Below are positions 1-64,000 of a DNA stretch of 64,000 bases, piece after piece; position 1 is the first letter of the stretch; the number at the start of each line of letters is the position of its first letter. Origin of the DNA: an uncultured Pseudomonadales bacterium. Lineage in GTDB: Bacteria; Patescibacteriota; Microgenomatia; UBA1400; PJMF01. Both the position numbers and the translations under genes were made by a program. The DNA lies in contig CAZUHV010000002.1 in the NCBI GenBank assembly GCA_964620965.1, positions 184,798 to 248,797 of the forward strand, in the 5' to 3' direction. The notes under the pieces are model-generated. The model was not told where the DNA came from and ran no database searches. It saw only the letters and a list, made by a program, of their open reading frames with translations.

Positions 1-801
1 GAAAAATTTGCTGATGCTAAAATTGCTTTTGTAAATCCTGGAGAAACAATCTCAATTGATGAAGCACATGAACTTGGCTTTGAACTTCATGATGTAACAC
101 ATGTAGATACTGGCTTGGGCAGATTTGATCACCACCAACCAGAAAGAGCAGGAGACCATATTTGCGCAACCTCACTTGTGTATGATTTTATGTGTTCAAG
201 AAATCGTGATCTAGAAAATGACCAAGCATTACAAATTATTTCAGAATTTATTACAGAAATTGATCACTTTGGAGAAATCTACTGGCATGATGCTGGAGAC
301 TATAAGTACACCATGATGATTCATGAACTCATAAGAGGCATAGAATTTACCGATCCACATGATGATGACTCTCAAATGCAGTTTGGACTGAAATGTCTTG
401 ATGCTGCCTATGCAGCTTTAACACAACAAGTGAAAGCCAAAGAGGTTATAGAAGAAAAAGGACAAAGCTTTACAATTGGACCAGTGAAATGCTTGGCCCT
501 AGAAACTAGAAATGATGACACAATTAAAGTCGCCCAAAAACAAGGATATGAACTTGTTATCAAAAAAGACCCTAAACAAGGAAACATCAGAATAAAGTTG
601 CGACCAGATAGTAAAGTTATCCTTAAAAAACTATATGATGCTGTGCTCAAAGCCGATACAGTTGGGCACTGGTTTTATCATAATTCTGGAAAAATGCTGA
701 TTAATGGATCTAGAAAACACACTAGTCAAATTCCAAGTCCGCTCTCACTAGAAAAAATTGTTGAACTGGCAAAGGAAACTCTAAATGAATACAGTAGCTG
801 A
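1..801 (+). CDS. hypothetical protein, 5' end outside window (contains an FDHHQ / DHH-like motif)
   Basis: Frame 1 is open from position 1 (EKFADAKIAFVNPGE...) through the stop at 801. Motif VDTGLGRFDHHQPERAGDH. No confident family. Confidence 0.4.
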   Translation, partial: EKFADAKIAFVNPGETISIDEAHELGFELHDVTHVDTGLGRFDHHQPERAGDHICATSLVYDFMCSRNRDLENDQALQIISEFITEIDHFGEIYWHDAGDYKYTMMIHELIRGIEFTDPHDDDSQMQFGLKCLDAAYAALTQQVKAKEVIEEKGQSFTIGPVKCLALETRNDDTIKVAQKQGYELVIKKDPKQGNIRIKLRPDSKVILKKLYDAVLKADTVGHWFYHNSGKMLINGSRKHTSQIPSPLSLEKIVELAKETLNEYSS

Positions 802-1255
802 TTGCATATTTTGCAAAATGGTAGCTGGAGAAATCCCGTACCACAAAATCTATGAAGATGAAAAACACCTAGCGTTTTTAACTATTTTTCCAAACACACA
901 AGGAGCTACTGTTGTCATTACTAAAGAACATCACGGAAGCTCTGCATTTGAACAAAGCGATAGTGTGTTGCAGGAACTAATCATCGCAACAAAAAATACA
1001 GCAACAATATTAACAAATTATTTTGAAGATGTTGGGCGTTGCGGTATGGTTTTTGAAGGGTTTGGCGTAGACCACCTACACTCAAAATTATATCCCTTGC
1101 ATGGAACTGCGATTCCAGAATGGAAGCCAATTGAAAGTGGTAAGAAAAAAGACTACTACGAAATGTATCCAGGATACATTTGCTCTAACGATTCTGAATT
1201 GGCAGATAATGACGAATTAGCTGAGCTTGCAAAAAAAATTAGAGAACATAAGTAA
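785..1255 (+). CDS. HIT-family (histidine triad) nucleotide hydrolase
   Basis: N-terminus CIFCKMVAGEIPYHKIYEDEKHLAFLTIFPNTQGATVVITKEHH matches the HIT fold signature. Histidine-triad-like VDHLHSKLYPLHG follows. Overlaps the upstream ORF by 17 nt. Confidence 0.7.
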   Translation: MNTVADCIFCKMVAGEIPYHKIYEDEKHLAFLTIFPNTQGATVVITKEHHGSSAFEQSDSVLQELIIATKNTATILTNYFEDVGRCGMVFEGFGVDHLHSKLYPLHGTAIPEWKPIESGKKKDYYEMYPGYICSNDSELADNDELAELAKKIREHK

Positions 1256-1260
1256 GCTAA

Positions 1261-2826
1261 TTACCGAACTTCCCATACACACAGGTCCGTATAATTTTCA
1301 ATTAAAGTATATTTTTGTAATAAAATAGGGTGATAGAGTACACACTCAGAGGCACTTAAAAAAACTGTGCCTGTTGTCAAATTCGCTAGTGCGGACTCAG
1401 AAATAGTAGACTGCTGTACCTTTAAGGTAATTTCTGCCAACGGTGCATTGGTTTTTTGGGCATATACAAAATACCCAGTAACATATGTACCTATATAAAG
1501 ATTTTGTGAAATCAAATAAGGCTGAGGATGTAATTGAGGTAGTATATTCTTCTCTAGAGCAGTAACCGTTTGATACTCATACCAAGCTAAAGTGGAGGCA
1601 GTATAGTTCTTAAAATAAAAGTGCAAAACTATTGCCATTTCAAGAAAAACTAAAATCAAAAAAAAATATTTTGAGATACGCTCTTTCATAAGTTCCAAAA
1701 CTCCAAGTCCCATGAAGTAACTTAAAAGAACAAGCAAGGCTATACTCCTTAAAATATGTGGGCTTGGAATTGTGAGTGATCCAGGAATTGGAGAAAGAAA
1801 AAGAGCAATAAGAACCCAATATACAAACGGTTTTTCCTCTTTTTTCCATAAGTACTTAAATCCCAAAAATATAAAAGGAATTGTTAGCCACAAAAAAGGA
1901 CCTGTTTCTAGCATGCCATGACGTAAATTTTCGTCACCGAGCGAAAATAAAAACTGAGGTTTAAAGTATTGCAGATATTGTTGAGCTATTTCTAATGCAT
2001 CTATTTCTCTATTCGCAACAATCGAGTATCTACTCATAAGCGAACCAGGATTTTTATCCTCCCACAAAAAAGCAGGAGCAAGTGTGACAAAAAAAATTAG
2101 GCTTCCAAAAAACAGTTCTTTCCATGCGAGCCTGCGAAAAAACAAAACAAATGCAACCACAAACAAAACTGGAGACAAAAACCTCCCAACTGTATAACTA
2201 TAAAAAAGTAATCCCAGAGTAAAAGCAAAGTAAGCCCAGCACTTCCCTGTATGTCCCCACTTGCCCTTGTATTTTATCTTACTCTTGTGTGCTGTTTGCA
2301 CAGAAATTCTTCTGAGTAGCCAAATAGAAAGAAAGAATAAAACCGGAAAAACTGCCAGCTCAAAAGCAACTCTCCCTAAATGAAATGACCATGGTAAACC
2401 TAAAAATAAAAGAGTCGCTACAACTACAGCATTTTTCCAGTGTTTTCTTTTTTCTTTCTGAACATGATCTTTTAATAAAACTGCAAAAACAACTGCAGCC
2501 AACAACATAAAAACTGCTGCAACAAGCCGAGTCGTATACCGTGAAACACCAAATAAGGCAAAAAAAGGAACTTGGGCATAAATATAGAGAGGATTTTTAT
2601 ACTCACCAAAAGCTCTAAAATAAGTAGGAAATGAAACTCCATACTCATCTACACCTTGTGTCAAAAGCGTGTAGCCATTAAAAGCGATAGAGGATTCATC
2701 AACAAAAAAACCAGCTGGAACATTATCCAATTGCCATACTCTTAAAAAAACCATAAAAACAACAAAAAAAAATAAAACTATAAAAAAAATAGTACCTCTG
2801 CTTTTACTAATTTTGTTCAATGCCAT
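1261..2826 (-). CDS. GT-C fold membrane glycosyltransferase, ArnT/PMT-like (GT39/GT83-like)
   Basis: Polytopic membrane protein. The first loop has an FFVDESSIAFNGY...GVDEYG...FRAFGEYKNPLYIY acidic DE motif typical of the ArnT/PMT family. Confidence 0.6.
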   Translation of the reverse strand: MALNKISKSRGTIFFIVLFFFVVFMVFLRVWQLDNVPAGFFVDESSIAFNGYTLLTQGVDEYGVSFPTYFRAFGEYKNPLYIYAQVPFFALFGVSRYTTRLVAAVFMLLAAVVFAVLLKDHVQKEKRKHWKNAVVVATLLFLGLPWSFHLGRVAFELAVFPVLFFLSIWLLRRISVQTAHKSKIKYKGKWGHTGKCWAYFAFTLGLLFYSYTVGRFLSPVLFVVAFVLFFRRLAWKELFFGSLIFFVTLAPAFLWEDKNPGSLMSRYSIVANREIDALEIAQQYLQYFKPQFLFSLGDENLRHGMLETGPFLWLTIPFIFLGFKYLWKKEEKPFVYWVLIALFLSPIPGSLTIPSPHILRSIALLVLLSYFMGLGVLELMKERISKYFFLILVFLEMAIVLHFYFKNYTASTLAWYEYQTVTALEKNILPQLHPQPYLISQNLYIGTYVTGYFVYAQKTNAPLAEITLKVQQSTISESALANLTTGTVFLSASECVLYHPILLQKYTLIENYTDLCVWEVR

Positions 2827-2945
2827 ATGATTACCTCTATTCTATGATATAATACAGATCCTGTTTAAAGCAAAACTTTGTAAACAGTTGGCATTTTGAA
2901 AAAGTTCTATTAGTTACGCCTATTTTGGAGAGGAGGTGAGAATCA

Positions 2946-3197
2946 ATGCCTATCATTATTAAAGCAAAAGCTGGTGACAGTTCACATGACGTCATCAAAA
3001 AATTTAAGAAAGCTGTCGCAGCATCTGATATTGTTGCAAAAGCTAGAGATAGAAGATTCTACAAAAAACCTTCTGAAATCAGAACTATAAATAAAACTGA
3101 AAAAAGAAGATTAAGAAAACGTGCAAGAAGCTTAAAGAGAATGAAAAACATCTCCGCAGCAGTTATGCAAAGAATCAACGATCGTTTATCTAAATAA
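2946..3197 (+). CDS. rpsU: 30S ribosomal protein S21
   Basis: MPIIIKAKAGDSSHDVIKKFKKAVAASDIVAKARDRRFYKKPSEIR followed by an Arg/Lys-rich tail. GGAGG RBS 8 nt upstream. Confidence 0.75.
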   Translation: MPIIIKAKAGDSSHDVIKKFKKAVAASDIVAKARDRRFYKKPSEIRTINKTEKRRLRKRARSLKRMKNISAAVMQRINDRLSK

Positions 3198-3221
3198 CGA
3201 TTTTTCTATTAAGAAAAATGT

Positions 3222-3252
3222 AAAAAAGCCGCTTAAAAAAGCGGCTTTTTTG
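3222..3252 (+). terminator. rho-independent terminator after rpsU (A-tract/T-tract flanked, possibly bidirectional)
   Basis: aaaaagCCGCttaaaaaaGCGGcttttttg: a GC stem flanked by an A-run and a T-run. Confidence 0.7.
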
Positions 3253-3487
3253 ATTATTAGCAAGTCAAGCATGGTATAACTAACTACTTTTTATTGATAT
3301 AAGGTAATTAATAGCTAATTACTATTCTATCAATAAATCGGATCTTGCTCTTTAAAATTGCTCAATTTATTTTTTAGATTTTTTTTGTATGCAACCTATG
3401 ACAAGTAAATAGAAGTGAACAGCAGTTTGTTAATTAATCCAAGTTAATAAGCTGCTGTCCATTTTGATTGCTTTTAAAAGGTACAAC

Positions 3488-3928
3488 ATGCGAAAATATA
3501 TGCGAAGATACGTTTGGTTACTCTTACTAGGATTGTGGCTAGTTGCCTGCGGAGGCCCTCAAGCTGACTACTACATCCCAGCCAATGAGGCTTTGACAGA
3601 AGGAAATAGCGCCTTTTGCGGTACCAAAGTAGAGTTCACAATCACAAAAATTGAAGAAAACTCTATTACCGCAAAAGCAATCTGCTTACGTCAAAACACG
3701 AATGGACTAGGTGGAGCCGAGTGGAGTACTGTCTCTGAAACTACTTTCACAGCTCCCAAAACCCAAGAAGTGATGGCCCTTTTAAATGACACTCATTACA
3801 GCTGGGGCATCATAATTGATGAAAACTCAAACTTACTCCAAATCTTCGAAGGAGGAGGCTCTAATGGACTTGTTCATATCCATTGGCAAGCTCCATCATT
3901 AGAAGAAGTGGAAAAACCGGAAGAATAA
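3488..3928 (+). CDS. putative lipoprotein (hypothetical)
   Basis: ATG at 3488 with an aaaagg RBS. MRKYMRRYVWLLLLGLWLVACGG is a signal peptide plus LVAC lipobox. The ORF track's upstream TTG start at 3464 is unlikely to be real. GC content is clearly above the local background. Confidence 0.55.
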   Translation: MRKYMRRYVWLLLLGLWLVACGGPQADYYIPANEALTEGNSAFCGTKVEFTITKIEENSITAKAICLRQNTNGLGGAEWSTVSETTFTAPKTQEVMALLNDTHYSWGIIIDENSNLLQIFEGGGSNGLVHIHWQAPSLEEVEKPEE

Positions 3929-4003
3929 TTTATAGCAATTTAAAATGGACAGCAAAAAAAACACCTCAACAGAGGTGTTTTTTCATATATCCTCAAATTA
4001 GGG

Positions 4004-4543
4004 CTATTCGCTCTTTGGTTTTCCTTTAACTTTTGCTCTAATATCAAACTCCCATTGGTCTCCAGAACTTGTATCAAAGCTCTTTGAGTTTGTCATAGAA
4101 TAGTAGTTAACTAAATGATTACTCAAAGTTTCTTCTATTTCTTTTTTCTCTTGGTTAATCTCTGAAATTTGTGCTTTGAGGGATGTTGCCTGAGAACTGT
4201 TTGCAATTGCAGATCTTCTTTCTTTAACCTGTTGTTGCATCACTTCTACTTGGTCACTCACTTCTTGCAACGCTGAATCATTCTCAAAAACACTTTTAAG
4301 TGATTCACGCTTTTCTCTGAGCATGTTTTTAACACGCTCAAGTTCGTTTGCATTTCTTTCAATCAAGTTTTGTAATGACATTAGAGTATCAGCTAAATCA
4401 TCTGAAGCTTTAACCTCATCGAAATCATCTTTATTTTTACCCTCTGCTTGAGAAAGAGCAGAAAGTGCCAAATCCTCACCAGATTCTAAAACTTCTTGTT
4501 CGTCACCTGCTTCTAACTTTTGAGTTGTGTCTGTATCCGACAT
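4004..4543 (-). CDS. acidic coiled-coil hypothetical protein
   Basis: Internal ATG (MSDTDTTQKLEAGDEQ...) preceded by aaaggaag. Highly acidic, heptad-like sequence with no recognisable catalytic motif. Confidence 0.45.
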   Translation of the reverse strand: MSDTDTTQKLEAGDEQEVLESGEDLALSALSQAEGKNKDDFDEVKASDDLADTLMSLQNLIERNANELERVKNMLREKRESLKSVFENDSALQEVSDQVEVMQQQVKERRSAIANSSQATSLKAQISEINQEKKEIEETLSNHLVNYYSMTNSKSFDTSSGDQWEFDIRAKVKGKPKSE

Positions 4544-4706
4544 ACTTCCTTTCCAAATATATTCATTTGCTATAACACATAACACTCTAAAGCATTCTCA
4601 AAAAATACTCAAGTGCAACTAAGATAGCCTAGATCCTATCTGTAAAAAGTAGTATAATTAGGGTCTTGAAAATAAATTAATAAGTACAGATTTTTTAGAA
4701 AAAAAT

Positions 4707-6131
4707 ATGAAAAAATCCACAAAGATCGTCGCAACAATTGGTCCAGCTACCGAAACTGAAGAAGTCATTAAAGACTTGATAAACGCAGGCATGAACGTTG
4801 CTCGTTTCAACACAAAGCACGGTACCCCAGAATGGCACCAAGTTAGAATGAGAAGAGTAAAAAAAATTGCAGAAGAAATGGGAGTAGCCGTTGGGATTCT
4901 CTTAGATCTTCAAGGACCAGAAATTAGAATTACACTCCCAACTGACGAATCATTTGCTGTTAAACCAGGTGACAGAGTTACTTTTACTTCTGATGAAAAA
5001 AATAAATCACCTAAAACCCCTTATATCCCACAGATTGTTGTTGATACGCTTGAAGTTGGACACCAAATTTCTATAGATGACGGAATTGGCCAATTCGAAG
5101 TTATTGAAAAACATGCAGATCATATTATTTGTTCTGCACAAGGAAACTTTGATGTTAAACAAAGAAAAACACTCAATACTCCAGGAATTCTTATTGATCT
5201 TCCTTCACTTATTCCTGCGGACTTAGTTCAACTGGATGGAGCAGATAATACTTTAGTAGACTTTGTAGGACTCTCTTTTGTAAGAAATGCGCAAGATATT
5301 GCTATCTTAAGAAAAGAACTAGAAAATAGAAAGCTTGAAGCTGCAATCTGTGCAAAGATTGAAAATCAAGCAGCTATCGAAAATCTTGAAGAAATTCTTG
5401 ATAATAGTGATGCTGTGATGGTTGCAAGAGGCGACTTAGCTGTTGAAGTGCCTTTCGAAGAGCTCACACATTGGCAAAAAGTTTTAATTGCAAAAGCAAG
5501 AGAAAAAGCAATTCCTGTTATCACTGCAACTCAGATGCTTAAATCTATGGTTGATAATCCAGTTCCAACAAGAGCAGAGGTTTCTGATGTCGCAAATGCG
5601 ATTTACGATGGAACAGATGCTATCATGCTTTCTGAAGAAACAACTATTGGTAAATTCCCAGTAAAAGCAGTTGCAACACAAGCAAAAATTGCTTCATTTA
5701 ATGAACAGTATGCAAAACCAAATCCAATTAAGACAAATGACGTGGACGAAAGTGCATATATAACACACGCAGCTGTCTCACTTTTAGAAATCTCAAGACT
5801 AACAACAAATAAAATTAATATTGATAAAATTGTTTGTTTAACAGAAACAGGACAAACCGCACGAAATATTTCTAGATTTAGACCGCATATCCCAGTACAT
5901 GCACTTACAAGTAATCAACAAACATACAGAAAAATGAGCTTACTTTATGATGTAACACCACACATCATTAAACTGCCACAAGGTGATAATTTAGAAAGCT
6001 CAGAAAAGCTGTTAAACACACTTGTCGATGTTGGAATTGCAAAATCTGGTGAGAATATCTTATTAGTTCATGGAACCTTCTGGAAAAAACCTGGACTCAC
6101 CAACACCTTGTCAATCCTACAAATTCCCTAG
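4707..6131 (+). CDS. pyk: pyruvate kinase
   Basis: MKKSTKIVATIGPATETEEVIKDLINAGMNVARFN plus a full-length PK barrel and C-terminal domain. Confidence 0.9.
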   Translation: MKKSTKIVATIGPATETEEVIKDLINAGMNVARFNTKHGTPEWHQVRMRRVKKIAEEMGVAVGILLDLQGPEIRITLPTDESFAVKPGDRVTFTSDEKNKSPKTPYIPQIVVDTLEVGHQISIDDGIGQFEVIEKHADHIICSAQGNFDVKQRKTLNTPGILIDLPSLIPADLVQLDGADNTLVDFVGLSFVRNAQDIAILRKELENRKLEAAICAKIENQAAIENLEEILDNSDAVMVARGDLAVEVPFEELTHWQKVLIAKAREKAIPVITATQMLKSMVDNPVPTRAEVSDVANAIYDGTDAIMLSEETTIGKFPVKAVATQAKIASFNEQYAKPNPIKTNDVDESAYITHAAVSLLEISRLTTNKINIDKIVCLTETGQTARNISRFRPHIPVHALTSNQQTYRKMSLLYDVTPHIIKLPQGDNLESSEKLLNTLVDVGIAKSGENILLVHGTFWKKPGLTNTLSILQIP

Positions 6132-6168
6132 TATACTAGTGTTAGTATCAAAAAACAGAAAGATATCT

Positions 6169-6438
6169 ATGGGAAAGAAAAGCGGAATTGGCTCATTATT
6201 GGCTGGCATCGCTTTAGGTGCTACTGCTGTATTTTTTTCAAAAAAAGAAAATAGAGATCAAACAGTTGCTGTAGCAAAAAAAGCAAAATCAAAAGCTAAA
6301 CAAGCTGTCAAAATGGCAAAAGTTGAAGGTAAAAAAATTGCTAAGGCTGCAAAAAAAGAAAGTCAAAAAGTCGTGAGGGCTGCAAAGACTGAAACAAAAA
6401 AAGTTAAACGAGAAGTAAAGAAAATAACTAAGAAATAA
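6169..6438 (+). CDS. YtxH-like small Lys-rich membrane-anchored protein
   Basis: Internal Met MGKKSGIGSLLAGIALGATAVFFSKKENRD resembles the YtxH/DUF948 N-terminus. The tail is a Lys/Ala-rich helix. The ORF track's upstream extension overlaps the pyk end and is probably not translated. Confidence 0.5.
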   Translation: MGKKSGIGSLLAGIALGATAVFFSKKENRDQTVAVAKKAKSKAKQAVKMAKVEGKKIAKAAKKESQKVVRAAKTETKKVKREVKKITKK

Positions 6439-6453
6439 TTTTTTTACTAATAA

Positions 6454-7812
6454 CTATTTCTTGTTTTTATACCAGTTATTTATTTTTTCATCTATTGATC
6501 CGTCATAAAACGGTTTTAGGTATTCTGTTTGAGTTTGTGGTGTCAAAATGTACCACAAACTTCTTTTTGCAACCAAAATTCTGGGAATCAACAAAACACA
6601 AATAGATACAAGCATACAAAAAATAAACAGTTTTTTTTGCCATTTTTTTTGTAAAAAATATCTCGTTATTATATATACTCCCAATACTAAAAAAGAAATA
6701 AATCCTGATATTGCATAACGCGTTGAAGTTGGTGGAAGAAACCACCAAATAAGCCATTGCCATACAGAAAAAAACAATAAAGCTTGGAGTCTAATGTCTA
6801 ATAGAATATTTTTTACTTTTAGTAGTAAAAAAGGAAAAAACAGTACTAAGGGAGGAAAAACATAATCTCTTGCAAATACAAATTCTCTAAGAGATGTATG
6901 CAAAGAAAAAGTCCGTTCAAATAAAAAAGAAACAAAATCTCTTTCTCCTCCAATTTGCTCTAATTTTCCAAGATGCAGAGTTAAGGAATAAAAAGGGTTT
7001 CCAGTAAAAAAATATGTAAACAAATAGTAGGGTAGTGGTAAACAAAACAAAAGTAAACTATAGTACCAAAACTTATTTGAAAAGAATTTTGCATAAAAGA
7101 AAAAGAGTATTATAGGAATCAATGCTATAGAAAACAGCTTCGTTGCCAAACTTGCGGAAAAGAATAAAAGAGCATATATCGAATATCTGTGATTTTTCTC
7201 TTGAAAAAAGTGTAACAAAAAATACAACCCAGCTACTTCAAAAAATGCTTTCGCAAGATCAACATAGAAACTCGCCGATTGCCAAGAGATTACCTGAAAA
7301 ACTGAAATGGAAATAGTGGCTAATAAGGCCCAGTATCTATTCAGAAATAACCTTGAGAGCTTAAATGAAAAGAGGCTCAAAAAAAATCCAAATATGTATG
7401 CGACTATTTTTGCCCCAAACATTCCAAAAAATACAAAACCAGAGAAAAAGTAGAGATCTGCAAATAGGGGATTTGCAGTTTGATATAAGTTAGAATCATA
7501 TACAATTTTATGAGATTCTAAAATAAGTTTTGCAACAGGCAAGTGATACCACAAAGCATCAAAACCAGTTTCCGGAACCAGTACCTGCAAAAAATGTAAA
7601 AACCAAACAACTATAAATAGGTAACTCAACCAAAGCTCACCCCTTGAGAGCAATGGTAGTTTTAAAAAATAAGCTTTGACGATTATAAAAAAAATCACAC
7701 AAATACTTAAAAAAATACTCACCAAAACTGGTTTGAATAATAAACCTAAGAAACCAAAAACTGTTGTTATAATTCCTAGTACCAAAAAGTAGAATATAGC
7801 TCTATCTTCCAT
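6454..7812 (-). CDS. polytopic membrane protein, GT-C-like glycosyltransferase candidate
   Basis: Many TM helices. The first loop contains PETGFDALWYHLPVAKLI, an acidic E/D motif. The track ORF (start 7944) reads through tRNA-Arg, so the start was reset to internal Met codons MKMEDRAIF (7818/7812). Confidence 0.5.
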   Translation of the reverse strand: MEDRAIFYFLVLGIITTVFGFLGLLFKPVLVSIFLSICVIFFIIVKAYFLKLPLLSRGELWLSYLFIVVWFLHFLQVLVPETGFDALWYHLPVAKLILESHKIVYDSNLYQTANPLFADLYFFSGFVFFGMFGAKIVAYIFGFFLSLFSFKLSRLFLNRYWALLATISISVFQVISWQSASFYVDLAKAFFEVAGLYFLLHFFQEKNHRYSIYALLFFSASLATKLFSIALIPIILFFFYAKFFSNKFWYYSLLLFCLPLPYYLFTYFFTGNPFYSLTLHLGKLEQIGGERDFVSFLFERTFSLHTSLREFVFARDYVFPPLVLFFPFLLLKVKNILLDIRLQALLFFSVWQWLIWWFLPPTSTRYAISGFISFLVLGVYIITRYFLQKKWQKKLFIFCMLVSICVLLIPRILVAKRSLWYILTPQTQTEYLKPFYDGSIDEKINNWYKNKK

Positions 7813-7880
7813 TTTCATGTGAAGTGGATTGTACCATTTATGTTTATGGGTTATAATATACGTCTTAACAATAAGTTTAT

Positions 7881-7954
7881 GCGCCCATAGCTCAGCCGGA
7901 TAGAGCGACTGCCTTCTAAGCAGTAGGTCGTGTGTTCGAGTCACACTGGGCGTA
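7881..7954 (+). tRNA. tRNA-Arg (anticodon TCT)
   Basis: Cloverleaf traced by hand. Acceptor GCGCCCA/TGGGCGT, anticodon loop CTTCTAA, TTCGAGT T-loop. No encoded CCA. Confidence 0.85.
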
Positions 7955-7976
7955 CGTATGTTAAAATAGCGTTAGT

Positions 7977-8051
7977 GGTGGCTGTAGCTCAGTTGGTTAG
8001 AGCGTCGGGTTGTGGTCCCGAAGGTCGCCGGTTCGAACCCGGTTAGCCACC
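7977..8051 (+). tRNA. tRNA-His (anticodon GTG) with encoded G-1
   Basis: An extra 5' G precedes the acceptor GTGGCTG. Anticodon loop TTGTGGT, discriminator C. Confidence 0.85.
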
Positions 8052-8178
8052 CATCCTTTTAACCTGAAACAAGATACCCTGACTGATAATTACAAGTATT
8101 CTTCCTCTTTAAATTGGTGGATTTTTAACTTAATTTTCAGAACCAAGAAAAGGAATATTTTAATATGATGTATGTAAT

Positions 8179-9006
8179 ATGAAAATACTAGTTATAGGTG
8201 ATATACACATTGGTGATTCTAGAGAATCCACAACTCATCCGGGTATCGTTAGACAAGCAAACACACAATCGGAAAAAACTCTAAAAGATTTAATTCCAAA
8301 ACTTAATAATTTTGGTTTTGATCTAGTTGTTCATACAGGTGATGCATTAAGGGACACATACAAAAAAGAAGTTGATGAGGAAAACCTCACCAAAACACTC
8401 ACCCTATTAAGTGAACTAAAAGTGCCAACAGTTCATCTAATTGGCAATCATGAACTTAGGGCCTTCTCAAGAAATGAAGTTGAAAACATTTATAGAAAAG
8501 CAAAAGTAGATCCTATATTCTATGGCATGCAAGAATACTCCGATTTTCGCATAGTATGGTTAGATATTGAGTTGGACAGTAAAGATAAAGCATATTTACC
8601 AAAAAACACACTCAAATGGCTTGACACGCTACCCAAAGATAACAAGCCATCAATCATTTTTTCTCATTACTCATTAATACCGATAGATGAAAAAGGCACT
8701 TTTTACTTTGAGAAACAACCAGAAACCATGCACCTAGAAAATGCTACTGATGTTCGAACAGCTCTCGCCCATATAAACCCACTGATTCATATTAACGGCC
8801 ATGTGCATTTACTTACCCACCAACAAGAAAACAAAACCCACTATATTTCAGCTCCGTCTTTTTCTGAAAACATTGCGGGCGGAACTCACTTAGACAATAA
8901 TCCAGGTATCTATTCAGTTTTAGAAATAAAGAATACTACTTTTGTTTTTTCTACTTACAGCGATCAATTTACATTTGCGAAAATTCAAGGAAAACTAGAA
9001 AAATAA
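8179..9006 (+). CDS. metallophosphoesterase (calcineurin-like)
   Basis: VIGDIHIGD ... HTGDALRD ... IGNHE ... GHVH motifs. Confidence 0.8.
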   Translation: MKILVIGDIHIGDSRESTTHPGIVRQANTQSEKTLKDLIPKLNNFGFDLVVHTGDALRDTYKKEVDEENLTKTLTLLSELKVPTVHLIGNHELRAFSRNEVENIYRKAKVDPIFYGMQEYSDFRIVWLDIELDSKDKAYLPKNTLKWLDTLPKDNKPSIIFSHYSLIPIDEKGTFYFEKQPETMHLENATDVRTALAHINPLIHINGHVHLLTHQQENKTHYISAPSFSENIAGGTHLDNNPGIYSVLEIKNTTFVFSTYSDQFTFAKIQGKLEK

Positions 9007-9016
9007 GGAAGAAAAT

Positions 9017-9367
9017 ATGCCATTAAAGTTTCAAATTAAACACATTTCACAAATTCCGTTCGAAGGAACCCATGCATTACCAAATGCTAGGCAGACACTT
9101 GCGACAAAAGATGATGTTGTTACTGACAACATTGATGCACTCACCAAAGGTGTTTTACCACCCGGAAAAGTTTGGGATTGGCATAAGCACGAAGAATATG
9201 ATGAGCTTTGCATCGTATTGAAAGGTGAAGGGAAGTTCTTTTGGGAGGATGAAGTCGTTGACTACAAACCAGAAGATGTGATTATTATTCCTGCTAACAG
9301 CACACATAAAATTGAAGCACTTGGCGATGTTAATAATGAGTTTTATTTTGTAAGAATCAAAATTTAA
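9017..9367 (+). CDS. cupin-domain protein
   Basis: WHKHEEYDELCIVLKGEG ... IIIPANSTHKIEALGD fits the two His-containing cupin motifs. Confidence 0.55.
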   Translation: MPLKFQIKHISQIPFEGTHALPNARQTLATKDDVVTDNIDALTKGVLPPGKVWDWHKHEEYDELCIVLKGEGKFFWEDEVVDYKPEDVIIIPANSTHKIEALGDVNNEFYFVRIKI

Positions 9368-9403
9368 CATCAACTAGTAATAGTATTGATTGCAACTATC
9401 TCA

Positions 9404-9440
9404 CCCAGTCTCAACCTTACCTGCACCACATCATCAAAAG
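9404..9440. repeat. left direct repeat flanking the toxin-antitoxin cassette
   Basis: agtctcaaccttacctGCACCACATCATCAAAag. The 16 nt core is identical to the copy at 10101..10146. Confidence 0.7.
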
Positions 9441-9504
9441 AATCAGTAAAACTCGGATCAATAGTTGATAAACTGTAGTTTATAGCCTACAATACAATTG
9501 TATC

Positions 9505-9795
9505 ATGGAAATCCTAAAAACAGACAGCTTCGATAAGTGGTTAAAGAAATTAAAGGATAAAAAAGCTAAAGCAATTATCCAAGTAAGCATCAACCGCTTG
9601 ATCGAAGAAAATATAGGAAAAACAAGATCTCTAGGAGAAGGAATTCACGAAAAGAAGATTAATTATGGACCTGGATACAGACTATATTTTATAAACCACA
9701 ACCAAAGCATAATAGTTTTGCTTTGTGGAGGAGATAAATCAACCCAACAAAGTGATATTAAACAAGCGAAAATCATAGCTAAAGAAGTAAATTAA
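9505..9795 (+). CDS. type II toxin, addiction-module killer protein (Gp49/HigB-like, RelE/ParE superfamily)
   Basis: TDSFDKWLKKLKDKKAKAIIQVSINRL ... GEGIHEKKINYGPGYRLYF ... IVLLCGGDKSTQQSDIKQAK matches the COG3657/PF05973 pattern. Confidence 0.8.
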   Translation: MEILKTDSFDKWLKKLKDKKAKAIIQVSINRLIEENIGKTRSLGEGIHEKKINYGPGYRLYFINHNQSIIVLLCGGDKSTQQSDIKQAKIIAKEVN

Positions 9796-9817
9796 ATATA
9801 GAAATGAAAGGAAAAAT

Positions 9818-10090
9818 ATGAAAATCACAAAATACAACGCAACCGATTATCTAAAAACAGAAGCAGACATCAAAGAATATCTCAACGCTTCCTTTGAAAC
9901 AGGAGATAGTAAACTTATCGCTAGAGCACTTGGTGATGTTGCAAAAATAAAAGGTATGACTAAAATTGCCAAAGCTACAAAACTTGATAGAAGTAGCTTG
10001 TATAACTCTCTTACCACTGAAGGTGATCCCAAACTAAGCACTCTAACCAAACTGATTGAGAGCTTCGGTTATACTTTTTCAATTAAGTAA
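9818..10090 (+). CDS. type II antitoxin, HTH addiction-module antidote protein (COG3636-like)
   Basis: DYLKTEADIKEYLNASFETGDSKLIARALGDVAKIKGMTKIAKATKLDRSSLYNSLTTEGDPKLSTLTKLIESFGY. Lies 22 nt after the toxin with its own RBS. Confidence 0.8.
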   Translation: MKITKYNATDYLKTEADIKEYLNASFETGDSKLIARALGDVAKIKGMTKIAKATKLDRSSLYNSLTTEGDPKLSTLTKLIESFGYTFSIK

Positions 10091-10100
10091 GTTAATTTCA

Positions 10101-10146
10101 CTTAGTCTTAACCTAATCAAACCCACCCGCACCACATCATCAAAGG
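10101..10146. repeat. right direct repeat flanking the toxin-antitoxin cassette
   Basis: agtcttaacctaatcaaacccacccGCACCACATCATCAAAgg. Confidence 0.7.
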
Positions 10147-10254
10147 CTGATAGAATACGATCAATTGACCGAGTTACAACTAAACTTGTATTTCTGGGTA
10201 TTGGACCCCAATATATACTTCCCAAAAAAAATTTCTTCTGAGTATAATAGTTCG

Positions 10255-11733
10255 ATGACCTTAGATTCCTCTACATTTATATTGTTTTACTTCATAGTAC
10301 TCCTGTTTTATTGGAGCGTTTTTTCTCGTTGGAAAAAAATATTTCTTTTAGCAATAAGTTTATTTTTTTATTTTTCTCTCAGTCCAAAATTTGGCTTAAC
10401 TATCTTTTGGTCTGCAGGAGTTACATATATATTCAGTTTACTTTTTGATGCATTTAAAAAGAAAAAAAATAATTTACAATTCAAAATAATTTTTTTAGGT
10501 ATAATCATTATTTTAGGAACTCTTGTCTTTTTTAAATACCTAAACTATTGGGATGAACTACTAAAAAATATATTACCTCAAATAAAATTTAGCAGTTATG
10601 TTCTCCCCATTGGGATTTCATTCTATACCTTTCAACTTATTGGATATCTTATAGACATCATCAAAAAAAAATACCCAATAGAAAAAAATCCAATCAACTT
10701 TTTACTCTTCATACTGTTCTTCCCAAAACTGCTCGCCGGACCAATTGAAAGGGGGAATACCTTACTTTTCCAAATTCAAAAAAAACAAAGATGGAATACC
10801 ATAAAATTTATTAGTGGACTCAAATTGTTTGTGTTAGGTTTGTTTAAGAAAAAAGTGCTTGCAGATAACCTTGCTATTATTGTCAACAGAATGTTTGACC
10901 ATCTTCCAGAATATAAAGGTCTCAGTCTAATCCTCCTTATGTTCATGTACTCTTGGCAAATATACACAGATTTTAGCGGGTATACTGACATGGCCAGAGG
11001 AATTGCTCGTACATTTGGGTTTGAACTATTAGAAAATTTTAACGCTCCGTATATCTCAAAATCTATTCGAGATTTTTGGAGAAAGTGGCATATTTCTTTA
11101 TCAAGTTGGCTACGTGACTATCTCTATTTCCCATTGGGCGGGAGCAGAAAAGGATTATTGTTTACTATATTAAACACAGTAATTGTTTTTATAATTTGTG
11201 GAATTTGGCATGGAGCAACTCTCAATTTTGTTATTTGGGGAGCAACGCATGGACTAATAATTGCATTTGAAAGAGTATTAATTGTCTTTTTTACACCAAA
11301 AAAATTTTACAAAATATTTTTAGAATCTGTCGAAAAAAACTCTCTTTTAAAAACAATGAGCTCTTTCATACAGATAAGTTACTCATTTGGTATCGTAACA
11401 GCAACTTGGGTTATTTTTAGAGCAACGACTTTATCTGATGCACTATATATTTACAAAAATGCATTTGTTGGACTCAAAAACTTTATCAATCCTACATATG
11501 TTAAAGCAACAATTGAACTGGTATTCCAGCATAACACTTTTGAAATTATAATTACAACTTTACTGATTTCTTCTGCAATCATCTTAGAAATACTCAGCTC
11601 AAAACAACAATTCAATGTATACCTTCAAAAAATGCCAACTACCTTAAGGTATAGTATTTATATATTTGTTATCGTAGCAATTTTATTATTTAGACAGCCT
11701 GAAACTGCTAACTTTATTTATGTCACCTTTTAA
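10255..11733 (+). CDS. MBOAT-family membrane O-acyltransferase (DltB/AlgI-like)
   Basis: Classic motif FWRKWHISLSSWLRDYLYFPLGGSRKG. N-terminus MTLDSSTFILFYFIVLL is typical of MBOAT. The track start at 10165 was trimmed to the ATG at 10255. Confidence 0.85.
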   Translation: MTLDSSTFILFYFIVLLFYWSVFSRWKKIFLLAISLFFYFSLSPKFGLTIFWSAGVTYIFSLLFDAFKKKKNNLQFKIIFLGIIIILGTLVFFKYLNYWDELLKNILPQIKFSSYVLPIGISFYTFQLIGYLIDIIKKKYPIEKNPINFLLFILFFPKLLAGPIERGNTLLFQIQKKQRWNTIKFISGLKLFVLGLFKKKVLADNLAIIVNRMFDHLPEYKGLSLILLMFMYSWQIYTDFSGYTDMARGIARTFGFELLENFNAPYISKSIRDFWRKWHISLSSWLRDYLYFPLGGSRKGLLFTILNTVIVFIICGIWHGATLNFVIWGATHGLIIAFERVLIVFFTPKKFYKIFLESVEKNSLLKTMSSFIQISYSFGIVTATWVIFRATTLSDALYIYKNAFVGLKNFINPTYVKATIELVFQHNTFEIIITTLLISSAIILEILSSKQQFNVYLQKMPTTLRYSIYIFVIVAILLFRQPETANFIYVTF

Positions 11734-12871
11734 AAAATCAACACTCATACTTGTCTTTAAAGCTTTAGTGATCATTTTTGTTTCTTTAGTTTTTACCTTA
11801 TTTATCGAACTGTATTACTTGAAATACTCAAACAACACCTATGAAACTTCTCAAAATATTTTCCCCAAAAAAGCAATCGAACAAAAATATGAAATTGTGG
11901 CATTAGGAAACTCACATACAGAGAATGGAATCACGTTCGAAAAATATAATTTGAAAGGACTCAACTTAGGATCTGTTGCGCAAAGATTTAACTATGACCT
12001 AGCAATGTTAAAGCATCACAAAAATGAAATTGCGCCAAATGCAATTATCCTTATTAATGCTTCTCCTATTTCTTTTTCACATTCAAAAGACTTTGAACAA
12101 AAAAGTTTTCAAAAAATATACTACAAAAAAATGAGCCCTCTTTTTATTCCAAATTTAGTAGTTGGAGAATACATTGAAGCGGTACTTGTACCTTTTACAA
12201 ATTCTGGATATCACTGGAGAAAATGGATTCAAGATCAAATAACAGAACAAAAATCTTTGGAAGAGTTCAACCAATTTCAAGAGCTTAGCCAAAAAAATGA
12301 ACCTCAAAAAGTCGCAGAAGAAAAGCCAGAGATTCCAAAAGTAACAACAAACAATCAAGTAAAAGAACTTGAGATAGACCCAGAAACACTTTCACCATTC
12401 TATATTCCACTCATAGAAGAAAAACTTGCCTCACCATCAGCAAAACCTGAAGATCTTGCCGGAAGCGTAAATTTTATGAAAAATAAATGGCTGCATACAA
12501 ATGAATTCAGCCAAGAATATTTCGAAGAAAATATACAAGACTTAGAAAACATAATCACATACTCTTTAAAAAACAACTGGCGCCCGATAATTATTACAAT
12601 TCCAATATCCGAAGAACTGCAAAAATCTTTAACAAGTGAGTACATGCAAACCTATTTATATAATAATATTAATAAAACAAATCTTCAGGGAGTAGAGTAC
12701 TTAGACTTCACACAAAATACTGCACTCACAAGAAGAACATTTTGGTTTTCAAATTCTGACCACTTCAATAAGGAAGGGTCTGCTGCATTTAGCTATGTAT
12801 TATTAAAAACATTAATTGAAAAAAAATATTTACCAGAAAATACTAACAATTATATTCAAGAAAAAAAATAA
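11720..12871 (+). CDS. MBOAT-associated membrane-anchored protein (DltD/AlgJ-like partner, putative)
   Basis: Overlaps the MBOAT stop by 14 nt, suggesting translational coupling. Has an N-terminal TM anchor and a soluble domain of about 350 aa, like DltD. No catalytic motif was verified. Confidence 0.35.
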   Translation: MSPFKKSTLILVFKALVIIFVSLVFTLFIELYYLKYSNNTYETSQNIFPKKAIEQKYEIVALGNSHTENGITFEKYNLKGLNLGSVAQRFNYDLAMLKHHKNEIAPNAIILINASPISFSHSKDFEQKSFQKIYYKKMSPLFIPNLVVGEYIEAVLVPFTNSGYHWRKWIQDQITEQKSLEEFNQFQELSQKNEPQKVAEEKPEIPKVTTNNQVKELEIDPETLSPFYIPLIEEKLASPSAKPEDLAGSVNFMKNKWLHTNEFSQEYFEENIQDLENIITYSLKNNWRPIIITIPISEELQKSLTSEYMQTYLYNNINKTNLQGVEYLDFTQNTALTRRTFWFSNSDHFNKEGSAAFSYVLLKTLIEKKYLPENTNNYIQEKK

Positions 12872-12873
12872 AA

Positions 12874-13464
12874 TTACTTTAAAAACCAAGATGGTTCTAA
12901 AACAATCCTGTGACCCTTAAAGTCACCTCCAGCTCCTTCTGATAGTAAACCCAAGACTTGTTCCTGCGTATTAATTCCTGGACTCCCACTCATTCCAAGT
13001 TGAAAGTAGTTATCAAAATCTTCGGGAACTAATTTTCTACGCAGTTTTTTTGATTGCTGTAAACCCATTTTAGGAATAGCTTCCACTACAATTCTTTTTT
13101 TAGTATCAAAACCTATTACAACTGCTTGTATTTCAAAATAATTTCGTTGAGACCCGTGATGCCCACATACAACAATTACTTCTCCTTTTCTTGGCACACG
13201 ATGTTGAGAAAAACCTTTTTCTAAAGGCATTGTGTTTGTAGAAATTGCAAGGTCACGACCAGGAATTCTTCTAAACCAAAAATCACCAACCGCACCAGAA
13301 GGATGCATTATTTTAGGTCCACTATCTGCGACATGACCAGCAGTTGCGACTAGATAGTTCCACAGAATGGCATTCGCATAATGCCCTTCTGCATTTTGAA
13401 AATCTGCAATGAGTAAGTGTTCTGGCCTTAGTTTTTCACCACCGGGCCCAGCTGAAAGCTTCAT
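12874..13464 (-). CDS. trypsin-like serine peptidase domain protein (S1 family-like)
   Basis: VATAGHV (catalytic His context) and GMSGSPGIN (GDSGGP-like Ser motif). GC content is above background. Confidence 0.45.
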   Translation of the reverse strand: MKLSAGPGGEKLRPEHLLIADFQNAEGHYANAILWNYLVATAGHVADSGPKIMHPSGAVGDFWFRRIPGRDLAISTNTMPLEKGFSQHRVPRKGEVIVVCGHHGSQRNYFEIQAVVIGFDTKKRIVVEAIPKMGLQQSKKLRRKLVPEDFDNYFQLGMSGSPGINTQEQVLGLLSEGAGGDFKGHRIVLEPSWFLK

Positions 13465-13538
13465 TAAAAATAGATCGTATCAAATACTAAAACTATTTAC
13501 AATAGCATTAATTCGAAAAAATTAAATTTTACTAAAAC

Positions 13539-14792
13539 TTAATTCAACAGATATGTGGCAAGACCTAAAAAGGCTAAAAATCCGAATACGTCTGTTGCTG
13601 TTGTAATAAAAATAGTTGCAGAAGAAGCTGGATCTTTTCCAAGTTTTTTCATAATCACAGGAACAATTGTTCCAAAAAGAGCTGCACTAAATAAGTTAAA
13701 TACCATAGCTAAGGCCAATACAACACCAACTGCTAAATCTCGGTTCAATAGATATACTACTGCAATCACAATTACACCATTGATAGTTCCATTAATAATT
13801 CCAGAAGCAAGTTCGCTTTTCAAGGTTTTTCTAAAGGTAAAAGCATCAATTTTATTTTGAGTTAGACCTCTTACCATAACAGCTAATGTTTGCGTACCGG
13901 CATTCCCCCCCATACCAGCGACAATCGGCATATATACCGCAAGCAAAACATGCTTTGAAATAGTTTCATCAAACATTCCAACAACAAATGCAGCCAAAAA
14001 AGAAGTTGCTAGGTTAATAATTAACCACTTATACCTAAAATTAACTTTTCTTTTTACAGAATCATAAACAGATTCTTCATTACTAACACCGGCGAAATCA
14101 TAGAGCGTTGAACCTTCTGCAGATTCTATTAAACGGATAATATCATCCGTATAAATTATACCCAAAACCTGTTTTTTTTCTCCCACGACAACTACTTTAT
14201 TATGAGGATTATTTTTAAAATGAGTAATAACCTCGTTATAGCTTGCATCAAATCGTATTGATCTAACTTTCTTAGAGTATTCTTCAACTAAATCACTTGG
14301 TTTAGCAAATCCCAGTTGAAACCCTTTTAACTGCCCATATAACTTTCCATCTTTAACAACTAAAATTGTAGGTAATTTTCCTGTTCTTCTCTCATGGTTC
14401 TTAGCAGCTTCAGCAACTTCAGAGATTTTAGCTTTGATATCTACTTGAATATAGTTAATACTCATCACACCTGCTGCAGTCTCTGGGTCAAAATGAAGCA
14501 AAACTGAAACACTGTTTTTTAGGTATTCATTTAATTTTTCAATAATTCTATTTTCTCTTCTTTTGCCTAAAATCTGGATTAGGTCTGTTGCTTCATCAGG
14601 ATCTAAATGTTCAAGAACAGTCACTACTTGATCATCAGTTAATTTTTTTAGTAATTGATATTGAACATGCCTTGTAAGTTTTAACACCACTCTTGCTTGA
14701 TCATTTGGATTTAGTTCAAGAAAAATTTGATCTCTTTTTTTATGATCGTAAGACAATATTCGTAGTAATTTATTAAGTTCTTTTGTTTTCAT
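13539..14792 (-). CDS. mgtE: magnesium transporter MgtE (N-domain + CBS pair + TM domain)
   Basis: MgtE_N-like N-terminus, CBS region, and C-terminal TM domain ...GNAGTQTLAVMVRGL... characteristic of MgtE. Confidence 0.85.
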   Translation of the reverse strand: MKTKELNKLLRILSYDHKKRDQIFLELNPNDQARVVLKLTRHVQYQLLKKLTDDQVVTVLEHLDPDEATDLIQILGKRRENRIIEKLNEYLKNSVSVLLHFDPETAAGVMSINYIQVDIKAKISEVAEAAKNHERRTGKLPTILVVKDGKLYGQLKGFQLGFAKPSDLVEEYSKKVRSIRFDASYNEVITHFKNNPHNKVVVVGEKKQVLGIIYTDDIIRLIESAEGSTLYDFAGVSNEESVYDSVKRKVNFRYKWLIINLATSFLAAFVVGMFDETISKHVLLAVYMPIVAGMGGNAGTQTLAVMVRGLTQNKIDAFTFRKTLKSELASGIINGTINGVIVIAVVYLLNRDLAVGVVLALAMVFNLFSAALFGTIVPVIMKKLGKDPASSATIFITTATDVFGFLAFLGLATYLLN

Positions 14793-14812
14793 TATTTATA
14801 GTGTATCTCATT

Positions 14813-15820
14813 TTAAAAAAGTACTGAAGCTATCAAAAAATAAATAGAGATACTAGTTAAATCCTGTAAAATCGTTGCAAATGGGCCACTCCCCGTTGCT
14901 GGATCTCTCTTAAATTTAGAGAACAAATAAGGAATTAGAATAGCAATACATGTTGAAAGAGAAACTGCTGTGAAAGCAGATAAGCCAATCACAAATCCAA
15001 TATAACTAGATTGCCAAAACAGTGTGACTAATGCCCAAATAAATATTCCACAAATCAAACCTATTAAAGAAGCTGTGACAAATTGTTTCATAAAGTAAGG
15101 AAACATTTTTATTTTTGGTTCAAATGCAATGTCTCTCACAAAAAAAGTTTGTGTCTGAGCTCCAACTGCATTGCCAATATAAACAATCAAAGGAATAAAA
15201 ACTGCTAAAATAATATTCCCAGAAAGTAAAACTTGGAAAAGCTCTATAACTTTTGCAGAAAAAATACCTCCTATCATACCAATTAGAATCCAAGGGAGAC
15301 GAGAGACAAAAGAATGCCAAATTCCCTGTTCCAAAATAGTGTCAAAAATAGAAACTATACCTGCAGTCCTATTCATCTCAGCACGGTGTTCTTTGTGCAA
15401 AATAGAAAGTAATGTATCACTTGTTAAGACCCCTAGAAAATTCTTCTCTTGGTCAAGAACAGGCACAGCTTTTATATTATGCTTAATAGCTAAATGAGCT
15501 ACACGTTTTCTATTAACCTGGACATGGGTTGTCACCAGTTCTTTTACCATTATCTCATCTATAACTTTATGGCTTTCATCTTTGAGGATTTCCTTGATTG
15601 ATGCAACTCCTACCAATTTTTTCTTGTCAGTAACTACATAGACATAGTTAATGCTGTCACATGTTCTTGCATACTCATGTAAGGAATTCTTAATTATTTC
15701 AATTGACTGTCCAGGATGTGCTACTGGTACCTTATCAGTCATATCTTTACCTACAGAATCTTTGGGATAGGTAACTTTTAAAATGGATTGTTCTGTTTTG
15801 TTAATGAGAGATTCATTCAT
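14813..15820 (-). CDS. MgtE-like divalent cation transporter (short form: CBS pair + TM domain)
   Basis: CBS-like segment then TM domain with a GNAVGAQTQTFFVRD motif paralogous to MgtE. Lacks the N-domain. Confidence 0.75.
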   Translation of the reverse strand: MNESLINKTEQSILKVTYPKDSVGKDMTDKVPVAHPGQSIEIIKNSLHEYARTCDSINYVYVVTDKKKLVGVASIKEILKDESHKVIDEIMVKELVTTHVQVNRKRVAHLAIKHNIKAVPVLDQEKNFLGVLTSDTLLSILHKEHRAEMNRTAGIVSIFDTILEQGIWHSFVSRLPWILIGMIGGIFSAKVIELFQVLLSGNIILAVFIPLIVYIGNAVGAQTQTFFVRDIAFEPKIKMFPYFMKQFVTASLIGLICGIFIWALVTLFWQSSYIGFVIGLSAFTAVSLSTCIAILIPYLFSKFKRDPATGSGPFATILQDLTSISIYFLIASVLF

Positions 15821-15877
15821 AGCTCTAGTTTTCTATAACTTTAACCATTATATATGAATACATCGATAAAAGTAAAA

Positions 15878-16924
15878 CTACGAGGTTCTAATTTCGTATA
15901 TAATTGCACCTGGTGGCACTAATCTTGGTCCGTGCAAACCTGAATGGCCTAGTCCGGGACTAATGCTAATAATATTTCCACCACTTACTTTATGAATACC
16001 TTTATAGTATTTAGATTCTTGCAAAGGACCTTTTTTAATTAATCTGTAGTTTCCATCTTTAGTTTTTCTTGCTGTCCAATCGCCGTATATTGCATACCTT
16101 CCTGCAAAGTATCGAGCCGGAGAAATAATGGGGCCAGCAATTTGCCCCCCATGCGTATGCCCATGTAAAAGTAGGCTGTTTGTGAGTACTCCATCTAGAA
16201 CTCCTTCATTCCAAGAGTCATAAATCGAGGTGTGAGTTGCTAAAACAAGAGGCTTAGTTGGATCTCTCTGCATAACCTCCTCCAAAAACTGCTGTGCAAA
16301 TTGAGATGCATACCAACTTTTTTTTCTTGTAGTATAATCGGGCAGAGCCGCCAAAGTAAATGGTAGGTACACAGAATCTAATAAATAAGAATTTTGTTGT
16401 AAATTACCGAGTCTGATAAAATCATAGTCTCCCATTAGTTGTGCAATTTGCAAAGTATCTGGATGACTTACTTCATGGTTTCCTTCTACAGAAAACCTTG
16501 CAAATGCTTGAAGGTTTCCTATGTAACTCAAACTCTCTTCAAGATCTGCTAGAGGGGTAGGTTGATCATTTCCCATATGAGCACTTACAATATCTCCTGT
16601 ATCTATCAATATTGTTTTACTTTCTAAAGCACCAATATTTTTTAAATACTTTGAAAGTTCAGTAATGTACTGCTGCATAACCTCAGGATTTACTAGGTCA
16701 ACTCCGCGAGAGCTTAAGTGGGTATCCGAAAACTGTATCAAAACCGTTTTATCCCATTTTTTATCCAATGTTGGAACATGAATGATATGATGAAAAATTG
16801 AAAGGCTTTTTGCTTTTTCTGAAGCTAGTTTTATCCCTACAGATTCATAGGCAACATATGCCATACTACACAACGCAAGTTTTAAAAATTCCCTTCTTGT
16901 AAATTCTTTTTTCCCAACTCTCAC
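15878..16924 (-). CDS. Tat-secreted metallophosphoesterase
   Basis: TRREFLKLAL twin-arginine motif. GDIV ... GNHE ... HTH ... HGHTHGG phosphoesterase motifs. Confidence 0.75.
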   Translation of the reverse strand: MRVGKKEFTRREFLKLALCSMAYVAYESVGIKLASEKAKSLSIFHHIIHVPTLDKKWDKTVLIQFSDTHLSSRGVDLVNPEVMQQYITELSKYLKNIGALESKTILIDTGDIVSAHMGNDQPTPLADLEESLSYIGNLQAFARFSVEGNHEVSHPDTLQIAQLMGDYDFIRLGNLQQNSYLLDSVYLPFTLAALPDYTTRKKSWYASQFAQQFLEEVMQRDPTKPLVLATHTSIYDSWNEGVLDGVLTNSLLLHGHTHGGQIAGPIISPARYFAGRYAIYGDWTARKTKDGNYRLIKKGPLQESKYYKGIHKVSGGNIISISPGLGHSGLHGPRLVPPGAIIYEIRTS

Positions 16925-16948
16925 AAGGGATGATTATAACAAACAAAA

Positions 16949-17812
16949 TTATTCCTGAGGCAACGCAATACTGTAGTTATTCTCTGACATTATTTTTGGT
17001 TGCATTAATTCTTGAGCTACACAATCCCGAACACAACTAAATAAACTACATTGAATTTTTTCTTCCATCATTGCAGCCATTGCATATTTCTTATTTAATA
17101 AAAAAAGCGCCGTTAGAAAAAATAACACTGCTACAGAAATGAAAGATCTTCGCAGATCCAAAAAATGAGAAATCTTTTTTTTATTCAACCTATCAATCCT
17201 ACTTTCAATAATGCTATATGAAAATTGTGGATAGAATACTAAATCTTCTGTACTAATAATTTTTCTTAAAGATTGTTTTACATATCTATTAGTTTTTTGA
17301 AGTGATGTTGCATAAGAGTCTGCGGCTGTTTCAAATCGAGATTTTATAATAAACTGAACATCTTTAAAAACTGGTAAAAAGAAAAATACATTTGATAAAA
17401 ATTCTGAAATAAATAATACAATAGAGTGGTGAAACTTTGTGTGATACAACTCATGTAACACTACTGCTTCAAGTTCTTTAACACTTAAAAGTGAAATCAG
17501 TTTTTTTGTAAGCACAATCTTCTTATTAAAAAACCCAACAGAGACTGCTTCTAAATTTTGTTGAGAGCTTACTAAAAATAAATTACTATTTAAATCATGA
17601 AATTTTATAATTTTTTTCAATTTATTAGGAATGTAACTAACCGATTTTTTTTGAACAACAAAGATCTTTTTTGTTGTTTTTAAGTAGGAAAAAACAAGCT
17701 TTAACGAAGGTATAATAATAAAAATAAAAATTAAAAAGCTACGTATCAAAGCTGACTCTGATATGTAACTATAAATTGCAATACAACTTGAAAGCGTATT
17801 TTCAACTATCAT
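16949..17812 (-). CDS. BlaR1/MecR1-like M56 peptidase domain membrane protein (no sensor domain)
   Basis: TM helices plus HELYHTKFHH (HEXXH). Lies immediately downstream of a BlaI-like repressor. The start is uncertain (17812 or 17881); either way it overlaps the repressor gene end. Confidence 0.65.
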   Translation of the reverse strand: MIVENTLSSCIAIYSYISESALIRSFLIFIFIIIPSLKLVFSYLKTTKKIFVVQKKSVSYIPNKLKKIIKFHDLNSNLFLVSSQQNLEAVSVGFFNKKIVLTKKLISLLSVKELEAVVLHELYHTKFHHSIVLFISEFLSNVFFFLPVFKDVQFIIKSRFETAADSYATSLQKTNRYVKQSLRKIISTEDLVFYPQFSYSIIESRIDRLNKKKISHFLDLRRSFISVAVLFFLTALFLLNKKYAMAAMMEEKIQCSLFSCVRDCVAQELMQPKIMSENNYSIALPQE

Positions 17813-18176
17813 TATCGAGTTTAGATAAAATCTTTTCTTTCTGTGATTGAGATAGGTGCTTTGTTTCGTCTTCGAAAGCAACTAAGGCTTCTTCTCCAAA
17901 CATATCGACCATTTTAGAGATAGTATTTTTGACCATCTGATGAATAAACTGATCTTTTGTCTCTATCGGTTGGTAAATATATGTTTTTCCCTTTTTCTTT
18001 CTGTTAAGGACGCCTTTTTTTGCTAAACGAGTCATGACTGTCATAATCGTAGTGTACGCAAGTTTTTTTTCGGCACACAGCTCATCTACAACAGAATATA
18101 CTGTCGAATTTTTCTGTTTCCAAACAATATCCATTACTTGATGTTCTAAAGGACCAAGACCTTTTTTCTTATTCAT
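17802..18176 (-). CDS. BlaI/MecI/CopY-family transcriptional repressor
   Basis: LGPLEHQVMDIVWKQKNSTVYSVVDELCAEKKLAYTTIMTVMTRLAKKGVL winged-helix signature. Confidence 0.8.
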   Translation of the reverse strand: MNKKKGLGPLEHQVMDIVWKQKNSTVYSVVDELCAEKKLAYTTIMTVMTRLAKKGVLNRKKKGKTYIYQPIETKDQFIHQMVKNTISKMVDMFGEEALVAFEDETKHLSQSQKEKILSKLDNDS

Positions 18177-18229
18177 ATACTAATGATTGTAGTAACAAAT
18201 TCAATTTGATGCAAGTGGCTTTTTAATTT

Positions 18230-19219
18230 ATGCTTATTACTGTAATGTTACTGCCAACTCTCTTTAGCTTCAGTGTAGGTTTACTTGTAATGCTTGTATC
18301 TTCACAAACATTTCTAAATGTAGTGCAAGAACTTTCTGTTAAATGGAAATTTTCTCCACTTTTTATTTCACTAGTTATTGTAGCGCTTGGAACAAATCTA
18401 CCAGAATTTACTGTTACGATTGCTTCTTTAAGAAATAACGATCCTGGATTGGCAATGGGAAATCTTGTGGGAAGTAGTATCGCAAACTTAAGTATCATAT
18501 TGGGAACAGCTACTTTATTTGGAAAAGTCAGAATTGGTACCACCAAGACACCAAAAAATGCAACAATCTTAGCGCTTATTACAGTACTGTTTTCAATCTT
18601 AGCTCTTTCTTCTGTGAGGCTTTCATACCAAGTTATGCTTCTTCTTGGAGCAACAACTTTTTCTCTTGGATATCAATATGTTTTGGCTAAATATGGAAGA
18701 CTTCATGAAGACAGAAAACTGCTGCAAATTATTGAAAAAGTAAGTAAAAAAAAGAAGTACATGCCTCCAATTGCATATATTTTGCTCTTTGCTGGTAGTT
18801 TGATTGGAATAACTGTTGGTGGTCAAGTTACCGTTAATGCAGTAGAAAACCTATCTGTAATTCTAGGTCTAACTACAACTTTTTTAGGACTCACTTTAAC
18901 GGCTATTGCAACATCTCTGCCAGAATTACTTTTGTCCATTATTGCAACTAGAAAAAATGAAAATAAAGTAGTTTTGGGAACCTTGATTGGAAGCAATATA
19001 TTTAACTTATCACTGTTTCCTGCAATCGTCTTAGCTGCTTCAACGAATATTAGAATTATTAAATTTGTTACAATCAAAGACTTGCTTTTCTTACTGCTAA
19101 CTACAGCTATTTTTTATTCTCTTGTAATAAAAAAACAGGGCACAGTTATAGATAAAAAAATGAGCATATTATTAATGCTCATTTTTCCATTATTCACTTT
19201 ATTTATTTTTTATTTTTAG
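18230..19219 (+). CDS. CaCA-family cation/Ca2+ exchanger (YrbG-like)
   Basis: Two alpha-repeat signatures, GTNLPEF and ATSLPEL, in a roughly 10-TM protein. Confidence 0.85.
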   Translation: MLITVMLLPTLFSFSVGLLVMLVSSQTFLNVVQELSVKWKFSPLFISLVIVALGTNLPEFTVTIASLRNNDPGLAMGNLVGSSIANLSIILGTATLFGKVRIGTTKTPKNATILALITVLFSILALSSVRLSYQVMLLLGATTFSLGYQYVLAKYGRLHEDRKLLQIIEKVSKKKKYMPPIAYILLFAGSLIGITVGGQVTVNAVENLSVILGLTTTFLGLTLTAIATSLPELLLSIIATRKNENKVVLGTLIGSNIFNLSLFPAIVLAASTNIRIIKFVTIKDLLFLLLTTAIFYSLVIKKQGTVIDKKMSILLMLIFPLFTLFIFYF

Positions 19220-19220
19220 A

Positions 19221-19787
19221 TTATTTACTTGCTCTGGAATCGTACGACATTGTGTCTGTATTAATAACTAAATAGTCACCTTCTTTAACAAAAATTGGTG
19301 CTGCAACTTCAAAACCACTTTCTAGTTTCACCATTTTTCGTGCGGTACCCATTGTGTTTCCAGCAACAGCTTCTTCGGCATACTCAACACGCAATGTAAT
19401 TTTTGGAGGGAAACTAACTCCAATTGGCTTTTCTTCATAGATTGTTACATATACTTCAACTTCTGGAGTTAATAACTGTGCTTGTTCACCAACTAAGTCT
19501 AATGAAACCTCTACTTGCTCAAAAGATTGTGGATTCATAAAAACTGCAGATTCACCATCGTTGTATAAAAACTGCATTCTTTGATTTTGAACTTCTACTT
19601 GTTCAATTGATTCTGTAGATTTATATGTAAATTCCAAAGTATTGCCATTTAAAATGTTCTTCATTTTGACACGCATAAACGCAGAGCCTTTGCCAGGACT
19701 TACAAAATCTGCCTTTGTTACTAAATGAGGAACGTTCTTAAATAAAATGTAACTACCTTTTCTAATGTTTCCTGCTTTGATTATCAT
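19221..19787 (-). CDS. efp: elongation factor P
   Basis: MIIKAGNIRKGSYILFKNVPHLVTKADFVSPGKGSAFMRVKMKNI. The conserved PGKG Lys is present. Confidence 0.9.
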   Translation of the reverse strand: MIIKAGNIRKGSYILFKNVPHLVTKADFVSPGKGSAFMRVKMKNILNGNTLEFTYKSTESIEQVEVQNQRMQFLYNDGESAVFMNPQSFEQVEVSLDLVGEQAQLLTPEVEVYVTIYEEKPIGVSFPPKITLRVEYAEEAVAGNTMGTARKMVKLESGFEVAAPIFVKEGDYLVINTDTMSYDSRASK

Positions 19788-19820
19788 AGGAAGCTATTAT
19801 ACCACCAGACTAAATCGAAA

Positions 19821-20870
19821 TCAGTAGTCAAAAACATCATCTACCGGAAACAATAGCGTATCTTTAATTGATGCAGAATCTGAAAATAGCATTACCAAAC
19901 GATCAACTCCAACAGCTATGCCTCCCGTTCTTGGCATTCCAAGTCTCAATGCTTCTATAAAATCACTATCCATTTTGTACTCAACTTTTCCAAGTTTTTT
20001 GCGATATTGTAAATCTGCAATCATTCTAGCTTCTTGCTCTTCTGCATCTGTAAGTTCACTAAATGCATTTCCCAATTCAATACCACCTATAAAAAATTCA
20101 AATCTTTCTGCAAATCTTGGATCACTTTCTTTTTTCTTTGAAAGTGCAGCCTGTGAAGCAGGGTAGTCATATAAAATTGTTGGTTTTGATTTTCCCAAAT
20201 GTGGTTCAATTTCATTTAATAAAATTTGATTGTATGCTTCCTCCCAAGTTGTTTGTTCATCAACTTGATATCCTTTTTCTTTTGCTATCAAAACTATTTT
20301 TTCTTCATCTAACATGTCTTCTTTAGAAACTCCTGCATATTTTTCAAATGCTTCGCTTACAGAAATTTGTTCCCATGATGTAGATAAATCATATATAACA
20401 TCTTGGTATTTTAATTGATTTTTTCCATCCTCATTTAATTTAAGAACAGTTAAAATGTGTAGCAACAAGTTTTCACAGTCTTTCATCACATCTGTATAGT
20501 CGGCATCAACTCGATACCATTCCAAAATAGAAAATTCTGGGTTATGGAATGAGCTTAAACCTTCGCCATTCCTAAAACTTTTACATATTGTAAAAATGCT
20601 CCCCATTCCGGCAGAAAGTAACTTTTTCATTGAAAGTTCTGGACTTGTTAATAAATATGCTTTCTTATTTTCAAAACCTGGAGTTACTAATTCAGACTCA
20701 AAAACTTCTAAATATGGTTCTGTTCCCGGACTTTGAACAAGAAGGGGGGTGTCGACTTCATGAAATCCTTCTTTTTTAAAAAATTCACGAATAGCATCAA
20801 CAACCTGTTCTCGAATCAAAAACGGTTTTAATAATTCTGAGTTATTTCTTAATTTTTTCCAGTTTTTCAT
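19821..20870 (-). CDS. epmA: EF-P--(R)-beta-lysine ligase EpmA (LysRS paralog)
   Basis: TSPELSMKKLLSAGMGSIFTICKSFRNGEGLSSFHNPEFSILEWY is very close to the E. coli EpmA motif-2 region. About 350 aa, adjacent to efp. Confidence 0.8.
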   Translation of the reverse strand: MKNWKKLRNNSELLKPFLIREQVVDAIREFFKKEGFHEVDTPLLVQSPGTEPYLEVFESELVTPGFENKKAYLLTSPELSMKKLLSAGMGSIFTICKSFRNGEGLSSFHNPEFSILEWYRVDADYTDVMKDCENLLLHILTVLKLNEDGKNQLKYQDVIYDLSTSWEQISVSEAFEKYAGVSKEDMLDEEKIVLIAKEKGYQVDEQTTWEEAYNQILLNEIEPHLGKSKPTILYDYPASQAALSKKKESDPRFAERFEFFIGGIELGNAFSELTDAEEQEARMIADLQYRKKLGKVEYKMDSDFIEALRLGMPRTGGIAVGVDRLVMLFSDSASIKDTLLFPVDDVFDY

Positions 20871-21573
20871 AAGTTTTTTTTAGAAAAAATCTAAACTCCC
20901 TTCTGTGCAGTCGTAACCAAAATATCAATGATAAAAATGTAAAACCTAAAAAATATCCTGCAACTACATCAGAAAACCAGTGAACCCGTAAGTACACTCT
21001 TGTAAACCCAACTGATGCAACTACAAAAAGTAAAATAAAAATAAGTACGTTCGTTTCTCTTTTTTTCTCAAAATAGGTTTTAAGCAACAATGCTAAATAT
21101 CCACAGCTCACAATGTATCCTATTGTGTGGTTTGAAGGATAACAAGTTTCGTTCATAGCCAGTTTTTGTACAAAATCAATTTCAAAAAGTAGTTTATAGG
21201 TAGTGTGTACTGAATTATAGTAAGATCCAGGACAAAGAACATTAAAAATTGGTTTAACAAAAAACTGTGCAAAAAATGAAGTAGATCCTGTTATTAACAA
21301 AAGTAATGCTTCTAGTTTTTCGCCTTTTTTGTAAAAATACCGCAGTAACCAAATTGCAAGAAAAAATAAAAATATATATAAATACTCTAAAATTTTTGAA
21401 TATACAAAAAAAAGTTCTTTGTATCTATTTCCAAAGTAGGTATTAAAAAAAATATCAATATTTAATAAGTGTCCTTTTTCTACAAGATACGAAAAAATAA
21501 TAAAAAGTAAAAAAGTAGTAACCCCAGTTATTTTTAAAACAAATTTTATTTTTTCTTTTCGATCTTTTTGCAT
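20842..21573 (-). CDS. PAP2-family membrane phosphatase
   Basis: YPSNHTIGY (PSGH-like) and TRVYLRVHWFSDVVAG (SRxxxxxHxxxD). Confidence 0.75.
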   Translation of the reverse strand: MQKDRKEKIKFVLKITGVTTFLLFIIFSYLVEKGHLLNIDIFFNTYFGNRYKELFFVYSKILEYLYIFLFFLAIWLLRYFYKKGEKLEALLLLITGSTSFFAQFFVKPIFNVLCPGSYYNSVHTTYKLLFEIDFVQKLAMNETCYPSNHTIGYIVSCGYLALLLKTYFEKKRETNVLIFILLFVVASVGFTRVYLRVHWFSDVVAGYFLGFTFLSLIFWLRLHRREFRFFLKKTYEKLEKIKK

Positions 21574-22232
21574 ACTTGAACTGTTATTTTATCACCCTCA
21601 ATAATGATGTAACTATATTGAGCATCTCTTAAAAAGCCTGCTGTAAAAATCTTGTTTTTTTCGTTGGCATGTTTAATATGGCAGTGCCCAAAAATATGAT
21701 AGGTATTTTTATTGTGATATTTTTGGGCATACTCAATAAACTCCGCAAGTTGCACTTTATCTTTCTTTTCTTGATAAACAGTGTCAATTATATTTTTAAA
21801 AAAAAGACTATTTTCTTTGGTATACACTAATAAGCGGTATAAAGTCCTAATAAAATTAGGATTTTTAAAAAATACTCTTATGTCAGCTGATGGCGAAATA
21901 AGATGTCCATGTTGTACATTATATTTCTTTCCTTCCGATTCAAAAGAGTAGGCAATTGTTTGTACCTCACAAAATGAATACACTCTTTCATCCATAAATT
22001 CAGGTTTATCATGATTTCCAGTTACATATATAGTTTTTTTCTTTTTCAACAAAGGAAAAAGCTTTTGCCATTCAGAATTATAAAACTGATCAAACGTAGT
22101 AAGATACGCATCCCAAAAATCTCCATTTATAACAACTTGGTCAGCATTTTTAACAAGTTTCGCGATATAATCAAACAAATCTTCGTCGAAATAATGTGTT
22201 AAATGGGTATCACTAAATATCAAAGTTTTCAC
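21546..22232 (-). CDS. metallophosphoesterase
   Basis: IFSDTHL ... NGDFWD ... VTGNHD ... GHCH motifs. Confidence 0.75.
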   Translation of the reverse strand: MKTLIFSDTHLTHYFDEDLFDYIAKLVKNADQVVINGDFWDAYLTTFDQFYNSEWQKLFPLLKKKKTIYVTGNHDKPEFMDERVYSFCEVQTIAYSFESEGKKYNVQHGHLISPSADIRVFFKNPNFIRTLYRLLVYTKENSLFFKNIIDTVYQEKKDKVQLAEFIEYAQKYHNKNTYHIFGHCHIKHANEKNKIFTAGFLRDAQYSYIIIEGDKITVQVCKKIEKKK

Positions 22233-22255
22233 AAAGATACATTATAAAAGAAATT

Positions 22256-22978
22256 ATGAATGAAAATACTATTAAACTACAAGCATTTATGAGCCAACTT
22301 GGCATTGCTTCAAGAAGAGCAAGCGAAAAACTTATTGAGGATGGCAAAGTCAAAGTAAATGGTACAACTGCACACATTGGCCAAAGAGTGAATCCAACAA
22401 ACGATAAAATAGAATACGCAGGTCAAATATTTAATGCACTAGAAAAAAAGAGATACTTTTTAATTGATAAACCAGTTGGCTATGTTTCTACAACTAAAGA
22501 TGAGTTAAATCGAAAAAATGTTACAGCGCTCCTTCCAAAAGGTATCACGGAACACTTATATCCTGTTGGCAGACTAGATATTGATAGTGAAGGATTATTA
22601 CTCCTCACAAACGACGGAGAAATTGCACAAAAACTAACTCATCCAAAATATGAGATCGAAAAAACATATCATGTTTTTACAAAAAGAAACCCAAGCTTTA
22701 ATGCCGTAATGCATCTTCGCAAAGGTGTTAAATTAAGTGATGGATATACCCAACCCGCTCAAGTTGAACGTTTAAGTAATGATGAAAATGGTTCTTGGAT
22801 TGAGATTACGATTACCGAAGGAAGAAATCGACAAGTTCGTAGAATGATGGACCGTGTTGGCTATCCTGTTGAAAGACTTGCAAGAATAAGCATGGGACCA
22901 CTACACATTGATATGCTTGAAGGTGAAAAGTGTATTGAGCTTACTGAAGAACAAGTTACAGAACTAAAGGCACTTTAG
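22256..22978 (+). CDS. rRNA pseudouridine synthase (RsuA/RluB family)
   Basis: S4 domain (LQAFMSQLGIASRRASEKLIEDGKVKVNG) plus catalytic PVGRLDIDSEGLLLLTNDGE. Confidence 0.9.
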   Translation: MNENTIKLQAFMSQLGIASRRASEKLIEDGKVKVNGTTAHIGQRVNPTNDKIEYAGQIFNALEKKRYFLIDKPVGYVSTTKDELNRKNVTALLPKGITEHLYPVGRLDIDSEGLLLLTNDGEIAQKLTHPKYEIEKTYHVFTKRNPSFNAVMHLRKGVKLSDGYTQPAQVERLSNDENGSWIEITITEGRNRQVRRMMDRVGYPVERLARISMGPLHIDMLEGEKCIELTEEQVTELKAL

Positions 22979-22987
22979 TTTTATCTG

Positions 22988-23059
22988 AGCGGGTAAGCGG
23001 AATCGAACCGCCATCTACTGCTTGGAAGGCAGTCATACTAACCGTTGTACTATACCCGC
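22988..23059 (-). tRNA. tRNA-Gly (anticodon TCC)
   Basis: The reverse complement folds with acceptor GCGGGTA/TACCCGC, anticodon loop CTTCCAA and T-loop TTCGATT. Confidence 0.8.
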
Positions 23060-23129
23060 ATCTTCACTTGTTAAGTTAGAACACTATTTTACTGCTTTTA
23101 CCTCAATTTGGCAAAACCTATTTTATACT

Positions 23130-24335
23130 TTAAACATCAACTTTTTTAGCTTTTGACCTGCTAAATTGAATAAATAAAAATCCTCCATACATTAGTATTG
23201 CTGCAAACATAAAAATAGAATTAATACTAATTCTAGAAACCAATCCTGCTGCTAGCGGACCAATAATTTGTCCAAGAGAAATATATGATTGGTTGATTCC
23301 GAGTATATATCCTTGATCTTCATTATTTGTGCGCTCAGATAAAATAGCAGAAATAAGAGGGGTAATAACTGCGTGAAATATCATATACACAAAAAGAACG
23401 AATACGAACTGAATAAAATTAAGCCCCATACTCAAACCTATCAAAGATACAAATGAACCAACAAAAGCAAGTTTAATAATCTTTTCTTTACTCTTAAACT
23501 TTTGTAATAAAACTTTTATACCAAACATTTGCATTACAACACTCATAAAGCCTGCCATTGTATAGATTAGTCCAATTTGTTTTGCCGATAACCTCAATTC
23601 GTCTACTGAATATGCGTTAAACCCAATTATGAAACTATTAGAAACCGTAGCCGCAATAAGCCCAACTAACAAAACTGCACCAACGGTTGGGTTAAACAAA
23701 GCTTGAACAAGCGCCTTAAAATTAAATAACGGTTCATGTTTTTGCTTGATAACATCTATTGTGTGAACAGTTTCTTTTAGTTTGAAATGACCAAGAATTG
23801 TTGCTATTAAAGCAAGAAAAGAAGCAAACCAAAATGGTGCTGTTAATGCTATTTGAGACAATAACCCACCAAGTGCTGGGCCAACCAAAAATCCAAATCC
23901 AAAAGCTGCTCCCAACATTCCAAAGGCTTTTGCTCTATCTTTACCTTCTACCTTATCCGCAAGCATTGCTTGAGCAACAGAAATATTTCCACCAGTAATT
24001 CCGTCTAGAATTCGTGCAAAGAACAGCATGTAAATGTTGGAAGCTGAGGCAAATAGTGCTAAAGAAATGCTTGTTCCAAAAATACTTAGTAAAAGTAATG
24101 GTTTTCTTCCATATCTATCTGACAAACGTCCAATCACTGGAGTTGCTAAAAATTGAAACAAGGAATAAGAAGCAAACAAAAAACTTAATGTAACTGGGTT
24201 AATACCAAACTTTGAAGCATACGGATAGAGTAGAGGAATAATAGTTCCATAACTGAGCGCATTAATCAGCATTATTAAACCAAGAATTGTGAGCTCTGTA
24301 TTAATATTTTGTTTTTTTCTGAAGAAATTAAGCAT
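23130..24335 (-). CDS. MFS transporter (drug:H+ antiporter-like)
   Basis: 12 TM segments. GRLSDRYGRKPLLLLS motif A. Confidence 0.85.
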   Translation of the reverse strand: MLNFFRKKQNINTELTILGLIMLINALSYGTIIPLLYPYASKFGINPVTLSFLFASYSLFQFLATPVIGRLSDRYGRKPLLLLSIFGTSISLALFASASNIYMLFFARILDGITGGNISVAQAMLADKVEGKDRAKAFGMLGAAFGFGFLVGPALGGLLSQIALTAPFWFASFLALIATILGHFKLKETVHTIDVIKQKHEPLFNFKALVQALFNPTVGAVLLVGLIAATVSNSFIIGFNAYSVDELRLSAKQIGLIYTMAGFMSVVMQMFGIKVLLQKFKSKEKIIKLAFVGSFVSLIGLSMGLNFIQFVFVLFVYMIFHAVITPLISAILSERTNNEDQGYILGINQSYISLGQIIGPLAAGLVSRISINSIFMFAAILMYGGFLFIQFSRSKAKKVDV

Positions 24336-24451
24336 AAGAGATCCATTATACCTAAATTTAAGTTTGAGTAATAGCCTAACTAACCAAAAACTTATCTAGC
24401 AAAAATATAAAAGTGAGTGGTATAATATGTTTCTTAATGACTTCATGTCAT

Positions 24452-24535
24452 GCCGCGGTGGCGGAATTGGTAGACGCGCGAGACTTAAAATCTCGTGGTA
24501 GCGATATCGTGTGGGTTCGATTCCCACCCGCGGCA
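24452..24535 (+). tRNA. tRNA-Leu (anticodon TAA)
   Basis: Long variable arm, anticodon loop CTTAAAA, GGTTCGATTCC T-arm. Confidence 0.85.
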
Positions 24536-24617
24536 CAAGAACTATTTTGTGCTAAATAAAATAGACTTAACATTTTTTAAGGAATATGCAAAAATACTTT
24601 GCACCTTAGTTATATGC

Positions 24618-24691
24618 CGGGGAGTAGCTCAGATGGCTAGAGCGCGCGGTTTGGGACCGTGAGGCCGCAGGTTCAAGTCCTGTCTCCCCGA
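24618..24691 (+). tRNA. tRNA-Pro (anticodon TGG)
   Basis: Acceptor CGGGGAG/CTCCCCG, anticodon loop TTTGGGA. Confidence 0.85.
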
Positions 24692-24774
24692 CACAGTTTT
24701 TCACTCGAGAAAATTCATTTAAAATTTTGCCTACAGAAGATAAGTTTTGGAACTTTCACTAAGCATTTCTGGCA

Positions 24775-24802
24775 TAAAAAAACCTCCTTTAAGGGCGGAG
24801 GT
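24775..24802 (-). terminator. rho-independent terminator of small membrane ORF
   Basis: Minus strand reads ACCTCCgcccttaaaGGAGGTtttttttat. Confidence 0.65.
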
Positions 24803-24815
24803 GTACCCACTAAAT

Positions 24816-25025
24816 TTACTTACCTTTCCAAAAGACAAGATAAGCAGGCAGAAGCCACAGTAATGTAGCAACCACCCCAAAAACAATTCCCAAAAGCGCA
24901 CCCATTTCAGGGTACATGGCATAAGGCAATACAGGTGCTGGCGCAGCCAACCCCAAAATTGTCCAAATTACCGTTAGCGCATATTTCAGCGCTGTCTTCC
25001 AACTTTCCTGTTTCTGGTCTAACAT
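24816..25025 (-). CDS. small hydrophobic membrane protein (69 aa, hypothetical)
   Basis: ATG with a GGGG-containing RBS. Two or three predicted TM helices. An intrinsic terminator follows immediately. GC content is elevated relative to the flanks. Confidence 0.4.
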   Translation of the reverse strand: MLDQKQESWKTALKYALTVIWTILGLAAPAPVLPYAMYPEMGALLGIVFGVVATLLWLLPAYLVFWKGK

Positions 25026-25320
25026 ATTTTTTTACCCCTTTTGAAAAGTACTCACCCGAAGGTGGCAATTACTATTTTCATTTTTATAAAAATAATAATT
25101 ACCACCCACTGTGAATTGAAGTGAATTTGTTAAGTAATTTAGTATATTAATGTGCTATGTATAACAAATTGTTTTCAGCTTTTGAAAAATTTATTACACA
25201 ATATTCACACATTATAGGATTAAATGTGTTTTTTGTCAATCAAACCAAGCAAAAATGATTGCCTCTTCGCAATACGCCAGCACTATATCTAAATTAGAAA
25301 TGAGAAAGAAGTAAAAATAT

Positions 25321-26046
25321 TTATTTTGCTTTTATATGCTCTACATCTTCTTCAATAGTTTCAACAACTTCTTTGTATGTTGCATGAACAAGCTGTGATT
25401 TGGATAAATGTAATCCTTGCCTATATTTAATAAACTCAAAAACCATTGGTAAAACAGAAATAAACAAAATACCAAATACAACATAATGGAAATTATGCTG
25501 AACTACTTCTAATCCTCCAAAGAAAAATCCCATAAAAGTAAATAAAGTTGTCCATAAAAAAGCACCTAATATATTAAATAAAATAAATGTTTTATAATGC
25601 ATTTTACCTACGCCAGCAACAAAGGGAGCAAATGTCCTTAAAATAGGTAAAAATCTTGCTAAAATAATGGCTTTTGCCCCATGTTTTTCATAAAATTCTC
25701 TTGTTTTTTCAAGATATTCTTTCTTAAAAATTTTTGAATTATCTTTATTAAAAACTTTTGCTCCAATACTATGACCAATCCAATAATTGACCGTATCACC
25801 TACAATGGCTGATAAGAAAAGTGTAAAATATACAATCCAAATATTAATATACCCACTACCAGCAAGAGTTCCTGATACAAAAAGCAACGAATCTCCAGGT
25901 AAGAATGGCATTATAACTAAGCCAGTTTCAGCAAAAACTACCAAAAAAAGTAAAACATATATCCAGTTTCCCAATATCCCAACTAAAAATTCCAAAGATG
26001 AATCCAAATGAATCAGAGTATTAAAAAGGTTATTTAATATATGCAT
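25321..26046 (-). CDS. DedA/SNARE-associated (VTT domain) membrane protein
   Basis: LVIMPFLPGDSLLFVSGTLAG signature. Confidence 0.8.
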   Translation of the reverse strand: MHILNNLFNTLIHLDSSLEFLVGILGNWIYVLLFLVVFAETGLVIMPFLPGDSLLFVSGTLAGSGYINIWIVYFTLFLSAIVGDTVNYWIGHSIGAKVFNKDNSKIFKKEYLEKTREFYEKHGAKAIILARFLPILRTFAPFVAGVGKMHYKTFILFNILGAFLWTTLFTFMGFFFGGLEVVQHNFHYVVFGILFISVLPMVFEFIKYRQGLHLSKSQLVHATYKEVVETIEEDVEHIKAK

Positions 26047-26159
26047 AGACTTATGATTTTATGCTCATGTTTGCTTGCAGTCGAGTGGGAATAATAGGTT
26101 CTAATTTTGTTTACAACTGTCGACAAATCTTTATTTTTTTCTCTGATATAATTTGCCCA

Positions 26160-26459
26160 ATGTCACAAAATAGAATCATTTCATTCAAAGAATCAATTGA
26201 ACTTGGAAAATATCAAATCGATTATTTAAGCCAATACAAAGAATGGGAAGAATTAGATCGCCACTTACAATACCAATATATTACTCAAGCCATAACTAAT
26301 AAGCGAAGACAATTACGTCTTGAATGGGCAAAAATGGCTAATCAACCAAATTTTAGCAAGAAACCTCAATTGCTCGCCGCACAAAAAAAGATAGAAAAAG
26401 CTTTGCGAGACTTAGATACAGATGAGGAAACACTCATGATTGAATACGCGGGTTGTTAA
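26160..26459 (+). CDS. hypothetical charged protein
   Basis: ATG at 26160 preceded by TGATATAAT-like sequence. No recognisable family. The track's upstream extension is implausible. Confidence 0.3.
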   Translation: MSQNRIISFKESIELGKYQIDYLSQYKEWEELDRHLQYQYITQAITNKRRQLRLEWAKMANQPNFSKKPQLLAAQKKIEKALRDLDTDEETLMIEYAGC

Positions 26460-26601
26460 ATAAACGCCGTTTCTTTTTAACCACTGCAATTAGACCTAAA
26501 AATAGCTCTATATTTTTCACTAGTTGAAGTTTGAAAAACATGCTACCATTATAATCTACAATCTGTAGTAGTTACTCGTATTAAGATTTTGAAAGGAAAC
26601 A

Positions 26602-27060
26602 ATGAACAATAAAAAAATGCTCCCAGTTGCGACAATTCTCTTTTGTGCAATTATTTTTTCTGCATGTATCCCAGCCAAAGAAACTCCAACCCAACAAACA
26701 CCAGAATCCACAGAAACAATGATACAAGAATCAGAATCTATGACAGATCCTGAATCAAGTTCTGAAACCACCGAACAAACAGTATCTGTTACAGCAAACT
26801 ATACAAGCCCAGCAGGAGAAGAAGAGGTTATCTTCAACATCTCTGTCGATGAAAATGGAGTAATAACAAAAGCAGAAACAGAAGGTCTTGCAACAAATCC
26901 TACCTCTATTATAAGACAAAAAAGCTTTGCTGAAAGCCTTCCTACTGCCATAGTTGGCAAAAATATTAGTGAACTTTCTAACATAGATAGAGTTGGCGGG
27001 TCTTCACTTACAACAAATGCATTTAATGCTTCACTAGAACAACTCAGAGCCCAATTGTAA
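26602..27060 (+). CDS. lipoprotein with Ser/Thr/Glu-rich linker (hypothetical)
   Basis: MNNKKMLPVATILFCAIIFSACI is a signal peptide plus lipobox. A low-complexity acidic linker precedes a small C-terminal domain. Confidence 0.55.
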   Translation: MNNKKMLPVATILFCAIIFSACIPAKETPTQQTPESTETMIQESESMTDPESSSETTEQTVSVTANYTSPAGEEEVIFNISVDENGVITKAETEGLATNPTSIIRQKSFAESLPTAIVGKNISELSNIDRVGGSSLTTNAFNASLEQLRAQL

Positions 27061-27064
27061 AAAT

Positions 27065-27937
27065 ATGTTTTCGTATACATTTCAAGCTTTTGGAACACAT
27101 TGGGCCATCCTCACGGATGGCTCAAAACTTCCTGATGCCCTAAAGAATGAAATATACGAAAAAACAATTGCATTCGAAAAACGCTTTTCTAGGTTTCAAA
27201 AGGGAAGTGAAGTATCGCAATTTAGAAACAGCCCTGAAGGGACATATGCTGTTTCTAAAGAACTATCAGAACTGCTTACTATCCACCAAGAATTAAAAAA
27301 CCTCACAAATGGGTTGTTTGATCCTGCAGTTGGAGAATTACTAGAAAAAGCTGGCTATGATGAAAATTACTCGTTTTCTCCAAAAAATCTAGAAAAATAC
27401 GCTTTGCCAGAATGGTCTATTTCTGGAAAAAAAATTAGAATTTCTGGCCCGATAGTTTTTGATTTTGGAGGAATTGGCAAAGGGTATTGGATAGATCAAA
27501 TCTCAAAAATCCTTCAGGAAAATAATCAAAAACATTACCTAATCGATGGAGGCAGAGACTTATTTGCAACTCAAAAAATTGATGGATCTGGTTGGAAAAT
27601 TGCAATAGAATGGCCTGGAAAGCAAGGAATTGCAGTTGGAACTGTTGTATTAAAAAATCAAGGACTTGCTGCGTCTGATACTATCTTACGGTCTTGGAAA
27701 AATTGGCACCACCTCATAGACCTCTCTACCAAAACTCCACAAACAAATAATATTGGGAGTACTGCGATTGCAAAATCAGCACTAACAGCGGATATGATGA
27801 CTTCTGTTTTATCATTTTGTTCAAAAGAGAAAGCAAAAGAGATTTCACAAAAATTTGATTCTGAATATATTGTTTTTAATCAAAACAATACTCTAATCAC
27901 AAGCACAGGGTGGAGTGGAGAGTTGTTTACCAAATAA
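27065..27937 (+). CDS. FAD:protein FMN transferase (ApbE family)
   Basis: FDFGGIGKGYWID motif and ApbE-like length. Confidence 0.75.
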   Translation: MFSYTFQAFGTHWAILTDGSKLPDALKNEIYEKTIAFEKRFSRFQKGSEVSQFRNSPEGTYAVSKELSELLTIHQELKNLTNGLFDPAVGELLEKAGYDENYSFSPKNLEKYALPEWSISGKKIRISGPIVFDFGGIGKGYWIDQISKILQENNQKHYLIDGGRDLFATQKIDGSGWKIAIEWPGKQGIAVGTVVLKNQGLAASDTILRSWKNWHHLIDLSTKTPQTNNIGSTAIAKSALTADMMTSVLSFCSKEKAKEISQKFDSEYIVFNQNNTLITSTGWSGELFTK

Positions 27938-27964
27938 AACTCTAGAGCCTGATATAATAAACAA

Positions 27965-28846
27965 ATGCTACCAATCTACCTCACACTTTTTACTGTTGTC
28001 TTATATTCATTTGCCTCAATTATTAGGAAAAAAATTTCAGCAATAGATGATAACTTAAACTATATCTATTCAGTTTTATTTCAGTTGCTAGGAGGAATAT
28101 CAGTATTTTTGTTTTCACTCTTACTAGGTTTTGGAACAGAATACACTGGGTACTTTAGTACACTAACACCATATCTCATTATAAAAATAGTCATTAGCGC
28201 AATACTTTGGTTTGCAGCCACAATCACTTCATTTAAAGCATTAAATTTGATCACCGCCTCAAAATACTCAATTATAGAGTCACTTTCACCACTTGTTTCA
28301 ATTGTCCTTGCACTTTTATTTTTGGGAGAGTCATTTAGTAAACAGCAATTTGTAGGTATGATTCTTATTTTGGTGAGTGTCTTTGTAGTCGTCTATGATA
28401 AAGAAACAAAACTCTCACACTTTTCTAAAGGAGAGTTCGTTGCACTACTTTCAGCAGGATTATCTGGACTTGCACTCGTTAATGATAAAGGCATATATCA
28501 ACAACTGACGCTTTCCCCAACTTTGGCTCTTTTATTTATTTTGCCAGGTTTATTTGGAGCAATTGCAAAACCATCAGAACTAAAAAAATTAAAAGTTGTT
28601 ACTAAAGATAGAAATGTAATTAAACAGCTCGTTATTATGAGTATGATTTGGGGAATTGCTGCAATTTCGTATTACAAAGCAATTGTCTTGTCAGATTCTA
28701 TATCTCTTGTTGTTTCGATTAGCCAACTTTCTGTGATTCTTACAGTGTTACTTGGACTGATTTTTCTTAAAGAAACAGATAATTGGCAAACAAAAATTAT
28801 TGCTTCTGTTGCCAGTGTTGTTGGGTTGATTTTTATGAGTATTTAA
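27965..28846 (+). CDS. EamA/DMT-family transporter
   Basis: 10 TM helices in a 5+5 arrangement. Confidence 0.55.
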   Translation: MLPIYLTLFTVVLYSFASIIRKKISAIDDNLNYIYSVLFQLLGGISVFLFSLLLGFGTEYTGYFSTLTPYLIIKIVISAILWFAATITSFKALNLITASKYSIIESLSPLVSIVLALLFLGESFSKQQFVGMILILVSVFVVVYDKETKLSHFSKGEFVALLSAGLSGLALVNDKGIYQQLTLSPTLALLFILPGLFGAIAKPSELKKLKVVTKDRNVIKQLVIMSMIWGIAAISYYKAIVLSDSISLVVSISQLSVILTVLLGLIFLKETDNWQTKIIASVASVVGLIFMSI

Positions 28847-28848
28847 TC

Positions 28849-29307
28849 TCATTCCTGTTCCAAAACAACAACAGCCCACTCGTCATCTTTTCCATCACCG
28901 GTTACAACATTTGCTGAATCTGGAGTATAGGTATACAGAGGTTGGCCATTATAGGTAACTTGTAAAATTCCATCAGCTCTTTGAATTACACCATATAGAC
29001 CACCAACATCAGACTCTAGCTCAACAGAAAGTGGTGGCCACGCTATCGCACAGTCACCATAGCAGTTACTCTCATCAATTTTGTCTTTTGAATAGGTGTA
29101 TAAAGGTAAACTTTCTTGTGTTGTTAGCACAATGCCAAAAGGTTCAATCACTGCTTCACTGACTGGAGCAAAACTGTCTCCAACTGCCTCTGAATCAAAC
29201 TTTGGAGCGGTTTTTTGTACTGACTGAGAAAACAAATCTCCACCAGAGCAACCAGAAAAAAGAAAGATACTACCTAAAAAAGAAACTAACAGTGCTTTTT
29301 TGTTCAT
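28849..29307 (-). CDS. secreted lipoprotein with conserved CYGDCAIAWPPL motif (COG4315 / Lipoprotein_15-like)
   Basis: Real start is MNKKALLVSFLGSIFLFSGC (lipobox). The Yx(FWY)xxD ... C..C..WPP repeats match the uncharacterised secreted-repeat family. The 307-aa track ORF upstream of this Met is Cys-rich junk antisense to the neighbouring gene. Confidence 0.6.
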   Translation of the reverse strand: MNKKALLVSFLGSIFLFSGCSGGDLFSQSVQKTAPKFDSEAVGDSFAPVSEAVIEPFGIVLTTQESLPLYTYSKDKIDESNCYGDCAIAWPPLSVELESDVGGLYGVIQRADGILQVTYNGQPLYTYTPDSANVVTGDGKDDEWAVVVLEQE

Positions 29308-29319
29308 ATATCTTTCATC

Positions 29320-30333
29320 ATGACACAGATAAAAGCTCCAAACAATGATAAAATACAACCTGTACTTATGATAAACAAAACCCTCTATAACACAGTCGCA
29401 CTTGGTGGAACATTTGATCACCTGCACGAAGGCCACAAACAATTTTTGCTTTTTGCCGCAGAAATTTCCCAAAACCTCATTATTGGTGTAACTGATCAAC
29501 AAATGACACTTACAAAACAGCATAGTGAGACAATTCAACCTACACATGTAAGAAAACAGGCTGTAGCTAATTTTTGTAACCAACATGGAATTCAAAACAG
29601 AGTTATTACAATTTTTGATCCATTTGGCCCAACAATAGAAGAAAATAGTAGAATTCAAGCAATTGTGTGTACAACAGATACTCTTGCAGGAGCAAATAAA
29701 ATCAATGAAATCAGAGATAAACTTCACATGCATAATCTGCCAATCCATGTTCATACACTTAAAAAAGACCAACTTGGAATCGATACAATCAGTGCAGAAA
29801 GAATTAGAAATGGGGAAATAGATAGAGCTGGAAGAGTCTATGCATCTGTTTTTAATACAACCCTTACGCTCTCAGAAAAAAGTCGTGCTTTTTTCTCTAA
29901 ACTTCATGGTACCATAATTTCAAAACCAACTCAGAGCGAAGTAAACTCAAAAGTAATAGTTGTTGGAGATTCCACTCTGGAAACATTTATTCAAAATAAT
30001 TGGAAATATGATCTGGGAATTTTTGATGGCAAACGACAAAGAAAAGAGTATAGTTCTGAAATTCTCAATCAGCTAGAAAACCCTAAAATCATTGGGAATA
30101 CTCCTGGCTCTATAGAACAACAAGCAGTGCAAATACTTGCAGATTGGAAATTAAACCAAAACTTCCAGCACATTTTTATTGAAGGTGAAGAAGACTTACT
30201 AGCTGTTGCAACAATACTCCTAATGCCACTTGGCACCCAAGTATATTATGGACAACCAAATGAAGGTATTGTTGAATGCGTCATTACAGAAGACATTAAA
30301 GAAGCTTTCTTTGACGTACTTAGTTCTAATTAA
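29320..30333 (+). CDS. cytidylyltransferase-fold protein: archaeal-type PPAT-like N-domain (GGTFDHLHEGH) fused to DUF359-like C-domain (possible GTP-dependent dephospho-CoA kinase)
   Basis: HxGH nucleotidyltransferase motif GGTFDHLHEGHKQFLLFAAE at the N-terminus. The C-terminal VIVVGDSTLETFIQNNWKYDLGIFDGKRQRKE resembles the VGD...DGKTKR signature of COG1909/DUF359. Confidence 0.5.
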   Translation: MTQIKAPNNDKIQPVLMINKTLYNTVALGGTFDHLHEGHKQFLLFAAEISQNLIIGVTDQQMTLTKQHSETIQPTHVRKQAVANFCNQHGIQNRVITIFDPFGPTIEENSRIQAIVCTTDTLAGANKINEIRDKLHMHNLPIHVHTLKKDQLGIDTISAERIRNGEIDRAGRVYASVFNTTLTLSEKSRAFFSKLHGTIISKPTQSEVNSKVIVVGDSTLETFIQNNWKYDLGIFDGKRQRKEYSSEILNQLENPKIIGNTPGSIEQQAVQILADWKLNQNFQHIFIEGEEDLLAVATILLMPLGTQVYYGQPNEGIVECVITEDIKEAFFDVLSSN

Positions 30334-30419
30334 AAAAAATCTCTACTAACTTTGTAATTTCTTGTACAACTAAAAAACCGAATCTTTAACGAAAACAAAA
30401 ACAGTGCTACAGTTAATAT

Positions 30420-31598
30420 ATGTCTACACTTGCAACAATACTGCGACCTCAAACACTTGATGAATATATCGGACAAACACATCTAGTTGGCGAACTTAAA
30501 CCACTCCGAGTCGCCTACGAAATGGGGCATATTTTTTCCATGATTTTCTGGGGTCCACCGGGTGTTGGAAAAACAACACTCGCCCAAATACTTGCAAAAC
30601 AAAATGACAGAGAGTTCCATAACCTCTCCGCAGTAAGTGCAAAAAAATCTGATATCAAAGAAATAGTTGATCAAACAAAATCACAAAAACTGCTTACACA
30701 AAGCTATAAATCTCCAATACTATTTTTAGATGAGATTCATAGATTCAATAAAGCCCAACAAGATTTTCTATTGCCTTATGTTGAGGATGGCACAATTATT
30801 TTAATAGGAGCAACTACAGAAAATCCAAGCTTTGAGGTGATTTCTGCACTCCTTTCTCGATGTAAAGTATTTATTCTTAAGCCTCTTTTACCAGAAGAAA
30901 TAAATATTGTACTAAACTCCGCATTAAAACATCTTGGTTTATCAAAAAAAGAACTGAAAAAAGAAACAAGAGAATGGTTAATTCAATACTCAAATGGTGA
31001 TGCAAGAAAAATTCTCACATTGCTTGAACATACCTACAATTTATATAAAAATTTGAGTTTAGATTCTTTTAAAAATACACTCCAATCAAATCAGCTTTCA
31101 TATGATAAAAAAGGAGAAGAGCATTACAACACAATTAGTGCTTTTATAAAATCAATGCGGGCAAGTAATACAGATGCGGCTTTGTATTATCTTGCTCGAA
31201 TGGTTGAGGCTGGAGAAGACCCAAAATTTATTGCAAGAAGAATGGTTATTTTTGCATCCGAAGATATTGGTTTGGCAGTACCAACAGCGCTTGTAGTTGC
31301 AAATGCGGTTTTTGAAGCAGTCAACAACATTGGATATCCAGAAGCTCAAATCAATCTTGCACATGGAGTAGCATACTTGTGTAAATGTGAAAAAAATAGA
31401 ACAGCATACGATGCATATTTCAAAGCGCTCAAAGATGTGCAAGTATTTGGAAATCTTCCAATTCCACTTAACTTAAGAAATGCTCCAACAAAACTTATGA
31501 AAGATGCTGGATATGGCAAAGAATATGAAATGTATCCAGAACAATTAAAAAGTTTGCTTCCAGAAAAACTAAAAAATAAAAAGTATTTGAAAAAATAA
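30420..31598 (+). CDS. rarA: replication-associated recombination protein RarA/MgsA (AAA+ ATPase)
   Basis: LRPQTLDEYIGQTHLVGE ... IFWGPPGVGKTTLAQILA. Walker B LFLDEIHRFNK and C-terminal MgsA helical domain. Confidence 0.85.
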   Translation: MSTLATILRPQTLDEYIGQTHLVGELKPLRVAYEMGHIFSMIFWGPPGVGKTTLAQILAKQNDREFHNLSAVSAKKSDIKEIVDQTKSQKLLTQSYKSPILFLDEIHRFNKAQQDFLLPYVEDGTIILIGATTENPSFEVISALLSRCKVFILKPLLPEEINIVLNSALKHLGLSKKELKKETREWLIQYSNGDARKILTLLEHTYNLYKNLSLDSFKNTLQSNQLSYDKKGEEHYNTISAFIKSMRASNTDAALYYLARMVEAGEDPKFIARRMVIFASEDIGLAVPTALVVANAVFEAVNNIGYPEAQINLAHGVAYLCKCEKNRTAYDAYFKALKDVQVFGNLPIPLNLRNAPTKLMKDAGYGKEYEMYPEQLKSLLPEKLKNKKYLKK

Positions 31599-31639
31599 AG
31601 TGACTCGGTTCAGTAACAAATAGTAAGTTTTTTGTCAGA

Positions 31640-33142
31640 TTGGTTGGATATAGTTTCAGTGTGAAAAAACATACTGATTCTAAAACTCAACGAGAACAAA
31701 ACAGTTCTCAAAGTAAAAAACCACAAACTGTTCTAAAAAAATATTTTGGATATGAAAGTTTTCGTGAAGGCCAGTTTGAAATTATTCAAAATATTTTAGA
31801 CAAAAGAGATGTACTAACAATCCTTCCAACTGGAGGAGGAAAATCAATCTGTTTTCAAATTCCTGGACTTATACTTGATGGTGTTACGCTAGTTATTTCT
31901 CCACTGATTAGCCTTATGAAAGATCAAGTTGATACACTCAAATCAAAAGGAATCTCTGCTTGTGCTGTGAATAGTTTACTTTCACAAACCGAACTAGAAA
32001 ACACATATCAACTTATTTTATTACAAAAATTTAAGTTCATATATATTTCACCAGAAAGACTTGAGTCGAAACACTTTAAAAATCTGTTAGATAAAATTAA
32101 AATCTCAATCTTGGTGATTGATGAAGCTCATTGCATTAGCCAATGGGGAACTGACTTTAGACCAAGCTATAAAAAAATACTACAGAATGTTTCAAGTTCC
32201 AAAAAAACAAATTTCTCTATTGCTGCTTTCACAGCAACAGCAGACAACAAAATTCAAACTGACATTTGTAAAACATTACATCTAAATAATCCATTTATTT
32301 TTTATAAATCATTCAAACGAAATAACTTATTTATAGAAGTAATAAACTGCCACAATCAAACAATAAAAAATATTTCTCTTTTAAGAATTCTACAAAAACA
32401 CAGAAACCAAACTGGAATTATTTATTGTGCAACACGAAAAGATACTCAAGCAGTTTCTGAATACTTACAGAAGTTTCATGTGAATTCAGAGTACTATCAT
32501 GGAAGACTAGATAACACTCAAAAAAAACATATTCAAACAAGCTTTATAAATAAAAAAACAAAGCTTATTATTGCAACCAATGCATTTGGTATGGGAATTG
32601 ATGTAAGTGACATTCGCTTTGTAATTCATTATCAAATTCCAGGTTCAGTTGAAAATTACTACCAAGAAATTGGTAGGGCAGGCAGAGATCAAAAACAATC
32701 GTTCTGCTATATGTTATATTGCCAAACTGATGAAAAAATTCAATATGAGTTACAAAAAAATACAAAGCAAAAAATACAACAGTTCGAAAAACTAAAAAAC
32801 ATTTTATTACAAAAAAAATGCAGAACAAAAAGTGTTCTTGCATATTTTGGAGAAAATTCAAACAACTGCACTAATTGTGACGTTTGCAAAAAAATACACT
32901 ATTCATCACAGCTCATGCACCACATCACCACAAATGAAATCAAAACCGTCAAACAACTTCTAGAGATGAGAAAAACACTTGCGCAAATTCACAAAATCTT
33001 TCCTATTACAGAAACTATGATTGCCTTTCTAGCTTTTTTGCAACCAAAAACTATATCGGAATACAAAAATATTCCCGGTATTGGAGAATGCTTTATAAAA
33101 ATTTGGTACCCTCATATAGCAGAAATATTTGCTAAAAAATGA
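31640..33142 (+). CDS. recQ: ATP-dependent DNA helicase RecQ (short form)
   Basis: FGYESFREGQFEIIQNILDKRDVLTILPTGGGKS and VIDEAHCISQWG. C-terminal Zn-binding cysteines CTNCDVC. Non-ATG start (TTG 31640 or GTG 31661). Confidence 0.85.
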   Translation: MVGYSFSVKKHTDSKTQREQNSSQSKKPQTVLKKYFGYESFREGQFEIIQNILDKRDVLTILPTGGGKSICFQIPGLILDGVTLVISPLISLMKDQVDTLKSKGISACAVNSLLSQTELENTYQLILLQKFKFIYISPERLESKHFKNLLDKIKISILVIDEAHCISQWGTDFRPSYKKILQNVSSSKKTNFSIAAFTATADNKIQTDICKTLHLNNPFIFYKSFKRNNLFIEVINCHNQTIKNISLLRILQKHRNQTGIIYCATRKDTQAVSEYLQKFHVNSEYYHGRLDNTQKKHIQTSFINKKTKLIIATNAFGMGIDVSDIRFVIHYQIPGSVENYYQEIGRAGRDQKQSFCYMLYCQTDEKIQYELQKNTKQKIQQFEKLKNILLQKKCRTKSVLAYFGENSNNCTNCDVCKKIHYSSQLMHHITTNEIKTVKQLLEMRKTLAQIHKIFPITETMIAFLAFLQPKTISEYKNIPGIGECFIKIWYPHIAEIFAKK

Positions 33143-33167
33143 TATAATACTTTTTTACTTTTAATTC

Positions 33168-33515
33168 ATGCAAAGGAATTTTATGACAATTGCTAACCTA
33201 GTAGAACAATACAAAGAAATTTCCGAATTTTTAAACACAAAATGGCCTCTTAAAAATAACGAACAAAAAGTCTTCGCAAGAACTATGAAGATAATGGAGG
33301 AACTTGGAGAACTTTCTGATGAAATCCTCACAAGCATGAACCTTCAAAGAAACACTAAAGTAGCAAAATTTTCTCAACAAAATGTTGAAGATGAATTTGC
33401 AGACGTTCTTGGTTCTCTTATTTTACTTGGAATAGAACTCGATATTGATGTTGCAGAAGTCATGAAACGAAAAATTGCCTTTACAAGAGATCGTTTTGAA
33501 ATGGACAAAGAGTAA
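33168..33515 (+). CDS. MazG-like nucleotide pyrophosphohydrolase (small all-alpha NTP-PPase)
   Basis: MEELGELSDEIL ... EFADVLGSLILLGIELDIDV matches the MazG EExxE/D motif layout. Confidence 0.6.
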   Translation: MQRNFMTIANLVEQYKEISEFLNTKWPLKNNEQKVFARTMKIMEELGELSDEILTSMNLQRNTKVAKFSQQNVEDEFADVLGSLILLGIELDIDVAEVMKRKIAFTRDRFEMDKE

Positions 33516-33531
33516 CAAAATACTGTGTTAC

Positions 33532-35418
33532 TTATAACTCCATAAACTGATAGAGCTCACCATCCACAAACCCACGACTTCTATAGTATTCTCGAGTTCC
33601 AACCGCAGAAATAACTGCTAATTTTTTAAATTGTTTTTTTGTAGCAATTTCTTTTGCCAAACCAATCAGCTTTGTACCTAAACCTAAGTGCTGTGCCTTT
33701 GCATCTTTCTTTTCGCCAACATCCACAACATGACCATAGACGTGAATTTCTCTAATAATAGCAGAGTTTTCGAGCTCAGAAATAAAGTTGCTTACTTTTG
33801 GTAAACTCAAACGTAAAAAGGCCAAAATTTTTGTTCCATCAGTTTGTTCCAATTTTTTCCCAGTTTTTTTATTAAGCACTGTATCAGCATCCACAACATA
33901 CTGTAAAAATAATTCTGTACTTACTGGAGTAGAGTAGATTACTTTTTCAAGTCGAACATCTTTTGGATCAAAGCTGTAATTTTTAATTTCCCTTGCACGA
34001 ATATCTTGTGAATTTTCACCAGCTTTCAATAGTTTTTGTTCTGCAATTTGTCTAAAGTTTGTTAGCTTGTTGCCTTCAACAATATCTGTAGAGGGAATAT
34101 CTCTGATCACTCTAGTTAAACGACAATATTCTGGTGTGTTTAGTAAACAATACGAAAGCACATCCAAAAGTTCTTCATAAGAATATGGTTTCCATAATCC
34201 TTTTTTATAATATTGCATTAATTCAGCACTTCCAATTAAAGAACAAGGATAAATTTTTAATTCATCTGGTCTAAACCCTAAATCACTAAATAACTTAGCA
34301 TAATCTTTTTTATCATTTTCGACTGAAGATCCATACAAGTTTGCCATCCAATGTGCGTGAATTTTGAATCCTGCCTGTCGCAATAACTTCACTGCAGTTC
34401 TCGTAGCTGCAACTCCATGCCCGCGTTTATTTTTTGTGAGAACAGAATCATCTAAACTTTGAAATCCAATTTGTGTTTTTGTACAACCAAGCTTTCGAAT
34501 ACGAATAACTTCTTTTTCTGAAATATTGTCAGGGCGAGTCTCTACAACTAACCCAACATTTCTTACGTCTGCAGTTTCGTTTATTTTTTGTTGTGTAAAT
34601 AACTCCTCCCAAGTTGCAGATTGATATGCGTCAAAACCACCAATTTTTTCTGGAGCAACATATAACTGCGAAACTGTTTGATTATATGTCTTATCAATTT
34701 TTCCACCTTCAATTTTGAAACCATCCATAGTAGCTTTATTTTTTTCAGGGTTATTCGTTAAAACAGCTGCAGATTTTTCTCTTAATTTTTGTTCTAAATC
34801 TTCATAGTGTGCTTCAATGTTTTTCCTATCATCTTTTTTACCAAACTCATTGAGCGCTCTAAAACATTCTTTTATAAACCAAATTTGGTATGCTTCTGGA
34901 TAAAACGACCAAGTCCCTCCAAGTACAATTAACTCCGCTTTATTCACAGAGTGACCGATATTTTGCAAAGCTTGTAAGCGATTATATGTCTGCAAATAGG
35001 GGTCAAACCAATTTCTTTCTGCACGCTGAGCACCAGGTTCATCAGAAAGGTAACTTTTTGGCATTCTAATATCACTTGGACAAAAGATACATTTACCCGG
35101 ACAAGGAAATGGCTTTGTTAATACAGTAATTGGCGCAACACCAGATTGTGTTCTTGTTGGTTTTTTTCGAATTGCTTCTAAAATTTTGTCATTTAACGGA
35201 GCAATTTTATATTTTTTTGCCGTTTTGCTGTTTTCAGTAATACCACGATACCCGATAACAATCTCATCTTTAGAAAACTGACCTCCATCAGCTTTTAGAT
35301 GTTGTTTAGTTAATTGAGCCAATTTTCTTTCAGAAATTGTTTCTAGTTTTTCCAAATCTTTAATTAATGGAATCAATTGCTCAATATGCTTGGTATAATC
35401 AAACTTGTACTTTGTCAT
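33532..35418 (-). CDS. Elp3-like radical SAM + GNAT acetyltransferase (tRNA U34 carboxymethylation-type)
   Basis: Radical-SAM Cys cluster PFPCPGKCIFCPSD. C-terminal GNAT HVYGHVVDVGEKKDAKAQHLGLGTKLIGLAKEIATKKQFKKLAVISAVGTREYYRSRGF aligns with the Elp3 KAT domain. Confidence 0.75.
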   Translation of the reverse strand: MTKYKFDYTKHIEQLIPLIKDLEKLETISERKLAQLTKQHLKADGGQFSKDEIVIGYRGITENSKTAKKYKIAPLNDKILEAIRKKPTRTQSGVAPITVLTKPFPCPGKCIFCPSDIRMPKSYLSDEPGAQRAERNWFDPYLQTYNRLQALQNIGHSVNKAELIVLGGTWSFYPEAYQIWFIKECFRALNEFGKKDDRKNIEAHYEDLEQKLREKSAAVLTNNPEKNKATMDGFKIEGGKIDKTYNQTVSQLYVAPEKIGGFDAYQSATWEELFTQQKINETADVRNVGLVVETRPDNISEKEVIRIRKLGCTKTQIGFQSLDDSVLTKNKRGHGVAATRTAVKLLRQAGFKIHAHWMANLYGSSVENDKKDYAKLFSDLGFRPDELKIYPCSLIGSAELMQYYKKGLWKPYSYEELLDVLSYCLLNTPEYCRLTRVIRDIPSTDIVEGNKLTNFRQIAEQKLLKAGENSQDIRAREIKNYSFDPKDVRLEKVIYSTPVSTELFLQYVVDADTVLNKKTGKKLEQTDGTKILAFLRLSLPKVSNFISELENSAIIREIHVYGHVVDVGEKKDAKAQHLGLGTKLIGLAKEIATKKQFKKLAVISAVGTREYYRSRGFVDGELYQFMEL

Positions 35419-35469
35419 AAATTTGTTCTAGAACACTCTATTATACTCGACAGAGTCAAGAAAACCAAA

Positions 35470-36243
35470 ATGGATATAGAATTAATTAAGCGTTTGAATC
35501 AATTAAATACTGATTTTTATAACGCTACCGCAATTGATTTCGATGACAGTCGACACTACTTTTGGCAAGGATGGGATAAAATTCCACCATTTTTAGATGG
35601 CTTTGATGATATTCGTGTTGCAGACATTGGCTGTGGTAATGGTAGGTTTGGACAGTTTTTATTAGAAAAATGTCCACAAGTCAAACTGAGCTATACAGGC
35701 ATTGATGCTAATAAAAGATTACTTTCATTTGCTGAAGAAAATTTGCAAGGGAAAATTCCTGCACTTCATTTAGATCAAGTTGATATCATTCAAAACTTAT
35801 TAGATAATGAGGATTTTCTTAACAACCAAAAATTTCAACTCATTACTTGTTTTGGTGTATTCCACCATGTCCCAAGTTTTGAGTTGCGATTAAAACTACT
35901 TAAGTATCTGTTGAGCAAACTTTCTGCAAACGGTACACTCATTGTTTCAGTATGGATGTTTATGGAGTATGAACGATTTCGAAAAAAAATTATAAGAACT
36001 GATGAAAAAAATGATTCCCAAAAACTAGAAAAATACTCTCTTAACCTTATCAACCTAGAAAAAAATGACTATATTTTAGATTGGAAACGGGGAACTGAGG
36101 CACTACGATTTTGCCATTATATTGATGAACAAGAACAAAATTTACTCTTAGAAAAATCTGGTGCAAAACTTAAAAAATCTTTTAGAGCTGATGGCAAAGA
36201 AAACGATGTAAACCAGTATCTTATACTGTCACACCAAAGCTAG
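35470..36243 (+). CDS. class I SAM-dependent methyltransferase, Trm9/ALKBH8-like
   Basis: Motif I VADIGCGNGRFG. Motif II-like FQLITCFGVFHHVPSFELRLKLLKYL. Divergent from Elp3 with about 50 nt between the starts. Confidence 0.55.
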   Translation: MDIELIKRLNQLNTDFYNATAIDFDDSRHYFWQGWDKIPPFLDGFDDIRVADIGCGNGRFGQFLLEKCPQVKLSYTGIDANKRLLSFAEENLQGKIPALHLDQVDIIQNLLDNEDFLNNQKFQLITCFGVFHHVPSFELRLKLLKYLLSKLSANGTLIVSVWMFMEYERFRKKIIRTDEKNDSQKLEKYSLNLINLEKNDYILDWKRGTEALRFCHYIDEQEQNLLLEKSGAKLKKSFRADGKENDVNQYLILSHQS

Positions 36244-36278
36244 AATATCTTAGTTTTTAGGTGTATGATACTGCTGTC

Positions 36279-37862
36279 ATGAAAACATTTATTCCACTCC
36301 TTTTTATTATTTTTTCAATTATAGGAATCGCAGATTCTTCTTTTATTACCTATGAAAAATTTGCCGGTATTGTTCCAGATTGTGGAACAGGATTTGATTG
36401 TGGAGCAGTACTAAATAGCAAATGGTCTAGTATCGGCCCAATTCCATTATCTCTTTTAGGGCTTGTATATTACCTCACCGTTTTTGCTCTTGGAGTTTTT
36501 GTTGTGTTGGAGGTCGATTTACAAAAACCTTTACATTCTTTTTTTGACAAACTCAAAATCAAACAAGATTCTATTCTTCGTCAGCTAACAACTGCAGAAC
36601 TTTTACTACTTGTCACTACTTTTGGATTTGGTTTTTCAATTTACTTGGTAAGCCTCATGGCCTTCATTATTGGAGAATGGTGTAAATACTGTTTAATTAG
36701 CGCAGCAGCTTCATCACTATTATTCATTACTAGCTTAGTTTTTTTTGCAAAAGTGAAACAACAATCTCCGTTTGTTTTAAAATTTTTAAGTTTTAAATTT
36801 ATTCACTGGGGATATACAACAATAGTAAAACCATTATTTTTTCTTTTTGATGCAGAGACAGTTCACAACTCATGCACCAACTTTGGAAAACACTTAGGTA
36901 AACTTAAAATCACTCAAGCTCTTACAATTATCGCATTTTCGTTTAGACACTCAGCAAATACAAAAACATTCAATGGGATAACTTTTCCAAACCAAGTTGG
37001 ACTTGCTGCTGGGTTTGATTATAACGGCGAACTTACTAGTATATTACCAAGCTTAGGAATGGGATTTCACACTATTGGGACTGTCACATATCTCCCATAT
37101 GAAGGAAATCCAAAACCACGTTTAGGAAGATTTTTAGAATCAAAGGCTCTTTTGGTTAATAAGGGATTAAAATCATTAGGCGCAGTTGCAATTGCAAAAA
37201 AACTTACTGGTATTCGGTTTCAAATTCCAACAGGCATTTCTATTGCCAGCACAAATAAATACTTCGAAAATGAACAAGAACAAATCTTGGACATTCTTAA
37301 AACATTTACTATTTTCGAAAACTCAAAGGTACAACACGCATACTACGAACTCAATATCAGTTGTCCAAATACATTTGGCGGAGAACCGTTTACCACTCCA
37401 AAAAGATTAGAAAAACTACTTACTGCTCTAGAATCTCTACACGTTTCAAAACCAATTTATGTCAAAATGCCAATTGATCAAAGTAAAAAAGAAACGTTAG
37501 ATCTTTTAAATATTATTGACCAATACAAAATTGCTGGAGTGATCTTTGGTAATCTTACAAAAGATAAAACAAATCCAGATGTTACAGAGACTGAAAGAAA
37601 GCGTTGGAAAACTGTAAAAGGAAACTTAAGCGGCAAACCAACTTGGAAACGTTCAAATGAACTTATTGAACTCACAAAAAGAAACTTTAAAAATAGATTC
37701 ACAATTATTGGTACTGGTGGAATTTTTAATGGAGCAGACGCCATAACAAAAATAAATCTTGGAGCAGATTTAGTTCAAATAATCACAGGAATGATTTTTG
37801 AAGGTCCACAAACCATTGGTGAAATCAATTTAAAACTTGCTGAAAAAAATATAAAGCAGTAA
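36279..37862 (+). CDS. fusion protein: N-terminal VKOR (vitamin K epoxide reductase) membrane domain + C-terminal dihydroorotate dehydrogenase-like (PyrD-family) flavoenzyme domain
   Basis: VKOR features: loop Cys pair PDCGTGFDCG, GIPLSLLGLVYY, TM CXXC GEWCKYCL. DHOD features: FPNQVGLAAGFDYNGE, GFHTIGTVTYLPYEGNPKPRLGRF, NISCPNT (Cys base), IGTGGIFNGADAITKINLGADLVQIITGMIFEGP. Confidence 0.7.
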   Translation: MKTFIPLLFIIFSIIGIADSSFITYEKFAGIVPDCGTGFDCGAVLNSKWSSIGPIPLSLLGLVYYLTVFALGVFVVLEVDLQKPLHSFFDKLKIKQDSILRQLTTAELLLLVTTFGFGFSIYLVSLMAFIIGEWCKYCLISAAASSLLFITSLVFFAKVKQQSPFVLKFLSFKFIHWGYTTIVKPLFFLFDAETVHNSCTNFGKHLGKLKITQALTIIAFSFRHSANTKTFNGITFPNQVGLAAGFDYNGELTSILPSLGMGFHTIGTVTYLPYEGNPKPRLGRFLESKALLVNKGLKSLGAVAIAKKLTGIRFQIPTGISIASTNKYFENEQEQILDILKTFTIFENSKVQHAYYELNISCPNTFGGEPFTTPKRLEKLLTALESLHVSKPIYVKMPIDQSKKETLDLLNIIDQYKIAGVIFGNLTKDKTNPDVTETERKRWKTVKGNLSGKPTWKRSNELIELTKRNFKNRFTIIGTGGIFNGADAITKINLGADLVQIITGMIFEGPQTIGEINLKLAEKNIKQ

Positions 37863-37880
37863 AACTTAAGTTAATTTACT

Positions 37881-38429
37881 TTACCTTATAAACTGTTCTA
37901 TAAAAGATCCAAGAGTATAAGCAGCAATTGCAGCAACTGAACCAACTAACAGCATCTCAACTCCGTTTTTGAACCAGCTACCTTTAATAACATATGTTCT
38001 TAAACTTCCAACAAAAAACATTGCTGTTAATGTAGAAACTACCGACATAATAAATTGATGGTTTTCTGCAATCTCAAAACCAAAAAGCATTAAAACATAC
38101 GGGAGCAGTGGCAATCCACCTGCGACAACAAACGCAAGAAAGGTGACTAAACTTGTTTTCCACAAACAACATGAATCAGAATCTTTGCCTTCGCTTTTTT
38201 CTAAAGTATGAACAGATCTTTCACCAAGATAATCACCAAGTGCCATACTAATTCCATCTGCAACCATATTTGCAATTCCAAGAACAATAATCACTTCTGT
38301 AGCAAAGCCAGCGCCTACAACACCTGCAACAACAGCAAATGTTGTAACAATTCCGTCACTTGCTCCTAATACAGCTGGTTTAATATATTTTTTTGCGACT
38401 TTCATGCCGACCTTCTTTCTTATATTCAT
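37881..38429 (-). CDS. VIT1/CCC1-family Fe/Mn transporter (short form)
   Basis: AVLGASDGIVTTFAVVAGVVGAG signature plus C-terminal TM helices. Confidence 0.75.
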   Translation of the reverse strand: MNIRKKVGMKVAKKYIKPAVLGASDGIVTTFAVVAGVVGAGFATEVIIVLGIANMVADGISMALGDYLGERSVHTLEKSEGKDSDSCCLWKTSLVTFLAFVVAGGLPLLPYVLMLFGFEIAENHQFIMSVVSTLTAMFFVGSLRTYVIKGSWFKNGVEMLLVGSVAAIAAYTLGSFIEQFIR

Positions 38430-38503
38430 TCTATCAAAAAAAGTACCAGCTCACTATACGAGTACATTTTATTTGCTATAATCAAAAAAAGAGAGAGTAG
38501 GAT

Positions 38504-39577
38504 ATGGCAAATCAAACAAAAAAAGGTAAGAGGATATTTTGGATAGATGCTCTTCGAGCACTCTCTATTTTTATGGTTGTTGCATTACATAGTAGTGCGA
38601 AAGTAATTTATTCTTGGGATTTAGTAATAACAGGTGAGCTTTCTGCGTTCTCATGGAACTTTGCAAATCTTATTAACTCCTTTTCAAGAGCTAGTGTCCC
38701 ATTATTCGTTTTATTGAGCGGGGCAGTACTGTTAGAAAAAAAAGAAACTACAGAACAGTTTCTCAGCAAAAGGCTTCCAAGAATTATGTTACCCTGGTTT
38801 TTTTGGGGAACCATTCAATTGTTTTATAACTTTGATTTTTCACTCAAAACTATTTTAAGCGGGAACTTAGCAAATAAAGTTGCTGAAACTTACTTTGGTG
38901 GATTTTGGTTTATGCCAATGATCTTAGGTTTATATTTAGTAACACCTTTGATTAAGCCATTTATTCAAAATGCAAAACCAAAAGAATTTTTCTATTTTTT
39001 TAGTTTATGGTTTGTTTTTGCTTGTTTAATTCCTACGTTAAACACAGTCTTTGGAATTTCAGTTTCTTATCAACTTCCAGTTTTTATACAATATCTTGGA
39101 TACTTTGTTGGAGGCTATTTTTTAACAAACAAAATAAAATTAAAAGAAACTGTAATAAACCAAACAAAATTACTCTATGTTGTTTCAACACTGATTATTG
39201 CACTAGGAACCTTTGCACTTACAAAACTTGATTCTGATTTTAATAGCTCACTATATGAGTATCTTAATCTTCCAGTGTTTATTTCTGCCATCACCGGTTT
39301 TATTACTTTTAAATCACTTTTTGAAAATAAAAAGGTATTAAAAACCATAAAAAAAGTGAAAGATAAAATTCAAAAAATAAGCTCACTTAGCTTTGGAGTT
39401 TTTCTTTCACATGCACTCGTTCTTGATATTTTTACAAAAGGGACAATAGGCCTCACAATTCATGGAATGATAACAACTCCATTTTTTGCGATACCGTTAA
39501 CAACAATTCTTGTTTTTGCAACTTCTTGTTTAATAACTTTGCTTCTGAGTAAATACCTTAAACAATTCGTTTCTTAA
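38504..39577 (+). CDS. acyltransferase family 3 (OatA-like membrane acyltransferase)
   Basis: RIFWIDALRALSIFMVVALHS N-terminal motif and about 10 TM helices. Confidence 0.8.
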   Translation: MANQTKKGKRIFWIDALRALSIFMVVALHSSAKVIYSWDLVITGELSAFSWNFANLINSFSRASVPLFVLLSGAVLLEKKETTEQFLSKRLPRIMLPWFFWGTIQLFYNFDFSLKTILSGNLANKVAETYFGGFWFMPMILGLYLVTPLIKPFIQNAKPKEFFYFFSLWFVFACLIPTLNTVFGISVSYQLPVFIQYLGYFVGGYFLTNKIKLKETVINQTKLLYVVSTLIIALGTFALTKLDSDFNSSLYEYLNLPVFISAITGFITFKSLFENKKVLKTIKKVKDKIQKISSLSFGVFLSHALVLDIFTKGTIGLTIHGMITTPFFAIPLTTILVFATSCLITLLLSKYLKQFVS

Positions 39578-40166
39578 AACTAAAAACGTATAGTAACCAA
39601 ACAAATGTTGTTATAAATATTCCTCTTTGCCAAACTCCAGCAAATTCTGAAAAGTTGAACATCAATAAAGAGAGAACTGTCGCCAAAACTGCGATTGATA
39701 CCGCTAATAATTTGTCAGCATGTTTTTTTGTAAAAAATGCCATTGAAATGGCAAAAAAAGTAAATGAAAATCCTGTAACAGAAGCAAAAAGTGAATGTAA
39801 CTCATCATGGCGTACATTAAAACTTAAACTTGAGTCGATTGGAGCATGACTAAAAATTGCCGTCAAAACCAAAGAACCACCAAAAAGCAATAAAAGAATT
39901 AAAAAATAATAGTGACTTTTAAACTTTTTAAAACCTTCATAGATTGTAGAAAAACCAAGTGCACAAAAAATAAAATTCATAATCCAAGCATTTGGAGTGT
40001 TTTGTGCAGCAAGTTGGCTTGTAGTATTTTTTACAATTGAATATCCAGGTAAACTATAAAATGGCAATAAAAAAATTACCAAAAGCATAACTACATATGA
40101 ATAAAAAAGCGGTGATGATTTTAAGTATTTCAGCATTACTTCATATAATACCAAAAAGCCTAACAA
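39558..40166 (-). CDS. hypothetical polytopic membrane protein
   Basis: Six predicted TM helices, no family recognised. Confidence 0.4.
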   Translation of the reverse strand: MLGFLVLYEVMLKYLKSSPLFYSYVVMLLVIFLLPFYSLPGYSIVKNTTSQLAAQNTPNAWIMNFIFCALGFSTIYEGFKKFKSHYYFLILLLLFGGSLVLTAIFSHAPIDSSLSFNVRHDELHSLFASVTGFSFTFFAISMAFFTKKHADKLLAVSIAVLATVLSLLMFNFSEFAGVWQRGIFITTFVWLLYVFSFKKRIV

Positions 40167-40171
40167 GAAAG

Positions 40172-41449
40172 CTACTCTACAAAAGTTAACGCAACACCTT
40201 GATTATCAGCCCTTCCAGTTCTTCCGATTCTGTGAATATAGCTCTCGTAAGATTCTGGTAAATCATAATTAATAACATGTGTAACATTCTCTATGTCTAA
40301 ACCTCTTGCAATAACATCTGTTGCAATTAAAACTTGAACATAGTCGTCTTTGAACTGTTGTAGTGCACGTTGTCTTTGGTTCTGAGACTTGTTTCCATGT
40401 ATAGCATTGGCTTTAAAACCTTTAGATTGCAAAACTTTAGATAGTTTCTCTGCACCTCTTTTTGTTCTTCCAAAAACTAAAACTTTTTGAAATTCCTCTA
40501 AAACAAGAAGCTCTCGTAGTACATCAATTTTTGGTCTGCCTGCAAGCTTTACAATATCTTGCTTAACATTTAATGAAGTATCTTGAGTTTTTACTGACAC
40601 ATGAACCGGGTTTGTTAAAAACCCATTCATAATTTCTTTGATTTTATCTGTTACTGTAGCAGAGAAAAATAAGGATTGTCTCTTTGTTGGTAGAGCCTCA
40701 ATAATAGCTTTAATATCATGAATAAAGCCCATATCCAACATTCTATCCACCTCGTCTAAAACAATATTGTTGAATTGGTTAAAAGGAAGCTTTCCTTGTT
40801 GATTTAAATCTTTGATTCTTCCAGGAGTACCAATTACAAAGTTTTGACCTCTTCTTAAAGACTCAATTTGTCTATTTAGAGAAGATCCACCAATTAATAA
40901 AGTAGATCGAACAGGCAAACCTTTTGAAAACTCAAATAATTCTGCTCTAATTTGGACAGCTAGCTCTCTTGTAGGTGCAATAATAAGAACCTTCTGAGTT
41001 TGGTCGCCAAGCACCTTGTCTAATAAAGGAATAAGAAAAGACGCAGTCTTTCCAGTCCCAGTATTAGCAATTCCAACAACATCTCTTCCTTCAATAATGT
41101 GAGGAATAATTTTATCCTGAATTGGAGTAGGGGAGGTATATCCTCTTTTTGTGATGTTTACTTTTAAGTTATTTGATATTTTAAAATCATTAAAACTATG
41201 CAAAATCTGATGTGATTCTTGTTGCTCAGTTTTTTTTGTTTCAATTTTTAAACTTAAAATAAAATGTGTTGGATCAAATGTGGCCTGTTTACGACTACCA
41301 CCTCTAGTATTTTGAACCGACATGTTGTAATTTTTGTTTTCTCTTGATTTCTGCTCAAACCTATTCTGATCTGCTCTAGTACTTTGATTACCAAAATGAG
41401 AACCTCTTGATTGGCTCTTTGAACGAGAAAACGAACGTCTCTTACGCAT
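40172..41449 (-). CDS. DEAD-box ATP-dependent RNA helicase (motif II variant DEVD)
   Basis: Q-motif/ motif I TPIQDK...ANTGTGKT, motif II VLDEVDRML, SAT, HRIGRTGRA. The N-terminus is an Arg/Ser-rich tail. Confidence 0.9.
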   Translation of the reverse strand: MRKRRSFSRSKSQSRGSHFGNQSTRADQNRFEQKSRENKNYNMSVQNTRGGSRKQATFDPTHFILSLKIETKKTEQQESHQILHSFNDFKISNNLKVNITKRGYTSPTPIQDKIIPHIIEGRDVVGIANTGTGKTASFLIPLLDKVLGDQTQKVLIIAPTRELAVQIRAELFEFSKGLPVRSTLLIGGSSLNRQIESLRRGQNFVIGTPGRIKDLNQQGKLPFNQFNNIVLDEVDRMLDMGFIHDIKAIIEALPTKRQSLFFSATVTDKIKEIMNGFLTNPVHVSVKTQDTSLNVKQDIVKLAGRPKIDVLRELLVLEEFQKVLVFGRTKRGAEKLSKVLQSKGFKANAIHGNKSQNQRQRALQQFKDDYVQVLIATDVIARGLDIENVTHVINYDLPESYESYIHRIGRTGRADNQGVALTFVE

Positions 41450-41739
41450 ATATAACTTCTTTCTGTATCTTTAATACGTAGTTTAAAAACAAGAAAGTAT
41501 AGATTTATTGGAAAATAATTCTTAAATAGGTTTCAAGCTTAAACCAAGTTAGTTACTTAGTTGTGTAACTAAACAGAATTGTATTGTATCAGAAAACCAT
41601 AAAAAAAGCAAATTATAGGATAAGAATATTGATTCCAGCACTTATAGCAGAATTTTCACCAAACCAATGCTTCCAAAATCCCTCAGCCATCTGGCTTCGA
41701 CCTACGTTACCCTCACAAATAAAAAGCACTTTTTCATTT

Positions 41740-42348
41740 TCAATTATCATACAAAAATTCTCTAATACCTTTTATACTTTTTTCTACCTCTTTAGGATCG
41801 AAGCAAAATACTTGCCATCCACGATCTTTTGCAGGATTCAAGAAATCTTGTTTGTCATCTGTAAACAAAATTCTTTTTGGTTCAACATCTGCAGCAATTT
41901 CCGCAATTTTATATATGTCTTCTTCTGGCTTCACAAAGCCAACATCACAGGAAAATATTTTAGAATCCCAGTCCATAAATGGGAAAAAGTCTTTTTCTAC
42001 TAATTTATCAAAAATTCCAGAATAAATATTTGAAAACAAACCAACTTTAATTTTAGCTTCCTTTATCTCAGAAATTAAATTAAAGCTTTCTTTTATCAAA
42101 ACAAAGTTACTTGTCCAATATTCAGCAAAATCAATATTCTCTTCGTCTAATTCTAATTCCTCTTTATATTTCTTCCACAAATCCAGGGGGGACATATTAC
42201 CTCGACAAACTAAATCATCATATTTTAGAAAAACTTTTTCAAAATCTTCGTACTGCTTACAATGTTTTTTTGCTAGTTTTTGTAAGCCACCACTAAACAG
42301 AAGTAAAACATTACCGATATCGAAGTAAACAAAGTCAATTTTTGACAT
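41740..42348 (-). CDS. HAD-superfamily hydrolase (putative)
   Basis: N-terminal VYFDIGNVLL is motif I with the second Asp replaced by Gly. HAD-like spacing of downstream motifs. TGATATAAT lies 5 nt upstream of the ATG, suggesting a leaderless transcript. Confidence 0.5.
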   Translation of the reverse strand: MSKIDFVYFDIGNVLLLFSGGLQKLAKKHCKQYEDFEKVFLKYDDLVCRGNMSPLDLWKKYKEELELDEENIDFAEYWTSNFVLIKESFNLISEIKEAKIKVGLFSNIYSGIFDKLVEKDFFPFMDWDSKIFSCDVGFVKPEEDIYKIAEIAADVEPKRILFTDDKQDFLNPAKDRGWQVFCFDPKEVEKSIKGIREFLYDN

Positions 42349-42411
42349 AGCATATTATATCAAAGAGAAAATAGGGTAGAAGTTCCAACCGTCCTAGTTG
42401 ACCTCCAGAGG

Positions 42412-42433
42412 TGATGGCGTGGTTGTACTATGT
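42412..42433. repeat. 22-nt repeat TGATGGCGTGGTTGTACTATGT (copy 1), 3' of small ORF
   Basis: Identical 22-mer at 42843..42864. Sits about 10 nt beyond the stop of the minus-strand ORF. Confidence 0.75.
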
Positions 42434-42442
42434 TGGAACTAG

Positions 42443-42667
42443 TTACTCATCAAACATTTTATTTAAATCTTCATCAGATATTGAATCAAGATTCATTGCT
42501 TTTGCGTAAATTCCCATCTTAACAACTAAAGCATCTCTTTTCTGAATAACTCTTTCAGTCCATCCAGCATCTTTTAAATGATCTTCTGTGTTATATATCG
42601 ATTTCCATTCTAAGTAAGCCTTGCGTAGTTCATTGTAAGGAATATTGTTTTGTATTTCTTCTCTCAT
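42443..42667 (-). CDS. small hypothetical protein (74 aa)
   Basis: ATG start. Its 5' side carries the conserved leader repeat with TGGTATAAT. No family recognised. Confidence 0.4.
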   Translation of the reverse strand: MREEIQNNIPYNELRKAYLEWKSIYNTEDHLKDAGWTERVIQKRDALVVKMGIYAKAMNLDSISDEDLNKMFDE

Positions 42668-42747
42668 ATTATCTTTCTATCTATTATCCAAGTCATTCTA
42701 ACATATAAGTTAGGGTAGAATATTGATTTTAATATATCCAAATTATA

Positions 42748-42864
42748 CCAGGTCAGAACTCATGCTTGAGGAGAAATTAGGGTGTACAAATGGGGTATAA
42801 AAATAGGATAGAAATAGATTGATATATAAAGCTATATTTTATTGATGGCGTGGTTGTACTATGT
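42748..42864. repeat. ~95-nt leader repeat (copy A) contiguous with 22-nt repeat copy 2
   Basis: caggtcagaactcatgcttgaggagaaattagggtgtac ... agattgatatataaagctatatttt is about 80% identical to 43282..43374. Its minus-strand 3' end carries the extended -10 TGGTATAAT (42742..42750). Confidence 0.75.
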
Positions 42865-42869
42865 GAGAA

Positions 42870-43265
42870 CTAATTCTCAGTATATGAAAAACCCAAACCT
42901 TCTAAAGCCTTCTTTACCTTATCCCGATCTTGCTCTTTTATAAATAACAAATCCTTTGAATAAGTTGAAACAATCAAAATATTTGAGTCAGATTCATAAA
43001 TCACCTTACTAACATTAAAGAGAGTTCCCTTCATAAAAGGAGTTTCAAGATTTAATGAAACTAATAGCCATTTATTAGGATTTTGTTCTTTAATACTAAA
43101 ACCAACAGGATTTTTTGTAACTACAGTTATTTCTTCACCATCATCTGTTACCAAAAAATGATCTTTATGATTGCTTGGATATTTTGTGGCCTGACAATAG
43201 AAGTAGAAATCAGAGGAAATTGAGAAACTACTTTTTTGAAACATTTGTTGAAGGTCTTTTTGCAT
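42870..43265 (-). CDS. ACT-domain-like small protein (131 aa, putative)
   Basis: C-terminal KGTLFNVSKVIYESDSNILIVSTYSKDLLFIKEQDRDKVKKALEGLGF resembles the ACT_7/CASTOR-type ACT fold. The start lies 10 nt downstream of TGATATAAT, suggesting a leaderless transcript. Confidence 0.4.
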   Translation of the reverse strand: MQKDLQQMFQKSSFSISSDFYFYCQATKYPSNHKDHFLVTDDGEEITVVTKNPVGFSIKEQNPNKWLLVSLNLETPFMKGTLFNVSKVIYESDSNILIVSTYSKDLLFIKEQDRDKVKKALEGLGFSYTEN

Positions 43266-43281
43266 TGTAAAAATATTATAT

Positions 43282-43377
43282 CAGGTCAGAACTCACTCTT
43301 GAGGAGAAATCAGGGCGTACTAACAGGGTTGAGAATATAGAAAAAATTAGATTGATATATAAAGCTATATTTTTGTG
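43282..43377. repeat. ~95-nt leader repeat (copy B) abutting tRNA-Gln 3' end
   Basis: caggtcagaactcactcttgaggagaaatcagggcgtac ... agattgatatataaagctatattttt. Extended -10 TGATATAAT on the minus strand at 43275..43283. Confidence 0.75.
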
Positions 43378-43448
43378 ATGCCCGACTAGGATTCGAACCT
43401 AGGTTAAAGGCTTCAAAGGCCTCTGTCCTGCCGTTAGACGATCGGGCA
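43378..43448 (-). tRNA. tRNA-Gln (anticodon TTG)
   Basis: The reverse complement folds with acceptor TGCCCGA/TCGGGCA, anticodon loop CTTTGAA and T-loop TTCGAAT. Confidence 0.8.
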
Positions 43449-43584
43449 ACTAAAATTGTTGCAAGAACAAACTATACTAAAGAGAGTTGTATTTTACCAA
43501 AAAATAGCAATTTAGAAAAGAAGCATAGAACCTTTTAAAACTAAAGGTGCAAGTTACATAAAACTTTGCCATAATTATGAAGTA

Positions 43585-46500
43585 ATGTCAGCTAAAACTG
43601 AAGTTAAAAAACTAGATAAACAAAAAGACACCTATCAACAAATCGAGGAAACTGTTGCCGATCTAAAAAAAATAAAACTTGAACTTAGAGTATTGAGGGC
43701 AAAAAAAGAAAAAACAACACAAGACATCGATACGATAAAAAGAATAGAACAGGTTATCTCTAGACTTGAAGATCGCGTAGAACAAAGAAGAGATTCCCTC
43801 TCAGTGAGTCAAAAAAACAAAATAATCAAAGAACAATATAGGAATATTTTTGAGACAGACATTCCTGTAAGAAGAATCATTGGCAAAGATATTGTAGCAA
43901 TCTTCATGCCTGAAACGTTTTTGAGAGAGCAAATTAGCCAACTACAAAACTTAGAAGAAAAAATTACAAGTAGCACTGATACTCAAAACCCTCAAAACAG
44001 TGAAGATATAAATGAATACTTTATCCTTCTTAAGAAAGTAAATCAATTTTTAGTTGTTCTTGATAATCTTAAAGTTAATATTCCCGAACCCCACAAAAAA
44101 ACAATTACTAGAATTCAAAGAGGTATGATCAAACTTCCTGTTTATGGAGCAGAGGCCGTTTCAAAACTTTTCATTAGATCAAAAAAAGAAGTTAATAAAC
44201 GGATAAAAAATGTTGAGCATTCACTAGAAAATTATATTACATTTCAAGGCCTAGAAAGCGTCAGAAAAACTTTGCTTTCTGTGCCATCATTCTTTGATGG
44301 AAAAAATAAAGAAATAGAAGAACAAATACGTACTGCGAAAGAAGATGAACTTCCAGGATTATACTCAAAAATTTTAGCTGAACCCTTTGAAATAATTAGA
44401 GAAGCTGGCTTAGATCCTAACCTTCCAGAGAACCACCCAAAAATTATTTACAAACTTTTAACAACAAATAATCGCCATAGCTTTGCTCAAAATGCAGCAT
44501 TCTTATTTGAGATAGATAATATTCAATCTATTATTCCTAAACTAGACCAAGCTATACATAAACACGAAATTATTGCTTCTCTACTTAACATGGAATTTTC
44601 ATACTGGAGAAGATTCTCTCTACTAAACTTAGAAACTATTAAATCAACTTCTCAGAAAATGACTTCTGAAGTTCTCAGGGCAATTACTTTTGATGAAACT
44701 CAAATTGTACCAAGTCTTATTGATCTAGAAAAAATTACTAAGTCTCTTTCTCCTAGACCAGAAACAGATATAAAAGAAGAAATAGATCTACAACATATCC
44801 AAGATGCTGAGCTAAAAAAACTAATACAAGAAGATTTACAACTATTTGAGAAATTCCCAACAAATGATAGAGAAGTGCTTATTTTTGTGCAACAGTACAA
44901 AGAAATAGTTAGTAGATATAAAAACCTCAATCCAGAAAAAGTAAAAAAACTTATTCTAGAATACAAGAAAAAAATTGATGCAAGAATGCAGATATTATTA
45001 CTTAACCAAATTGTTGAATCTGCAATTGGTGAGACGATGATCTACGACTTTCATGAATGGCAAGTAGCAGACAATAATTTAGGAAGAATACTTAACAATA
45101 ACAATATTTGTTCAGTTTTTACAAGTTATAATAGGGGACTTATTAACTCCCTCAGCAAAGAAAAAGAAAACGCTACTGTTCCTAGAAGTGGCTTTGCAGT
45201 TCTAAAAAAATCAGAAAACCCAGAAAGAAAATTTGACGTTTCATTAAGAGTCTATAATAATACTTCCCGATATAATGCCTTTCATTCAACAATGCTTGAA
45301 TGTTGGATCGATTCTGAAGGGGACCAAAAAAGAACAAAACAACTATGGGAAAAAAGAATACAAAAAATCGAAAAAACCCTTCCAAGTTTTTATCCCGAAG
45401 AACTTCTTTTACATATAATAACAGTTTCAAGAAAAACCCAATCTAAGCTAGATATAGACTTTTTTGACGGTATCACAAAAACTTTAATCGAAAAATACTC
45501 TGCCTCACAAGGAGGTGAGATAAATACTAACCACTTAAGTGATCTTGTGAGCTATGTAACAAGTCATATGGATCTTTCTCAAAAATCAATACTAGATTGG
45601 TGGAAAAATAGTTACTGTACACAATACCAAGCTCCAAGTTTTGAGGAAGCACTCTCTAGAGTTCATACACTTCCTTGTATTCTGCTTCCATCAGAAATAT
45701 CAAGCTCTCAAAATGTTAATGAACTTCAACAAGAACTTACACAAATAACTAATGAACTAAGATCTCAATTTGTTACAGCATCAATGCTCATAACTTATGG
45801 GGTTAACCAAAACGGAGACTTTGCACTATCTTCAAGTTGTGACCACTCGAATTGGGATGGAAAACAAAGTGGAGATATGGTTGAAAAAGTTATTACTAAA
45901 GTTATAGACTCAACAAAACAGACTCAACTTAATCAATCAGAAATTCTTCAAGATACAACTACCCACGTTGACACTACTGTAATTACTTCAAGTGAAAAAG
46001 AGAAAGCTGTTTTAGAACAATCTGGGAATTACCAAATACAATCGTATGTAGAAGCAGAAGGGTTTGTGAGGATCTGTGATGATATTGGTCAAATGGTTTC
46101 TAGACTAGTTTCAGAAGGTAAAATAAACCCAGATACAAAAATTAAAAATCCAGCTGTTATCATGCAATTAATGCTTGTAAATGTGTATAGAGACATTCTT
46201 TCAAAAATGAAGGATGAAGATGGAACAGAACACTTTACTCAAACCCAAAATATAGGAATGTTACTAGGAAACCCTGATATAACAAAAGACCTAGACTTAG
46301 CCCCAATTCAAGGTGGTTTTGATTTACAACTCTTTAATAATCTTGATCTTAAACAAAAAGAAGAATATCTTGTTTCACTTGCTCTTTTATTTGATATTTC
46401 ATTAAAACATACAAATATGGAGCTTATCAAAAAAGTTGCAGAATCTATTCCATTTAAAGGAATTCAAAACTTTCTTAATGATCTTTCAAGAAGGAAAATA

Positions 46501-46824
46501 CTACTTGGTGGATTAAAGGATTTTGCTGGAGAATTTATGATTTCAAACTTCGGCCTTCCAAGAGTCAAAGGTGGAAAAATAAAATTAGAAAAAAAGCATG
46601 GCTTCCAAATTATTAGAAACTCTGGACCTGCCCAAACTGACTTCCAAAAAGGTTCTATGACTATAGTAGGAGCCTTAGAAATGGCTAATACATTTTATTT
46701 ATCAATTTGTTATAAAAATAAGAGAAATGCTGCGGCAATACATATTGCAAAAGAATTCAAAAAGTACATTGAATCACTAGATGTGAACTATTACATGGAC
46801 TGGAAACAAAAAAACACCAACTAA
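43585..46824 (+). CDS. large orphan protein (1079 aa) with N-terminal coiled coil, function unknown
   Basis: Uninterrupted 3.2 kb ORF with its own intrinsic terminator. No signal peptide, P-loop or other motif recognised. Confidence 0.6.
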   Translation: MSAKTEVKKLDKQKDTYQQIEETVADLKKIKLELRVLRAKKEKTTQDIDTIKRIEQVISRLEDRVEQRRDSLSVSQKNKIIKEQYRNIFETDIPVRRIIGKDIVAIFMPETFLREQISQLQNLEEKITSSTDTQNPQNSEDINEYFILLKKVNQFLVVLDNLKVNIPEPHKKTITRIQRGMIKLPVYGAEAVSKLFIRSKKEVNKRIKNVEHSLENYITFQGLESVRKTLLSVPSFFDGKNKEIEEQIRTAKEDELPGLYSKILAEPFEIIREAGLDPNLPENHPKIIYKLLTTNNRHSFAQNAAFLFEIDNIQSIIPKLDQAIHKHEIIASLLNMEFSYWRRFSLLNLETIKSTSQKMTSEVLRAITFDETQIVPSLIDLEKITKSLSPRPETDIKEEIDLQHIQDAELKKLIQEDLQLFEKFPTNDREVLIFVQQYKEIVSRYKNLNPEKVKKLILEYKKKIDARMQILLLNQIVESAIGETMIYDFHEWQVADNNLGRILNNNNICSVFTSYNRGLINSLSKEKENATVPRSGFAVLKKSENPERKFDVSLRVYNNTSRYNAFHSTMLECWIDSEGDQKRTKQLWEKRIQKIEKTLPSFYPEELLLHIITVSRKTQSKLDIDFFDGITKTLIEKYSASQGGEINTNHLSDLVSYVTSHMDLSQKSILDWWKNSYCTQYQAPSFEEALSRVHTLPCILLPSEISSSQNVNELQQELTQITNELRSQFVTASMLITYGVNQNGDFALSSSCDHSNWDGKQSGDMVEKVITKVIDSTKQTQLNQSEILQDTTTHVDTTVITSSEKEKAVLEQSGNYQIQSYVEAEGFVRICDDIGQMVSRLVSEGKINPDTKIKNPAVIMQLMLVNVYRDILSKMKDEDGTEHFTQTQNIGMLLGNPDITKDLDLAPIQGGFDLQLFNNLDLKQKEEYLVSLALLFDISLKHTNMELIKKVAESIPFKGIQNFLNDLSRRKILLGGLKDFAGEFMISNFGLPRVKGGKIKLEKKHGFQIIRNSGPAQTDFQKGSMTIVGALEMANTFYLSICYKNKRNAAAIHIAKEFKKYIESLDVNYYMDWKQKNTN

Positions 46825-46837
46825 ATGGTGTTTTTTT
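46815..46837 (+). terminator. rho-independent terminator of the 1079-aa gene
   Basis: CACCAactaaaTGGTGttttttt, 11 nt after the stop. Confidence 0.7.
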
Positions 46838-46844
46838 GTATTTG

Positions 46845-46918
46845 AGCGGGAAACGGGATTCGAACCCGCGACCTCTTCCTTGGCAAGGAAGCGCTCTAGC
46901 CAGCTGAGCTATTCCCGC
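46845..46918 (-). tRNA. tRNA-Gly (anticodon GCC)
   Basis: The reverse complement folds with acceptor GCGGGAA/TTCCCGC and anticodon loop TTGCCAA. Confidence 0.85.
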
Positions 46919-46999
46919 AATTTCTATTTAAAGAACAAGAAGTATTTTACACTTGATGTACAAAAAAGTGAATACCTTAAATTGGTGTACAATAAAGCT

Positions 47000-47671
47000 A
47001 TGAAATCAAGTCTATTCAGACTACTTGTCTTACCACTTACAATAGTGGGGGTGCTCTATGTTTCGTTATTTTTAGGTAGCCAAAGAAAACCAACTAATAT
47101 CGCAAACCAAGTAACTGCTGAAAATCAAATAGAGCTCAAAACTTCAGATAATACAGAAAACAATGAAACTACTAAAGAAAAAAAAGAACCTTCAAACCCA
47201 ACTCCAGAAAATATAAAAGTTTTAGGAGTAGAAGATATACAAAAAAATACTGATTCTCAAAACGCTTCCATAGAGTTTGAAACTCAAATCTTATATAACC
47301 TTATAAACTCATACAGAGAAGAAAATAATTTAAACAAGCTTTTTGCTAATAAGCTTTTGGAAGACAGTGCTCGTCGAAAACTCAAAGATATGATTGATAA
47401 AAATTACTTCAGACATGCCGACACTGCAAATAATGAATCATGGTACTTATTTAATGCCGCTGGATATCACTATGAACTTGCCGGAGAAAATCTCTCTACC
47501 GGATACAATACCCCTTGGCAAGTGTTCTCTGCATGGCAAAGAAGTGAAAAACACAACTCTCAATTACTGAAACCAGAATACTTAGATATGGGGCTTGCAG
47601 TAAATTGTGAAACATATGAAGTTAGAGATAAACCTGCTTGCATAGTAGTATTACATTTAGGTTTACGTTAA
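47000..47671 (+). CDS. CAP/SCP/PR1-like domain secreted protein (YkwD-like)
   Basis: Internal Met MKSSLFRLLVLPLTIVGVLYVSLF (signal/anchor). CAP motifs NSYREENNL ... HYELAGENLS ... WQVFSAWQRSEKHNSQLL. The track ORF's first 120 nt overlap tRNA-Gly and were trimmed. Confidence 0.7.
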   Translation: MKSSLFRLLVLPLTIVGVLYVSLFLGSQRKPTNIANQVTAENQIELKTSDNTENNETTKEKKEPSNPTPENIKVLGVEDIQKNTDSQNASIEFETQILYNLINSYREENNLNKLFANKLLEDSARRKLKDMIDKNYFRHADTANNESWYLFNAAGYHYELAGENLSTGYNTPWQVFSAWQRSEKHNSQLLKPEYLDMGLAVNCETYEVRDKPACIVVLHLGLR

Positions 47672-47691
47672 AATAAAAATAGGAGACCTTA

Positions 47692-47850
47692 ATGAATAAT
47701 CAATCATACTTTCAATCACCAGAATTCAAAAGAATGACGGGGAATGCCACAGACAGTGGAGTCAAATTTCTTTTTAAGTGGATTGGGATTGGAATCAAAA
47801 GCTTTGCTGAGTTTATTAAAATGATGGTGTATTCATTACTCGGTAAGTAG
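47692..47850 (+). CDS. small ORF (52 aa) with C-terminal hydrophobic helix, hypothetical
   Basis: AGGAGA RBS 5 nt upstream of the ATG. Followed by an intrinsic terminator. Below the ORF-track length cutoff. Confidence 0.35.
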   Translation: MNNQSYFQSPEFKRMTGNATDSGVKFLFKWIGIGIKSFAEFIKMMVYSLLGK

Positions 47851-47874
47851 TATCTGCCTTTTTGCAATAAAGAA

Positions 47875-47906
47875 TAAAAAAAGAATCCTGTTTAGGATTC
47901 TTTTTG
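47875..47906. terminator. bidirectional intrinsic terminator (serves small ORF on + and the tRNA array on -)
   Basis: aaaaaaaGAATCCTgtttAGGATTCttttt. Confidence 0.7.
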
Positions 47907-47982
47907 TGGTGCCAAGCTGAAGAGTCGAACTTCAATCTCGTGTTTTTCAGACACGCGCCGTGACCACCTTGGCTAGCTTGGC
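47907..47982 (-). tRNA. tRNA-Phe (anticodon GAA), CCA encoded
   Basis: The reverse complement reads GCCAAGC...CTGAAAA...TTCGACT...GCTTGGCACCA. Confidence 0.85.
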
Positions 47983-48071
47983 ATGATAGTTATTTTACAC
48001 TATCTCAAATCTGGTAAAAGAGGGTATTCTCATTTTAAGAATAGAAAAGAATAAAATCTACCAAATTTTTG

Positions 48072-48145
48072 TGGATGCTGAGGGACTCGAACCCCCGACA
48101 CCTGCGATGTAAACGCAGTGCTCTAACCAACTGAGCTAAGCATCC
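48072..48145 (-). tRNA. tRNA-Val (anticodon TAC)
   Basis: The reverse complement reads GGATGCTTAGCTCAGTTGGTTAGAGC...TTTACAT...GGTTCGAGTCC...AGCATCCA. Confidence 0.85.
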
Positions 48146-48182
48146 AAATTGTTTACAAACAATTTTTTCAAAACAAATATTG

Positions 48183-48264
48183 TGCCCAGGAGAGGACTTG
48201 AACCTCCACAGCTTGCGCCATACGCACCTCAAGCGTACGTGTATACCAATTTCACCACCTGGGC
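48183..48264 (-). tRNA. tRNA-Leu (anticodon GAG)
   Basis: Long variable arm. Anticodon loop TTGAGGT, acceptor GCCCAGG/CCTGGGC. Confidence 0.8.
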
Positions 48265-48356
48265 ATCTGTATCAATGTGCAATCCCTAATTTTAAAACAA
48301 TTAGATCTGTATTATAGAACAAAAGTTCTTTTTTTTATATACCTAGTATTACTGTA

Positions 48357-48644
48357 TTAGACTACTACGTAGTAGGATCCTTGAGTACTGGAAACAAATT
48401 CTATATTCAAACCCTGAGGTAACATAAAAAGCAATAAATCTTTTGTTAAATATGAACGTGCATCACTAAATCTAAGAGCTATATTCTCGTTAGCAAAAAG
48501 TTCATTAAGAAGAGTAACCGGAATCTGCACACCCCGTTGAAGAGTGATCCCTCTTTGCTGTAGCAATGTTTGCAATGCAACAGCAACATCTTTACCTTGA
48601 GATGTTAATTGTATCTGGGTTTCAATTTCGTGTCTTTGAACCAT
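48357..48644 (-). CDS. hypothetical small protein inside tRNA array
   Basis: Internal Met MVQRHEIETQIQ... The track ORF reads through tRNA-Leu(CAG) and was trimmed. No family recognised. Confidence 0.3.
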   Translation of the reverse strand: MVQRHEIETQIQLTSQGKDVAVALQTLLQQRGITLQRGVQIPVTLLNELFANENIALRFSDARSYLTKDLLLFMLPQGLNIEFVSSTQGSYYVVV

Positions 48645-48667
48645 AATTTTTTTCAATTTTATTTTTG

Positions 48668-48748
48668 TGCCGGAGAGAGGACTCGAACCTCCATGAATTG
48701 CTTCACACGTACCTGAAACGTGCGCGTCTACCATTTCGCCACTCCGGC
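48668..48748 (-). tRNA. tRNA-Leu (anticodon CAG)
   Basis: Long variable arm. Anticodon loop TTCAGGT, acceptor GCCGGAG/CTCCGGC. Confidence 0.8.
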
Positions 48749-48810
48749 ATCTAAAAAATTTTAACTTGAAGAGATTCTAACATTTTTCATACTTTTTTTC
48801 CTGAGTAAAG

Positions 48811-49320
48811 ATGAAAAGATCTTATTTCGAAAATCGTTTTGAATTTCGAAGACATTTGAATTATAGTCAACCTATGAAGAAAAAATGTCAACATTGCTTT
48901 CTATTGCTGGATGAAGAAAACTTTAATTGGAAGGTTAAGAACATTAAAAGAGCCTCTTATTGCAAAACTTGTTCGAGAATCTATATAAAAAACCATTATA
49001 AAGAAAATAAAAATTATTACTTAGAAAAGGCAAAAAAAAGAAATAAAATAAATAAAGAAGCTCTACAAAAATATATTGCAAATTACCTCAATTTTCATCA
49101 TTGTATTGATTGTGGTGAACAAAACATATTAGTTTTAGAATTTGATCATAGAGAAAGAAATAAAAAAAGTTATAATATCAGTCACATAATGAGAAATAGC
49201 ATGACTATCGAAAAACTCGCTAATGAAATCAAAAAATGCGACGTTAGATGTGCAAACTGTCATAGAATAAAAACAGAAAAAGAAATTAACAGCTGGAAAA
49301 TACAGTATTTGCGCCAGTAG
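48811..49320 (+). CDS. HNH endonuclease (free-standing, homing-endonuclease-like)
   Basis: N-terminal Zn knuckle CQHC...CKTC. HNH core HHCIDCGEQNILVLEFDHRERNKK ... CANCHRIK. The stop codon lies within the first 10 nt of tRNA-Arg(TCG). Confidence 0.75.
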   Translation: MKRSYFENRFEFRRHLNYSQPMKKKCQHCFLLLDEENFNWKVKNIKRASYCKTCSRIYIKNHYKENKNYYLEKAKKRNKINKEALQKYIANYLNFHHCIDCGEQNILVLEFDHRERNKKSYNISHIMRNSMTIEKLANEIKKCDVRCANCHRIKTEKEINSWKIQYLRQ

Positions 49321-49388
49321 CTCAATGGATAGAGCACCTGTCTTCGGAACAGGGTTTGTTGGGGGTTCGAGTCCCTCCTGGCGCACCA
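49311..49388 (+). tRNA. tRNA-Arg (anticodon TCG), CCA encoded
   Basis: Acceptor GCGCCAG/CTGGCGC, anticodon loop CTTCGGA, 7-nt variable loop, ends ...GCACCA. Confidence 0.8.
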
Positions 49389-49474
49389 AACTTTCAATTA
49401 AGTCTAATCTCACACTTCATACCTCTGGAATTTTTAGTTTTGAATTGATATAATATCCCTCTACCAAAGAGAGT

Positions 49475-49548
49475 GGGTCGGTAGCTCAGTTGGTTAGAGC
49501 GTTTGCCTCTTAAGCAAAATGTCGAGGGTTCGAGCCCCTCCCGACTCA
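49475..49548 (+). tRNA. tRNA-Lys (anticodon CTT)
   Basis: GGGTCGGTAGCTCAGTTGGTTAGAGC...CTCTTAA...GGTTCGAGCCC...CCGACTCA. Confidence 0.85.
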
Positions 49549-49617
49549 CAATAGATCACTAAAAAGATTTAAGAAAATCCCCTTGTTAATTAAACTATAA
49601 AAAGATACCATGCCTGT

Positions 49618-49938
49618 ATGGGATTATTTGATAACCTATTCAATAGAGGGCATGCAGATCAGTTTGCTAGAGCAACTGAAAATGCGACTGAAAAAGAAAA
49701 AATTGCTCAAGCTATTAGTTTTGCAACTCAAGAAATCATGCAGAGTATAACTATACTAACAGGCTCCCTACGACTCATAAATGAATCTGATAAAAGAGAC
49801 AGAGTGCTACCAATATTACGAGATGCATACTTAAAAAGCCAAACAAAAATTTCTGGATTCAATACTGCTATAGCAAGATTATTAACAAATGAAGAAGTAA
49901 TAAGTGACCCTATAAACTTTCAGAACTTGAAAGCCTAA
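49618..49938 (+). CDS. hypothetical small protein (106 aa)
   Basis: ATG start, no motif recognised. Confidence 0.3.
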   Translation: MGLFDNLFNRGHADQFARATENATEKEKIAQAISFATQEIMQSITILTGSLRLINESDKRDRVLPILRDAYLKSQTKISGFNTAIARLLTNEEVISDPINFQNLKA

Positions 49939-50073
49939 TCTCTCAAGCAGAAATTTACCTCTCCTAACTTATTTACAAGTTAACAGAATAATCTTCATCT
50001 TTTTATTTTTACGCACCCGATATACATAAAACGATATAGGATAATGTGATAAAATATATCATTCTGATCTAAA

Positions 50074-51411
50074 ATGAGAGTAAACACAACAGAACAACTA
50101 TTTCCAAATGAGACAATCTACAAACAACCTGTAGAAATTTCTGATGCTCTACTTTCTGCAGTCGACACATTGCCAACCGAAAAACTAGGTGCAACACCAG
50201 CAGAGCAAGAGGCTTCAAAAACTACAATTAAAAACTGGGTTACTACACTTTGGTATGGCATTGAGTTTGTTCTACAAAGACAAAACCTACAACAAACAGA
50301 TCGTGAACAATTTAAATCTCAAATAGCAAGCGATCTATTAAAATTCATTACCCACAAAGATCACGGCATCCTACACTCATATTTCGTATACAAAGGGATA
50401 CTTCACTTAGCAGTAAAAAATAATAATCCCATCACACCAGGATCAACAGAAGATAAACAAGCACAGCTTATGGCTTTACTGCACGATATTGCTCAAACAG
50501 TTACTTTTGCCTTAGACAATACTAAATTTAAAACACGCTACTCTCATCAAAAAAATGACCATGCTCAAATTATTGGAGATCTTGGTAGAATTTTTGGAAG
50601 AAGTTTAGGATTTAATAGAACTCAAATGCTAGAACTTACATTTGGCTTAACACATCACGATGATAGCTACTACAATATTTACCACCACGAAACCTTTAAT
50701 AGAATGTCTAAGCTCCTCCATGACTCTGACAAAATTTTTGGAACTTCGCTGTCTACAGACATTTCTGAACTTACAATTGGGATGCTTGAAAGAAACTACC
50801 AAGCAAATAGAGGCGAAAATGGAAGTTATGTGTTTAGAGAAGAAATTCCTAAAAGCACACGCAATCTCATTATGTATGGAGATAGATGTATGAGTGATGC
50901 AATTTCTCTAGTTAGAAAAGAATTCAACATAGAAATGTACACACAAGCCGGCCAAGAAATCGCAGAGCAAAGAAGGCAAATAGCACTTAATAGTGCACAA
51001 AAAGTATATGGAAAATTCTTCGACCTCACCAATAATTTCATTTCACAGCACATTCTAGAATACATACAAGGCAATAGACCAAATATGAAACTGACAATTG
51101 TTGGTATGGAACAAGAAGAGTCAGAACTTCCTCAGCCAATATCTACAATATCAGATTTCACTGAAGAAGTTGAAAGACTCTACCAAACCCCAATTCGCCT
51201 CCAAAACGAACATAAATTTTTAGATAGGTATGGAGAAAACCATGCAAGAGGCCTAAAAATCCACGTAGTTGATAATACACAAAGTTTTGGAGATCAAACT
51301 AGCATCGACCTGTACCTTGACCCAAGTATTGCTCGATACTGTTTAAAGCAAAACGGAAGAGAAGAGTTTTTAGAAAAAGTAAACCTTGCCTTCCAAAACG
51401 GCGTCCATTAA
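50074..51411 (+). CDS. HD-domain-like phosphohydrolase with C-terminal extension (hypothetical)
   Basis: His/Asp pattern H...LLHDIAQ...HHDD...HHE...LLHDSDKI matches the HD-superfamily metal-ligand order. Confidence 0.4.
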   Translation: MRVNTTEQLFPNETIYKQPVEISDALLSAVDTLPTEKLGATPAEQEASKTTIKNWVTTLWYGIEFVLQRQNLQQTDREQFKSQIASDLLKFITHKDHGILHSYFVYKGILHLAVKNNNPITPGSTEDKQAQLMALLHDIAQTVTFALDNTKFKTRYSHQKNDHAQIIGDLGRIFGRSLGFNRTQMLELTFGLTHHDDSYYNIYHHETFNRMSKLLHDSDKIFGTSLSTDISELTIGMLERNYQANRGENGSYVFREEIPKSTRNLIMYGDRCMSDAISLVRKEFNIEMYTQAGQEIAEQRRQIALNSAQKVYGKFFDLTNNFISQHILEYIQGNRPNMKLTIVGMEQEESELPQPISTISDFTEEVERLYQTPIRLQNEHKFLDRYGENHARGLKIHVVDNTQSFGDQTSIDLYLDPSIARYCLKQNGREEFLEKVNLAFQNGVH

Positions 51412-51418
51412 AACTTTT

Positions 51419-52792
51419 TTAGTCTGACAACCCAACAACATCTTTTGGTTTATCACCCCAATCAGCAAAGTCAGCAAATGTTTTTTCTACCAAAACCGGC
51501 TTAACAAACTTGTCTAGTGAGTGCCTTGTATTATTTACGCCAAGCGATGTAAACAAAAGTTCAAATTTTTCTGTGAGCGTCTTCATAATTGCTATTCTAT
51601 TTTCTTCTGGCATATCCCAACACTCTTTTTTGAACTCGCCCCAAGCTTTTTTCCTTAAACTGTAATGAAACTGTTCATCTGTCATATCTGCTTTGCGCTC
51701 ACTTTGTTTTGTTTCATCAACCCAAGCATATATTTTTTCTAGTAATTCTTTTGGGAACTGTGGATGATCCATTTGAATATTTTGGAAACCTGTTGCTAAA
51801 TGAATTTCAATTGCCTGTGACTTTGGAAACTCTGTAAACATCGATTCTGGAAGAGTAGAAGCGCCATGCTGTACCGTACCACCAATAGTAAACTCATCTC
51901 GACAAATCTGTGAAATGCTAGAAAGGATTGAAAAATCTAGATTAATATTTGCGAGGCTTCCATCTGCTAAAACAACTCCGCCGTGAGATGTTCCAGTTGC
52001 GACACTTATTTTACTCAAACCAGTCATGCCTTCAGGTAAACCTGCGTTGAAACCAGAGAGAAATGCTCTAGCATCTTCAACTGTACTGTTTTTCCCTCCA
52101 ATATGACCAATTTCTCCACCAATAGAAATAGTTACTTCTTTTGGTTCAATCTCTCTAATAAATTTCGCTAATTCTAAAGAATACTTAATATTTGGAACTT
52201 GTTCGTGCTCAACTGTATCGGCATCTAAATCTACAAGTGTAGACATATCTATATCAATATTATAAAAACCTGCAGAAACTGCTTGTTTAATTAAGTCCTT
52301 AATAGAATCAATTTCTCCATCTTTTGGTACTCCCATACTTGCTGCTTTTGCTTGAAAATGATCTCCTTGAATAAATAACGGACCAGACCAGCCTTCACGA
52401 AGTGCGGCTGCCATTATCACTAATGTGTATTCAAGAGGAGGTTGGTTTGTATATCCCATTTCTGATCGAGCAATCTCAAAAATCATTGGCCCAACATTCA
52501 ATTTTTTTGCAGCTTGAAATGCAGATCGAGCCAAATCATATGTCATACCCCGTAGGTTCATTGCAGGAACTGTGAAAACCTCATTCACTTCTTTTCTGCC
52601 ATGTGCCATGTAAAAATCATTGATAGAAGAACAAATTACCCCATGTTCTGCACCAAGTTTCCAAATTTGAAATCTAGACTCTTGTTTTTCTTCTGGTGTC
52701 CCGAAAACTGCTGAGTATACAAGTGCGTCAATTTGTTGAGGATTTTCCAACATATAATTCCTTCTTAATCTTTCTCTATTACTAGTATTCAA
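51419..52792 (-). CDS. class II ketose-bisphosphate aldolase family protein (long form)
   Basis: IQGDHF, SIGGEIGHIGGKNSTVEDA (EIE.G.VGG.ED-like) and TSHGGV map onto class II FBA/TBP-aldolase motifs. 457 aa is longer than typical. Confidence 0.5.
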   Translation of the reverse strand: MNTSNRERLRRNYMLENPQQIDALVYSAVFGTPEEKQESRFQIWKLGAEHGVICSSINDFYMAHGRKEVNEVFTVPAMNLRGMTYDLARSAFQAAKKLNVGPMIFEIARSEMGYTNQPPLEYTLVIMAAALREGWSGPLFIQGDHFQAKAASMGVPKDGEIDSIKDLIKQAVSAGFYNIDIDMSTLVDLDADTVEHEQVPNIKYSLELAKFIREIEPKEVTISIGGEIGHIGGKNSTVEDARAFLSGFNAGLPEGMTGLSKISVATGTSHGGVVLADGSLANINLDFSILSSISQICRDEFTIGGTVQHGASTLPESMFTEFPKSQAIEIHLATGFQNIQMDHPQFPKELLEKIYAWVDETKQSERKADMTDEQFHYSLRKKAWGEFKKECWDMPEENRIAIMKTLTEKFELLFTSLGVNNTRHSLDKFVKPVLVEKTFADFADWGDKPKDVVGLSD

Positions 52793-52852
52793 ACATACTA
52801 ATACTATACTAACTCAGAGTAAAACTTAATAACATTATTAAATAATACTAAA

Positions 52853-53668
52853 CTATTTGGAAAATTCTTTAATGGCTTCATTGAAAGACTCGTCTGCAGA
52901 GGCATCAAACCACGAACCCTGAAACACAAATGCACTCAGTTCTTTATCTTGAGCTAACTGTGGAAATATATCTGTTTCAAGATTTAAGTAAGTATTTTTC
53001 TTGATCAAATCAAAGATTTCTCGCTTTAACACATATAATCCAACATTTACAATGCTAATACCCTGATTTTCGGAAGAATCCATAAACTTAACAATTCTGT
53101 TTCCATGCAAAAATGCTTGACCATACTTTGGTTCACTCATTCTTGGTTTAACACAAATAGTAGAGATAGTATCTTCTTGTCTCTGAAACTCAAAAAGGTC
53201 GTCAAGATTTAGATTTGTTAGAGTAGTATCGTTAATAACAAGAAATGCTTCATCATCAATATATTTTTCAGCATTTTTTATTGCTCCTGCTGTTCCAAGT
53301 CGTTTATTTTCTTGAGAATAAACTATAGTTACCCCAAACTTAGAGCCACTCCCAAACTCAGATTTAATTGCAGTTTCATTAATACCTGCACAAATCACAA
53401 TATGTGTAACTCCATAGTTTTTTAAGTGCTCTAAGGTCATTGCTAAAAGAGGACGATTATTAATCTTTTTTAAAGCAGGAATACTGCCATTCTTATGATC
53501 TCCTCCGGCAAGGATTACAGCTGTAGAAACTTGAGTGCTTAAGCCCTGCTTTACTAAACTTTCAATCGCATGCGATCTGTTTCTAATAGTGTGCCCATCA
53601 ATTAAAGCATCAACTTTTCGTAACAGTTCTTGTGAAAGTGTAATTGTCAGTCTGGATTTTGTCTTCAT
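52853..53668 (-). CDS. ribbon-helix-helix (CopG-like) domain fused to sugar-phosphate nucleotidyltransferase
   Basis: Start at MKTKSRLTITLSQELLRKVDALIDG (RHH), then AVILAGGDHKNGSIPALKKINNRPLL (NTP_transferase G-loop). Confidence 0.55.
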   Translation of the reverse strand: MKTKSRLTITLSQELLRKVDALIDGHTIRNRSHAIESLVKQGLSTQVSTAVILAGGDHKNGSIPALKKINNRPLLAMTLEHLKNYGVTHIVICAGINETAIKSEFGSGSKFGVTIVYSQENKRLGTAGAIKNAEKYIDDEAFLVINDTTLTNLNLDDLFEFQRQEDTISTICVKPRMSEPKYGQAFLHGNRIVKFMDSSENQGISIVNVGLYVLKREIFDLIKKNTYLNLETDIFPQLAQDKELSAFVFQGSWFDASADESFNEAIKEFSK

Positions 53669-53781
53669 ATGCTTTAATTTTTCTAGGCAAAGGATATCAT
53701 ACCTTTTCATACATTTAAAGTGATACTTCAAATAAATGTGTTAGAATAGCAAAAAGTTTTATAAATCAATAAGGTTACATC

Positions 53782-54204
53782 ATGAAAACATTTGTAGAAG
53801 TTGCTCCTGGAAGTACAACCCCAAGTGGACTACTGCTCCCCGAAAGATCAAAGCCTGTAAAAATGCAGGTAGAAATAGCGTATCAAACCGAAAAACTCTG
53901 GCAAGGAAGCTTGTCATTCAATAGACCACAAAACGTTGAAAAAAGAGTACCAAGAAAAGTGAAATATAGAGCCGAGCTCGTTTTTCTTATTACAAAATTT
54001 CTTGATTTTCATAAAATGGATACAAGAACAAATTCTAGTTTAACCATGTTAGTACAAACAGGGGATGAATACATCTTACTTAATGTGGGAAAAACCGCAA
54101 AAAAAAATGAGTTATTTTGCCAAGTAACATACAATATTTCTGAAGCAACTATCCAAAGGCTTAAACAAGAAAATAAGGTATATCCAAACTGTGACTTACC
54201 TTAA
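53782..54204 (+). CDS. hypothetical protein (140 aa)
   Basis: ATG-initiated ORF, no family recognised. Confidence 0.3.
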   Translation: MKTFVEVAPGSTTPSGLLLPERSKPVKMQVEIAYQTEKLWQGSLSFNRPQNVEKRVPRKVKYRAELVFLITKFLDFHKMDTRTNSSLTMLVQTGDEYILLNVGKTAKKNELFCQVTYNISEATIQRLKQENKVYPNCDLP

Positions 54205-55233
54205 ACCAGCCGTTTCTTTTGTATCTTTTTGTGTAACTTTCTCTAAACCACTTCTTAAAGCATAAAACTGAGCTGTTGGTTTATCATTTTCGTCAAAAAA
54301 ACTAAATCCTGCAAACGGACCAGGAGCTCCTTTTAAAACAAATGGAGTAACAGCTAGAACTTTTTCATCAGACCAAATATGTTGCATAGCATACGAATAG
54401 TACGAACTGAGCCATTTGTTCAAGTATGGACTTGCATCCCAGCCAGTTTCCGTAATCATCACCTGAAAATCTTTTCCTGTCTTTTGTTTTAAATAATTGA
54501 GTTCATATTGATACCCACGCAACGAATTTTTTGCATAGCGAGTAGGAGAGCTAGAAAATCCAGGATTTGGATAAGAATGTGAGTTCCAAACATCAACTAC
54601 TTCAAAAATTTCAGGATCTGCAACCAACATTTGATTTAAGTATGTAAAAGCCTCTCTTGTTTGAAACCCGTTTGGAGCAGCTAAATCTAAACCTGCTGGT
54701 AGAACAATAAAATTTTGTTGTTCTGTATGAGCCCAATCAGCTGCAAACCGTAATGTCTTTGCATATTCTTCTGGGTTAATCGAAGCTCCCCATTCTTTTG
54801 CATGGTTAACCTCATTAAACACAATTATGTATTTTTCTTCTGTTGGCCAGTTCAGTTTAGACAAAAACTCTATTTGCTCAACAATGTTCTTTTTGTTTGG
54901 TATTTCCCAAGCTCCAAGATCTGAATTAAATTTCGTTGTTAAGCGAACAATTGGTATTAACTTTTGGTCTCTACAGACATCGAAAAAATTTTGCCAATCT
55001 TGGGCATTCTCTAAATCAGAAAGTGTGAGAGGAATAGTGATGTAGTTCCAGGTTTCGTTTGAATCTTGTAAACTTACAACCTGTTTTGCTTGAGTTGCTT
55101 CATCAATACTTAAGATATGAACACCAAGTTTACTTGCCTCAAAAGCAAAAATATCATTAGAAAAAAAGATGCTTGCAACAAACAAAAGTGTCGAAATAGC
55201 TAGTGTGTTAAAGATATATCTAAACATAATCAC
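54196..55233 (-). CDS. secreted clan GH-A glycoside hydrolase (GH5-like TIM barrel)
   Basis: Signal/anchor helix. FNEVNHAKEWG (NEx acid/base) and MITETGW (nucleophile Glu) are the two catalytic signatures of clan GH-A. Confidence 0.6.
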   Translation of the reverse strand: MIMFRYIFNTLAISTLLFVASIFFSNDIFAFEASKLGVHILSIDEATQAKQVVSLQDSNETWNYITIPLTLSDLENAQDWQNFFDVCRDQKLIPIVRLTTKFNSDLGAWEIPNKKNIVEQIEFLSKLNWPTEEKYIIVFNEVNHAKEWGASINPEEYAKTLRFAADWAHTEQQNFIVLPAGLDLAAPNGFQTREAFTYLNQMLVADPEIFEVVDVWNSHSYPNPGFSSSPTRYAKNSLRGYQYELNYLKQKTGKDFQVMITETGWDASPYLNKWLSSYYSYAMQHIWSDEKVLAVTPFVLKGAPGPFAGFSFFDENDKPTAQFYALRSGLEKVTQKDTKETAGLR

Positions 55234-55312
55234 TCAATTATTATAGGATAACATGTTCTAGATGAAATGTCAATTAAAACTTGAGTTTGCTATACTACGT
55301 AAGTTATACATT

Positions 55313-56065
55313 ATGAAGTCTTTATTTTTTGCATTCTCTTGGCTATTCCTTTCTGTAGGTATTGCATTTGTAAGTATTGCTTCTGTTTCATTTTATAAAA
55401 TTGGAGACTTTAACTTCCTGAATAAAACTATTAAAGAAAACCAAGTGTTAATTACGAACGGATCTCAAGAAAATAATCAAGCAATTTTAGGATCAACAAC
55501 CATTGTTGAAACGGATGATGCTAGAGCATTGTTAGTTGCTAATTTTCTTAAACGATACAACACTCCAAAACCTCAGGGTGGGGGAAACCTCAATCACCCT
55601 CTTGTCCCAGAAGAATACTTTGGAAAATTCTTTGTAGAACTTGCAGATACATATAATTTAGATTTTCGACTCCTTCCAGCTATCGCAATGCAAGAAAGCA
55701 ACTTGTGCAATCACACCCCAAAACCAAATAATGCAGCGGGAGTTCCTGTAGAATCATATAACTGTTTAGGATTTGGAGTATATGGCACAAAAGTTACAAT
55801 GTTTCCAAGTTTTGAAGCAAACTTTGAACAGGCAGCAAAAACGCTCAAAAAAAATTACATTGATATCGGATTAGATACTCCATATAAAATCATGAAAAAG
55901 TATACCCCTCCAAGTGACGGAAGTTGGGCAGAATCAGTAAATCAATGGATGGCAGAAATGCGTTATGACGATAGAAAATCTGGAATTCAATTAAAAGAAG
56001 ATGCTGATTTGCTTGAATTTACAGATAGTACGAAAGAAGCAGAAGCTTCGGCTTCGGCAAATTAG
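55313..56065 (+). CDS. membrane-anchored lysozyme-like (transglycosylase/glucosaminidase-like) protein
   Basis: N-terminal TM helix. LLPAIAMQESNLC resembles the SLT/lysozyme-like catalytic Glu motif. Confidence 0.45.
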   Translation: MKSLFFAFSWLFLSVGIAFVSIASVSFYKIGDFNFLNKTIKENQVLITNGSQENNQAILGSTTIVETDDARALLVANFLKRYNTPKPQGGGNLNHPLVPEEYFGKFFVELADTYNLDFRLLPAIAMQESNLCNHTPKPNNAAGVPVESYNCLGFGVYGTKVTMFPSFEANFEQAAKTLKKNYIDIGLDTPYKIMKKYTPPSDGSWAESVNQWMAEMRYDDRKSGIQLKEDADLLEFTDSTKEAEASASAN

Positions 56066-56159
56066 CCCCAATTTTTCACTGATAGTTCAATATATTTGCA
56101 CAATTTAGACATATTTTGATATACTATTGACTAGCTTATAATAATATGCTATTATACTA

Positions 56160-56247
56160 ATACCTCAGAAGGTTTATCCTCACCGGGATCTTCGTTCTGA
56201 GACAAAAGAATCCGCATGGTATTTTTCTACCGTAAGCGGATTTTTTT
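56160..56247 (+). ncRNA. candidate small RNA / leader: promoter-hairpin-intrinsic terminator unit upstream of the MGMT gene
   Basis: TTGACT-17nt-TATTAT at about 56129..56157. Then hairpin CTCAGAAGG...CGTTCTGAG, then AATCCGC(19-nt loop)GCGGATTTTTTTT. Confidence 0.35.
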
Positions 56248-56263
56248 GTGCCATACTACACAC

Positions 56264-56581
56264 ATGACAACTCCATTCTCAGAAAAAGTTTATTCACAAC
56301 TCAAAAAAGTACCAAAAGGAAAAATTACTACATACAAAGCTCTTGCGCAAAGTATAGAAACTAGAGCATACCAAGCAATTGGAACTGCTATGAAAAATAA
56401 CCCTTATGCACCACAAGTCCCTTGCCATAGAGTAGTTTCCAGTGATGGTTCTATTGGTGGCTTTAAAGGCAAAAAAACCGGAAAAACTATCCAAGAAAAA
56501 ATAGAATTGCTTAAAAAAGAAGGAATTGAAGTTAAAAATGGCAAAGTCGTAAACTTTGAGGAAAAATTGTTTAGGTTTTAA
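56264..56581 (+). CDS. methylated-DNA--protein-cysteine methyltransferase (MGMT/Ogt C-terminal domain only)
   Basis: [11 protein letters not shown] ... [24 protein letters not shown] contains the PCHRV active site. Confidence 0.85.
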
Positions 56582-56609
56582 ATAAAACGCTTTAAGTTTG
56601 AAAAAATTG

Positions 56610-56691
56610 TGCCGAAGAGAGGACTTGAACCTCCAAGGATTGCTCCACACGGTTCTAAGCCGTGCGCGTATACCAATTCCGCCACTTCGGC
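56610..56691 (-). tRNA. tRNA-Leu (anticodon TAG)
   Basis: Long variable arm. Anticodon loop CTTAGAA, acceptor GCCGAAG/CTTCGGC. Confidence 0.8.
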
Positions 56692-56811
56692 ACTAATTAA
56701 ACGTACTGAAGTATTTTACACCAAGAAATCATGTTTTTCGAGTTTAATAATAAAAACGAACAAATTATAACAGATGACATTTTACTCAAGATTCTGTACC
56801 ATAAATAAATA

Positions 56812-57348
56812 ATGATTCAAGCTGCCCAACCAAACGAGCTCCATAATCCAGATGCACCAAAAGAAGATGTTATTTTAAAAGTGCCTGGATTTAGCACCCC
56901 CGTAAATCAATTCAATAAACCACAGAACACAGCAACTGAACTTCCAAAAATTCCTCTATCTCAAAAAGAATCTCCAGAATGGGTGAAACAGTTTTTCCAC
57001 TGGTGGCATAAAATTGCGATGGTTTTATTAATTGGACACGGTTTACTTGGACTTTGGGAATCAATTTACTTTATGGCATTTGAATATACAGAACTGAACG
57101 AGTTACTTTCAGTACACCAAATTGATGTTATCGAAGTCAACGGTTTAATTAGTAGAGCAATTATTACTGTCATTACAACTTTTGTGAATATTTTATTTGC
57201 GATTAGACTCTCAAAAGTAAAAGAAACAACAGCACATAATGTTGACCTCATTGTTGCTACATTTTTAATTATTAGTACTAAACTAATTCAAGATTTATTG
57301 GTACAGTTAGATCTATTAAATTTATTTTTTACTCTAACTGCTAGATGA
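56812..57348 (+). CDS. hypothetical membrane protein
   Basis: Three or four TM helices, no motif recognised. Confidence 0.35.
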   Translation: MIQAAQPNELHNPDAPKEDVILKVPGFSTPVNQFNKPQNTATELPKIPLSQKESPEWVKQFFHWWHKIAMVLLIGHGLLGLWESIYFMAFEYTELNELLSVHQIDVIEVNGLISRAIITVITTFVNILFAIRLSKVKETTAHNVDLIVATFLIISTKLIQDLLVQLDLLNLFFTLTAR

Positions 57349-58055
57349 CAGTGCCATTTGATTACACCATTAAAAAACATAATTCTGCCAAAAATTTAAA
57401 AATAAAAATTGACTCACATGGAGTTGTCAGTATTGTAACCCCACCGTTTATTCCTCAATTTTTAATTACGCAATTTATAAAAAAGCATCAAAACTGGGTT
57501 ACTCAACACTTGGAGGGAATTAAAAAAACCGGAAACCCAAAGTTTAATACAACAGAATTCGTACACATTTTTGGAAAAAAATATACTAAAAGACTTGATT
57601 TTTCTCTAACAAACAAAGTTGGAATGTATACAAAAGGGGAATATCTTATTTTTAATCCAACTACCAAACCAGAAATCAAGAGCGAAGAAGATCAAAAAAA
57701 ATGGAATAAGAAATTCCAAGAAAAACTCGAAATATTTCTAAAAAACACTGCCAATCACTATATTATTGCAAGAACTCACAAGATTGCAGAGAAAATGGGA
57801 CTACAATTTAATAAAATCACTCTAAAAAAACAAAAAACTAGATGGGGAAGTTGCTCAAGTCAAAAAAATCTCAACTTTAATTGGCAACTAGTACACTTTG
57901 AGACACCAATCATTGATTATGTTATCGTGCACGAGCTCTCACATCTAGTACACATGGACCATTCAAAAAACTTTTGGAATCTTGTCGAAAAATATGACCC
58001 AGAATATAAAAAACATGTTGGCTGGCTCAAACGAAATGGGTTACACTTAGGATAG
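57345..58055 (+). CDS. YgjP-like metal-dependent hydrolase (DUF45/WLM-like HExxH)
   Basis: YVIVHELSHLVHMDHSKNFW and YgjP-like length. ATGA overlap with the upstream ORF. Confidence 0.75.
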   Translation: MTVPFDYTIKKHNSAKNLKIKIDSHGVVSIVTPPFIPQFLITQFIKKHQNWVTQHLEGIKKTGNPKFNTTEFVHIFGKKYTKRLDFSLTNKVGMYTKGEYLIFNPTTKPEIKSEEDQKKWNKKFQEKLEIFLKNTANHYIIARTHKIAEKMGLQFNKITLKKQKTRWGSCSSQKNLNFNWQLVHFETPIIDYVIVHELSHLVHMDHSKNFWNLVEKYDPEYKKHVGWLKRNGLHLG

Positions 58056-58068
58056 CAAGACATAAACT

Positions 58069-58749
58069 ATGACAATTATTCATGGAGAAAATACCGTTAA
58101 TTCAAGAGAAAAGTTGATTGATCTTATCAATACAGCAAAAACTAATGCTGTCGAAATCATCAGATATGACGCAAAAGAGCTCACAGAAGCAATTCTAGAA
58201 GAAACACTTGGTTCAAGCGATTTATTTGGTACAAAAAAGTTGATCGTTATTGAGGGTTTACACTCACTGCCAAAATCAAACAAACAAAAAGCACTTATAC
58301 AAATGTGTGGCCATTCAGGGATTCACGAAATTATTCTATGGGAAAAAAGAGACTTAACAAAAACAATGCTTAAACCTTTCGCAGATGCTACAGTTTTTGA
58401 GTTCAAAGCAAGTAAAACACTTTTTAGCTGGCTAGATACTCTAGGTAAAAGAAGTGACGAAACAAAAAAATTACAACTTTTACATGATGCAATTAAAACA
58501 GATGGAGAATACTTTTGTTTTATTATGCTGATTAGACAAATGAGATTATTAATTCAAGCTAAAACTGGAGAACCTATAGGTGGAGCTCCCTTTATGATTA
58601 CAAAGTTAAAATCCCAAGCAAACAATTTTAACCAAGATGAATTACTTAAAACCTATGCAGATCTCCTCAAGATGGACTATGCACAAAAGACTTCAAAGAA
58701 CCTATTAAGCATGAATCAGTGGCTTGACCTTTTAACTATAAAGCTGTAA
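58069..58749 (+). CDS. DNA polymerase III delta subunit-like (HolA-like, short)
   Basis: N-terminal Rossmann-like segment and C-terminal helical IMLIRQMRLLIQAK resemble HolA. Tentative. Confidence 0.4.
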   Translation: MTIIHGENTVNSREKLIDLINTAKTNAVEIIRYDAKELTEAILEETLGSSDLFGTKKLIVIEGLHSLPKSNKQKALIQMCGHSGIHEIILWEKRDLTKTMLKPFADATVFEFKASKTLFSWLDTLGKRSDETKKLQLLHDAIKTDGEYFCFIMLIRQMRLLIQAKTGEPIGGAPFMITKLKSQANNFNQDELLKTYADLLKMDYAQKTSKNLLSMNQWLDLLTIKL

Positions 58750-58845
58750 ATTATTAAAGATTCATACTTTTTCATACTTTTTTGAAGCATGAAAAAATAA
58801 CAAAAAGTAAATAAAAAATCATAAGTAATCGCAAGAAAGGCACAC

Positions 58846-60963
58846 ATGGAAAATAGTATTATTTCGTCACTTATTGCAAAAACTCAAAAAGGTTTTGAAA
58901 CACTCAACCTAAACCAAAAATATAAAGATGCAGCCTTACAAAATATTGAAAAGTGGCTTTCTTCTTCTGATTTTGTAGAATATCAACCTCAAATTAAGCA
59001 CATGATTGAACAAGGAAGTTGGGATTATTTATTGGATTGTTTCTATCAAATTATTCCTTTTGGTACAGGTGGTAGAAGAGGTGAAGTAGGTATCGGACCC
59101 AATAGAATTAACCCTTGGACAATTATGTCTTCAGCACAAGGCCACTCACAATATTTGCTCAAACAATATGGTGAAGATGCTAAAACAAGAGGTGTAGTGC
59201 TTGCTTTTGATGTAAGGCAATTTTTTACAAATAACTATTTTGATAATTCACAAGAAAACCCTGTAAGAAACCTTAACTGTGAAGATCTAGCTAAAGCTGC
59301 AGCAGAAGTATATGCCGCAAACGGAATTAAAATATATATATTTGATGCAGCAAGAACAACCCCAGAGCTCTCATTTGCAATTAGACATTTGCATTGCGTT
59401 GGTGGAGACATGTTCTCTGCGAGCCACAACCCACCAGAACACAATGGTAAAAAAGTATATGATGAATTTGGAGGCCAACTTATTCCACCAGAAGATGAGG
59501 CTTTAGTCGAAGAAGTTACTCAAAATGTTTCAGAAATTAAAACAATTGATTTTACAGAAGCACAACAAAAACAATTAATCCAAGTCATTGGGCAAGAAGT
59601 TGATGATGCGTACATTCAAGCGGTTGCAGATCTTTCACTTTCTGCTGACAGAAATATTAATATTGTCTATACACCTTTACATGGATGTGGTGGAACCTCA
59701 ATAATCCACGTTCTGGAAAAACTTGGTTTCACAGTAACTTCTGATCCAAAAACAATGTACCAAAGTGGTAAATTCGAAAACGTCACTTTCAACATTCCAA
59801 ATCCAGAGGTTATTCAATCATTTGATACCCCATTGAAATTTGCAAAAGAACAAAATGCGGATATCATTCTCAATTCTGATCCAGATGCAGACAGAATTGG
59901 AGTCATGGTTAACCATAAAGGAAACTGGGAATTCCTGAATGGTAATGAAATCGGGGCAATTCTTACAGAATACGTTATCTCAAAAAGAAAAGCTGAGGTT
60001 GGCAATAAAGGAATGGTTATTAAAACAGCTGTTACCACTAATCTTTTGACACAGATTGCCAAACAAAACGGAATGCAAATCATTGGCGATTTACTCGTTG
60101 GCTTTAAATACATTGGCGCAGTCATGAATGAGATGGACCAAAAAGGTGAACTCAACAACCTTCTTATTGGTTGTGAAGAAAGTCACGGATACATTGCTGG
60201 AAATTATGTCCGTGATAAAGATGCTTCTATAGCTGGATTATGGCTTGCGGAATGCGCAGCTGAACTCAAAACTAGTGGTAAAACCCTTGTTGATTACCTC
60301 GAGGATATCTATAGCAAATACGGATACTTTAAAAACTACCTAACAGAAATCAGACTTCCAGGTGCAGAAGGTATGTCTCAAATTCAGACAATTCAAACAT
60401 TCTTTAGAGAAAATCAACCAAAAACTTTTGGCAAATTTGAAGTTGAAAACTTTGAAGACTGGTTAAATAGAAAACCAATTGTTTCTGAAACTGATGAAGC
60501 TTCAAAAAATGGATTAGTTTTTACATTTAAGCCTGTTACAGGAACCACTTCAATGAAGGTTACAGTAAGACCTTCTGGGACGGAACCAAAAATCAAGATG
60601 TATTATGAAATCGGAAGCGAACCTTTTGATAAAAATGACATAGAAACTATCAAAGAAGAAATGCAAACACTTCTGGATGAATTTGAAAAAGCATTCATGT
60701 TGGTTAGTTACAAAGCTATTGGAGTTGATTTCCCAGAACGAGGATTTTTACTTTTCTGGCAACTTCCACTCGTAGCAAAATTAAAGTACTTTGAAATTGA
60801 ACCAGATATTGAAAGTTTACTCAATGAAGATAAAAGTGTTCGAAAAGAAAAACTTGAAGCTCTTTTAAAATTTTTAGGAAGTGACCCAATTCAAAAAGTT
60901 GATAAGGCATTTATCAAAAAAAATGGCAAATCAATAACAGAATACTTAGAACTTGGGGCATAA
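58846..60963 (+). CDS. phosphoglucomutase/phosphomannomutase family protein with ~150-aa C-terminal extension
   Basis: Active-site phosphoserine motif SASHNPPEHNGKK. GTGGRRGEVG N-terminal loop. Four-domain PGM layout. Confidence 0.85.
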   Translation: MENSIISSLIAKTQKGFETLNLNQKYKDAALQNIEKWLSSSDFVEYQPQIKHMIEQGSWDYLLDCFYQIIPFGTGGRRGEVGIGPNRINPWTIMSSAQGHSQYLLKQYGEDAKTRGVVLAFDVRQFFTNNYFDNSQENPVRNLNCEDLAKAAAEVYAANGIKIYIFDAARTTPELSFAIRHLHCVGGDMFSASHNPPEHNGKKVYDEFGGQLIPPEDEALVEEVTQNVSEIKTIDFTEAQQKQLIQVIGQEVDDAYIQAVADLSLSADRNINIVYTPLHGCGGTSIIHVLEKLGFTVTSDPKTMYQSGKFENVTFNIPNPEVIQSFDTPLKFAKEQNADIILNSDPDADRIGVMVNHKGNWEFLNGNEIGAILTEYVISKRKAEVGNKGMVIKTAVTTNLLTQIAKQNGMQIIGDLLVGFKYIGAVMNEMDQKGELNNLLIGCEESHGYIAGNYVRDKDASIAGLWLAECAAELKTSGKTLVDYLEDIYSKYGYFKNYLTEIRLPGAEGMSQIQTIQTFFRENQPKTFGKFEVENFEDWLNRKPIVSETDEASKNGLVFTFKPVTGTTSMKVTVRPSGTEPKIKMYYEIGSEPFDKNDIETIKEEMQTLLDEFEKAFMLVSYKAIGVDFPERGFLLFWQLPLVAKLKYFEIEPDIESLLNEDKSVRKEKLEALLKFLGSDPIQKVDKAFIKKNGKSITEYLELGA

Positions 60964-60968
60964 AAAGC

Positions 60969-61763
60969 ATGAATAGAGAACTTCAAATTGCGATAGAGGC
61001 AGCAAAAAATGCAACACTTCTTTGTGGGAATTACCTTGCTGCAGAATTTAATAAACAGCATGAGATTCATTTCGAAGGCAACCATGAAAAAATTGAAGCA
61101 GACCAAATTGCTGAAAATATCTTTCTTGAAGAAATTTCAAAAAAAGTTCCAAAATATTCATATATTTCTGAAGAAACTGAGAAAAATACAAACGAAGACA
61201 TCCAATTTGTCATTGACCCAATAGAGGGAACATCAAACTTTCTTCGCGGAAATCCGTTATTTGCTACACAAATTGCAGTGCTATACAAAAAGAAAATGAT
61301 TGCTGCTTTCATTTATGAACCACTGCAAAAAAAGCTTTGTAGTGCAATTAAAGGGCAGGGAACATACGTAAATGGAGAGAAAGTTCAAATATCTGATACA
61401 AAACCTACAAACCAGTTTGTAACTTCTGGCTCTGCTACTTCTAGAAAGGAAGGAAAACAAAAATTACTAAAAATCCTAACTTTTCTTGCAGAACAAACAA
61501 GAACTACTCGAATTTTAGGATCAACAGGATTAGAACTATCATATCTCGTACAAGGAAAAATAGATCTTCATATTAATATTGAAAGTAACGAGTATGATAT
61601 CAGTCCTGGTGTTTTGTTGGTTAGAGAAGCAGGAGGACTTGTTCTCAACTTTGAAGGAAAAAATTGGAAAAATGGGGACAAGACACTTATTGCAACATCA
61701 CAAACTCACTGCACAAAACTTGCTTCTCTTATACGTTCAGAACTCACAGACTACATAAAATAA
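60969..61763 (+). CDS. inositol monophosphatase family (SuhB/IMPase-like)
   Basis: FVIDPIEGTSNF (DPIDGT) and metal-binding EE motif region ISEETEK. Confidence 0.8.
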   Translation: MNRELQIAIEAAKNATLLCGNYLAAEFNKQHEIHFEGNHEKIEADQIAENIFLEEISKKVPKYSYISEETEKNTNEDIQFVIDPIEGTSNFLRGNPLFATQIAVLYKKKMIAAFIYEPLQKKLCSAIKGQGTYVNGEKVQISDTKPTNQFVTSGSATSRKEGKQKLLKILTFLAEQTRTTRILGSTGLELSYLVQGKIDLHINIESNEYDISPGVLLVREAGGLVLNFEGKNWKNGDKTLIATSQTHCTKLASLIRSELTDYIK

Positions 61764-61785
61764 CCAGACCTGCTAGAATAAATGT

Positions 61786-63027
61786 ATGACAAAACCTACT
61801 ATTTTGATTATTGCTGGAGGAGAAAATTCTAGATTTGCGCCTTTGAATACTAAAACCCACAAAGGTTTCTTATCTTTAGGAGGAAAACCTATCGTAGTAA
61901 GAGCTTTGGAAAACTTGAAAAAACATGGTTTCTATAACATAGTACTGGTTCTCTCTCAAAAAGATTTTGATGGGAATGGTTTTTCTGGCTATCTCAACGA
62001 ACATAATTTAGATATGAACATCACTACTATACTTCAAGAAAAAGCTTCTGGAATGGGAGATGCTGTACTCTTGGCAAAAAAATACTTGAATGATACCTTT
62101 ATTCTAGCTTCTCCTTATTATTCGAATCTAGGTCAAATTAGTGAACAACTTTGGCAAAAACACCTTGAAACTAAAGCACGTTGTGTATTTTCTGGGACAC
62201 AAACAAGCAATCCTGAATTGTATGGAATCCTTGAATTTGATCCTAACAATAACTCAGAAGTGGTAGGAATAGTTGAAAAAATTGGAAAAGGAACCGAACC
62301 TTCTGCAATTAAAGCAGATAGTATCTATCTTTTTGACACTGATTTTATTCAGGAATTAGAAAAAACAAAAAAATCAGAATATTCTCTAGAAACTGCCATA
62401 ACAGCATACGTTAAAAAAGCTCACGGAGCATGGATTTTAAACACTGGTAAACTGCAAAGTTTAAAATATACTTGGCACTTATTTTCCCTATTTTCACACA
62501 TCATGGAACAAGAAAAAACATATATTTCTCCTCATGCAGAACTGTCAAATACTGCAATTTTTGACGATTCCGCTGGACCTGTCATTATCGACGACTTCGC
62601 TAAAATTGGAGATTTTGTGAAACTAGTAGGCCCTTGTTATGTTGGAAAAAATGCAATGGTAGGAGACTATTCGTTTGTTAGAGGATCATCTATAGAGGCT
62701 GAAGCTATTGTTGGCGCAAATACAGAGTTAGTACGCTCTATTATGTTTGAAAAATCCAGTATTCACTTTGGATATCTTGCCGATTCTATTATTGGACATG
62801 AAACCAAAATTGGTGCGGGACTTATTACTGCAAATAAAAGACTAGATAGAGAAAATATTCGTGTTAAAGTAAAAGACAAACTTATTGATATTGGATCAAA
62901 TACACTAGGTGTCATTGTTGGTGAAAAAGTAACAATAGGTATTAGAGTAAGTACTATGCCTGGTATTACAATTGCTGCAAACGCAAACATTCTTCCAAAT
63001 CAAGTAGCGACTAGAAACAGCAAATAG
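61786..63027 (+). CDS. sugar-1-phosphate nucleotidyltransferase with C-terminal left-handed beta-helix (hexapeptide repeats)
   Basis: ILIIAGGENSRFAPLNTKTHKGFLSLGGKPIV G-loop. C-terminal repeats IGDFVKLVGPCYVGKNAMVGDYSFVRGSSIEAEAIVGANT. Confidence 0.7.
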   Translation: MTKPTILIIAGGENSRFAPLNTKTHKGFLSLGGKPIVVRALENLKKHGFYNIVLVLSQKDFDGNGFSGYLNEHNLDMNITTILQEKASGMGDAVLLAKKYLNDTFILASPYYSNLGQISEQLWQKHLETKARCVFSGTQTSNPELYGILEFDPNNNSEVVGIVEKIGKGTEPSAIKADSIYLFDTDFIQELEKTKKSEYSLETAITAYVKKAHGAWILNTGKLQSLKYTWHLFSLFSHIMEQEKTYISPHAELSNTAIFDDSAGPVIIDDFAKIGDFVKLVGPCYVGKNAMVGDYSFVRGSSIEAEAIVGANTELVRSIMFEKSSIHFGYLADSIIGHETKIGAGLITANKRLDRENIRVKVKDKLIDIGSNTLGVIVGEKVTIGIRVSTMPGITIAANANILPNQVATRNSK

Positions 63028-63039
63028 AAACAAGAAACC

Positions 63040-63843
63040 ATGCCATATTTATCAGATTTTAAAGCAATTTTATTCGACGTAGACAGAACACTCATACCCC
63101 CTAACAGAGAAATTTTTCCAGAAGTAATAGAGGTACTTAAAAAACTTCATAATAGAGGAATTGTCACCGGGATCTGTACAGGTAGAGGATATGCTTCTGT
63201 TGTTAATGAATTCATGCCAATTTTTTCTGAAAACTCTGTGCATATCATGGCTGGAGGATCTTTAGTTATATCAAACTCGGGTACAGTTCTCTGGGAAAAA
63301 ACAATCGATCCACAAACAACTGAAGAGCTTAAAAAACTCGTTATTCAAACCGAAAGTGTTGGAATTTTTATGAAACCAGATGCTCAATATGCATTCGGAG
63401 ATGTACTAAAAGGCATACAAGAACACCCTTGGAACCAGATTGGTAAAGATCTAAATACCATGACTTCCGACGGAGTCGGGCTTTTGTATATCGCCAAACC
63501 AAGTGAACAAGTTACTGCATTTTTAGACCAACATCCAAAACTCAGCTTCAAAGAAATGGAAAGCAATCAAGGATATCCATATTATGACATCACTGCAAAA
63601 GGGGTAACAAAGGCTCTTGCAATGGAAGAGTGGTCAAAAATTACTGGAATACCTTCCTCACAAATTATTGGATTTGGAGATAGTCTGAATGATTTAGAGT
63701 TTTTACAAAACTGTGGATTTTCTGTTGCAATGGGAAACGCAGATTTTGAAGTCAAAGAAATAACCGATACAGTTATTGGTTATGTTACTGATAAAAGTCT
63801 ACCAAACTATGTAGCAAGTATATTAGAGGGAGAACCTTTATGA
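63040..63843 (+). CDS. HAD-IIB Cof-type sugar phosphatase
   Basis: FDVDRTL (motif I) and GFGDSLNDLEFLQNCGFSVAMGNA (motif IV). Confidence 0.85.
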   Translation: MPYLSDFKAILFDVDRTLIPPNREIFPEVIEVLKKLHNRGIVTGICTGRGYASVVNEFMPIFSENSVHIMAGGSLVISNSGTVLWEKTIDPQTTEELKKLVIQTESVGIFMKPDAQYAFGDVLKGIQEHPWNQIGKDLNTMTSDGVGLLYIAKPSEQVTAFLDQHPKLSFKEMESNQGYPYYDITAKGVTKALAMEEWSKITGIPSSQIIGFGDSLNDLEFLQNCGFSVAMGNADFEVKEITDTVIGYVTDKSLPNYVASILEGEPL

Positions 63844-64000
63844 ACACCTCAATTCTCGATTCTAGAGAAGAGATTAGTAAATTAGATACAGAAAACATGA
63901 TGGGTTCCATCGAGGAGCTAGGAAACCAAGTTCAGCATGCATGGGAAGACTTAAAATCTGTTACTTTTACCCCAACAGCTGAAATCCACAATGTTGTCCT
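63840..64000 (+). CDS. hypothetical protein, 3' end outside window
   Basis: ATGA overlap with the Cof stop. MNTSILDSREEISKLDTENMMGSIEELGNQVQHAWEDLK... runs off the window. Not in the ORF track. Confidence 0.3.
   Translation, partial: MNTSILDSREEISKLDTENMMGSIEELGNQVQHAWEDLKSVTFTPTAEIHNVV

Follow-up and report, generated by a model that had tools for sequence, protein, structure and literature searches.

A candidate gene-cassette array at the 3′ end of tRNA-His, bordered by a ~126-nt repeat and carrying a predicted toxin–antitoxin cassette

In terms of described systems, CALINs are clusters of attC sites without an integrase, so that a cluster of this kind is defined by its attC sites and does not need the integrase, and in the Vibrio superintegron toxin–antitoxin (TA) cassettes serve to stabilise the array. 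CIMEs are cis-mobilisable elements without recombinase genes, and the att core of genomic islands at tRNA genes is typically a tRNA 3′ segment of at least 15 nt. Some IMEX bring a small accessory protein of their own, an example of which is XafT of TLC-phi. Genomes of CPR/Patescibacteria are tiny, and little is understood of how accessory genes are acquired and reshuffled in this group; no account of arrays such as the one described below was found for CPR bacteria in the full-text literature, the coverage of which was incomplete.

The window, the whole stretch of 64,000 nucleotides that was analysed, contains a tRNA-His gene followed by cassette 1 (leader, Metallophos gene, cupin gene, and repeat block), cassette 2 (TA promoter, toxin, antitoxin, and repeat block), and an MBOAT operon. 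We consider it probable that positions 8053–10210 are an integrase-less cassette array at the CCA end of tRNA-His, both in its architecture and in its mechanism, which would be movement of the cassettes by site-specific recombination. The names attached to homologues of the cupin and the toxin are Candidatus Roizmanbacteria and Patescibacteria group (CPR), which puts the organism among the CPR bacteria. The features of the region, in window coordinates, are as follows.

7881–7955: tRNA-Arg(TCT), just upstream of tRNA-His
7978–8052, plus strand: tRNA-His (GTG) (ARAGORN; Rfam, 65 bits)
8053–9398, plus strand: cassette 1, consisting of leader, Metallophos, cupin, and spacer (Pfam; comparison with L087)
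8053–8178, plus strand: leader of cassette 1, ~126 nt
8179–9006, plus strand: Metallophos gene (Pfam)
9017–9367, plus strand: cupin gene (Pfam)
9399–9465, plus strand: left repeat, truncated terminal block of cassette 1, family positions ~1–74 of 126 (nhmmer and alignment)
9465–9493, plus strand: TA promoter-like site, TTGATA-17 nt-TACAAT (promoter scan, 10 of 12 matches)
9505–9795, plus strand: toxin of the HI1419-type RelE/ParE family (HigB/Gp49-like), 96 aa (TIGR02683)
9818–10090, plus strand: antitoxin, HI1420-type (HigA-like HTH), 90 aa (TIGR02684, PF21716)
10079–10225, minus strand: micro-ORF of 48 aa with core GPIPRNTSL..SIDRILSAFDDVVRVGLIRLRLSEI, opposite in strand to the cassette genes (ORF list)
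10095–10210, plus strand: right repeat, full terminal block of the TA cassette, family positions 1–126 (nhmmer, 19-copy alignment)
10255–12871, plus strand: MBOAT gene (10255–11733) and its 383-aa partner (Pfam)

A first-pass annotation of this DNA had recognised a repeat with an exact 16-nt core on either side of the TA pair, between the cupin gene and the MBOAT operon, and this observation holds. The core, GCACCACATCATCAAA, is found at two exact sites in the window, both on the plus strand, one in the left repeat (9423–9438) and one in the right repeat (10129–10144); with up to two mismatches allowed, the expected number of matches in the window is only 0.05, and at least three were obtained in none of 100 shuffles. 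Without gaps the repeat extends over 28 nt at 86% identity (9411–9438 and 10117–10144), and with gaps the similarity of the two copies runs from AGTCTYAACCT through GATCAAT. The length of ~40 nt first assigned to the repeat was too short. An alignment of 19 copies defines an element of ~126 nt, referred to here as the block, and in an nhmmer search of the window the family profile matches 9399–9465 at profile positions 2–74 (E = 5e-5) and 10095–10208 at profile positions 1–126 (E = 1e-27). The right repeat retains ~116 nt of the family, has an in-frame deletion of 12 nt, and ends in TGGGTATTGGACCCCA. The left repeat retains ~67 nt, has an additional internal deletion of 9 nt, and on its minus strand holds the orphaned 3′ part of the micro-ORF (..FDDVVQVRLRLGEIVAINTITS*). 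Two Logan assemblies of the organism, independent of each other, both show the arrangement of cupin, TA pair, and repeats, which therefore is no assembly artefact.

Blocks of the same family are found in many loci outside the window, where they separate small genes. Locus L110 (GCA_002305195.1) holds seven copies in 9 kb and L087/L111 (GCA_964515115.1) five, with more copies in L096–L098, L101–L106, L107–L109, and L112/L116/L117; a search of 930 kb of unrelated control loci with the block profile gave no match. All copies are co-directional with the adjoining genes. Each interval between blocks contains one to three small genes, and the ~25 cassettes seen, which measure 0.6–1.9 kb, include TehB with Metallophos, GNAT with NUDIX, a 2-hydroxyacid dehydrogenase, HD with deaminase and YecM, glyoxalase, ANT, APH, Metallophos with cupin, the TA pair, and AbiE. 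The loci thus show co-oriented cassettes in arrays, with each gene or set of genes closed by a 3′ repeat and with a content that varies between strains. The first-pass annotation had named a common intergenic motif unrelated to TA loci as the finding that would speak against its reading, and such a motif is in part what is observed, as the copies of L110 and L087 lie between unrelated genes that include GNAT, NUDIX, glyoxalase, HD, and dehydrogenase genes.

The last 30 nt at the 3′ end are almost invariant in many of the 19 aligned copies. The leaders of the cassettes measure ~45–125 nt, and some contain promoter-like sites. A truncated block is also found outside the window, in L098 (6092–6129), which indicates that internal deletions do occur in such arrays, and several contigs terminate inside a block, which accounts for assembly breaks at these loci. 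At the right end of the region in the window, a search with the block profile detected no block 3′ of the MBOAT operon, and in GTDB the MBOAT protein has no relatives closer than 32–42% identity, with no syntenic genomes among them; the MBOAT gene and its partner could form a final, blockless cassette or already belong to the chromosomal flank.

tRNA-His serves as the anchor of the array. In eight loci from different assemblies (the window, L087, L098, L101–L106, L107, L110, L113, and L120), tRNA-His heads the block array in the same orientation; in L120, which is from a Pacebacteria assembly, the contig ends within the tRNA, which was identified by eye. The tRNA gene stands intact right before the first cassette, which begins at the tRNA 3′ end. 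In the window this end reads ...GCCACCC|A (8049–8053) and forms the head of the array, at which the cassettes are attached.

Comparison of the loci shows that the same cassette can follow either the tRNA or a block. This is the case for three cassettes: Metallophos–cupin with its ~126-nt leader (behind tRNA-His in the window, behind a block in L087), glyoxalase (tRNA-His in L110, block in L111), and EamA+TA (tRNA-His in L113, block in L112). In all three pairs homology sets in immediately past ACCC(C)A/G. The junctions of the window and L087 read ...CCACCCA and ...GGACCCA, respectively, and identity begins exactly past the ACCCA|TCCTTTT border. The ANT and NUDIX cassettes that lie between the tRNA and Metallophos in L087 are absent from the window, where the junction at ACCCA is clean. 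At the far end of a cassette the border is equally exact, with the glyoxalase cassette and its block being followed in two genomes by unrelated sequence immediately past GGACCC.

The tRNA end and the block end have only ~5–6 nt, ACCC(C)A, in common. As this stretch is too short for homologous recombination, we infer that the cassettes are exchanged by site-specific recombination. The leaders past the junction are partly similar between cassettes, so the exact crossover could sit a few bases to either side of the border, and the block of the distant locus L120 ends in GGGAATCAC and not in ACCCA, which indicates that the putative crossover motif is not universal.

The block carries, in addition, a signal of protein coding on the strand opposite to the cassette genes. 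The frame of the micro-ORF has no stop in any of the 19 copies and the lowest pN/pS among the six frames (0.39), and its Leu and Arg codons switch between codon families with the residues kept, such that TTG AGG CTC, CTA AGG TTG, and CTG CGA TTA all encode L-R-L. The core of the peptide (~42 aa), GPIPRNTSLDLDSVIxxSIERILSAFDDAVQVGLVRLRLxEI, defines a family of 28 clusters, and a wider set of 65 representatives extends down to ~40% identity with the core LPSPEIIxxSIxKILxAFDDxVQVELxKxRWEEIKxLQ. AF2 predicts a single long helix (pLDDT 86), and a Foldseek search of this model against the PDB gave 0 matches, a result that is uninformative for a single helix. A scan of JGI metagenomes with the micro-ORF profile gave only three short contigs. 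Given this coding-type conservation on the antisense strand, a pure recombination site is no full explanation for the block.

Other sources of the coding signal were considered and rejected. A long parent protein was not found, all 28 hits and nearly all of the 65 representatives being 31–141 aa in length. A remnant of DinB, which follows the cupin gene in the closed Roizmanbacteria genome CP066689.1, is not indicated either (BLASTP E = 15; nothing in Pfam). The plus-strand ORF at 10056–10241 is open in 18 of the 19 copies, and was rejected as the coding frame on its non-conservative substitutions (LNLT, LSFT, and RRST) and its pN/pS of 0.55, versus 0.39 for the micro-ORF. The two frames share wobble positions.

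The absence of stops, the low pN/pS, and the codon-family switches would also be expected if the blocks were copies of a gene for a helical microprotein of ~45 aa and the arrays had formed through homologous recombination or gene conversion between these copies, which as conserved paralogous anchors would allow flexible genes to be exchanged without a dedicated site-specific recombinase. The conservation of the family to ~40% identity, the frequent placement of ATG or TTG exactly at the block edge, and the near-invariant 3′ 30 nt, which suggest homogenisation, fit such an origin as well. We regard this explanation as unlikely, in that the tRNA-His end takes the place of the block end with so few nucleotides in common that homologous recombination cannot account for the exchange. 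Further, the micro-ORF lacks a conserved stop and at its tail runs on into the adjoining gene; at the block edge it opens with ATG, TTG, or TGG, and several copies have only TGG, which is no start; and the conservation ends sharply at ACCC(C)A.

The TA pair can be compared with its counterparts in other genomes. The first-pass annotation had interpreted the flanking repeats as the footprint of a cassette recently inserted between the cupin gene and the MBOAT operon, which would have duplicated ~40 nt of target or produced attL and attR sites specific to the TA pair. We consider this very improbable. It would explain why the core is exact and non-random and why relative L083, without the TA pair, has one copy of the repeat, but the copies themselves argue against it: they are 61–63% identical across family positions 1–74, each is closer to copies elsewhere, and, as judged from the alignment, they are paralogues and not halves of one duplicated site. 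The 126-nt family also trails many unrelated, non-TA cassettes, in copies that are not adjacent to TA genes.

The relatives allow each copy to be assigned to its own cassette. In L083 (with L084–L086; cupin 96% identical), one uninterrupted repeat directly follows the cupin stop, different genes come next, and no HI1419/HI1420 pair is present at this post-cupin site. The left part of the L083 repeat corresponds to the left flank and left copy of the window, and its right part corresponds to the sequence right of the window's right copy. Because the left copy and the spacer upstream of it are orthologous to the intact post-cupin block of L083, the left copy is assigned to the cupin cassette as its own block. 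Because the junction of antitoxin stop and block is kept in the mutually unrelated contexts of the window, L096, and L101, the right copy is assigned to the TA cassette; this junction is also conserved in L087. L083 provides the empty site proposed as a check of the insertion to the extent that it has one intact repeat and no TA pair, but it is only a partial empty site, as its downstream genes also differ.

L087/L111 has the same cupin–TA arrangement with both repeats and a toxin that is 99% identical, and the gene that follows is glyoxalase, not MBOAT, a difference that also speaks against the insertion reading; the cupin block of L087 (4318–4399) is in the same truncated state as the left copy of the window. 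The TA pair and its downstream repeat are also found in other gene contexts (L096, L101). Together, these comparisons support the notion that the TA pair is an accessory and exchangeable unit. The first-pass description of the pair as a cassette is borne out in this respect (L083, L096, L101) and not as regards a recent foreign origin, of which the composition gives no sign: the GC contents of the TA genes, 0.32 and 0.35, are at the window mean of 0.33, so nothing marks these genes as recent foreign DNA. The GC-richness that had been noted applies to the repeat block, at 0.41, and not to the TA genes.

The toxin had been labelled HigB/Gp49-type. It matches TIGR02683 with 119.9 bits (cutoff 62.85) over positions 2–94 of 95 and has 847 homologues; its match to Pfam Gp49, at 21.8 bits, is under the cutoff of 23.9. 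The antitoxin matches TIGR02684 with 94 bits (cutoff 53.7) and PF21716 with E = 5.9e-24. As in type II systems of the HI1419/HI1420 kind (TIGR02683/TIGR02684; HigB/HigA-like, RelE/ParE superfamily), the toxin comes first and is followed at once by the antitoxin in the same operon, both model matches are full-length and above cutoff, and a palindrome is located inside the promoter. The two genes are separated by 22 nt in the window versus a 4-nt overlap in homologues; relative to the TA pair of L087, an insertion of 5 nt removes the last seven residues of the toxin and the ATGA start/stop overlap, and otherwise nothing essential differs. By these matches the pair is a complete, ordinary HI1419/HI1420 module, apparently carried as one cassette. 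The palindrome, TGTAG-N8-CTACA (9474–9491), lies within the TA promoter-like site, and TTGAC-N5-TGTAG..CTACAAT is kept upstream of homologous TA pairs in L087, L088, L096, and L112, which suggests that it is probably the TA operator.

Co-oriented, promoter-poor small genes between ~126-nt repeats, with cassette functions that include TA pairs and are typical of sedentary chromosomal integrons, recall the VCR arrays of Vibrio, and the locus might on this basis be taken for a genuine integron or a CALIN, in which IntI would recombine the blocks as attC sites in folded, single-stranded form. The structure of the block leaves this reading with little credit. No conserved hairpin was found, with an RNAalifold consensus of −1.77 kcal/mol and 10 pairs, and DNA folds of three single copies on both strands were no better than those of shuffles (z from +0.82 to −1.07). 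No R″/R′ (RYYYAAC/GTTRRRY) pair was seen in the block sequence, and an Rfam search of 9300–10300 gave nothing above noise. As the block has no conserved structure, it is not attC. The antisense coding signal in the block also argues against an integron, as does the head of the array, which is a tRNA gene and not an attI site beside intI.

An integrase is likewise absent from the neighbourhood of the arrays. None of the 47 window ORFs of at least 170 aa has a tyrosine or serine recombinase or Phage_integrase Pfam domain, and no recombinase is listed among the genes up to 10 kb to either side of the arrays in L110 and L111. No integrase-bearing element sharing the att site was found among the loci analysed and IMG/VR, and a scan of IMG/VR with the 3′ segment of the block gave 0 matches. 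Supply of a gene 5′ end by the element, of the type known for SXT at prfC, and partition of an integrase gene of the SSV type were rejected, as there is no long gene at either end of any array. Tandem accretion of decayed tRNA-targeting islands, in which each unit would be what is left of a larger integrative element after loss of its integrase and the block would be either a duplicate of the tRNA 3′ end or a degenerate attR, would place units at a tRNA 3′ end with a repeat downstream and would suit the loose likeness of the block's final ~16 nt to the tRNA-His end (9/16 identical), but is most improbable given that beyond ACCC(C)A the block is no copy of the tRNA (no partial tRNA was called in the blocks by ARAGORN or Rfam), that the units are uniformly tiny and none of the ~25 cassettes contains integrase remnants, and that conservation over 126 nt, with coding-type constraint, far exceeds a core att site.

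Under the favoured reading of an integrase-less cassette array at tRNA-His, a cassette would consist of a short leader, often with its own promoter, one to three genes, and a terminal block of ~126 bp ending in ...TGGGTATTGGACCC(C)A. Cassettes would enter and leave through site-specific recombination, with the crossover within the ACCC(C)A common to the tRNA-His end and the block ends, and the recombinase would be supplied from elsewhere in the genome. The tRNA end would have the role of an integron attI or island attB site, and the block that of attC or attP. The TA pair would be one cassette with its own promoter and operator and with the right repeat as its block. Clean site-specific insertion does not predict a truncated left copy, so an extra deletion step is needed. 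The end of the cupin block abuts the TA promoter TTGATA-17-TACAAT, and the most parsimonious explanation is that the cupin block lost its last ~52 nt along with the TA leader in one ancestral secondary deletion that fused the two cassettes. Like its counterparts in chromosomal integrons, the TA cassette probably helps to keep the array stable.

A broader proposal, which we put forward tentatively and consider possible though doubtful, is that CPR Microgenomates (Roizmanbacteria- and Pacebacteria-like) have a gene-capture platform of their own that would be comparable to integrons yet different in mechanism, with insertion of integrase-less cassettes at the tRNA-His CCA end, a double-stranded site of ~126 bp, the microprotein as a working part, and a recombinase encoded elsewhere. 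The microprotein might act as a recombination accessory or directionality factor, or as a stabiliser of each cassette, encoded by an mRNA antisense to the transcript of the cassette; its link to recombination is pure conjecture. An antisense micro-ORF inside a repeat that resembles a recombination site is unusual, and could point to a new small accessory protein.

If the favoured reading is correct, the tRNA-His array would be a sequence-defined hotspot of gene flux in CPR bacteria, with resistance-type enzymes and defence and TA modules among its cargo. Integron finders would miss such arrays, as their site is not attC, and the block profile in combination with tRNA-His would provide a handle for the mining of cassettes in metagenomes.

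In comparison with known systems, the arrays share with integrons (sedentary chromosomal integrons and CALINs) the co-oriented cassettes of one to a few genes that end in a ~126-nt repeat, the single fixed head, the similarity of repeats within an array, as is the case for Vibrio VCRs, and a content that differs between close strains. The cargo of small enzymes (GNAT, NUDIX, glyoxalase, and aminoglycoside-modifying) and of TA cassettes with their own promoter is also shared. They differ from integrons in that the blocks have neither the attC hairpin nor R and L boxes, that the head is the tRNA-His end instead of attI with no adjacent IntI, that the block encodes an antisense micro-ORF, and that the cassettes have leaders, some of which contain promoter-like sites.

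With tRNA-targeting islands that accrete in tandem, and with CIMEs, the arrays share integration at a tRNA 3′ end, att-like repeats, and the lack of an integrase of their own, which would have to be supplied in trans. Their units, with up to seven in a row, measure 0.6–1.9 kb, whereas those of islands and CIMEs measure 5–100 kb; their repeat has only ACCC(C)A in common with the tRNA, and no integrase-bearing parent was found. A looser analogy is with IMEX (CTX-phi, TLC-phi, and VGJ-phi at dif), which, having no recombinase, rely on a host enzyme for tandem insertion at one chromosomal site, although their site is dif and not a tRNA end and their cargo is phage genomes in place of single genes. 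Set beside these systems, the repeat family with its tRNA-His arrays appears to be a variant of cassette or islet capture that has so far gone undescribed.

After the junction, the ACCC(C)A segment common to the tRNA-His end and the block end, a second module of ~45 nt, A(T)CCTTTTAACCTGAAACAAGATACCCTnACTGAGAATTA, is conserved in many cassettes, and another type of leader contains a perfect hairpin, AAAGCGGAACTCTGGTTCCGG. Examples following tRNA-His and following blocks are found at these positions:

window, 8053-8100, leader
L087 (shares the cupin-TA arrangement), 2972-3015, leader
L100 (comparison locus), around 1400-1445, leader
L100, 3960-4003, leader

These modules could act as a promoter for the cassette or form the right half of the recombination site, or they could represent a tRNA trailer or terminator. 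The AbiE leader, ATTGATTTATCAA, is preceded by a block in L083, the locus with an intact block after the cupin gene, and by tRNA-His in L101. The AbiEi/AbiEii genes, a further TA/abortive-infection pair, form a repeated cassette in the block arrays of three loci, and the AbiEii gene of L083 is seemingly fragmented, at 67 aa:

L083, 1484-1872, AbiEi/AbiEii cassette
L096, 5951-6792, AbiEi/AbiEii cassette
L101, 4881-5722, AbiEi/AbiEii cassette

Relative to the 99%-identical copy in L087, the HI1419-type toxin gene of the window contains a 5-nt insertion (GTAAA-TTAAA-TATAG; window 9786-9820 versus L087 4715-4745), which introduces an early TAA. The last 7 residues are thereby lost (96 aa versus 103 aa in L087), as is the ATGA overlap of the toxin with the antitoxin start; the shortened toxin still covers positions 2-94 of 95 of the family model.

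The block-bearing locus L098 provides a second example of a truncated block: at 6038-6129, a copy reduced to positions 1-38 is separated from a full block downstream by ~55 nt of unrelated sequence, which suggests a scar left behind by a cassette that was lost. Several metagenome contigs end in the block interior (L085 at 1392 and L086 at 1385; also L108 at 2405-2434), as would be expected if the block is present in many copies and interrupts assembly from short reads, and the arrays are therefore probably under-represented in MAGs.

The 64-kb window contains 14 tRNA genes, including one cluster at 46.8-49.5 kb. Translation across tRNA-Arg and tRNA-His accounts for two artefacts, the first ~40 residues of the 496-aa ORF listed at 6454-7944 (minus strand), a membrane protein whose true start is probably near MKMEDRAIF, and the entire 52-aa ORF at 8010-8168 (plus strand). 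Seven window ORFs of at least 170 aa have no Pfam match, and a novel recombinase could be among them:

115-801
1261-2826
4004-4585
50074-51411
54196-55233
55262-56065
56812-57348

In the more distant, closed Roizmanbacteria genome CP066689.1 (L091), no block is detectable at 3453-4351, where a 143-aa gene and a cupin homologue lie directly 3′ of tRNA-Ser(CGA), with a convergent DinB gene downstream of the latter; this pair may be a related islet at a different tRNA. A distant block copy in Pacebacteria (GCA_014728635.1; L120 8001-8138) ends in GGGAATCAC rather than GGACCC(C)A, even though the 3′ end of a tRNA-His gene, CTACCACCCA, precedes its cassette as well. Lineages may differ in their junction motif.

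Follow-up and report, generated by a model that had tools for sequence, protein, structure and literature searches.

A divergent pair of genes for Elp3 and a Trm9-like methyltransferase is probably a bacterial module for modifying wobble uridines

Elp3 forms the modified uridine cm5U by an established route that combines radical chemistry with acetyl-CoA. In eukaryotes, this activity belongs to Elongator and is followed by that of Trm9-Trm112 or ALKBH8; eukaryotic Trm9 requires Trm112. Bacteria also have a class I methyltransferase, CmoM (SmtA of E. coli), that methyl-esterifies the carboxyl group of a wobble uridine, in the cmo5U pathway. In archaea, Trm9-Trm112 makes mcm5U (Haloferax volcanii HVO_1032), with Trm112 required in vivo, and the genes for Elp3 and Trm9 are clustered in Sulfolobus solfataricus (PMC6144793). 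The literature that we searched reports mcm5U and the Elp3-to-Trm9 route from eukaryotes and one archaeon only; it calls bacterial Elp3 rare, and studies of bacterial Elp3 were only in vitro and from one organism. Searches for Elp3 in CPR/Patescibacteria or Chloroflexi, or for bacterial Elp3 together with Trm9 or mcm5U, found no description of a bacterial pair.

Here we describe such a pair within a 64-kb stretch of DNA (the window). A gene for Elp3 (33532..35418, minus strand) lies next to a gene on the plus strand (35470..36243) whose 257-amino-acid product is, by family profile and hhalign, a Trm9-like class I SAM-dependent methyltransferase. We predict that the two proteins provide the same two catalytic activities as eukaryotic Elongator (Elp3) and Trm9-Trm112 or ALKBH8, and the pair is most likely a bacterial extension of the known pathway. 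As in the archaeal system, Elp3 occurs without the other Elongator subunits and is clustered with a Trm9-type gene. The methyltransferase would also resemble CmoM, in that both are class I enzymes and it is predicted to methyl-esterify the carboxyl group of a modified wobble uridine.

The Elp3 gene begins with the ATG at 35418 and encodes 628 amino acids with radical SAM and KAT/GNAT domains, which is the long bacterial form. The protein scored 442.8 bits against the curated NCBIfam model for ELP3 (TIGR01211; cutoff 350), with residues 76-621 aligned to positions 48-515 of the 522 in the profile, and Pfam identified Radical_SAM and Radical_SAM_C domains. The closest sequences in the PDB were Elp3 from M. 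infernus (MinElp3; 6ia8; E = 1.8e-91), which at 310 bits is the best match with a solved structure, and then Elp3 from D. mccartyi (DmcElp3; 5l7j; E = 1.9e-79). When we compared the AF2 model of the protein (pLDDT 84.7) to the PDB with Foldseek, the best 11 matches were all Elp3 (TM 0.83-0.89), and after these the E-values dropped from 1e-28 to 5e-05. These sequence and fold matches, along with the intact catalytic residues, confirm the prediction of a full Elp3 (radical SAM plus KAT) in the initial annotation. That annotation also considered Elp3 to be uncommon in bacteria, which holds for cultured bacteria, but the long form is very common in metagenomes of Patescibacteria.

The radical-SAM [4Fe-4S] motif CPGKCIFC (C106, C110, and C113; 35080..35103, minus strand) was located by aligning homologs. 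It aligns with the Fe-S loops of MinElp3 and DmcElp3, and its three cysteines are invariant across 42 and 46 aligned Elp3 homologs, as is the SAM-binding GGT motif (G167-G168-T169; 42-46 homologs). Pocket-residue mapping and alignment place the KAT (acetyl-CoA binding) domain at approximately residues 480-628 (33535..33981, minus strand). It includes E557, H559, the blocking loop (561-577), QHLGLG (576-581), and Y611/Y612. The acetyl-CoA pocket of DmcElp3 is formed by K77, K193, E386, H388, and Y441 (PMC6367351). The last three correspond to E557, H559, and Y611 in the KAT domain, while K77 and K193 correspond to K160 and K352, which are in the radical-SAM domain and outside the KAT span. All of these residues are intact and invariant, which was the test of the Elp3 assignment that had been set beforehand. 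The blocking loop aligns with residues 390-406 of DmcElp3 and has the same length.

The Elp3 of the window resembles DmcElp3, the characterized bacterial Elp3, in its CPGKCI(F/Y)CP Fe-S motif, in its pocket residues, and in the length of the blocking loop. In contrast, DmcElp3 has 459 amino acids, lacks both an N-terminal extension and an insertion, and keeps the Zn-binding cysteines; on each of these points the Elp3 of the window is the opposite. The insertion comprises 77 amino acids of the radical-SAM domain (residues 196-272; 34603..34833, minus strand) and was delimited by breaks in phmmer alignments: positions 195 and 273 of the query flank the gap and fall at positions 169 and 171 of MinElp3, with similar breaks for DmcElp3 and human Elp3. 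It is missing from the Elp3 proteins of archaea, D. mccartyi, and eukaryotes and is conserved in Patescibacteria, Chloroflexota, and TM6, with the motifs KTYNQTVS.LY and GFD.YQ.A.W.EL. AF2 models it as a helical subdomain (pLDDT 74-90). According to PMC6367351, the Zn-binding cysteines are strictly conserved in the Elp3 proteins of archaea and bacteria and are missing from those of eukaryotes. The cysteine triad of the linker, which is a non-catalytic feature, is absent from the Elp3 of the window and throughout the aligned clade: the window has NSQDIRARE where MinElp3 has RCRCIRCRE and DmcElp3 has KCRCIRCRE.

For the methyltransferase, the mechanically called open reading frame (35377-36243, plus strand) has a TTG start and would overlap the start of Elp3. 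The ATG at 35470 encodes the residue at which all 18 of the aligned homologs start, so we take 35470-36243 to be the gene. This leaves 51 nt between the two start codons (35419..35469, from reading the sequence), in agreement with the divergent arrangement and the spacing of about 50 nt that had been noted. At homologous loci, the spacer is similarly short, mostly 15-120 nt. Such a spacer suggests a shared or overlapping promoter region and co-regulation of the two genes. Scanning for promoter consensus sequences found no site inside the 51 nt, and sites were no more common than in shuffled sequence.

Both of the methyltransferase motifs quoted in the initial annotation are present. The SAM-binding motif I, VADIGCGNG, is at residues 50-58 (35617..35643, plus strand); in the family alignment, D52, G56, and N57 are invariant and G54, C55, and G58 are nearly invariant. 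The second motif, GVFHHVPSFELRLKLLKYL, is at residues 129-147. In the comparison to profile models that was suggested as a check, Elp3 is above the cutoff of TIGR01211, and the matches of the methyltransferase in Pfam and NCBIfam are generic. In Pfam, these are Methyltransf_12/31/23/25/11, with low-scoring hits to MTS, FtsJ, and GidB; in NCBIfam, no model was above its cutoff, and Tam, UbiG, and CmoB scored about 34 bits. Neither database gave a match to a Trm9-specific model. The AF2 model of the methyltransferase has a pLDDT of 96.6, and fold searches with it do not single out Trm9. The JGI pipeline labels many homologs as TRM9; it labels a few as benzoquinol methylase. When we searched representative sequences with the family profile, the best 150 hits listed were all family members, and there were 1,892 clusters at E ≤ 1e-30.

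Comparisons with the family profile and hhalign point to Trm9. With the family profile as the query against 177,635 PDB sequences, the top hit was Trm9 (5cm2_Z; 2.8e-10, 43 bits, profile positions 32-230), and the alignment extends beyond the Rossmann core; the runner-up scored 36 bits, a margin of about 7 bits. In the same search, a UbiE-related protein scored 33 bits and UbiG scored 23 bits, so the profile scores do not place the methyltransferase with UbiE or UbiG. When the query was the single sequence, RlmG was first (5.8e-05) and Trm9 was only 11th (E = 0.0075). Aligning the family to yeast Trm9 with hhalign gave a probability of 98.8% (E = 6e-17, score 114.7, 206 columns), as compared to 96.8% (score 72.8, 104 columns) with our control, a generic class I methyltransferase. 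The yeast Trm9 sequence that we used was validated by its score of 244 bits against YlTrm9. Identity to Trm9 is about 24%. In the C-terminal part, the likeness is confined to short motifs (W, D...W, RY(C/Y)H, and D/N), and a profile of this part alone (residues 156-257) did not find Trm9 in the PDB at E ≤ 10. Overall, these comparisons support Trm9 as the probable closest characterized relative of the methyltransferase, by a modest margin.

The active site is consistent with this relationship. Alanine mutants of Trm9 at R29, D72, H116, W145, W168, R241, Y243, or N271 confer resistance to zymocin, H116A abolishes activity, and R241A strongly reduces it; a role in holding the carboxylate and the uracil ring was proposed for R29, H115/H116, R241, and N271 (PMC4678810). 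Over an alignment with yeast Trm9 that is nearly full-length, seven of the eight essential residues correspond to conserved residues. Six of the counterparts are invariant: D79, H133, W162, W205, R213, and N248 (for D72, H116, W145, W168, R241, and N271, respectively; the equivalence of W168 and W205 is from the alignment to YlTrm9 only, and hhalign differs for yeast Trm9, which carries a long insert). The seventh, R28 (for R29), is nearly invariant. The alignments pair H132-H133 (35863..35868, plus strand), which are invariant in 86 methyltransferase sequences, with H115/H116, and they pair the R213-F-C-H216 strand (36106..36117, plus strand), in which R213 and H216 are invariant across the family, with the R241-Y-Y-H244 strand. 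Y243 is replaced by a nearly invariant cysteine (C215). The family also differs from eukaryotic Trm9 by an insertion of its own, 30-40 amino acids between W162 and the DYILDW strand. The proposal of a Trm9-like enzyme is thus upheld by the profile ranking, hhalign, the active-site residues, and the linkage to Elp3, while no curated model supports it.

The strongest evidence for relating the methyltransferase to Trm9 is synteny, which shows a functional link and not the reaction. With each species represented by one genome, 74 methyltransferase loci were informative. Elp3 is within 10 kb at 49 of them and is adjacent and divergent at 42; at one locus, Elp3 is co-directional with a gap of 4 nt. 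The other 25 loci, which are mostly from Anaerolineae, lack Elp3 within 10 kb. Conversely, the methyltransferase is present at 58 of 72 informative Elp3 loci from metagenomes, and it is divergent and adjacent at 54 of the 72. The linked loci span Patescibacteria, Chloroflexota, and Dependentiae (TM6), with identity between methyltransferases as low as 31-40%. The cultured bacterium Aggregatilinea lenta (Chloroflexota; GCA_003569045.1) carries the same pair. This pairing is far beyond chance. After clustering all of the open reading frames from 81 loci, we found no third partner that is common to the phyla: genes for MazG-like, RarA, RecQ, and VKOR-DHODH proteins are neighbors at 15-21 of the 81 loci each. 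In the window, the VKOR-DHODH gene is 17 nt downstream of the methyltransferase on the same strand.

The known partners of Elp3 and Trm9 were not seen near the pair. A simple regular expression that we composed for the Cys-knuckle/GIP motif of Trm112-like proteins had no match in the 64-kb window or in 80 homologous loci (L001-L080), and small intergenic open reading frames contained no motif of the Trm112, Kti11, or Kti12 type. Motif searches of the window and the loci did not find Kti11 or Kti12, Pfam did not find KTI12, MnmE, MnmG, or MnmA domains among those open reading frames of at least 120 amino acids in the window that were scanned, and Elp1, Elp2, Elp4-6, and Kti13 were not seen alongside the pair. 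For the genome of the window, these negative results apply to the 64 kb. The bacterial pair differs from the eukaryotic pathway in that its genes are adjacent and divergent and none of Elp1, Elp2, Elp4-6, Kti11-13, or Trm112 was seen with them; it differs from the archaeal system in that no Trm112 was found beside it and in that the Elp3 of the window lacks the Zn cysteines (DIRAREI).

We propose that the pair is probably a conserved two-gene bacterial module that modifies the wobble uridine (U34) of tRNAs, from cm5U to mcm5U. Because its catalytic residues are intact, the Elp3 of the window would use its [4Fe-4S] cluster and SAM to form a 5'-deoxyadenosyl radical. This radical would activate acetyl-CoA in the KAT domain, and the carboxymethyl group would be joined to C5 of U34 to give cm5U. 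The Trm9-like methyltransferase would then use SAM to methyl-esterify the carboxyl group, yielding mcm5U34; we infer this step from the distant homology to Trm9, the conserved active-site residues, and the conserved gene linkage. The likely substrates would be tRNAs with U34, and the window contains eight U34 tRNA genes. The compact, two-gene wobble-uridine pathway of the initial annotation is supported to this extent.

The methyltransferase might instead act in the Elp3 pathway with another chemistry: on another atom of U34, on a neighboring nucleotide, or to form an undescribed bacterial derivative. The replacement of an active-site tyrosine of Trm9 by cysteine, the family-specific insertion, and the lack of a visible Trm112 would fit this scenario, and synteny does not specify the reaction. 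However, the counterparts of R29, H115/H116, R241, and N271 are all conserved (and invariant except for R28), and a carboxyl group is the simplest substrate for a SAM-dependent methyltransferase that is encoded beside a cm5U synthase, so we consider another chemistry unlikely. It seems still less likely that the methyltransferase modifies another RNA or a protein, such as rRNA in the manner of RlmG, and is next to Elp3 only because both are housekeeping genes for translation that share a promoter region. Although RlmG was the top hit for the single sequence and Pfam gave weak hits to MTS, FtsJ, and GidB, such matches span only the Rossmann core and rank below Trm9 when the family profile is used. 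Also, the methyltransferase remains adjacent to Elp3 in different phyla, and even where the gene order differs in one genome (L009), while all of the other neighbors change; unrelated housekeeping genes would not be expected to behave in this way. Finally, a quinone methyltransferase (like UbiE, UbiG, or MenG) that serves the downstream VKOR-DHODH gene would explain that gene order, which recurs on the same strand at about 17 loci from Patescibacteria, as well as the few benzoquinol methylase labels, but we reject this as very improbable, given scores far below the cutoffs for UbiG (TIGR01983; 34.4 bits vs. 103) and UbiE (NF001244; 19.1 vs. 216), the lower profile scores of UbiG and the UbiE-related protein than of Trm9, and the narrow distribution of the DHODH neighbor, which was seen only at those loci whose methyltransferase sequence and gene order are most similar to those of the window, while the linkage to Elp3 spans phyla and A. 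lenta has a MutY-like gene downstream instead.

Returning to the two-gene module for U34, we speculate, tentatively, that in Patescibacteria, many Anaerolineae, and Dependentiae, the pair might be the main and self-sufficient route to xm5U34. The helical subdomain and N-terminal extension of long-form Elp3 might replace the accessory subunits of eukaryotes, and a Trm9-like enzyme that is free of Trm112 might form mcm5U or a new derivative, possibly instead of the canonical MnmE/MnmG pathway.

Because the pair is present in the cultured A. lenta, these predictions can be tested directly in that bacterium. If they are correct, then a wobble modification of the eukaryotic and archaeal type would occur in thousands of uncultured bacteria whose genomes are very small, as well as in some cultured Chloroflexota. 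The pair would be a minimal two-protein system for the chemistry of Elongator, perhaps including a Trm9 that does not depend on Trm112, and it would be relevant to how the MnmEG and Elp3 pathways for modifying U34 were distributed in early evolution.

The window has a G+C content of ~33% and 14 tRNA genes, seven of them densely clustered within 2.7 kb (46844-49549). Its genes include housekeeping genes of the kind usual in bacteria (EF-P, RarA, RecQ, and pyruvate kinase, among others), and its nearest protein relatives are from Patescibacteria metagenome bins (Woesebacteria and Pacebacteria). Both of the divergent ORFs described in the initial annotation are present: Elp3 (33532-35418, minus strand, 628 amino acids) and a methyltransferase that ends at 36243 on the plus strand. 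The mechanical start of the methyltransferase is the TTG at 35377; we adopted the ATG at 35470, which gives 257 amino acids, because all of the aligned homologues begin at this methionine. The two start codons are 51 nt apart, and the methyltransferase motifs that had been quoted are found in the sequence.

The strongest evidence is the linkage of the Elp3 and methyltransferase genes. Scanning one genome per species with a methyltransferase profile gave 383 relatives. We kept 80 loci, and 74 of these had enough flanking sequence. Elp3 is within 10 kb of the methyltransferase in 49 of the 74 loci and is divergent and adjacent in 42, with spacers of mostly 5-120 nt. In one locus (L009, from a Dojkabacteria bin), Elp3 is directly downstream on the same strand. 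Conversely, when metagenome contigs were scanned with Elp3, 80 loci were obtained (near-duplicates among them); in the 72 informative loci, the methyltransferase was divergent and adjacent 54 times and nearby in four more. The linkage is kept down to 31-40% identity of the methyltransferase. Carriers of the pair include classes of Patescibacteria (Microgenomates, Paceibacteria, Dojkabacteria, and Saccharibacteria), Chloroflexota (Anaerolineae, Ardenticatenia, Thermoflexus, and Aggregatilineales), one complete TM6/Dependentiae genome, and one bin labelled Marinacidobacterales. When all ORFs from the loci were clustered, no third gene proved to be conserved beside the pair across phyla.

Several records titled “uncultured Pseudomonadales bacterium” (L002, L008, L013, L018, L035, L036, and others) have a Patescibacteria-like gene order, with Elp3 53-63% identical, as does the “Limisphaerales” record L070 (64%). 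Such titles probably reflect mislabelled bins or misassigned taxonomy.

The protein is a full Elp3, as had been proposed: it scores 442.8 bits against TIGR01211 (ELP3) in NCBIfam, where the cutoff is 350, and Pfam finds Radical_SAM and Radical_SAM_C. By sequence, its best solved relative is Elp3 from Methanocaldococcus infernus (310 bits), followed by Dehalococcoides mccartyi (271 bits) and human, mouse, and yeast (221-242 bits). The best 11 Foldseek matches in the PDB to its AlphaFold model (pLDDT 84.7) are all Elp3 (TM 0.83-0.89), after which the matches drop sharply to other radical-SAM enzymes. Judging from conserved residues, the catalytic equipment is intact. Across 42-46 homologues, neither the Fe-S cysteines (C106, C110, and C113) nor the GGT motif varies. 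The acetyl-CoA pocket residues of the D. mccartyi protein (K77, K193, E386, H388, and Y441; PMC6367351) correspond to K160, K352, E557, H559, and Y611, all invariant, and the blocking loop is of equal length. The refuting observation named in the initial annotation, an Elp3 that lacks the acetyl-CoA pocket residues, therefore does not apply.

This Elp3 is a distinct long form. Relative to D. mccartyi Elp3, it has an N-terminal extension of 84 residues (amino acids 1-84), and it has a 77-residue insertion (amino acids 196-272; 34603-34833, minus strand) without counterpart in archaeal, D. mccartyi, or eukaryotic Elp3. Its sequence is conserved, and a helical structure is predicted for it. These two regions were singled out together with amino acids ~470-478. 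The initial annotation called Elp3 uncommon in bacteria, which holds only for cultured bacteria; the long form is not rare, with at least 7,999 homologues at E ≤ 1e-20. The 120 matches listed are all of the long form (62-100% identical) and are from Patescibacteria wherever the organism is named.

The HMM searches that identify Elp3 do not do so for the methyltransferase: Pfam gives generic families (Methyltransf_12, 31, 23, 25, and 11), no NCBIfam family reaches its cutoff, and curated libraries place it merely as a class I SAM methyltransferase. With the single sequence as the query against the PDB, Trm9 from Yarrowia (5cm2_Z) ranks 11th (E = 0.0075). It belongs to a large, well-defined family (1,892 clusters at E ≤ 1e-30, out of 1.84 billion representatives), and a 19-sequence profile of this family, searched against all PDB sequences, has Yarrowia Trm9 as its top match (2.8e-10, 43 bits, profile positions 32-230). 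The matches after it have 36 bits or less; most of them span the N-terminal part plus the Rossmann core and stop near profile positions 160-170. Using hhalign, an 86-sequence family alignment matched yeast Trm9 with 98.8% probability (E = 6e-17, score 114.7, 206 columns, Trm9 16-278); a generic class I methyltransferase from a related locus scored 72.8 over 104 core columns. (The yeast sequence was checked against the numbering in PMC4678810 and by its 244-bit match to Yarrowia Trm9.) Trm9 was not retrieved by a profile built from just the C-terminal third. JGI's pipeline names many of the homologues “tRNA (uracil-5-)-methyltransferase TRM9,” while NCBI names them class I methyltransferases.

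Alanine mutants of eight residues of yeast Trm9 give zymocin resistance (PMC4678810), and seven of the eight are conserved in the family. D72, H116, W145, R241, and N271 correspond to the invariant D79, H133, W162, R213, and N248; R29 corresponds to R28, which is nearly invariant; and W168 corresponds to the invariant W205, an equivalence that comes from the Yarrowia Trm9 alignment only. Y243 is not conserved, as its counterpart is a nearly invariant cysteine (C215). F16, Y17, W32, H132, R140, H216, and D241 are also invariant. In the AlphaFold model (pLDDT 96.6), an extra beta-hairpin (200-204 and 212-216) carries the DYILDW and RFCH motifs, and strand B of Trm9 (PMC4678810) matches a strand of this hairpin. 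The top profile match and the conserved essential residues support the description of this neighbour as Trm9-like.

We think it fairly probable that Elp3 forms cm5U34 and that the Trm9-like methyltransferase converts it to mcm5U34. The main basis is the intact catalytic residues of Elp3, the Trm9-like active-site constellation, and the conserved adjacency. Elp3 would use the established radical-SAM/acetyl-CoA chemistry, and the methyltransferase would methyl-esterify cm5U34, by analogy with Trm9-Trm112 in yeast and Haloferax (PMC6144793). A compact control region may serve both genes. In the window, eight tRNA genes have a T where U34 is encoded (Arg-TCT, Gly-TCC, Leu-TAA, Pro-TGG, Gln-TTG, Val-TAC, Arg-TCG, and Leu-TAG), and these tRNAs are candidate substrates. 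No Trm112-like gene was seen within the 64-kb window.

The linkage to Elp3 would also fit a methyltransferase that performs a different reaction inside the Elp3 pathway, and the tyrosine-to-cysteine change leaves some room for this; given the conserved counterparts of R29, H116, R241, and N271, we consider it unlikely. An unrelated RNA or protein methyltransferase would be at odds with the adjacency that recurs across phyla, and seems more doubtful still. Downstream of the methyltransferase by 17 nt, on the same strand, is a fusion gene (36261-37862, plus strand, 533 amino acids) with VKOR (PF07884, amino acids 14-158) and class-2 quinone-dependent dihydroorotate dehydrogenase (PF01180, amino acids 235-528) domains. 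This order recurs in ~17 Patescibacteria loci, the ones that most resemble the window in gene order and in the sequence of the methyltransferase. In the cultured Chloroflexota Aggregatilinea lenta, the pair is likewise divergent, its spacer being 47 nt (L161, 6133-8708; GCA_003569045.1, BFCB01000003.1; Elp3 52% and methyltransferase 36% identical), with a MutY-like gene overlapping the methyltransferase's 3' end by 8 nt in place of the fusion. That the methyltransferase acts on quinones, linked to the dehydrogenase, is thus very improbable.

Other genes of the window drew our attention. At 19221-20870 (minus strand), EF-P adjoins a 349-amino-acid truncated class II Lys/Asp/Asn-tRNA-synthetase-like protein, resembling an EpmA/PoxA-type EF-P modification pair. 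In a 337-amino-acid ORF (29320-30333, plus strand), an archaeal-type phosphopantetheine adenylyltransferase (NF001985, 120 bits) is fused to a DUF359/GTP-dependent dephospho-CoA kinase domain, which combines the final two steps of CoA synthesis, in their archaeal form, in one bacterial protein. Two adjacent small ORFs of 96 and 90 amino acids (9505-10090, plus strand) resemble, on visual inspection, a HigB/HigA-type toxin-antitoxin pair. A 1079-amino-acid ORF (43585-46824, plus strand) has no Pfam match at E ≤ 1e-5.

The closest systems to the Elp3 and Trm9-like pair are the eukaryotic Elongator/Trm9-Trm112 pathway and archaeal Elp3 with Trm9-Trm112. In Sulfolobus, the Elp3 and Trm9 genes have already been noted to cluster (PMC6144793). 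Among bacteria, Elp3 is known from D. mccartyi, and according to a 2026 paper “numerous bacteria” have Elp3. Our literature searches turned up no account of an Elp3-Trm9 pair, or of mcm5U, in bacteria. Both genes already receive labels from KO-type automated annotation at JGI, so we regard the pair as extending a known pathway to bacteria. It differs from the eukaryotic and archaeal systems in its long-form Elp3, its possible independence of Trm112, and the tyrosine-to-cysteine change in the methyltransferase. It would be no shock to a specialist, but a bacterial Elp3-Trm9 pathway is a clear prediction that is widely distributed and is now testable.

What the first reader, a model, noticed from the sequence alone, without database searches (positions are those of the whole stretch)
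36279..37862. VKOR domain fused to a DHOD-like flavoenzyme in one polypeptide
The N-terminal 160 aa have the full VKOR signature: loop Cys pair, TM CXXC (CKYC), and GIPxxxLGxxYY. The C-terminal 350 aa are a PyrD-family TIM-barrel flavoenzyme (GLAAGFD, NISCPNT with Cys as catalytic base, GTGGI...GAD). Bacterial VKORs are normally stand-alone or fused to thioredoxin-like domains and pass electrons from periplasmic thiols to quinone. Small-genome bacteria of this kind generally lack quinones. A covalently attached flavin dehydrogenase/reductase could be an alternative electron sink, for example fumarate or orotate, for disulfide bond formation. Alternatively VKOR could provide the membrane/quinone site for a class-2-like DHOD. 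I cannot confirm whether this architecture has been described.
Basis: partly seen in the sequence, partly recalled or inferred. Interest (0 to 1): 0.7.

Follow-up and report, generated by a model that had tools for sequence, protein, structure and literature searches.

The report
VKOR fused to DHOD-like flavoenzyme
One gene of an ultra-small (CPR) bacterium joins an outward-facing enzyme that makes protein disulfide bonds to an inward-facing, quinone-linked flavoenzyme of the dihydroorotate dehydrogenase type, a conserved but undescribed pairing that may show how cells without a respiratory chain dispose of the electrons from disulfide bond formation.

Summary
Window 36279-37862 (+) is one uninterrupted 527-aa ORF. 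Residues 1-160 are a four-helix VKOR with all four catalytic cysteines. Residues 178-527 are a class-2-type dihydroorotate dehydrogenase (DHOD)-like FMN barrel that keeps its own quinone-tunnel helices. It is not a misassembly: the 120 best database relatives, down to 52% identity and from independent assemblies, all carry both domains.

New points:
- The DHOD-like part belongs to a divergent clade shared by CPR bacteria and DPANN archaea. It has Cys for the class-2 Ser base, has lost Asn111 and Thr247, and has moved the active-site Lys to another loop.
- None of 88 loci of this clade has a pyrimidine gene nearby.
- Unfused members sit beside separate VKOR genes in three loci, one of them with a DsbA-like gene.
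- Topology puts the cysteines outside and the flavin inside, so a membrane quinone must link them.

My best reading (about 0.4) is that VKOR reduces a scavenged quinone and the flavoenzyme re-oxidises it onto a cytoplasmic acceptor. The main rival (about 0.33) is a genuine DHOD anchored to VKOR, with both domains reducing quinone. I found no publication describing the architecture. Direction of electron flow and whole-genome pyr and quinone gene content remain untested.

The parts
36279..37862 (+). Whole VKOR-DHOD-like gene (527 aa plus stop); an alternative GTG start lies at 36261
36279..36758 (+). VKOR domain, aa 1-160: TM1 4-28, loop helix 41-45, TM2 57-76, TM3 105-131, TM4 136-160
   Evidence: Pfam PF07884, E 6e-25; helices from the AF2 model; alignment to Synechococcus VKOR
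36381..36419 (+). Outward-facing loop with shuttle cysteines C35 and C41 and conserved S47
   Evidence: Invariant in 26 fused proteins. Loop net charge -1.0, against +2.6 and +3.2 for the cytoplasmic segments
36681..36692 (+). Active-site CXXC (C135-K-Y-C138) at the outer end of TM4
   Evidence: Invariant; aligns with the CMYC motif of Synechococcus VKOR
36759..36809 (+). Linker: a four-residue turn, then the start of a positively charged interfacial helix (aa 165-187) that runs directly into the DHOD alpha-1 helix
   Evidence: AF2 secondary structure, pLDDT above 90; charge and hydropathy
36810..36938 (+). Class-2 DHOD N-terminal helical (quinone-tunnel) domain, aa 178-220, including invariant H196 (E. 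coli H19)
   Evidence: NCBIfam class-2 models cover from aa 179; MSA to E. coli PyrD; invariance
36963..37844 (+). FMN TIM barrel, aa 229-522. FMN and tunnel residues conserved: R284 (E. coli R102), K396 (E. coli K217), N425 (E. coli N246), G478-G481
   Evidence: Pfam PF01180, E 1e-47
37020..37022 (+). Y248 at the position of the active-site Lys (E. coli K66)
37158..37163 (+). N294-K295 in the 'VNKGLKS' loop. K295 (E. coli position 113) is the relocated Lys. V293 replaces the orotate-binding Asn111
   Evidence: Perfect covariation: position 66 not Lys goes with position 113 Lys in 43/43; position 66 Lys goes with position 113 Lys in 0/87
37353..37373 (+). Catalytic loop N359-I-S-C362-P-N364-T, with Cys where class-2 DHODs have the Ser base
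   Evidence: Alignment to 1f76 'NISSPNT'; invariant
37551..37556 (+). N425-L426: Asn246 equivalent kept, Thr247 equivalent replaced by Leu

Best explanation
The gene encodes a bifunctional membrane redox protein.

Shown:
- A four-helix VKOR has its two cysteine pairs facing outward.
- A four-residue turn and an interfacial helix join it to the quinone-tunnel helices of a cytoplasmic, FMN-binding, class-2-type DHOD-like barrel.
- Both active sites are conserved.
- The two sites lie on opposite faces of the membrane, so only a lipid-soluble quinone can connect them.
- The two activities are also linked genetically in unfused form in other CPR/DPANN contigs.

Inferred (the mechanism I commit to):
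1. A DsbA/MdbA-like partner oxidises exported proteins and hands electrons to C35/C41, then to C135/C138, then to a bound quinone. The quinone is probably scavenged and of menaquinone type.
2. The quinol moves to the cytoplasmic leaflet and enters the DHOD tunnel at H196/R284, where it reduces FMN.
3. FMN passes the electron pair to a carboxylate-bearing C=C acceptor in the remodelled pyrimidine pocket. Fumarate is the most plausible acceptor on energetic grounds and orotate less so. C362 acts as proton donor, as in class-1A DHOD.

This would be a one-protein equivalent of the E. coli anaerobic chain DsbB, menaquinone, fumarate reductase. It would suit fermentative cells with no respiratory chain.
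For: Architecture and conservation:
- Both domains are above Pfam thresholds.
- 120 of 120 listed homologues are fused.
- C35, C41, S47, C135, C138, H196, R284, the NISCPN loop, K396 and N425 are invariant.

Topology and geometry:
- The positive-inside pattern places the cysteines outside and the barrel inside.
- The AF2 model has pLDDT 94.3 and pTM 0.90, with TM4 running straight into DHOD alpha-1.
- P0131 has an inserted pair of TM helices, an even number, which keeps the barrel cytoplasmic.

Genetic linkage beyond the fusion:
- L040 (Nanoarchaeota): DHOD-like gene and VKOR gene with overlapping stop and start codons.
- L095: the same gene order.
- L105: a dsbA-like (CPAC motif) plus vkor operon, divergent from the DHOD-like gene.
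- Fused proteins are scattered among unfused ones in the tree.
- VKOR is fused or adjacent in 14 of 88 clade-3/4 loci and in 0 of 71 other DHOD loci.

Signs that the flavoenzyme is not a plain PyrD:
- Cys base, Asn111 replaced by Val, Thr247 replaced by Leu.
- The query falls just under the NCBIfam equivalog cut-offs.
- 0 of 88 clade-3/4 loci have a pyr neighbour, against 6 of 28 canonical class-2 loci and about 17 of 31 class-1 loci.
- The 64-kb window has no pyr genes.

Host biology from the literature:
- CPR lack respiratory chains, terminal reductases and complete nucleotide pathways.
- They lack quinone synthesis.
- They carry VKOR next to MdbA-like oxidoreductases.
Against: - No activity was measured, so the direction of flow is an inference.
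- By my estimate, reduction of a DHOD flavin by menaquinol is energetically uphill, and I know of no class-2 DHOD working in reverse.
- Most unfused clade-3/4 genes (74 of 77 loci) have no VKOR in the flank, so the flavoenzyme has a role independent of VKOR.
- Unfused relatives pass the NCBIfam 'quinone-dependent DHOD' cut-offs.
- Clade-3 proteins occur in Peregrinibacteria. One lineage of that phylum is reported to have essentially complete nucleotide synthesis. This suggests the clade can be a true PyrD.
- The strict Lys relocation argues for preserved rather than new chemistry.
- A PAP2-DHOD-like fusion shows the same flavoenzyme attached to an unrelated membrane protein, as expected for simple anchoring.
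- Whole-genome pyr, fumarate-metabolism and quinone gene content of the host was not testable.
- The linkage counts are biased, because the genome scan used the fused protein as query.
Confidence: 0.4

Rival explanations
1. Two parallel quinone reductases on one chain. The C-terminal part is a genuine dihydroorotate:quinone oxidoreductase (PyrD) for pyrimidine synthesis. VKOR works as usual. The fusion only anchors and co-localises the DHOD at the membrane and quinone, as the N-terminal TM helix does in eukaryotic DHODH. Quinol is re-oxidised elsewhere, by oxygen, an unknown oxidase, or exchange with a host.
For: - Each domain would then work in its known direction.
- The closest solved and curated relatives are quinone-dependent DHODs.
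- FMN and quinone-tunnel residues and one active-site Lys are retained.
- Unfused relatives pass the NCBIfam DHOD cut-offs.
- The same flavoenzyme clade is fused to PAP2 in Peregrinibacteria/Gracilibacteria, and others carry TM-like N-terminal extensions.
- A lineage of Peregrinibacteria is reported to make nucleotides.
Against: - Anchoring does not explain why separate VKOR and DHOD-like genes are adjacent or translationally coupled.
- Anchoring does not explain why fusion seems to have arisen or been lost several times.
- It leaves two electron inputs and no output in organisms reported to lack respiratory chains and terminal reductases.
- Asn111 and Thr247 equivalents are lost.
- There is no pyr gene in the window or in 88 clade-3/4 loci.
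- Most CPR are reported to lack complete nucleotide synthesis.
Confidence: 0.33
2. Reverse relay. The DHOD part oxidises dihydroorotate or a related substrate and reduces quinone. VKOR then runs backwards and uses the quinol to keep extracytoplasmic thiols reduced, or to reduce external disulfides or polysulfides. This would be a DsbD/CcdA-like reducing pathway that also serves as an electron sink for DHO oxidation.
For: - It is a sequential coupling, so it fits the fusion and operon linkage.
- The DHOD would work in its usual direction.
- By my estimate, the overall drop from DHO to a DsbA-type disulfide is favourable.
Against: - I know of no VKOR or DsbB that works as a quinol:disulfide reductase.
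- The L105 partner is DsbA-like (CPAC motif). CPR VKORs neighbour MdbA-like oxidases, which points to oxidative folding.
- The model needs an unidentified external oxidant.
- The doubts about pyr genes apply here as well.
Confidence: 0.1
3. Artefact: two neighbouring genes joined by a frameshift, a misassembly or a gene-calling error.
For: None found. A few short 'unfused' relatives, such as P0121 on a 2-kb contig, may be truncated fragments.
Against: - The reading frame is continuous.
- 120 of 120 homologues from independent sources are fused and of similar length.
- The junction is modelled with pLDDT above 90.
- Fused genes occur on contigs up to 1.37 Mb.
Confidence: 0.01

Closest known systems
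Bacterial VKOR (Synechococcus VKOR-Trx, PDB 3kp9/4nv5; M. tuberculosis and Actinomyces VKOR, which re-oxidise DsbA/MdbA)
   Same: Four-helix core, loop cysteine pair with C-x5-C spacing, conserved loop Ser, CXXC at the outer end of TM4, N-in topology. CPR VKORs neighbour MdbA-like proteins.
   Different: Known fusion partners are periplasmic thioredoxin/DsbA-like domains reached through a fifth TM helix. Here the partner is a cytoplasmic FMN dehydrogenase attached directly after TM4.
Class-2 (quinone-dependent) dihydroorotate dehydrogenase (E. coli PyrD 1f76, M. tuberculosis 8ofw, human DHODH)
   Same: TIM barrel plus N-terminal two-helix quinone tunnel. H19, R102, N172, N177, K217 and N246 equivalents are kept. 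Target-normalised TM-score 0.85-0.91.
   Different: Cys instead of the Ser175 base. Lys66 replaced by Tyr, with the Lys moved to position 113. Asn111 replaced by Val and Thr247 by Leu. Bit scores just below the NCBIfam equivalog cut-offs. No pyr-gene context. N-terminal polytopic VKOR.
Class-1A DHOD (L. lactis PyrDA, Trypanosoma cruzi DHOD), a DHO:fumarate oxidoreductase
   Same: Cys as acid/base at the catalytic loop. 'GL' rather than 'GF' in the substrate loop. These enzymes are the precedent for one pyrimidine pocket that also reduces fumarate (established knowledge; alignment).
   Different: Class 1A is soluble, has no N-terminal quinone domain, and matches only weakly here (E about 1e-6; 53 bits against a cut-off of 301).
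E. coli anaerobic disulfide pathway: DsbA, DsbB, menaquinone, fumarate reductase
   Same: The proposed electron route is the same: exported thiols, then a membrane thiol oxidase, then quinone, then a cytoplasmic-face flavoenzyme, then fumarate.
   Different: In E. coli these are separate proteins and the reductase is the four-subunit FrdABCD. Here a single chain carries an unrelated flavoenzyme, and the activity is unproven.
PAP2-DHOD-like fusion of Peregrinibacteria/Gracilibacteria (P0144, P0286-P0293)
   Same: A related CPR-type DHOD-like barrel (clade 3) with an N-terminal polytopic membrane domain.
   Different: The partner is a lipid phosphatase-family domain, not a redox enzyme. It is confined to a narrow lineage (80-86% identity among members). 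It retains Lys66 (clade 3).

Membership tests
VKOR family (PF07884) | Profile match above the curated threshold | tested here: met
   88.3 bits against a cut-off of 27.5, aa 8-152
VKOR family (PF07884) | Four-TM bundle with the loop cysteine pair and conserved Ser/Thr between TM1 and TM2 | tested here: met
   AF2 helices. C35, C41 and S47 are invariant and align with the cysteines and a serine of the 'VLSSRW' motif of Synechococcus VKOR
VKOR family (PF07884) | CXXC at the extracytoplasmic end of TM4 | tested here: met
   C135-K-Y-C138 is invariant, starts TM4, and follows an uncharged outer loop
VKOR family (PF07884) | Thiol:quinone oxidoreductase activity with a Trx-fold partner | not testable with these tools
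   No Trx/DsbA-like gene was detected in the window. A DsbA-like gene sits beside the VKOR in L105
Class-2 (quinone) DHOD, PyrD | DHO_dh barrel with FMN-binding residues | tested here: met
   PF01180 at 163 bits. K396, N359, N364, N425, G478-G481 and S451-G452 are conserved
Class-2 (quinone) DHOD, PyrD | N-terminal helical quinone-tunnel domain with the conserved His and Arg | tested here: met
   Models cover from aa 179. H196 and R284 are invariant. Helices 165-187 and 192-208
Class-2 (quinone) DHOD, PyrD | Serine catalytic base (E. coli Ser175) | tested here: not met
   C362 in 'NISCPNT', invariant in the family
Class-2 (quinone) DHOD, PyrD | Full set of orotate-binding side chains (Lys66, Asn111, Asn172, Asn177, Asn246, Thr247) | tested here: not met
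   Y248, V293 and L426 replace Lys66, Asn111 and Thr247. Lys is relocated to position 113. Asn172, Asn177 and Asn246 equivalents are kept
Class-2 (quinone) DHOD, PyrD | Reaches the curated equivalog score (NCBIfam) | tested here: not met
   NF003652: 259.4 against 267. TIGR01036: 195.6 against 200. Unfused relatives P0130, P0136 and P0202 do pass
Class-2 (quinone) DHOD, PyrD | Part of a de novo pyrimidine pathway in the same genome | tested here: inconclusive
   No pyr gene in the 64-kb window or in 88 clade-3/4 loci. Whole genomes could not be read
Class-1A DHOD (fumarate) | Cys base | tested here: met
   C362
Class-1A DHOD (fumarate) | Soluble enzyme without an N-terminal extension; best similarity to class-1 models | tested here: not met
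   Class-1 models score 53 bits or less against cut-offs of 269-301. The N-terminal extension is present

The most novel reading that the evidence does not exclude
CPR bacteria, and DPANN archaea through adjacent genes, possess a respiration-independent disulfide-bond-forming machine. VKOR reduces a privately held, scavenged quinone. A class-2-derived flavoenzyme, running as a quinol:fumarate (or quinol:orotate) reductase, re-oxidises that quinone on the cytoplasmic face. The divergent CPR/DPANN 'DHOD' clade would then be a redox-balancing enzyme and not a pyrimidine-synthesis enzyme.
Probability: 0.3. Interest if true: 0.85.

Novelty: new variant of a known kind. Interest (0 to 1): 0.62.

Why it matters
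Oxidative protein folding needs a terminal electron acceptor. In well-studied bacteria that acceptor is the respiratory chain. CPR bacteria depend on disulfide-rich surface proteins and pili, yet they lack respiratory chains and quinone synthesis, so where VKOR's electrons go is an open question.

A conserved fusion, together with operon linkage, between VKOR and a quinone-tunnel flavoenzyme names a concrete candidate for that missing step. The question can be tested with one recombinant protein.

The finding also flags a large CPR/DPANN clade that is annotated as 'quinone-dependent DHOD'. Its active site is remodelled and its genomic context is not pyrimidine-related, so automatic metabolic reconstructions of these organisms may be misreading it.

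If instead the mundane reading holds, the result still documents a new membrane-anchoring solution for class-2 DHOD.

Tried and rejected
- **Frameshift or misassembly.** Rejected.
- **Helix 165-187 as a fifth TM helix placing the barrel outside.** Rejected. The helix carries three Lys, is homologous to E. coli alpha-1, and lies in a positively charged segment. An FMN barrel outside the cell is also implausible.
- **Direct CXXC-to-FMN transfer without quinone.** Rejected on topology.
- **Membership of class-1A DHOD.** Rejected.
- **An apparent pyrB-pyrC-nudix-pyrD operon in L011/L014.** Rejected. The 'PyrB' is OTCase-like (250 against 133 bits). The 430-aa genes are a recombinase and a prenyltransferase/cyclase-like protein.
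- **Conserved neighbours as functional clues.** Only local synteny was found. Methyltransferase upstream and VIT1 downstream are shared by the window, L001, L003 and L008. NUDIX and DUF998 occur in L011 and L014. Nothing is shared across the family.
- **Organism names for representative proteins.** The listing of cluster members returned almost none.
- **Homologues of the L040 VKOR.** The search found only the protein itself.
- **The afdb50 fold library.** Unavailable.
- **Model coordinates.** Not exposed, so inter-site distances and groove geometry could not be measured.
- **Whole-genome checks for pyr, men/ubi, frd and cyd genes in fusion-bearing MAGs.** Not possible, because only 10-kb flanks are retrievable.
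- **Literature.** Searches for VKOR plus DHOD, and for CPR plus dihydroorotate, found no description of the fusion.
Full report
**1. What is in the sequence**

Window 36261/36279-37862 (+) is a single ORF of 533 or 527 aa. Most homologues begin at the 'MK' that corresponds to the ATG at 36279.

Pfam places VKOR (PF07884) on aa 8-152 (E 6e-25) and DHO_dh (PF01180) on aa 229-522 (E 1e-47). Both are far above their gathering scores.

NCBIfam's best matches are all 'quinone-dependent dihydroorotate dehydrogenase' models. They cover aa 179-524, which includes the N-terminal helical extension that defines class 2. Class-1 models score 53 bits or less.

Against solved structures the best sequence hits are E. 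coli, A. baumannii, M. tuberculosis and human class-2 DHODs, at E 1e-34 to 1e-30. Class 1A and 1B appear only at about 1e-6.

**2. The fusion is real and widespread**

The 120 best hits among 5.8 billion proteins (52-98% identity, 501-559 aa) all carry both Pfam domains. They come from independent NCBI, JGI, ENA and Logan assemblies, some on contigs longer than 1 Mb. The names that are given point to Patescibacteria and Pacebacteria.

In the 50%-identity representative library, fused representatives include P0039, P0122-P0124, P0128, P0129, P0131, P0135 and P0166.

A scan of one genome per species found fused genes in five species representatives, one of them a Woesebacteria genome (L008-L011 and L014). 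Several record titles, such as 'uncultured Pseudomonadales', look like mislabelled CPR bins.

In an alignment of 26 fused proteins down to 35% identity, C35, C41, S47, C135 and C138 are invariant. The four cysteines align with cysteines of the solved Synechococcus VKOR, and S47 with a serine of its 'VLSSRW' motif. Both halves are therefore under selection, and the VKOR is not a degenerate anchor.

**3. Anatomy and topology**

AlphaFold2 on this alignment gives mean pLDDT 94.3 and pTM 0.90. The helices are:
- TM1, aa 4-28
- a short loop helix, aa 41-45
- TM2, aa 57-76
- TM3, aa 105-131
- TM4, aa 136-160
- a four-residue turn
- a helix at aa 165-187, whose second half is the counterpart of E. 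coli DHOD alpha-1
- alpha-2 at aa 192-208, followed by the barrel

Net charge (K+R minus D+E), averaged over the family, is:
- -1.0 for the TM1-TM2 loop that carries the cysteine pair
- +2.6 for the TM2-TM3 loop
- +3.2 for the segment after TM4

The cysteines therefore face outward and the flavin barrel is cytoplasmic. P0131 has an inserted pair of TM helices, an even number, which preserves this arrangement.

The model matches class-2 DHOD structures over about 350 columns, with target TM-score 0.85-0.91.

The CXXC is at the outer end of TM4 and the FMN lies beyond the inner face. A full 25-residue transmembrane helix (aa 136-160) separates them. No direct electron transfer is plausible, and a mobile quinone is the only reasonable link.

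The DHOD part keeps its own tunnel residues. H196 (E. coli H19) and R284 (E. coli R102) are invariant.

**4. The flavoenzyme belongs to a divergent clade**

I aligned about 130 relatives to E. coli PyrD. A neighbour-joining tree, without bootstrap support, shows nested groups:
- Canonical class 2: K66, N111-R-M-G-F, S175, N246-T247.
- Class 2 with Cys at position 175.
- 'Clade 3': K66, Val or Ile at 111, usually Tyr or Ala at 113, C175, N246-L247.
- 'Clade 4', which includes the query: Y66, V111, K113, C175, L247.

Three conclusions follow.
- The Cys base is not peculiar to the fusion.
- The Asn111 and Thr247 equivalents are lost in clades 3 and 4. From established DHOD structures, these side chains hold the pyrimidine ring.
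- The active-site Lys has moved and has not been lost. Where position 66 is not Lys, position 113 is Lys in 43 of 43 sequences. Where position 66 is Lys, position 113 is Lys in 0 of 87.

The Lys relocation argues that the site is still catalytic and still handles a carboxylate substrate. The other changes argue that ring recognition has been altered.

The query falls just under two NCBIfam equivalog cut-offs (259.4 against 267; 195.6 against 200). Unfused relatives pass them.

Clades 3 and 4 are found in many CPR lineages: Levy-, Davies-, Curtiss-, Woyke-, Uhr-, Andersen- and Magasanikbacteria, Paceibacterota, Saccharibacteria and Peregrinibacteria. They are also found in DPANN archaea: Pace-, Woese- and Nanoarchaeota.

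**5. Genomic context**

*The window.* The window contains no pyrimidine, quinone-synthesis, cytochrome or oxidase, or Trx/DsbA genes. I surveyed nearly all ORFs of 110 aa or more with Pfam and ran BLAST with E. coli CarA/B and PyrB/C/E/F.

*Immediate neighbours.* These are a class-I methyltransferase upstream, an Elp3-type enzyme, and a VIT1 transporter downstream. The order is conserved only among close relatives. It is absent in more distant fused loci.

*Pyrimidine neighbours across loci.* The table shows how many loci of each DHOD type have a pyr gene in the flank.

| DHOD type | Loci with a pyr neighbour |
|---|---|
| Clade 3/4 | 0 of 88 |
| Canonical class 2 | 6 of 28 |
| Class 1 | about 17 of 31 |

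The one apparent PyrB, in L014, is OTCase-like. The contrast is confounded by taxonomy. It also says nothing about genes elsewhere in the genome.

*VKOR neighbours.* A VKOR profile built from the fused family finds separate VKOR genes beside unfused DHOD-like genes in three loci:
- L040 (Nanoarchaeota): the DHOD-like and VKOR genes have overlapping stop and start codons. The VKOR (P0285) is annotated as such and carries PF07884.
- L095: the same gene order.
- L105: a DsbA-like gene (CPAC motif) and a VKOR form an operon that is divergent from the DHOD-like gene.

A further fused gene turned up in L126. In a Peregrinibacteria contig the two genes lie 6.6 kb apart.

In total, VKOR is fused or adjacent in 14 of 88 clade-3/4 loci and in 0 of 71 other DHOD loci. 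The count of fused loci is inflated because the genome scan used the fused query.

Fused proteins are interspersed with unfused ones in the tree. This suggests more than one fusion or fission event, although some short 'unfused' entries may be fragments.

**6. How it most likely works**

*Shown.* An outward-facing VKOR and an inward-facing quinone-tunnel flavoenzyme are joined in a fixed geometry. Both active sites are conserved, and the pair recurs in three different gene arrangements.

*From the literature.*
- CPR bacteria lack respiratory chains and terminal reductases, and most lack complete nucleotide synthesis (PMC7143001).
- They lack quinone synthesis (PMC8407418).
- They carry VKOR next to MdbA-like thiol oxidases thought to fold pilins (PMC6744442).

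*Inference.* Two enzymes that both reduce quinone give no obvious reason for repeated fusion and operon linkage. A sequential arrangement does give one. I therefore favour, at about 0.4, a relay in four steps:
1. Exported thiols pass electrons to a DsbA-like protein.
2. The DsbA-like protein passes them to VKOR and then to quinone.
3. Quinol enters the DHOD tunnel and reduces FMN.
4. FMN reduces a cytoplasmic C=C acceptor, with C362 as proton donor.

Fumarate is the likelier acceptor, by analogy with class-1A DHOD and with the E. coli chain DsbB, menaquinone, fumarate reductase. By my estimate from standard potentials, orotate would be strongly uphill from menaquinol.

Weak points of the relay:
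- The quinol-to-flavin step is uphill.
- There is no precedent for it.
- Most unfused clade members have no VKOR nearby.

**7. Rivals**

*Parallel or anchoring model (about 0.33).* This model treats the barrel as a real PyrD that uses VKOR only as a membrane anchor.
- In favour: the PAP2-DHOD-like fusion recurs in Peregrinibacteria/Gracilibacteria. Unfused relatives pass the DHOD equivalog thresholds. Clade 3 is present in Peregrinibacteria, and one lineage of that phylum has 'essentially complete' nucleotide synthesis (PMC4736985).
- Against: it explains neither the adjacency of separate genes nor where the electrons go.

*Reverse relay (about 0.1).* DHO would drive reduction of external disulfides. 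This has no precedent and conflicts with the DsbA/MdbA-type partners.

*Artefact.* Excluded.

**8. Comparison with what is known, and novelty**

Each domain is a recognisable member or near-member of a known family.
- The VKOR part meets every sequence and structure criterion I could test.
- The flavoenzyme works like a class-2 DHOD in fold, FMN site and quinone tunnel. It fails three defining tests: the Ser base, the full orotate-binding set, and the equivalog score.

I therefore call the flavoenzyme 'class-2-type DHOD-like' and do not call it PyrD.

The accessible literature describes VKOR only as stand-alone or fused to DsbA/Trx-like domains. A dedicated VKOR phylogeny paper does not mention fusions. 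No paper combining VKOR or CPR with dihydroorotate dehydrogenase describes this architecture.

Databases already hold the proteins, under names such as 'dihydroorotate dehydrogenase (quinone)', 'dihydroorotate dehydrogenase/uncharacterized membrane protein' or 'hypothetical protein'. The architecture is thus recorded but uncharacterised. I class it as a new variant of known kinds.

**9. Verdict**

The functional link and the 'electron sink' idea are plausible and now rest on independent gene-linkage evidence. The sink must act through quinone, not in place of it, and the direction of flow is unproven.

Interest is 0.62. The finding is a conserved, lineage-wide and experimentally tractable candidate for a missing step in oxidative protein folding in organisms without respiration. 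An ordinary anchoring explanation is not yet excluded.

Noticed in passing
window 26061-27937 (+): An ApbE-family flavin transferase (27065-27937) is preceded by two small ORFs without Pfam hits. The second is weakly similar to SP_0198-family lipoproteins. This may be an extracytosolic flavinylation module, a system reported as rare in CPR.
   Followed up: partly
window 33532-36243 and 37881-38429; L001, L003, L008: An Elp3-type radical-SAM/GNAT tRNA-modification enzyme (443 bits, cut-off 350) is divergent from a class-I methyltransferase that lies directly upstream of the fusion gene. A VIT1 iron-transporter gene is convergent just downstream. The order methyltransferase, fusion gene, VIT1 is kept in relatives at 53-75% identity but not in more distant ones.
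   Followed up: partly
P0144, P0286-P0293; L176 10001-11653: A 550-aa PAP2 (lipid phosphatase family) plus DHOD-like fusion recurs in Peregrinibacteria/Gracilibacteria. It is a second case of this CPR flavoenzyme being joined to a polytopic membrane protein.
   Followed up: partly
L016, L027, L029, L034, L037, L038, L040, L041 and many CPR loci: The divergent DHOD-like clade (Cys base, Asn111 and Thr247 lost) is shared by CPR bacteria and DPANN archaea at 40-60% identity. This hints at inter-domain transfer or common selection in ultra-small symbionts.
   Followed up: partly
window 19221-20870 (-): EF-P lies next to a 349-aa truncated class-II aminoacyl-tRNA-synthetase-like gene, possibly an EpmA/PoxA-type EF-P modifying enzyme.
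   Followed up: no
window 1-64000: GC skew is negative in 26 of the 32 2-kb bins across the window (cumulative -2.1), so no strand switch is visible. A one-directional skew was reported for a complete Microgenomates genome.
   Followed up: no
window 39558-40166 (-); L011 4496-5065; L014 10528-11109: A DUF998 membrane protein lies within about 2 kb of the fusion gene in the window and in L011, whose fusion protein is only about 41% identical. An ORF at the equivalent position in L014 had no Pfam hit.
   Followed up: no
window 13539-15820 (-): Two tandem MgtE-family magnesium transporter paralogues, 417 and 335 aa.
   Followed up: no
window 43585-46824 (+) and 46880-47671 (+): A 1079-aa ORF with no Pfam match is followed by a CAP (cysteine-rich secretory protein) domain protein. 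These may be surface proteins that need disulfide bonds.
   Followed up: no
window 28849-30333: ORFs 28849-29772 (-) and 29320-30333 (+) overlap by about 450 nt. The minus-strand ORF is probably over-extended: its Lipoprotein_15 repeat is at the C-terminal end, and the orthologue in L001 is only 151 aa.
   Followed up: no
L008, L009, L011, L019, L031, L042, L044: Several genome records titled 'uncultured Pseudomonadales' or 'Gammaproteobacteria' carry CPR-type genes. They look like mislabelled CPR bins.
   Followed up: no
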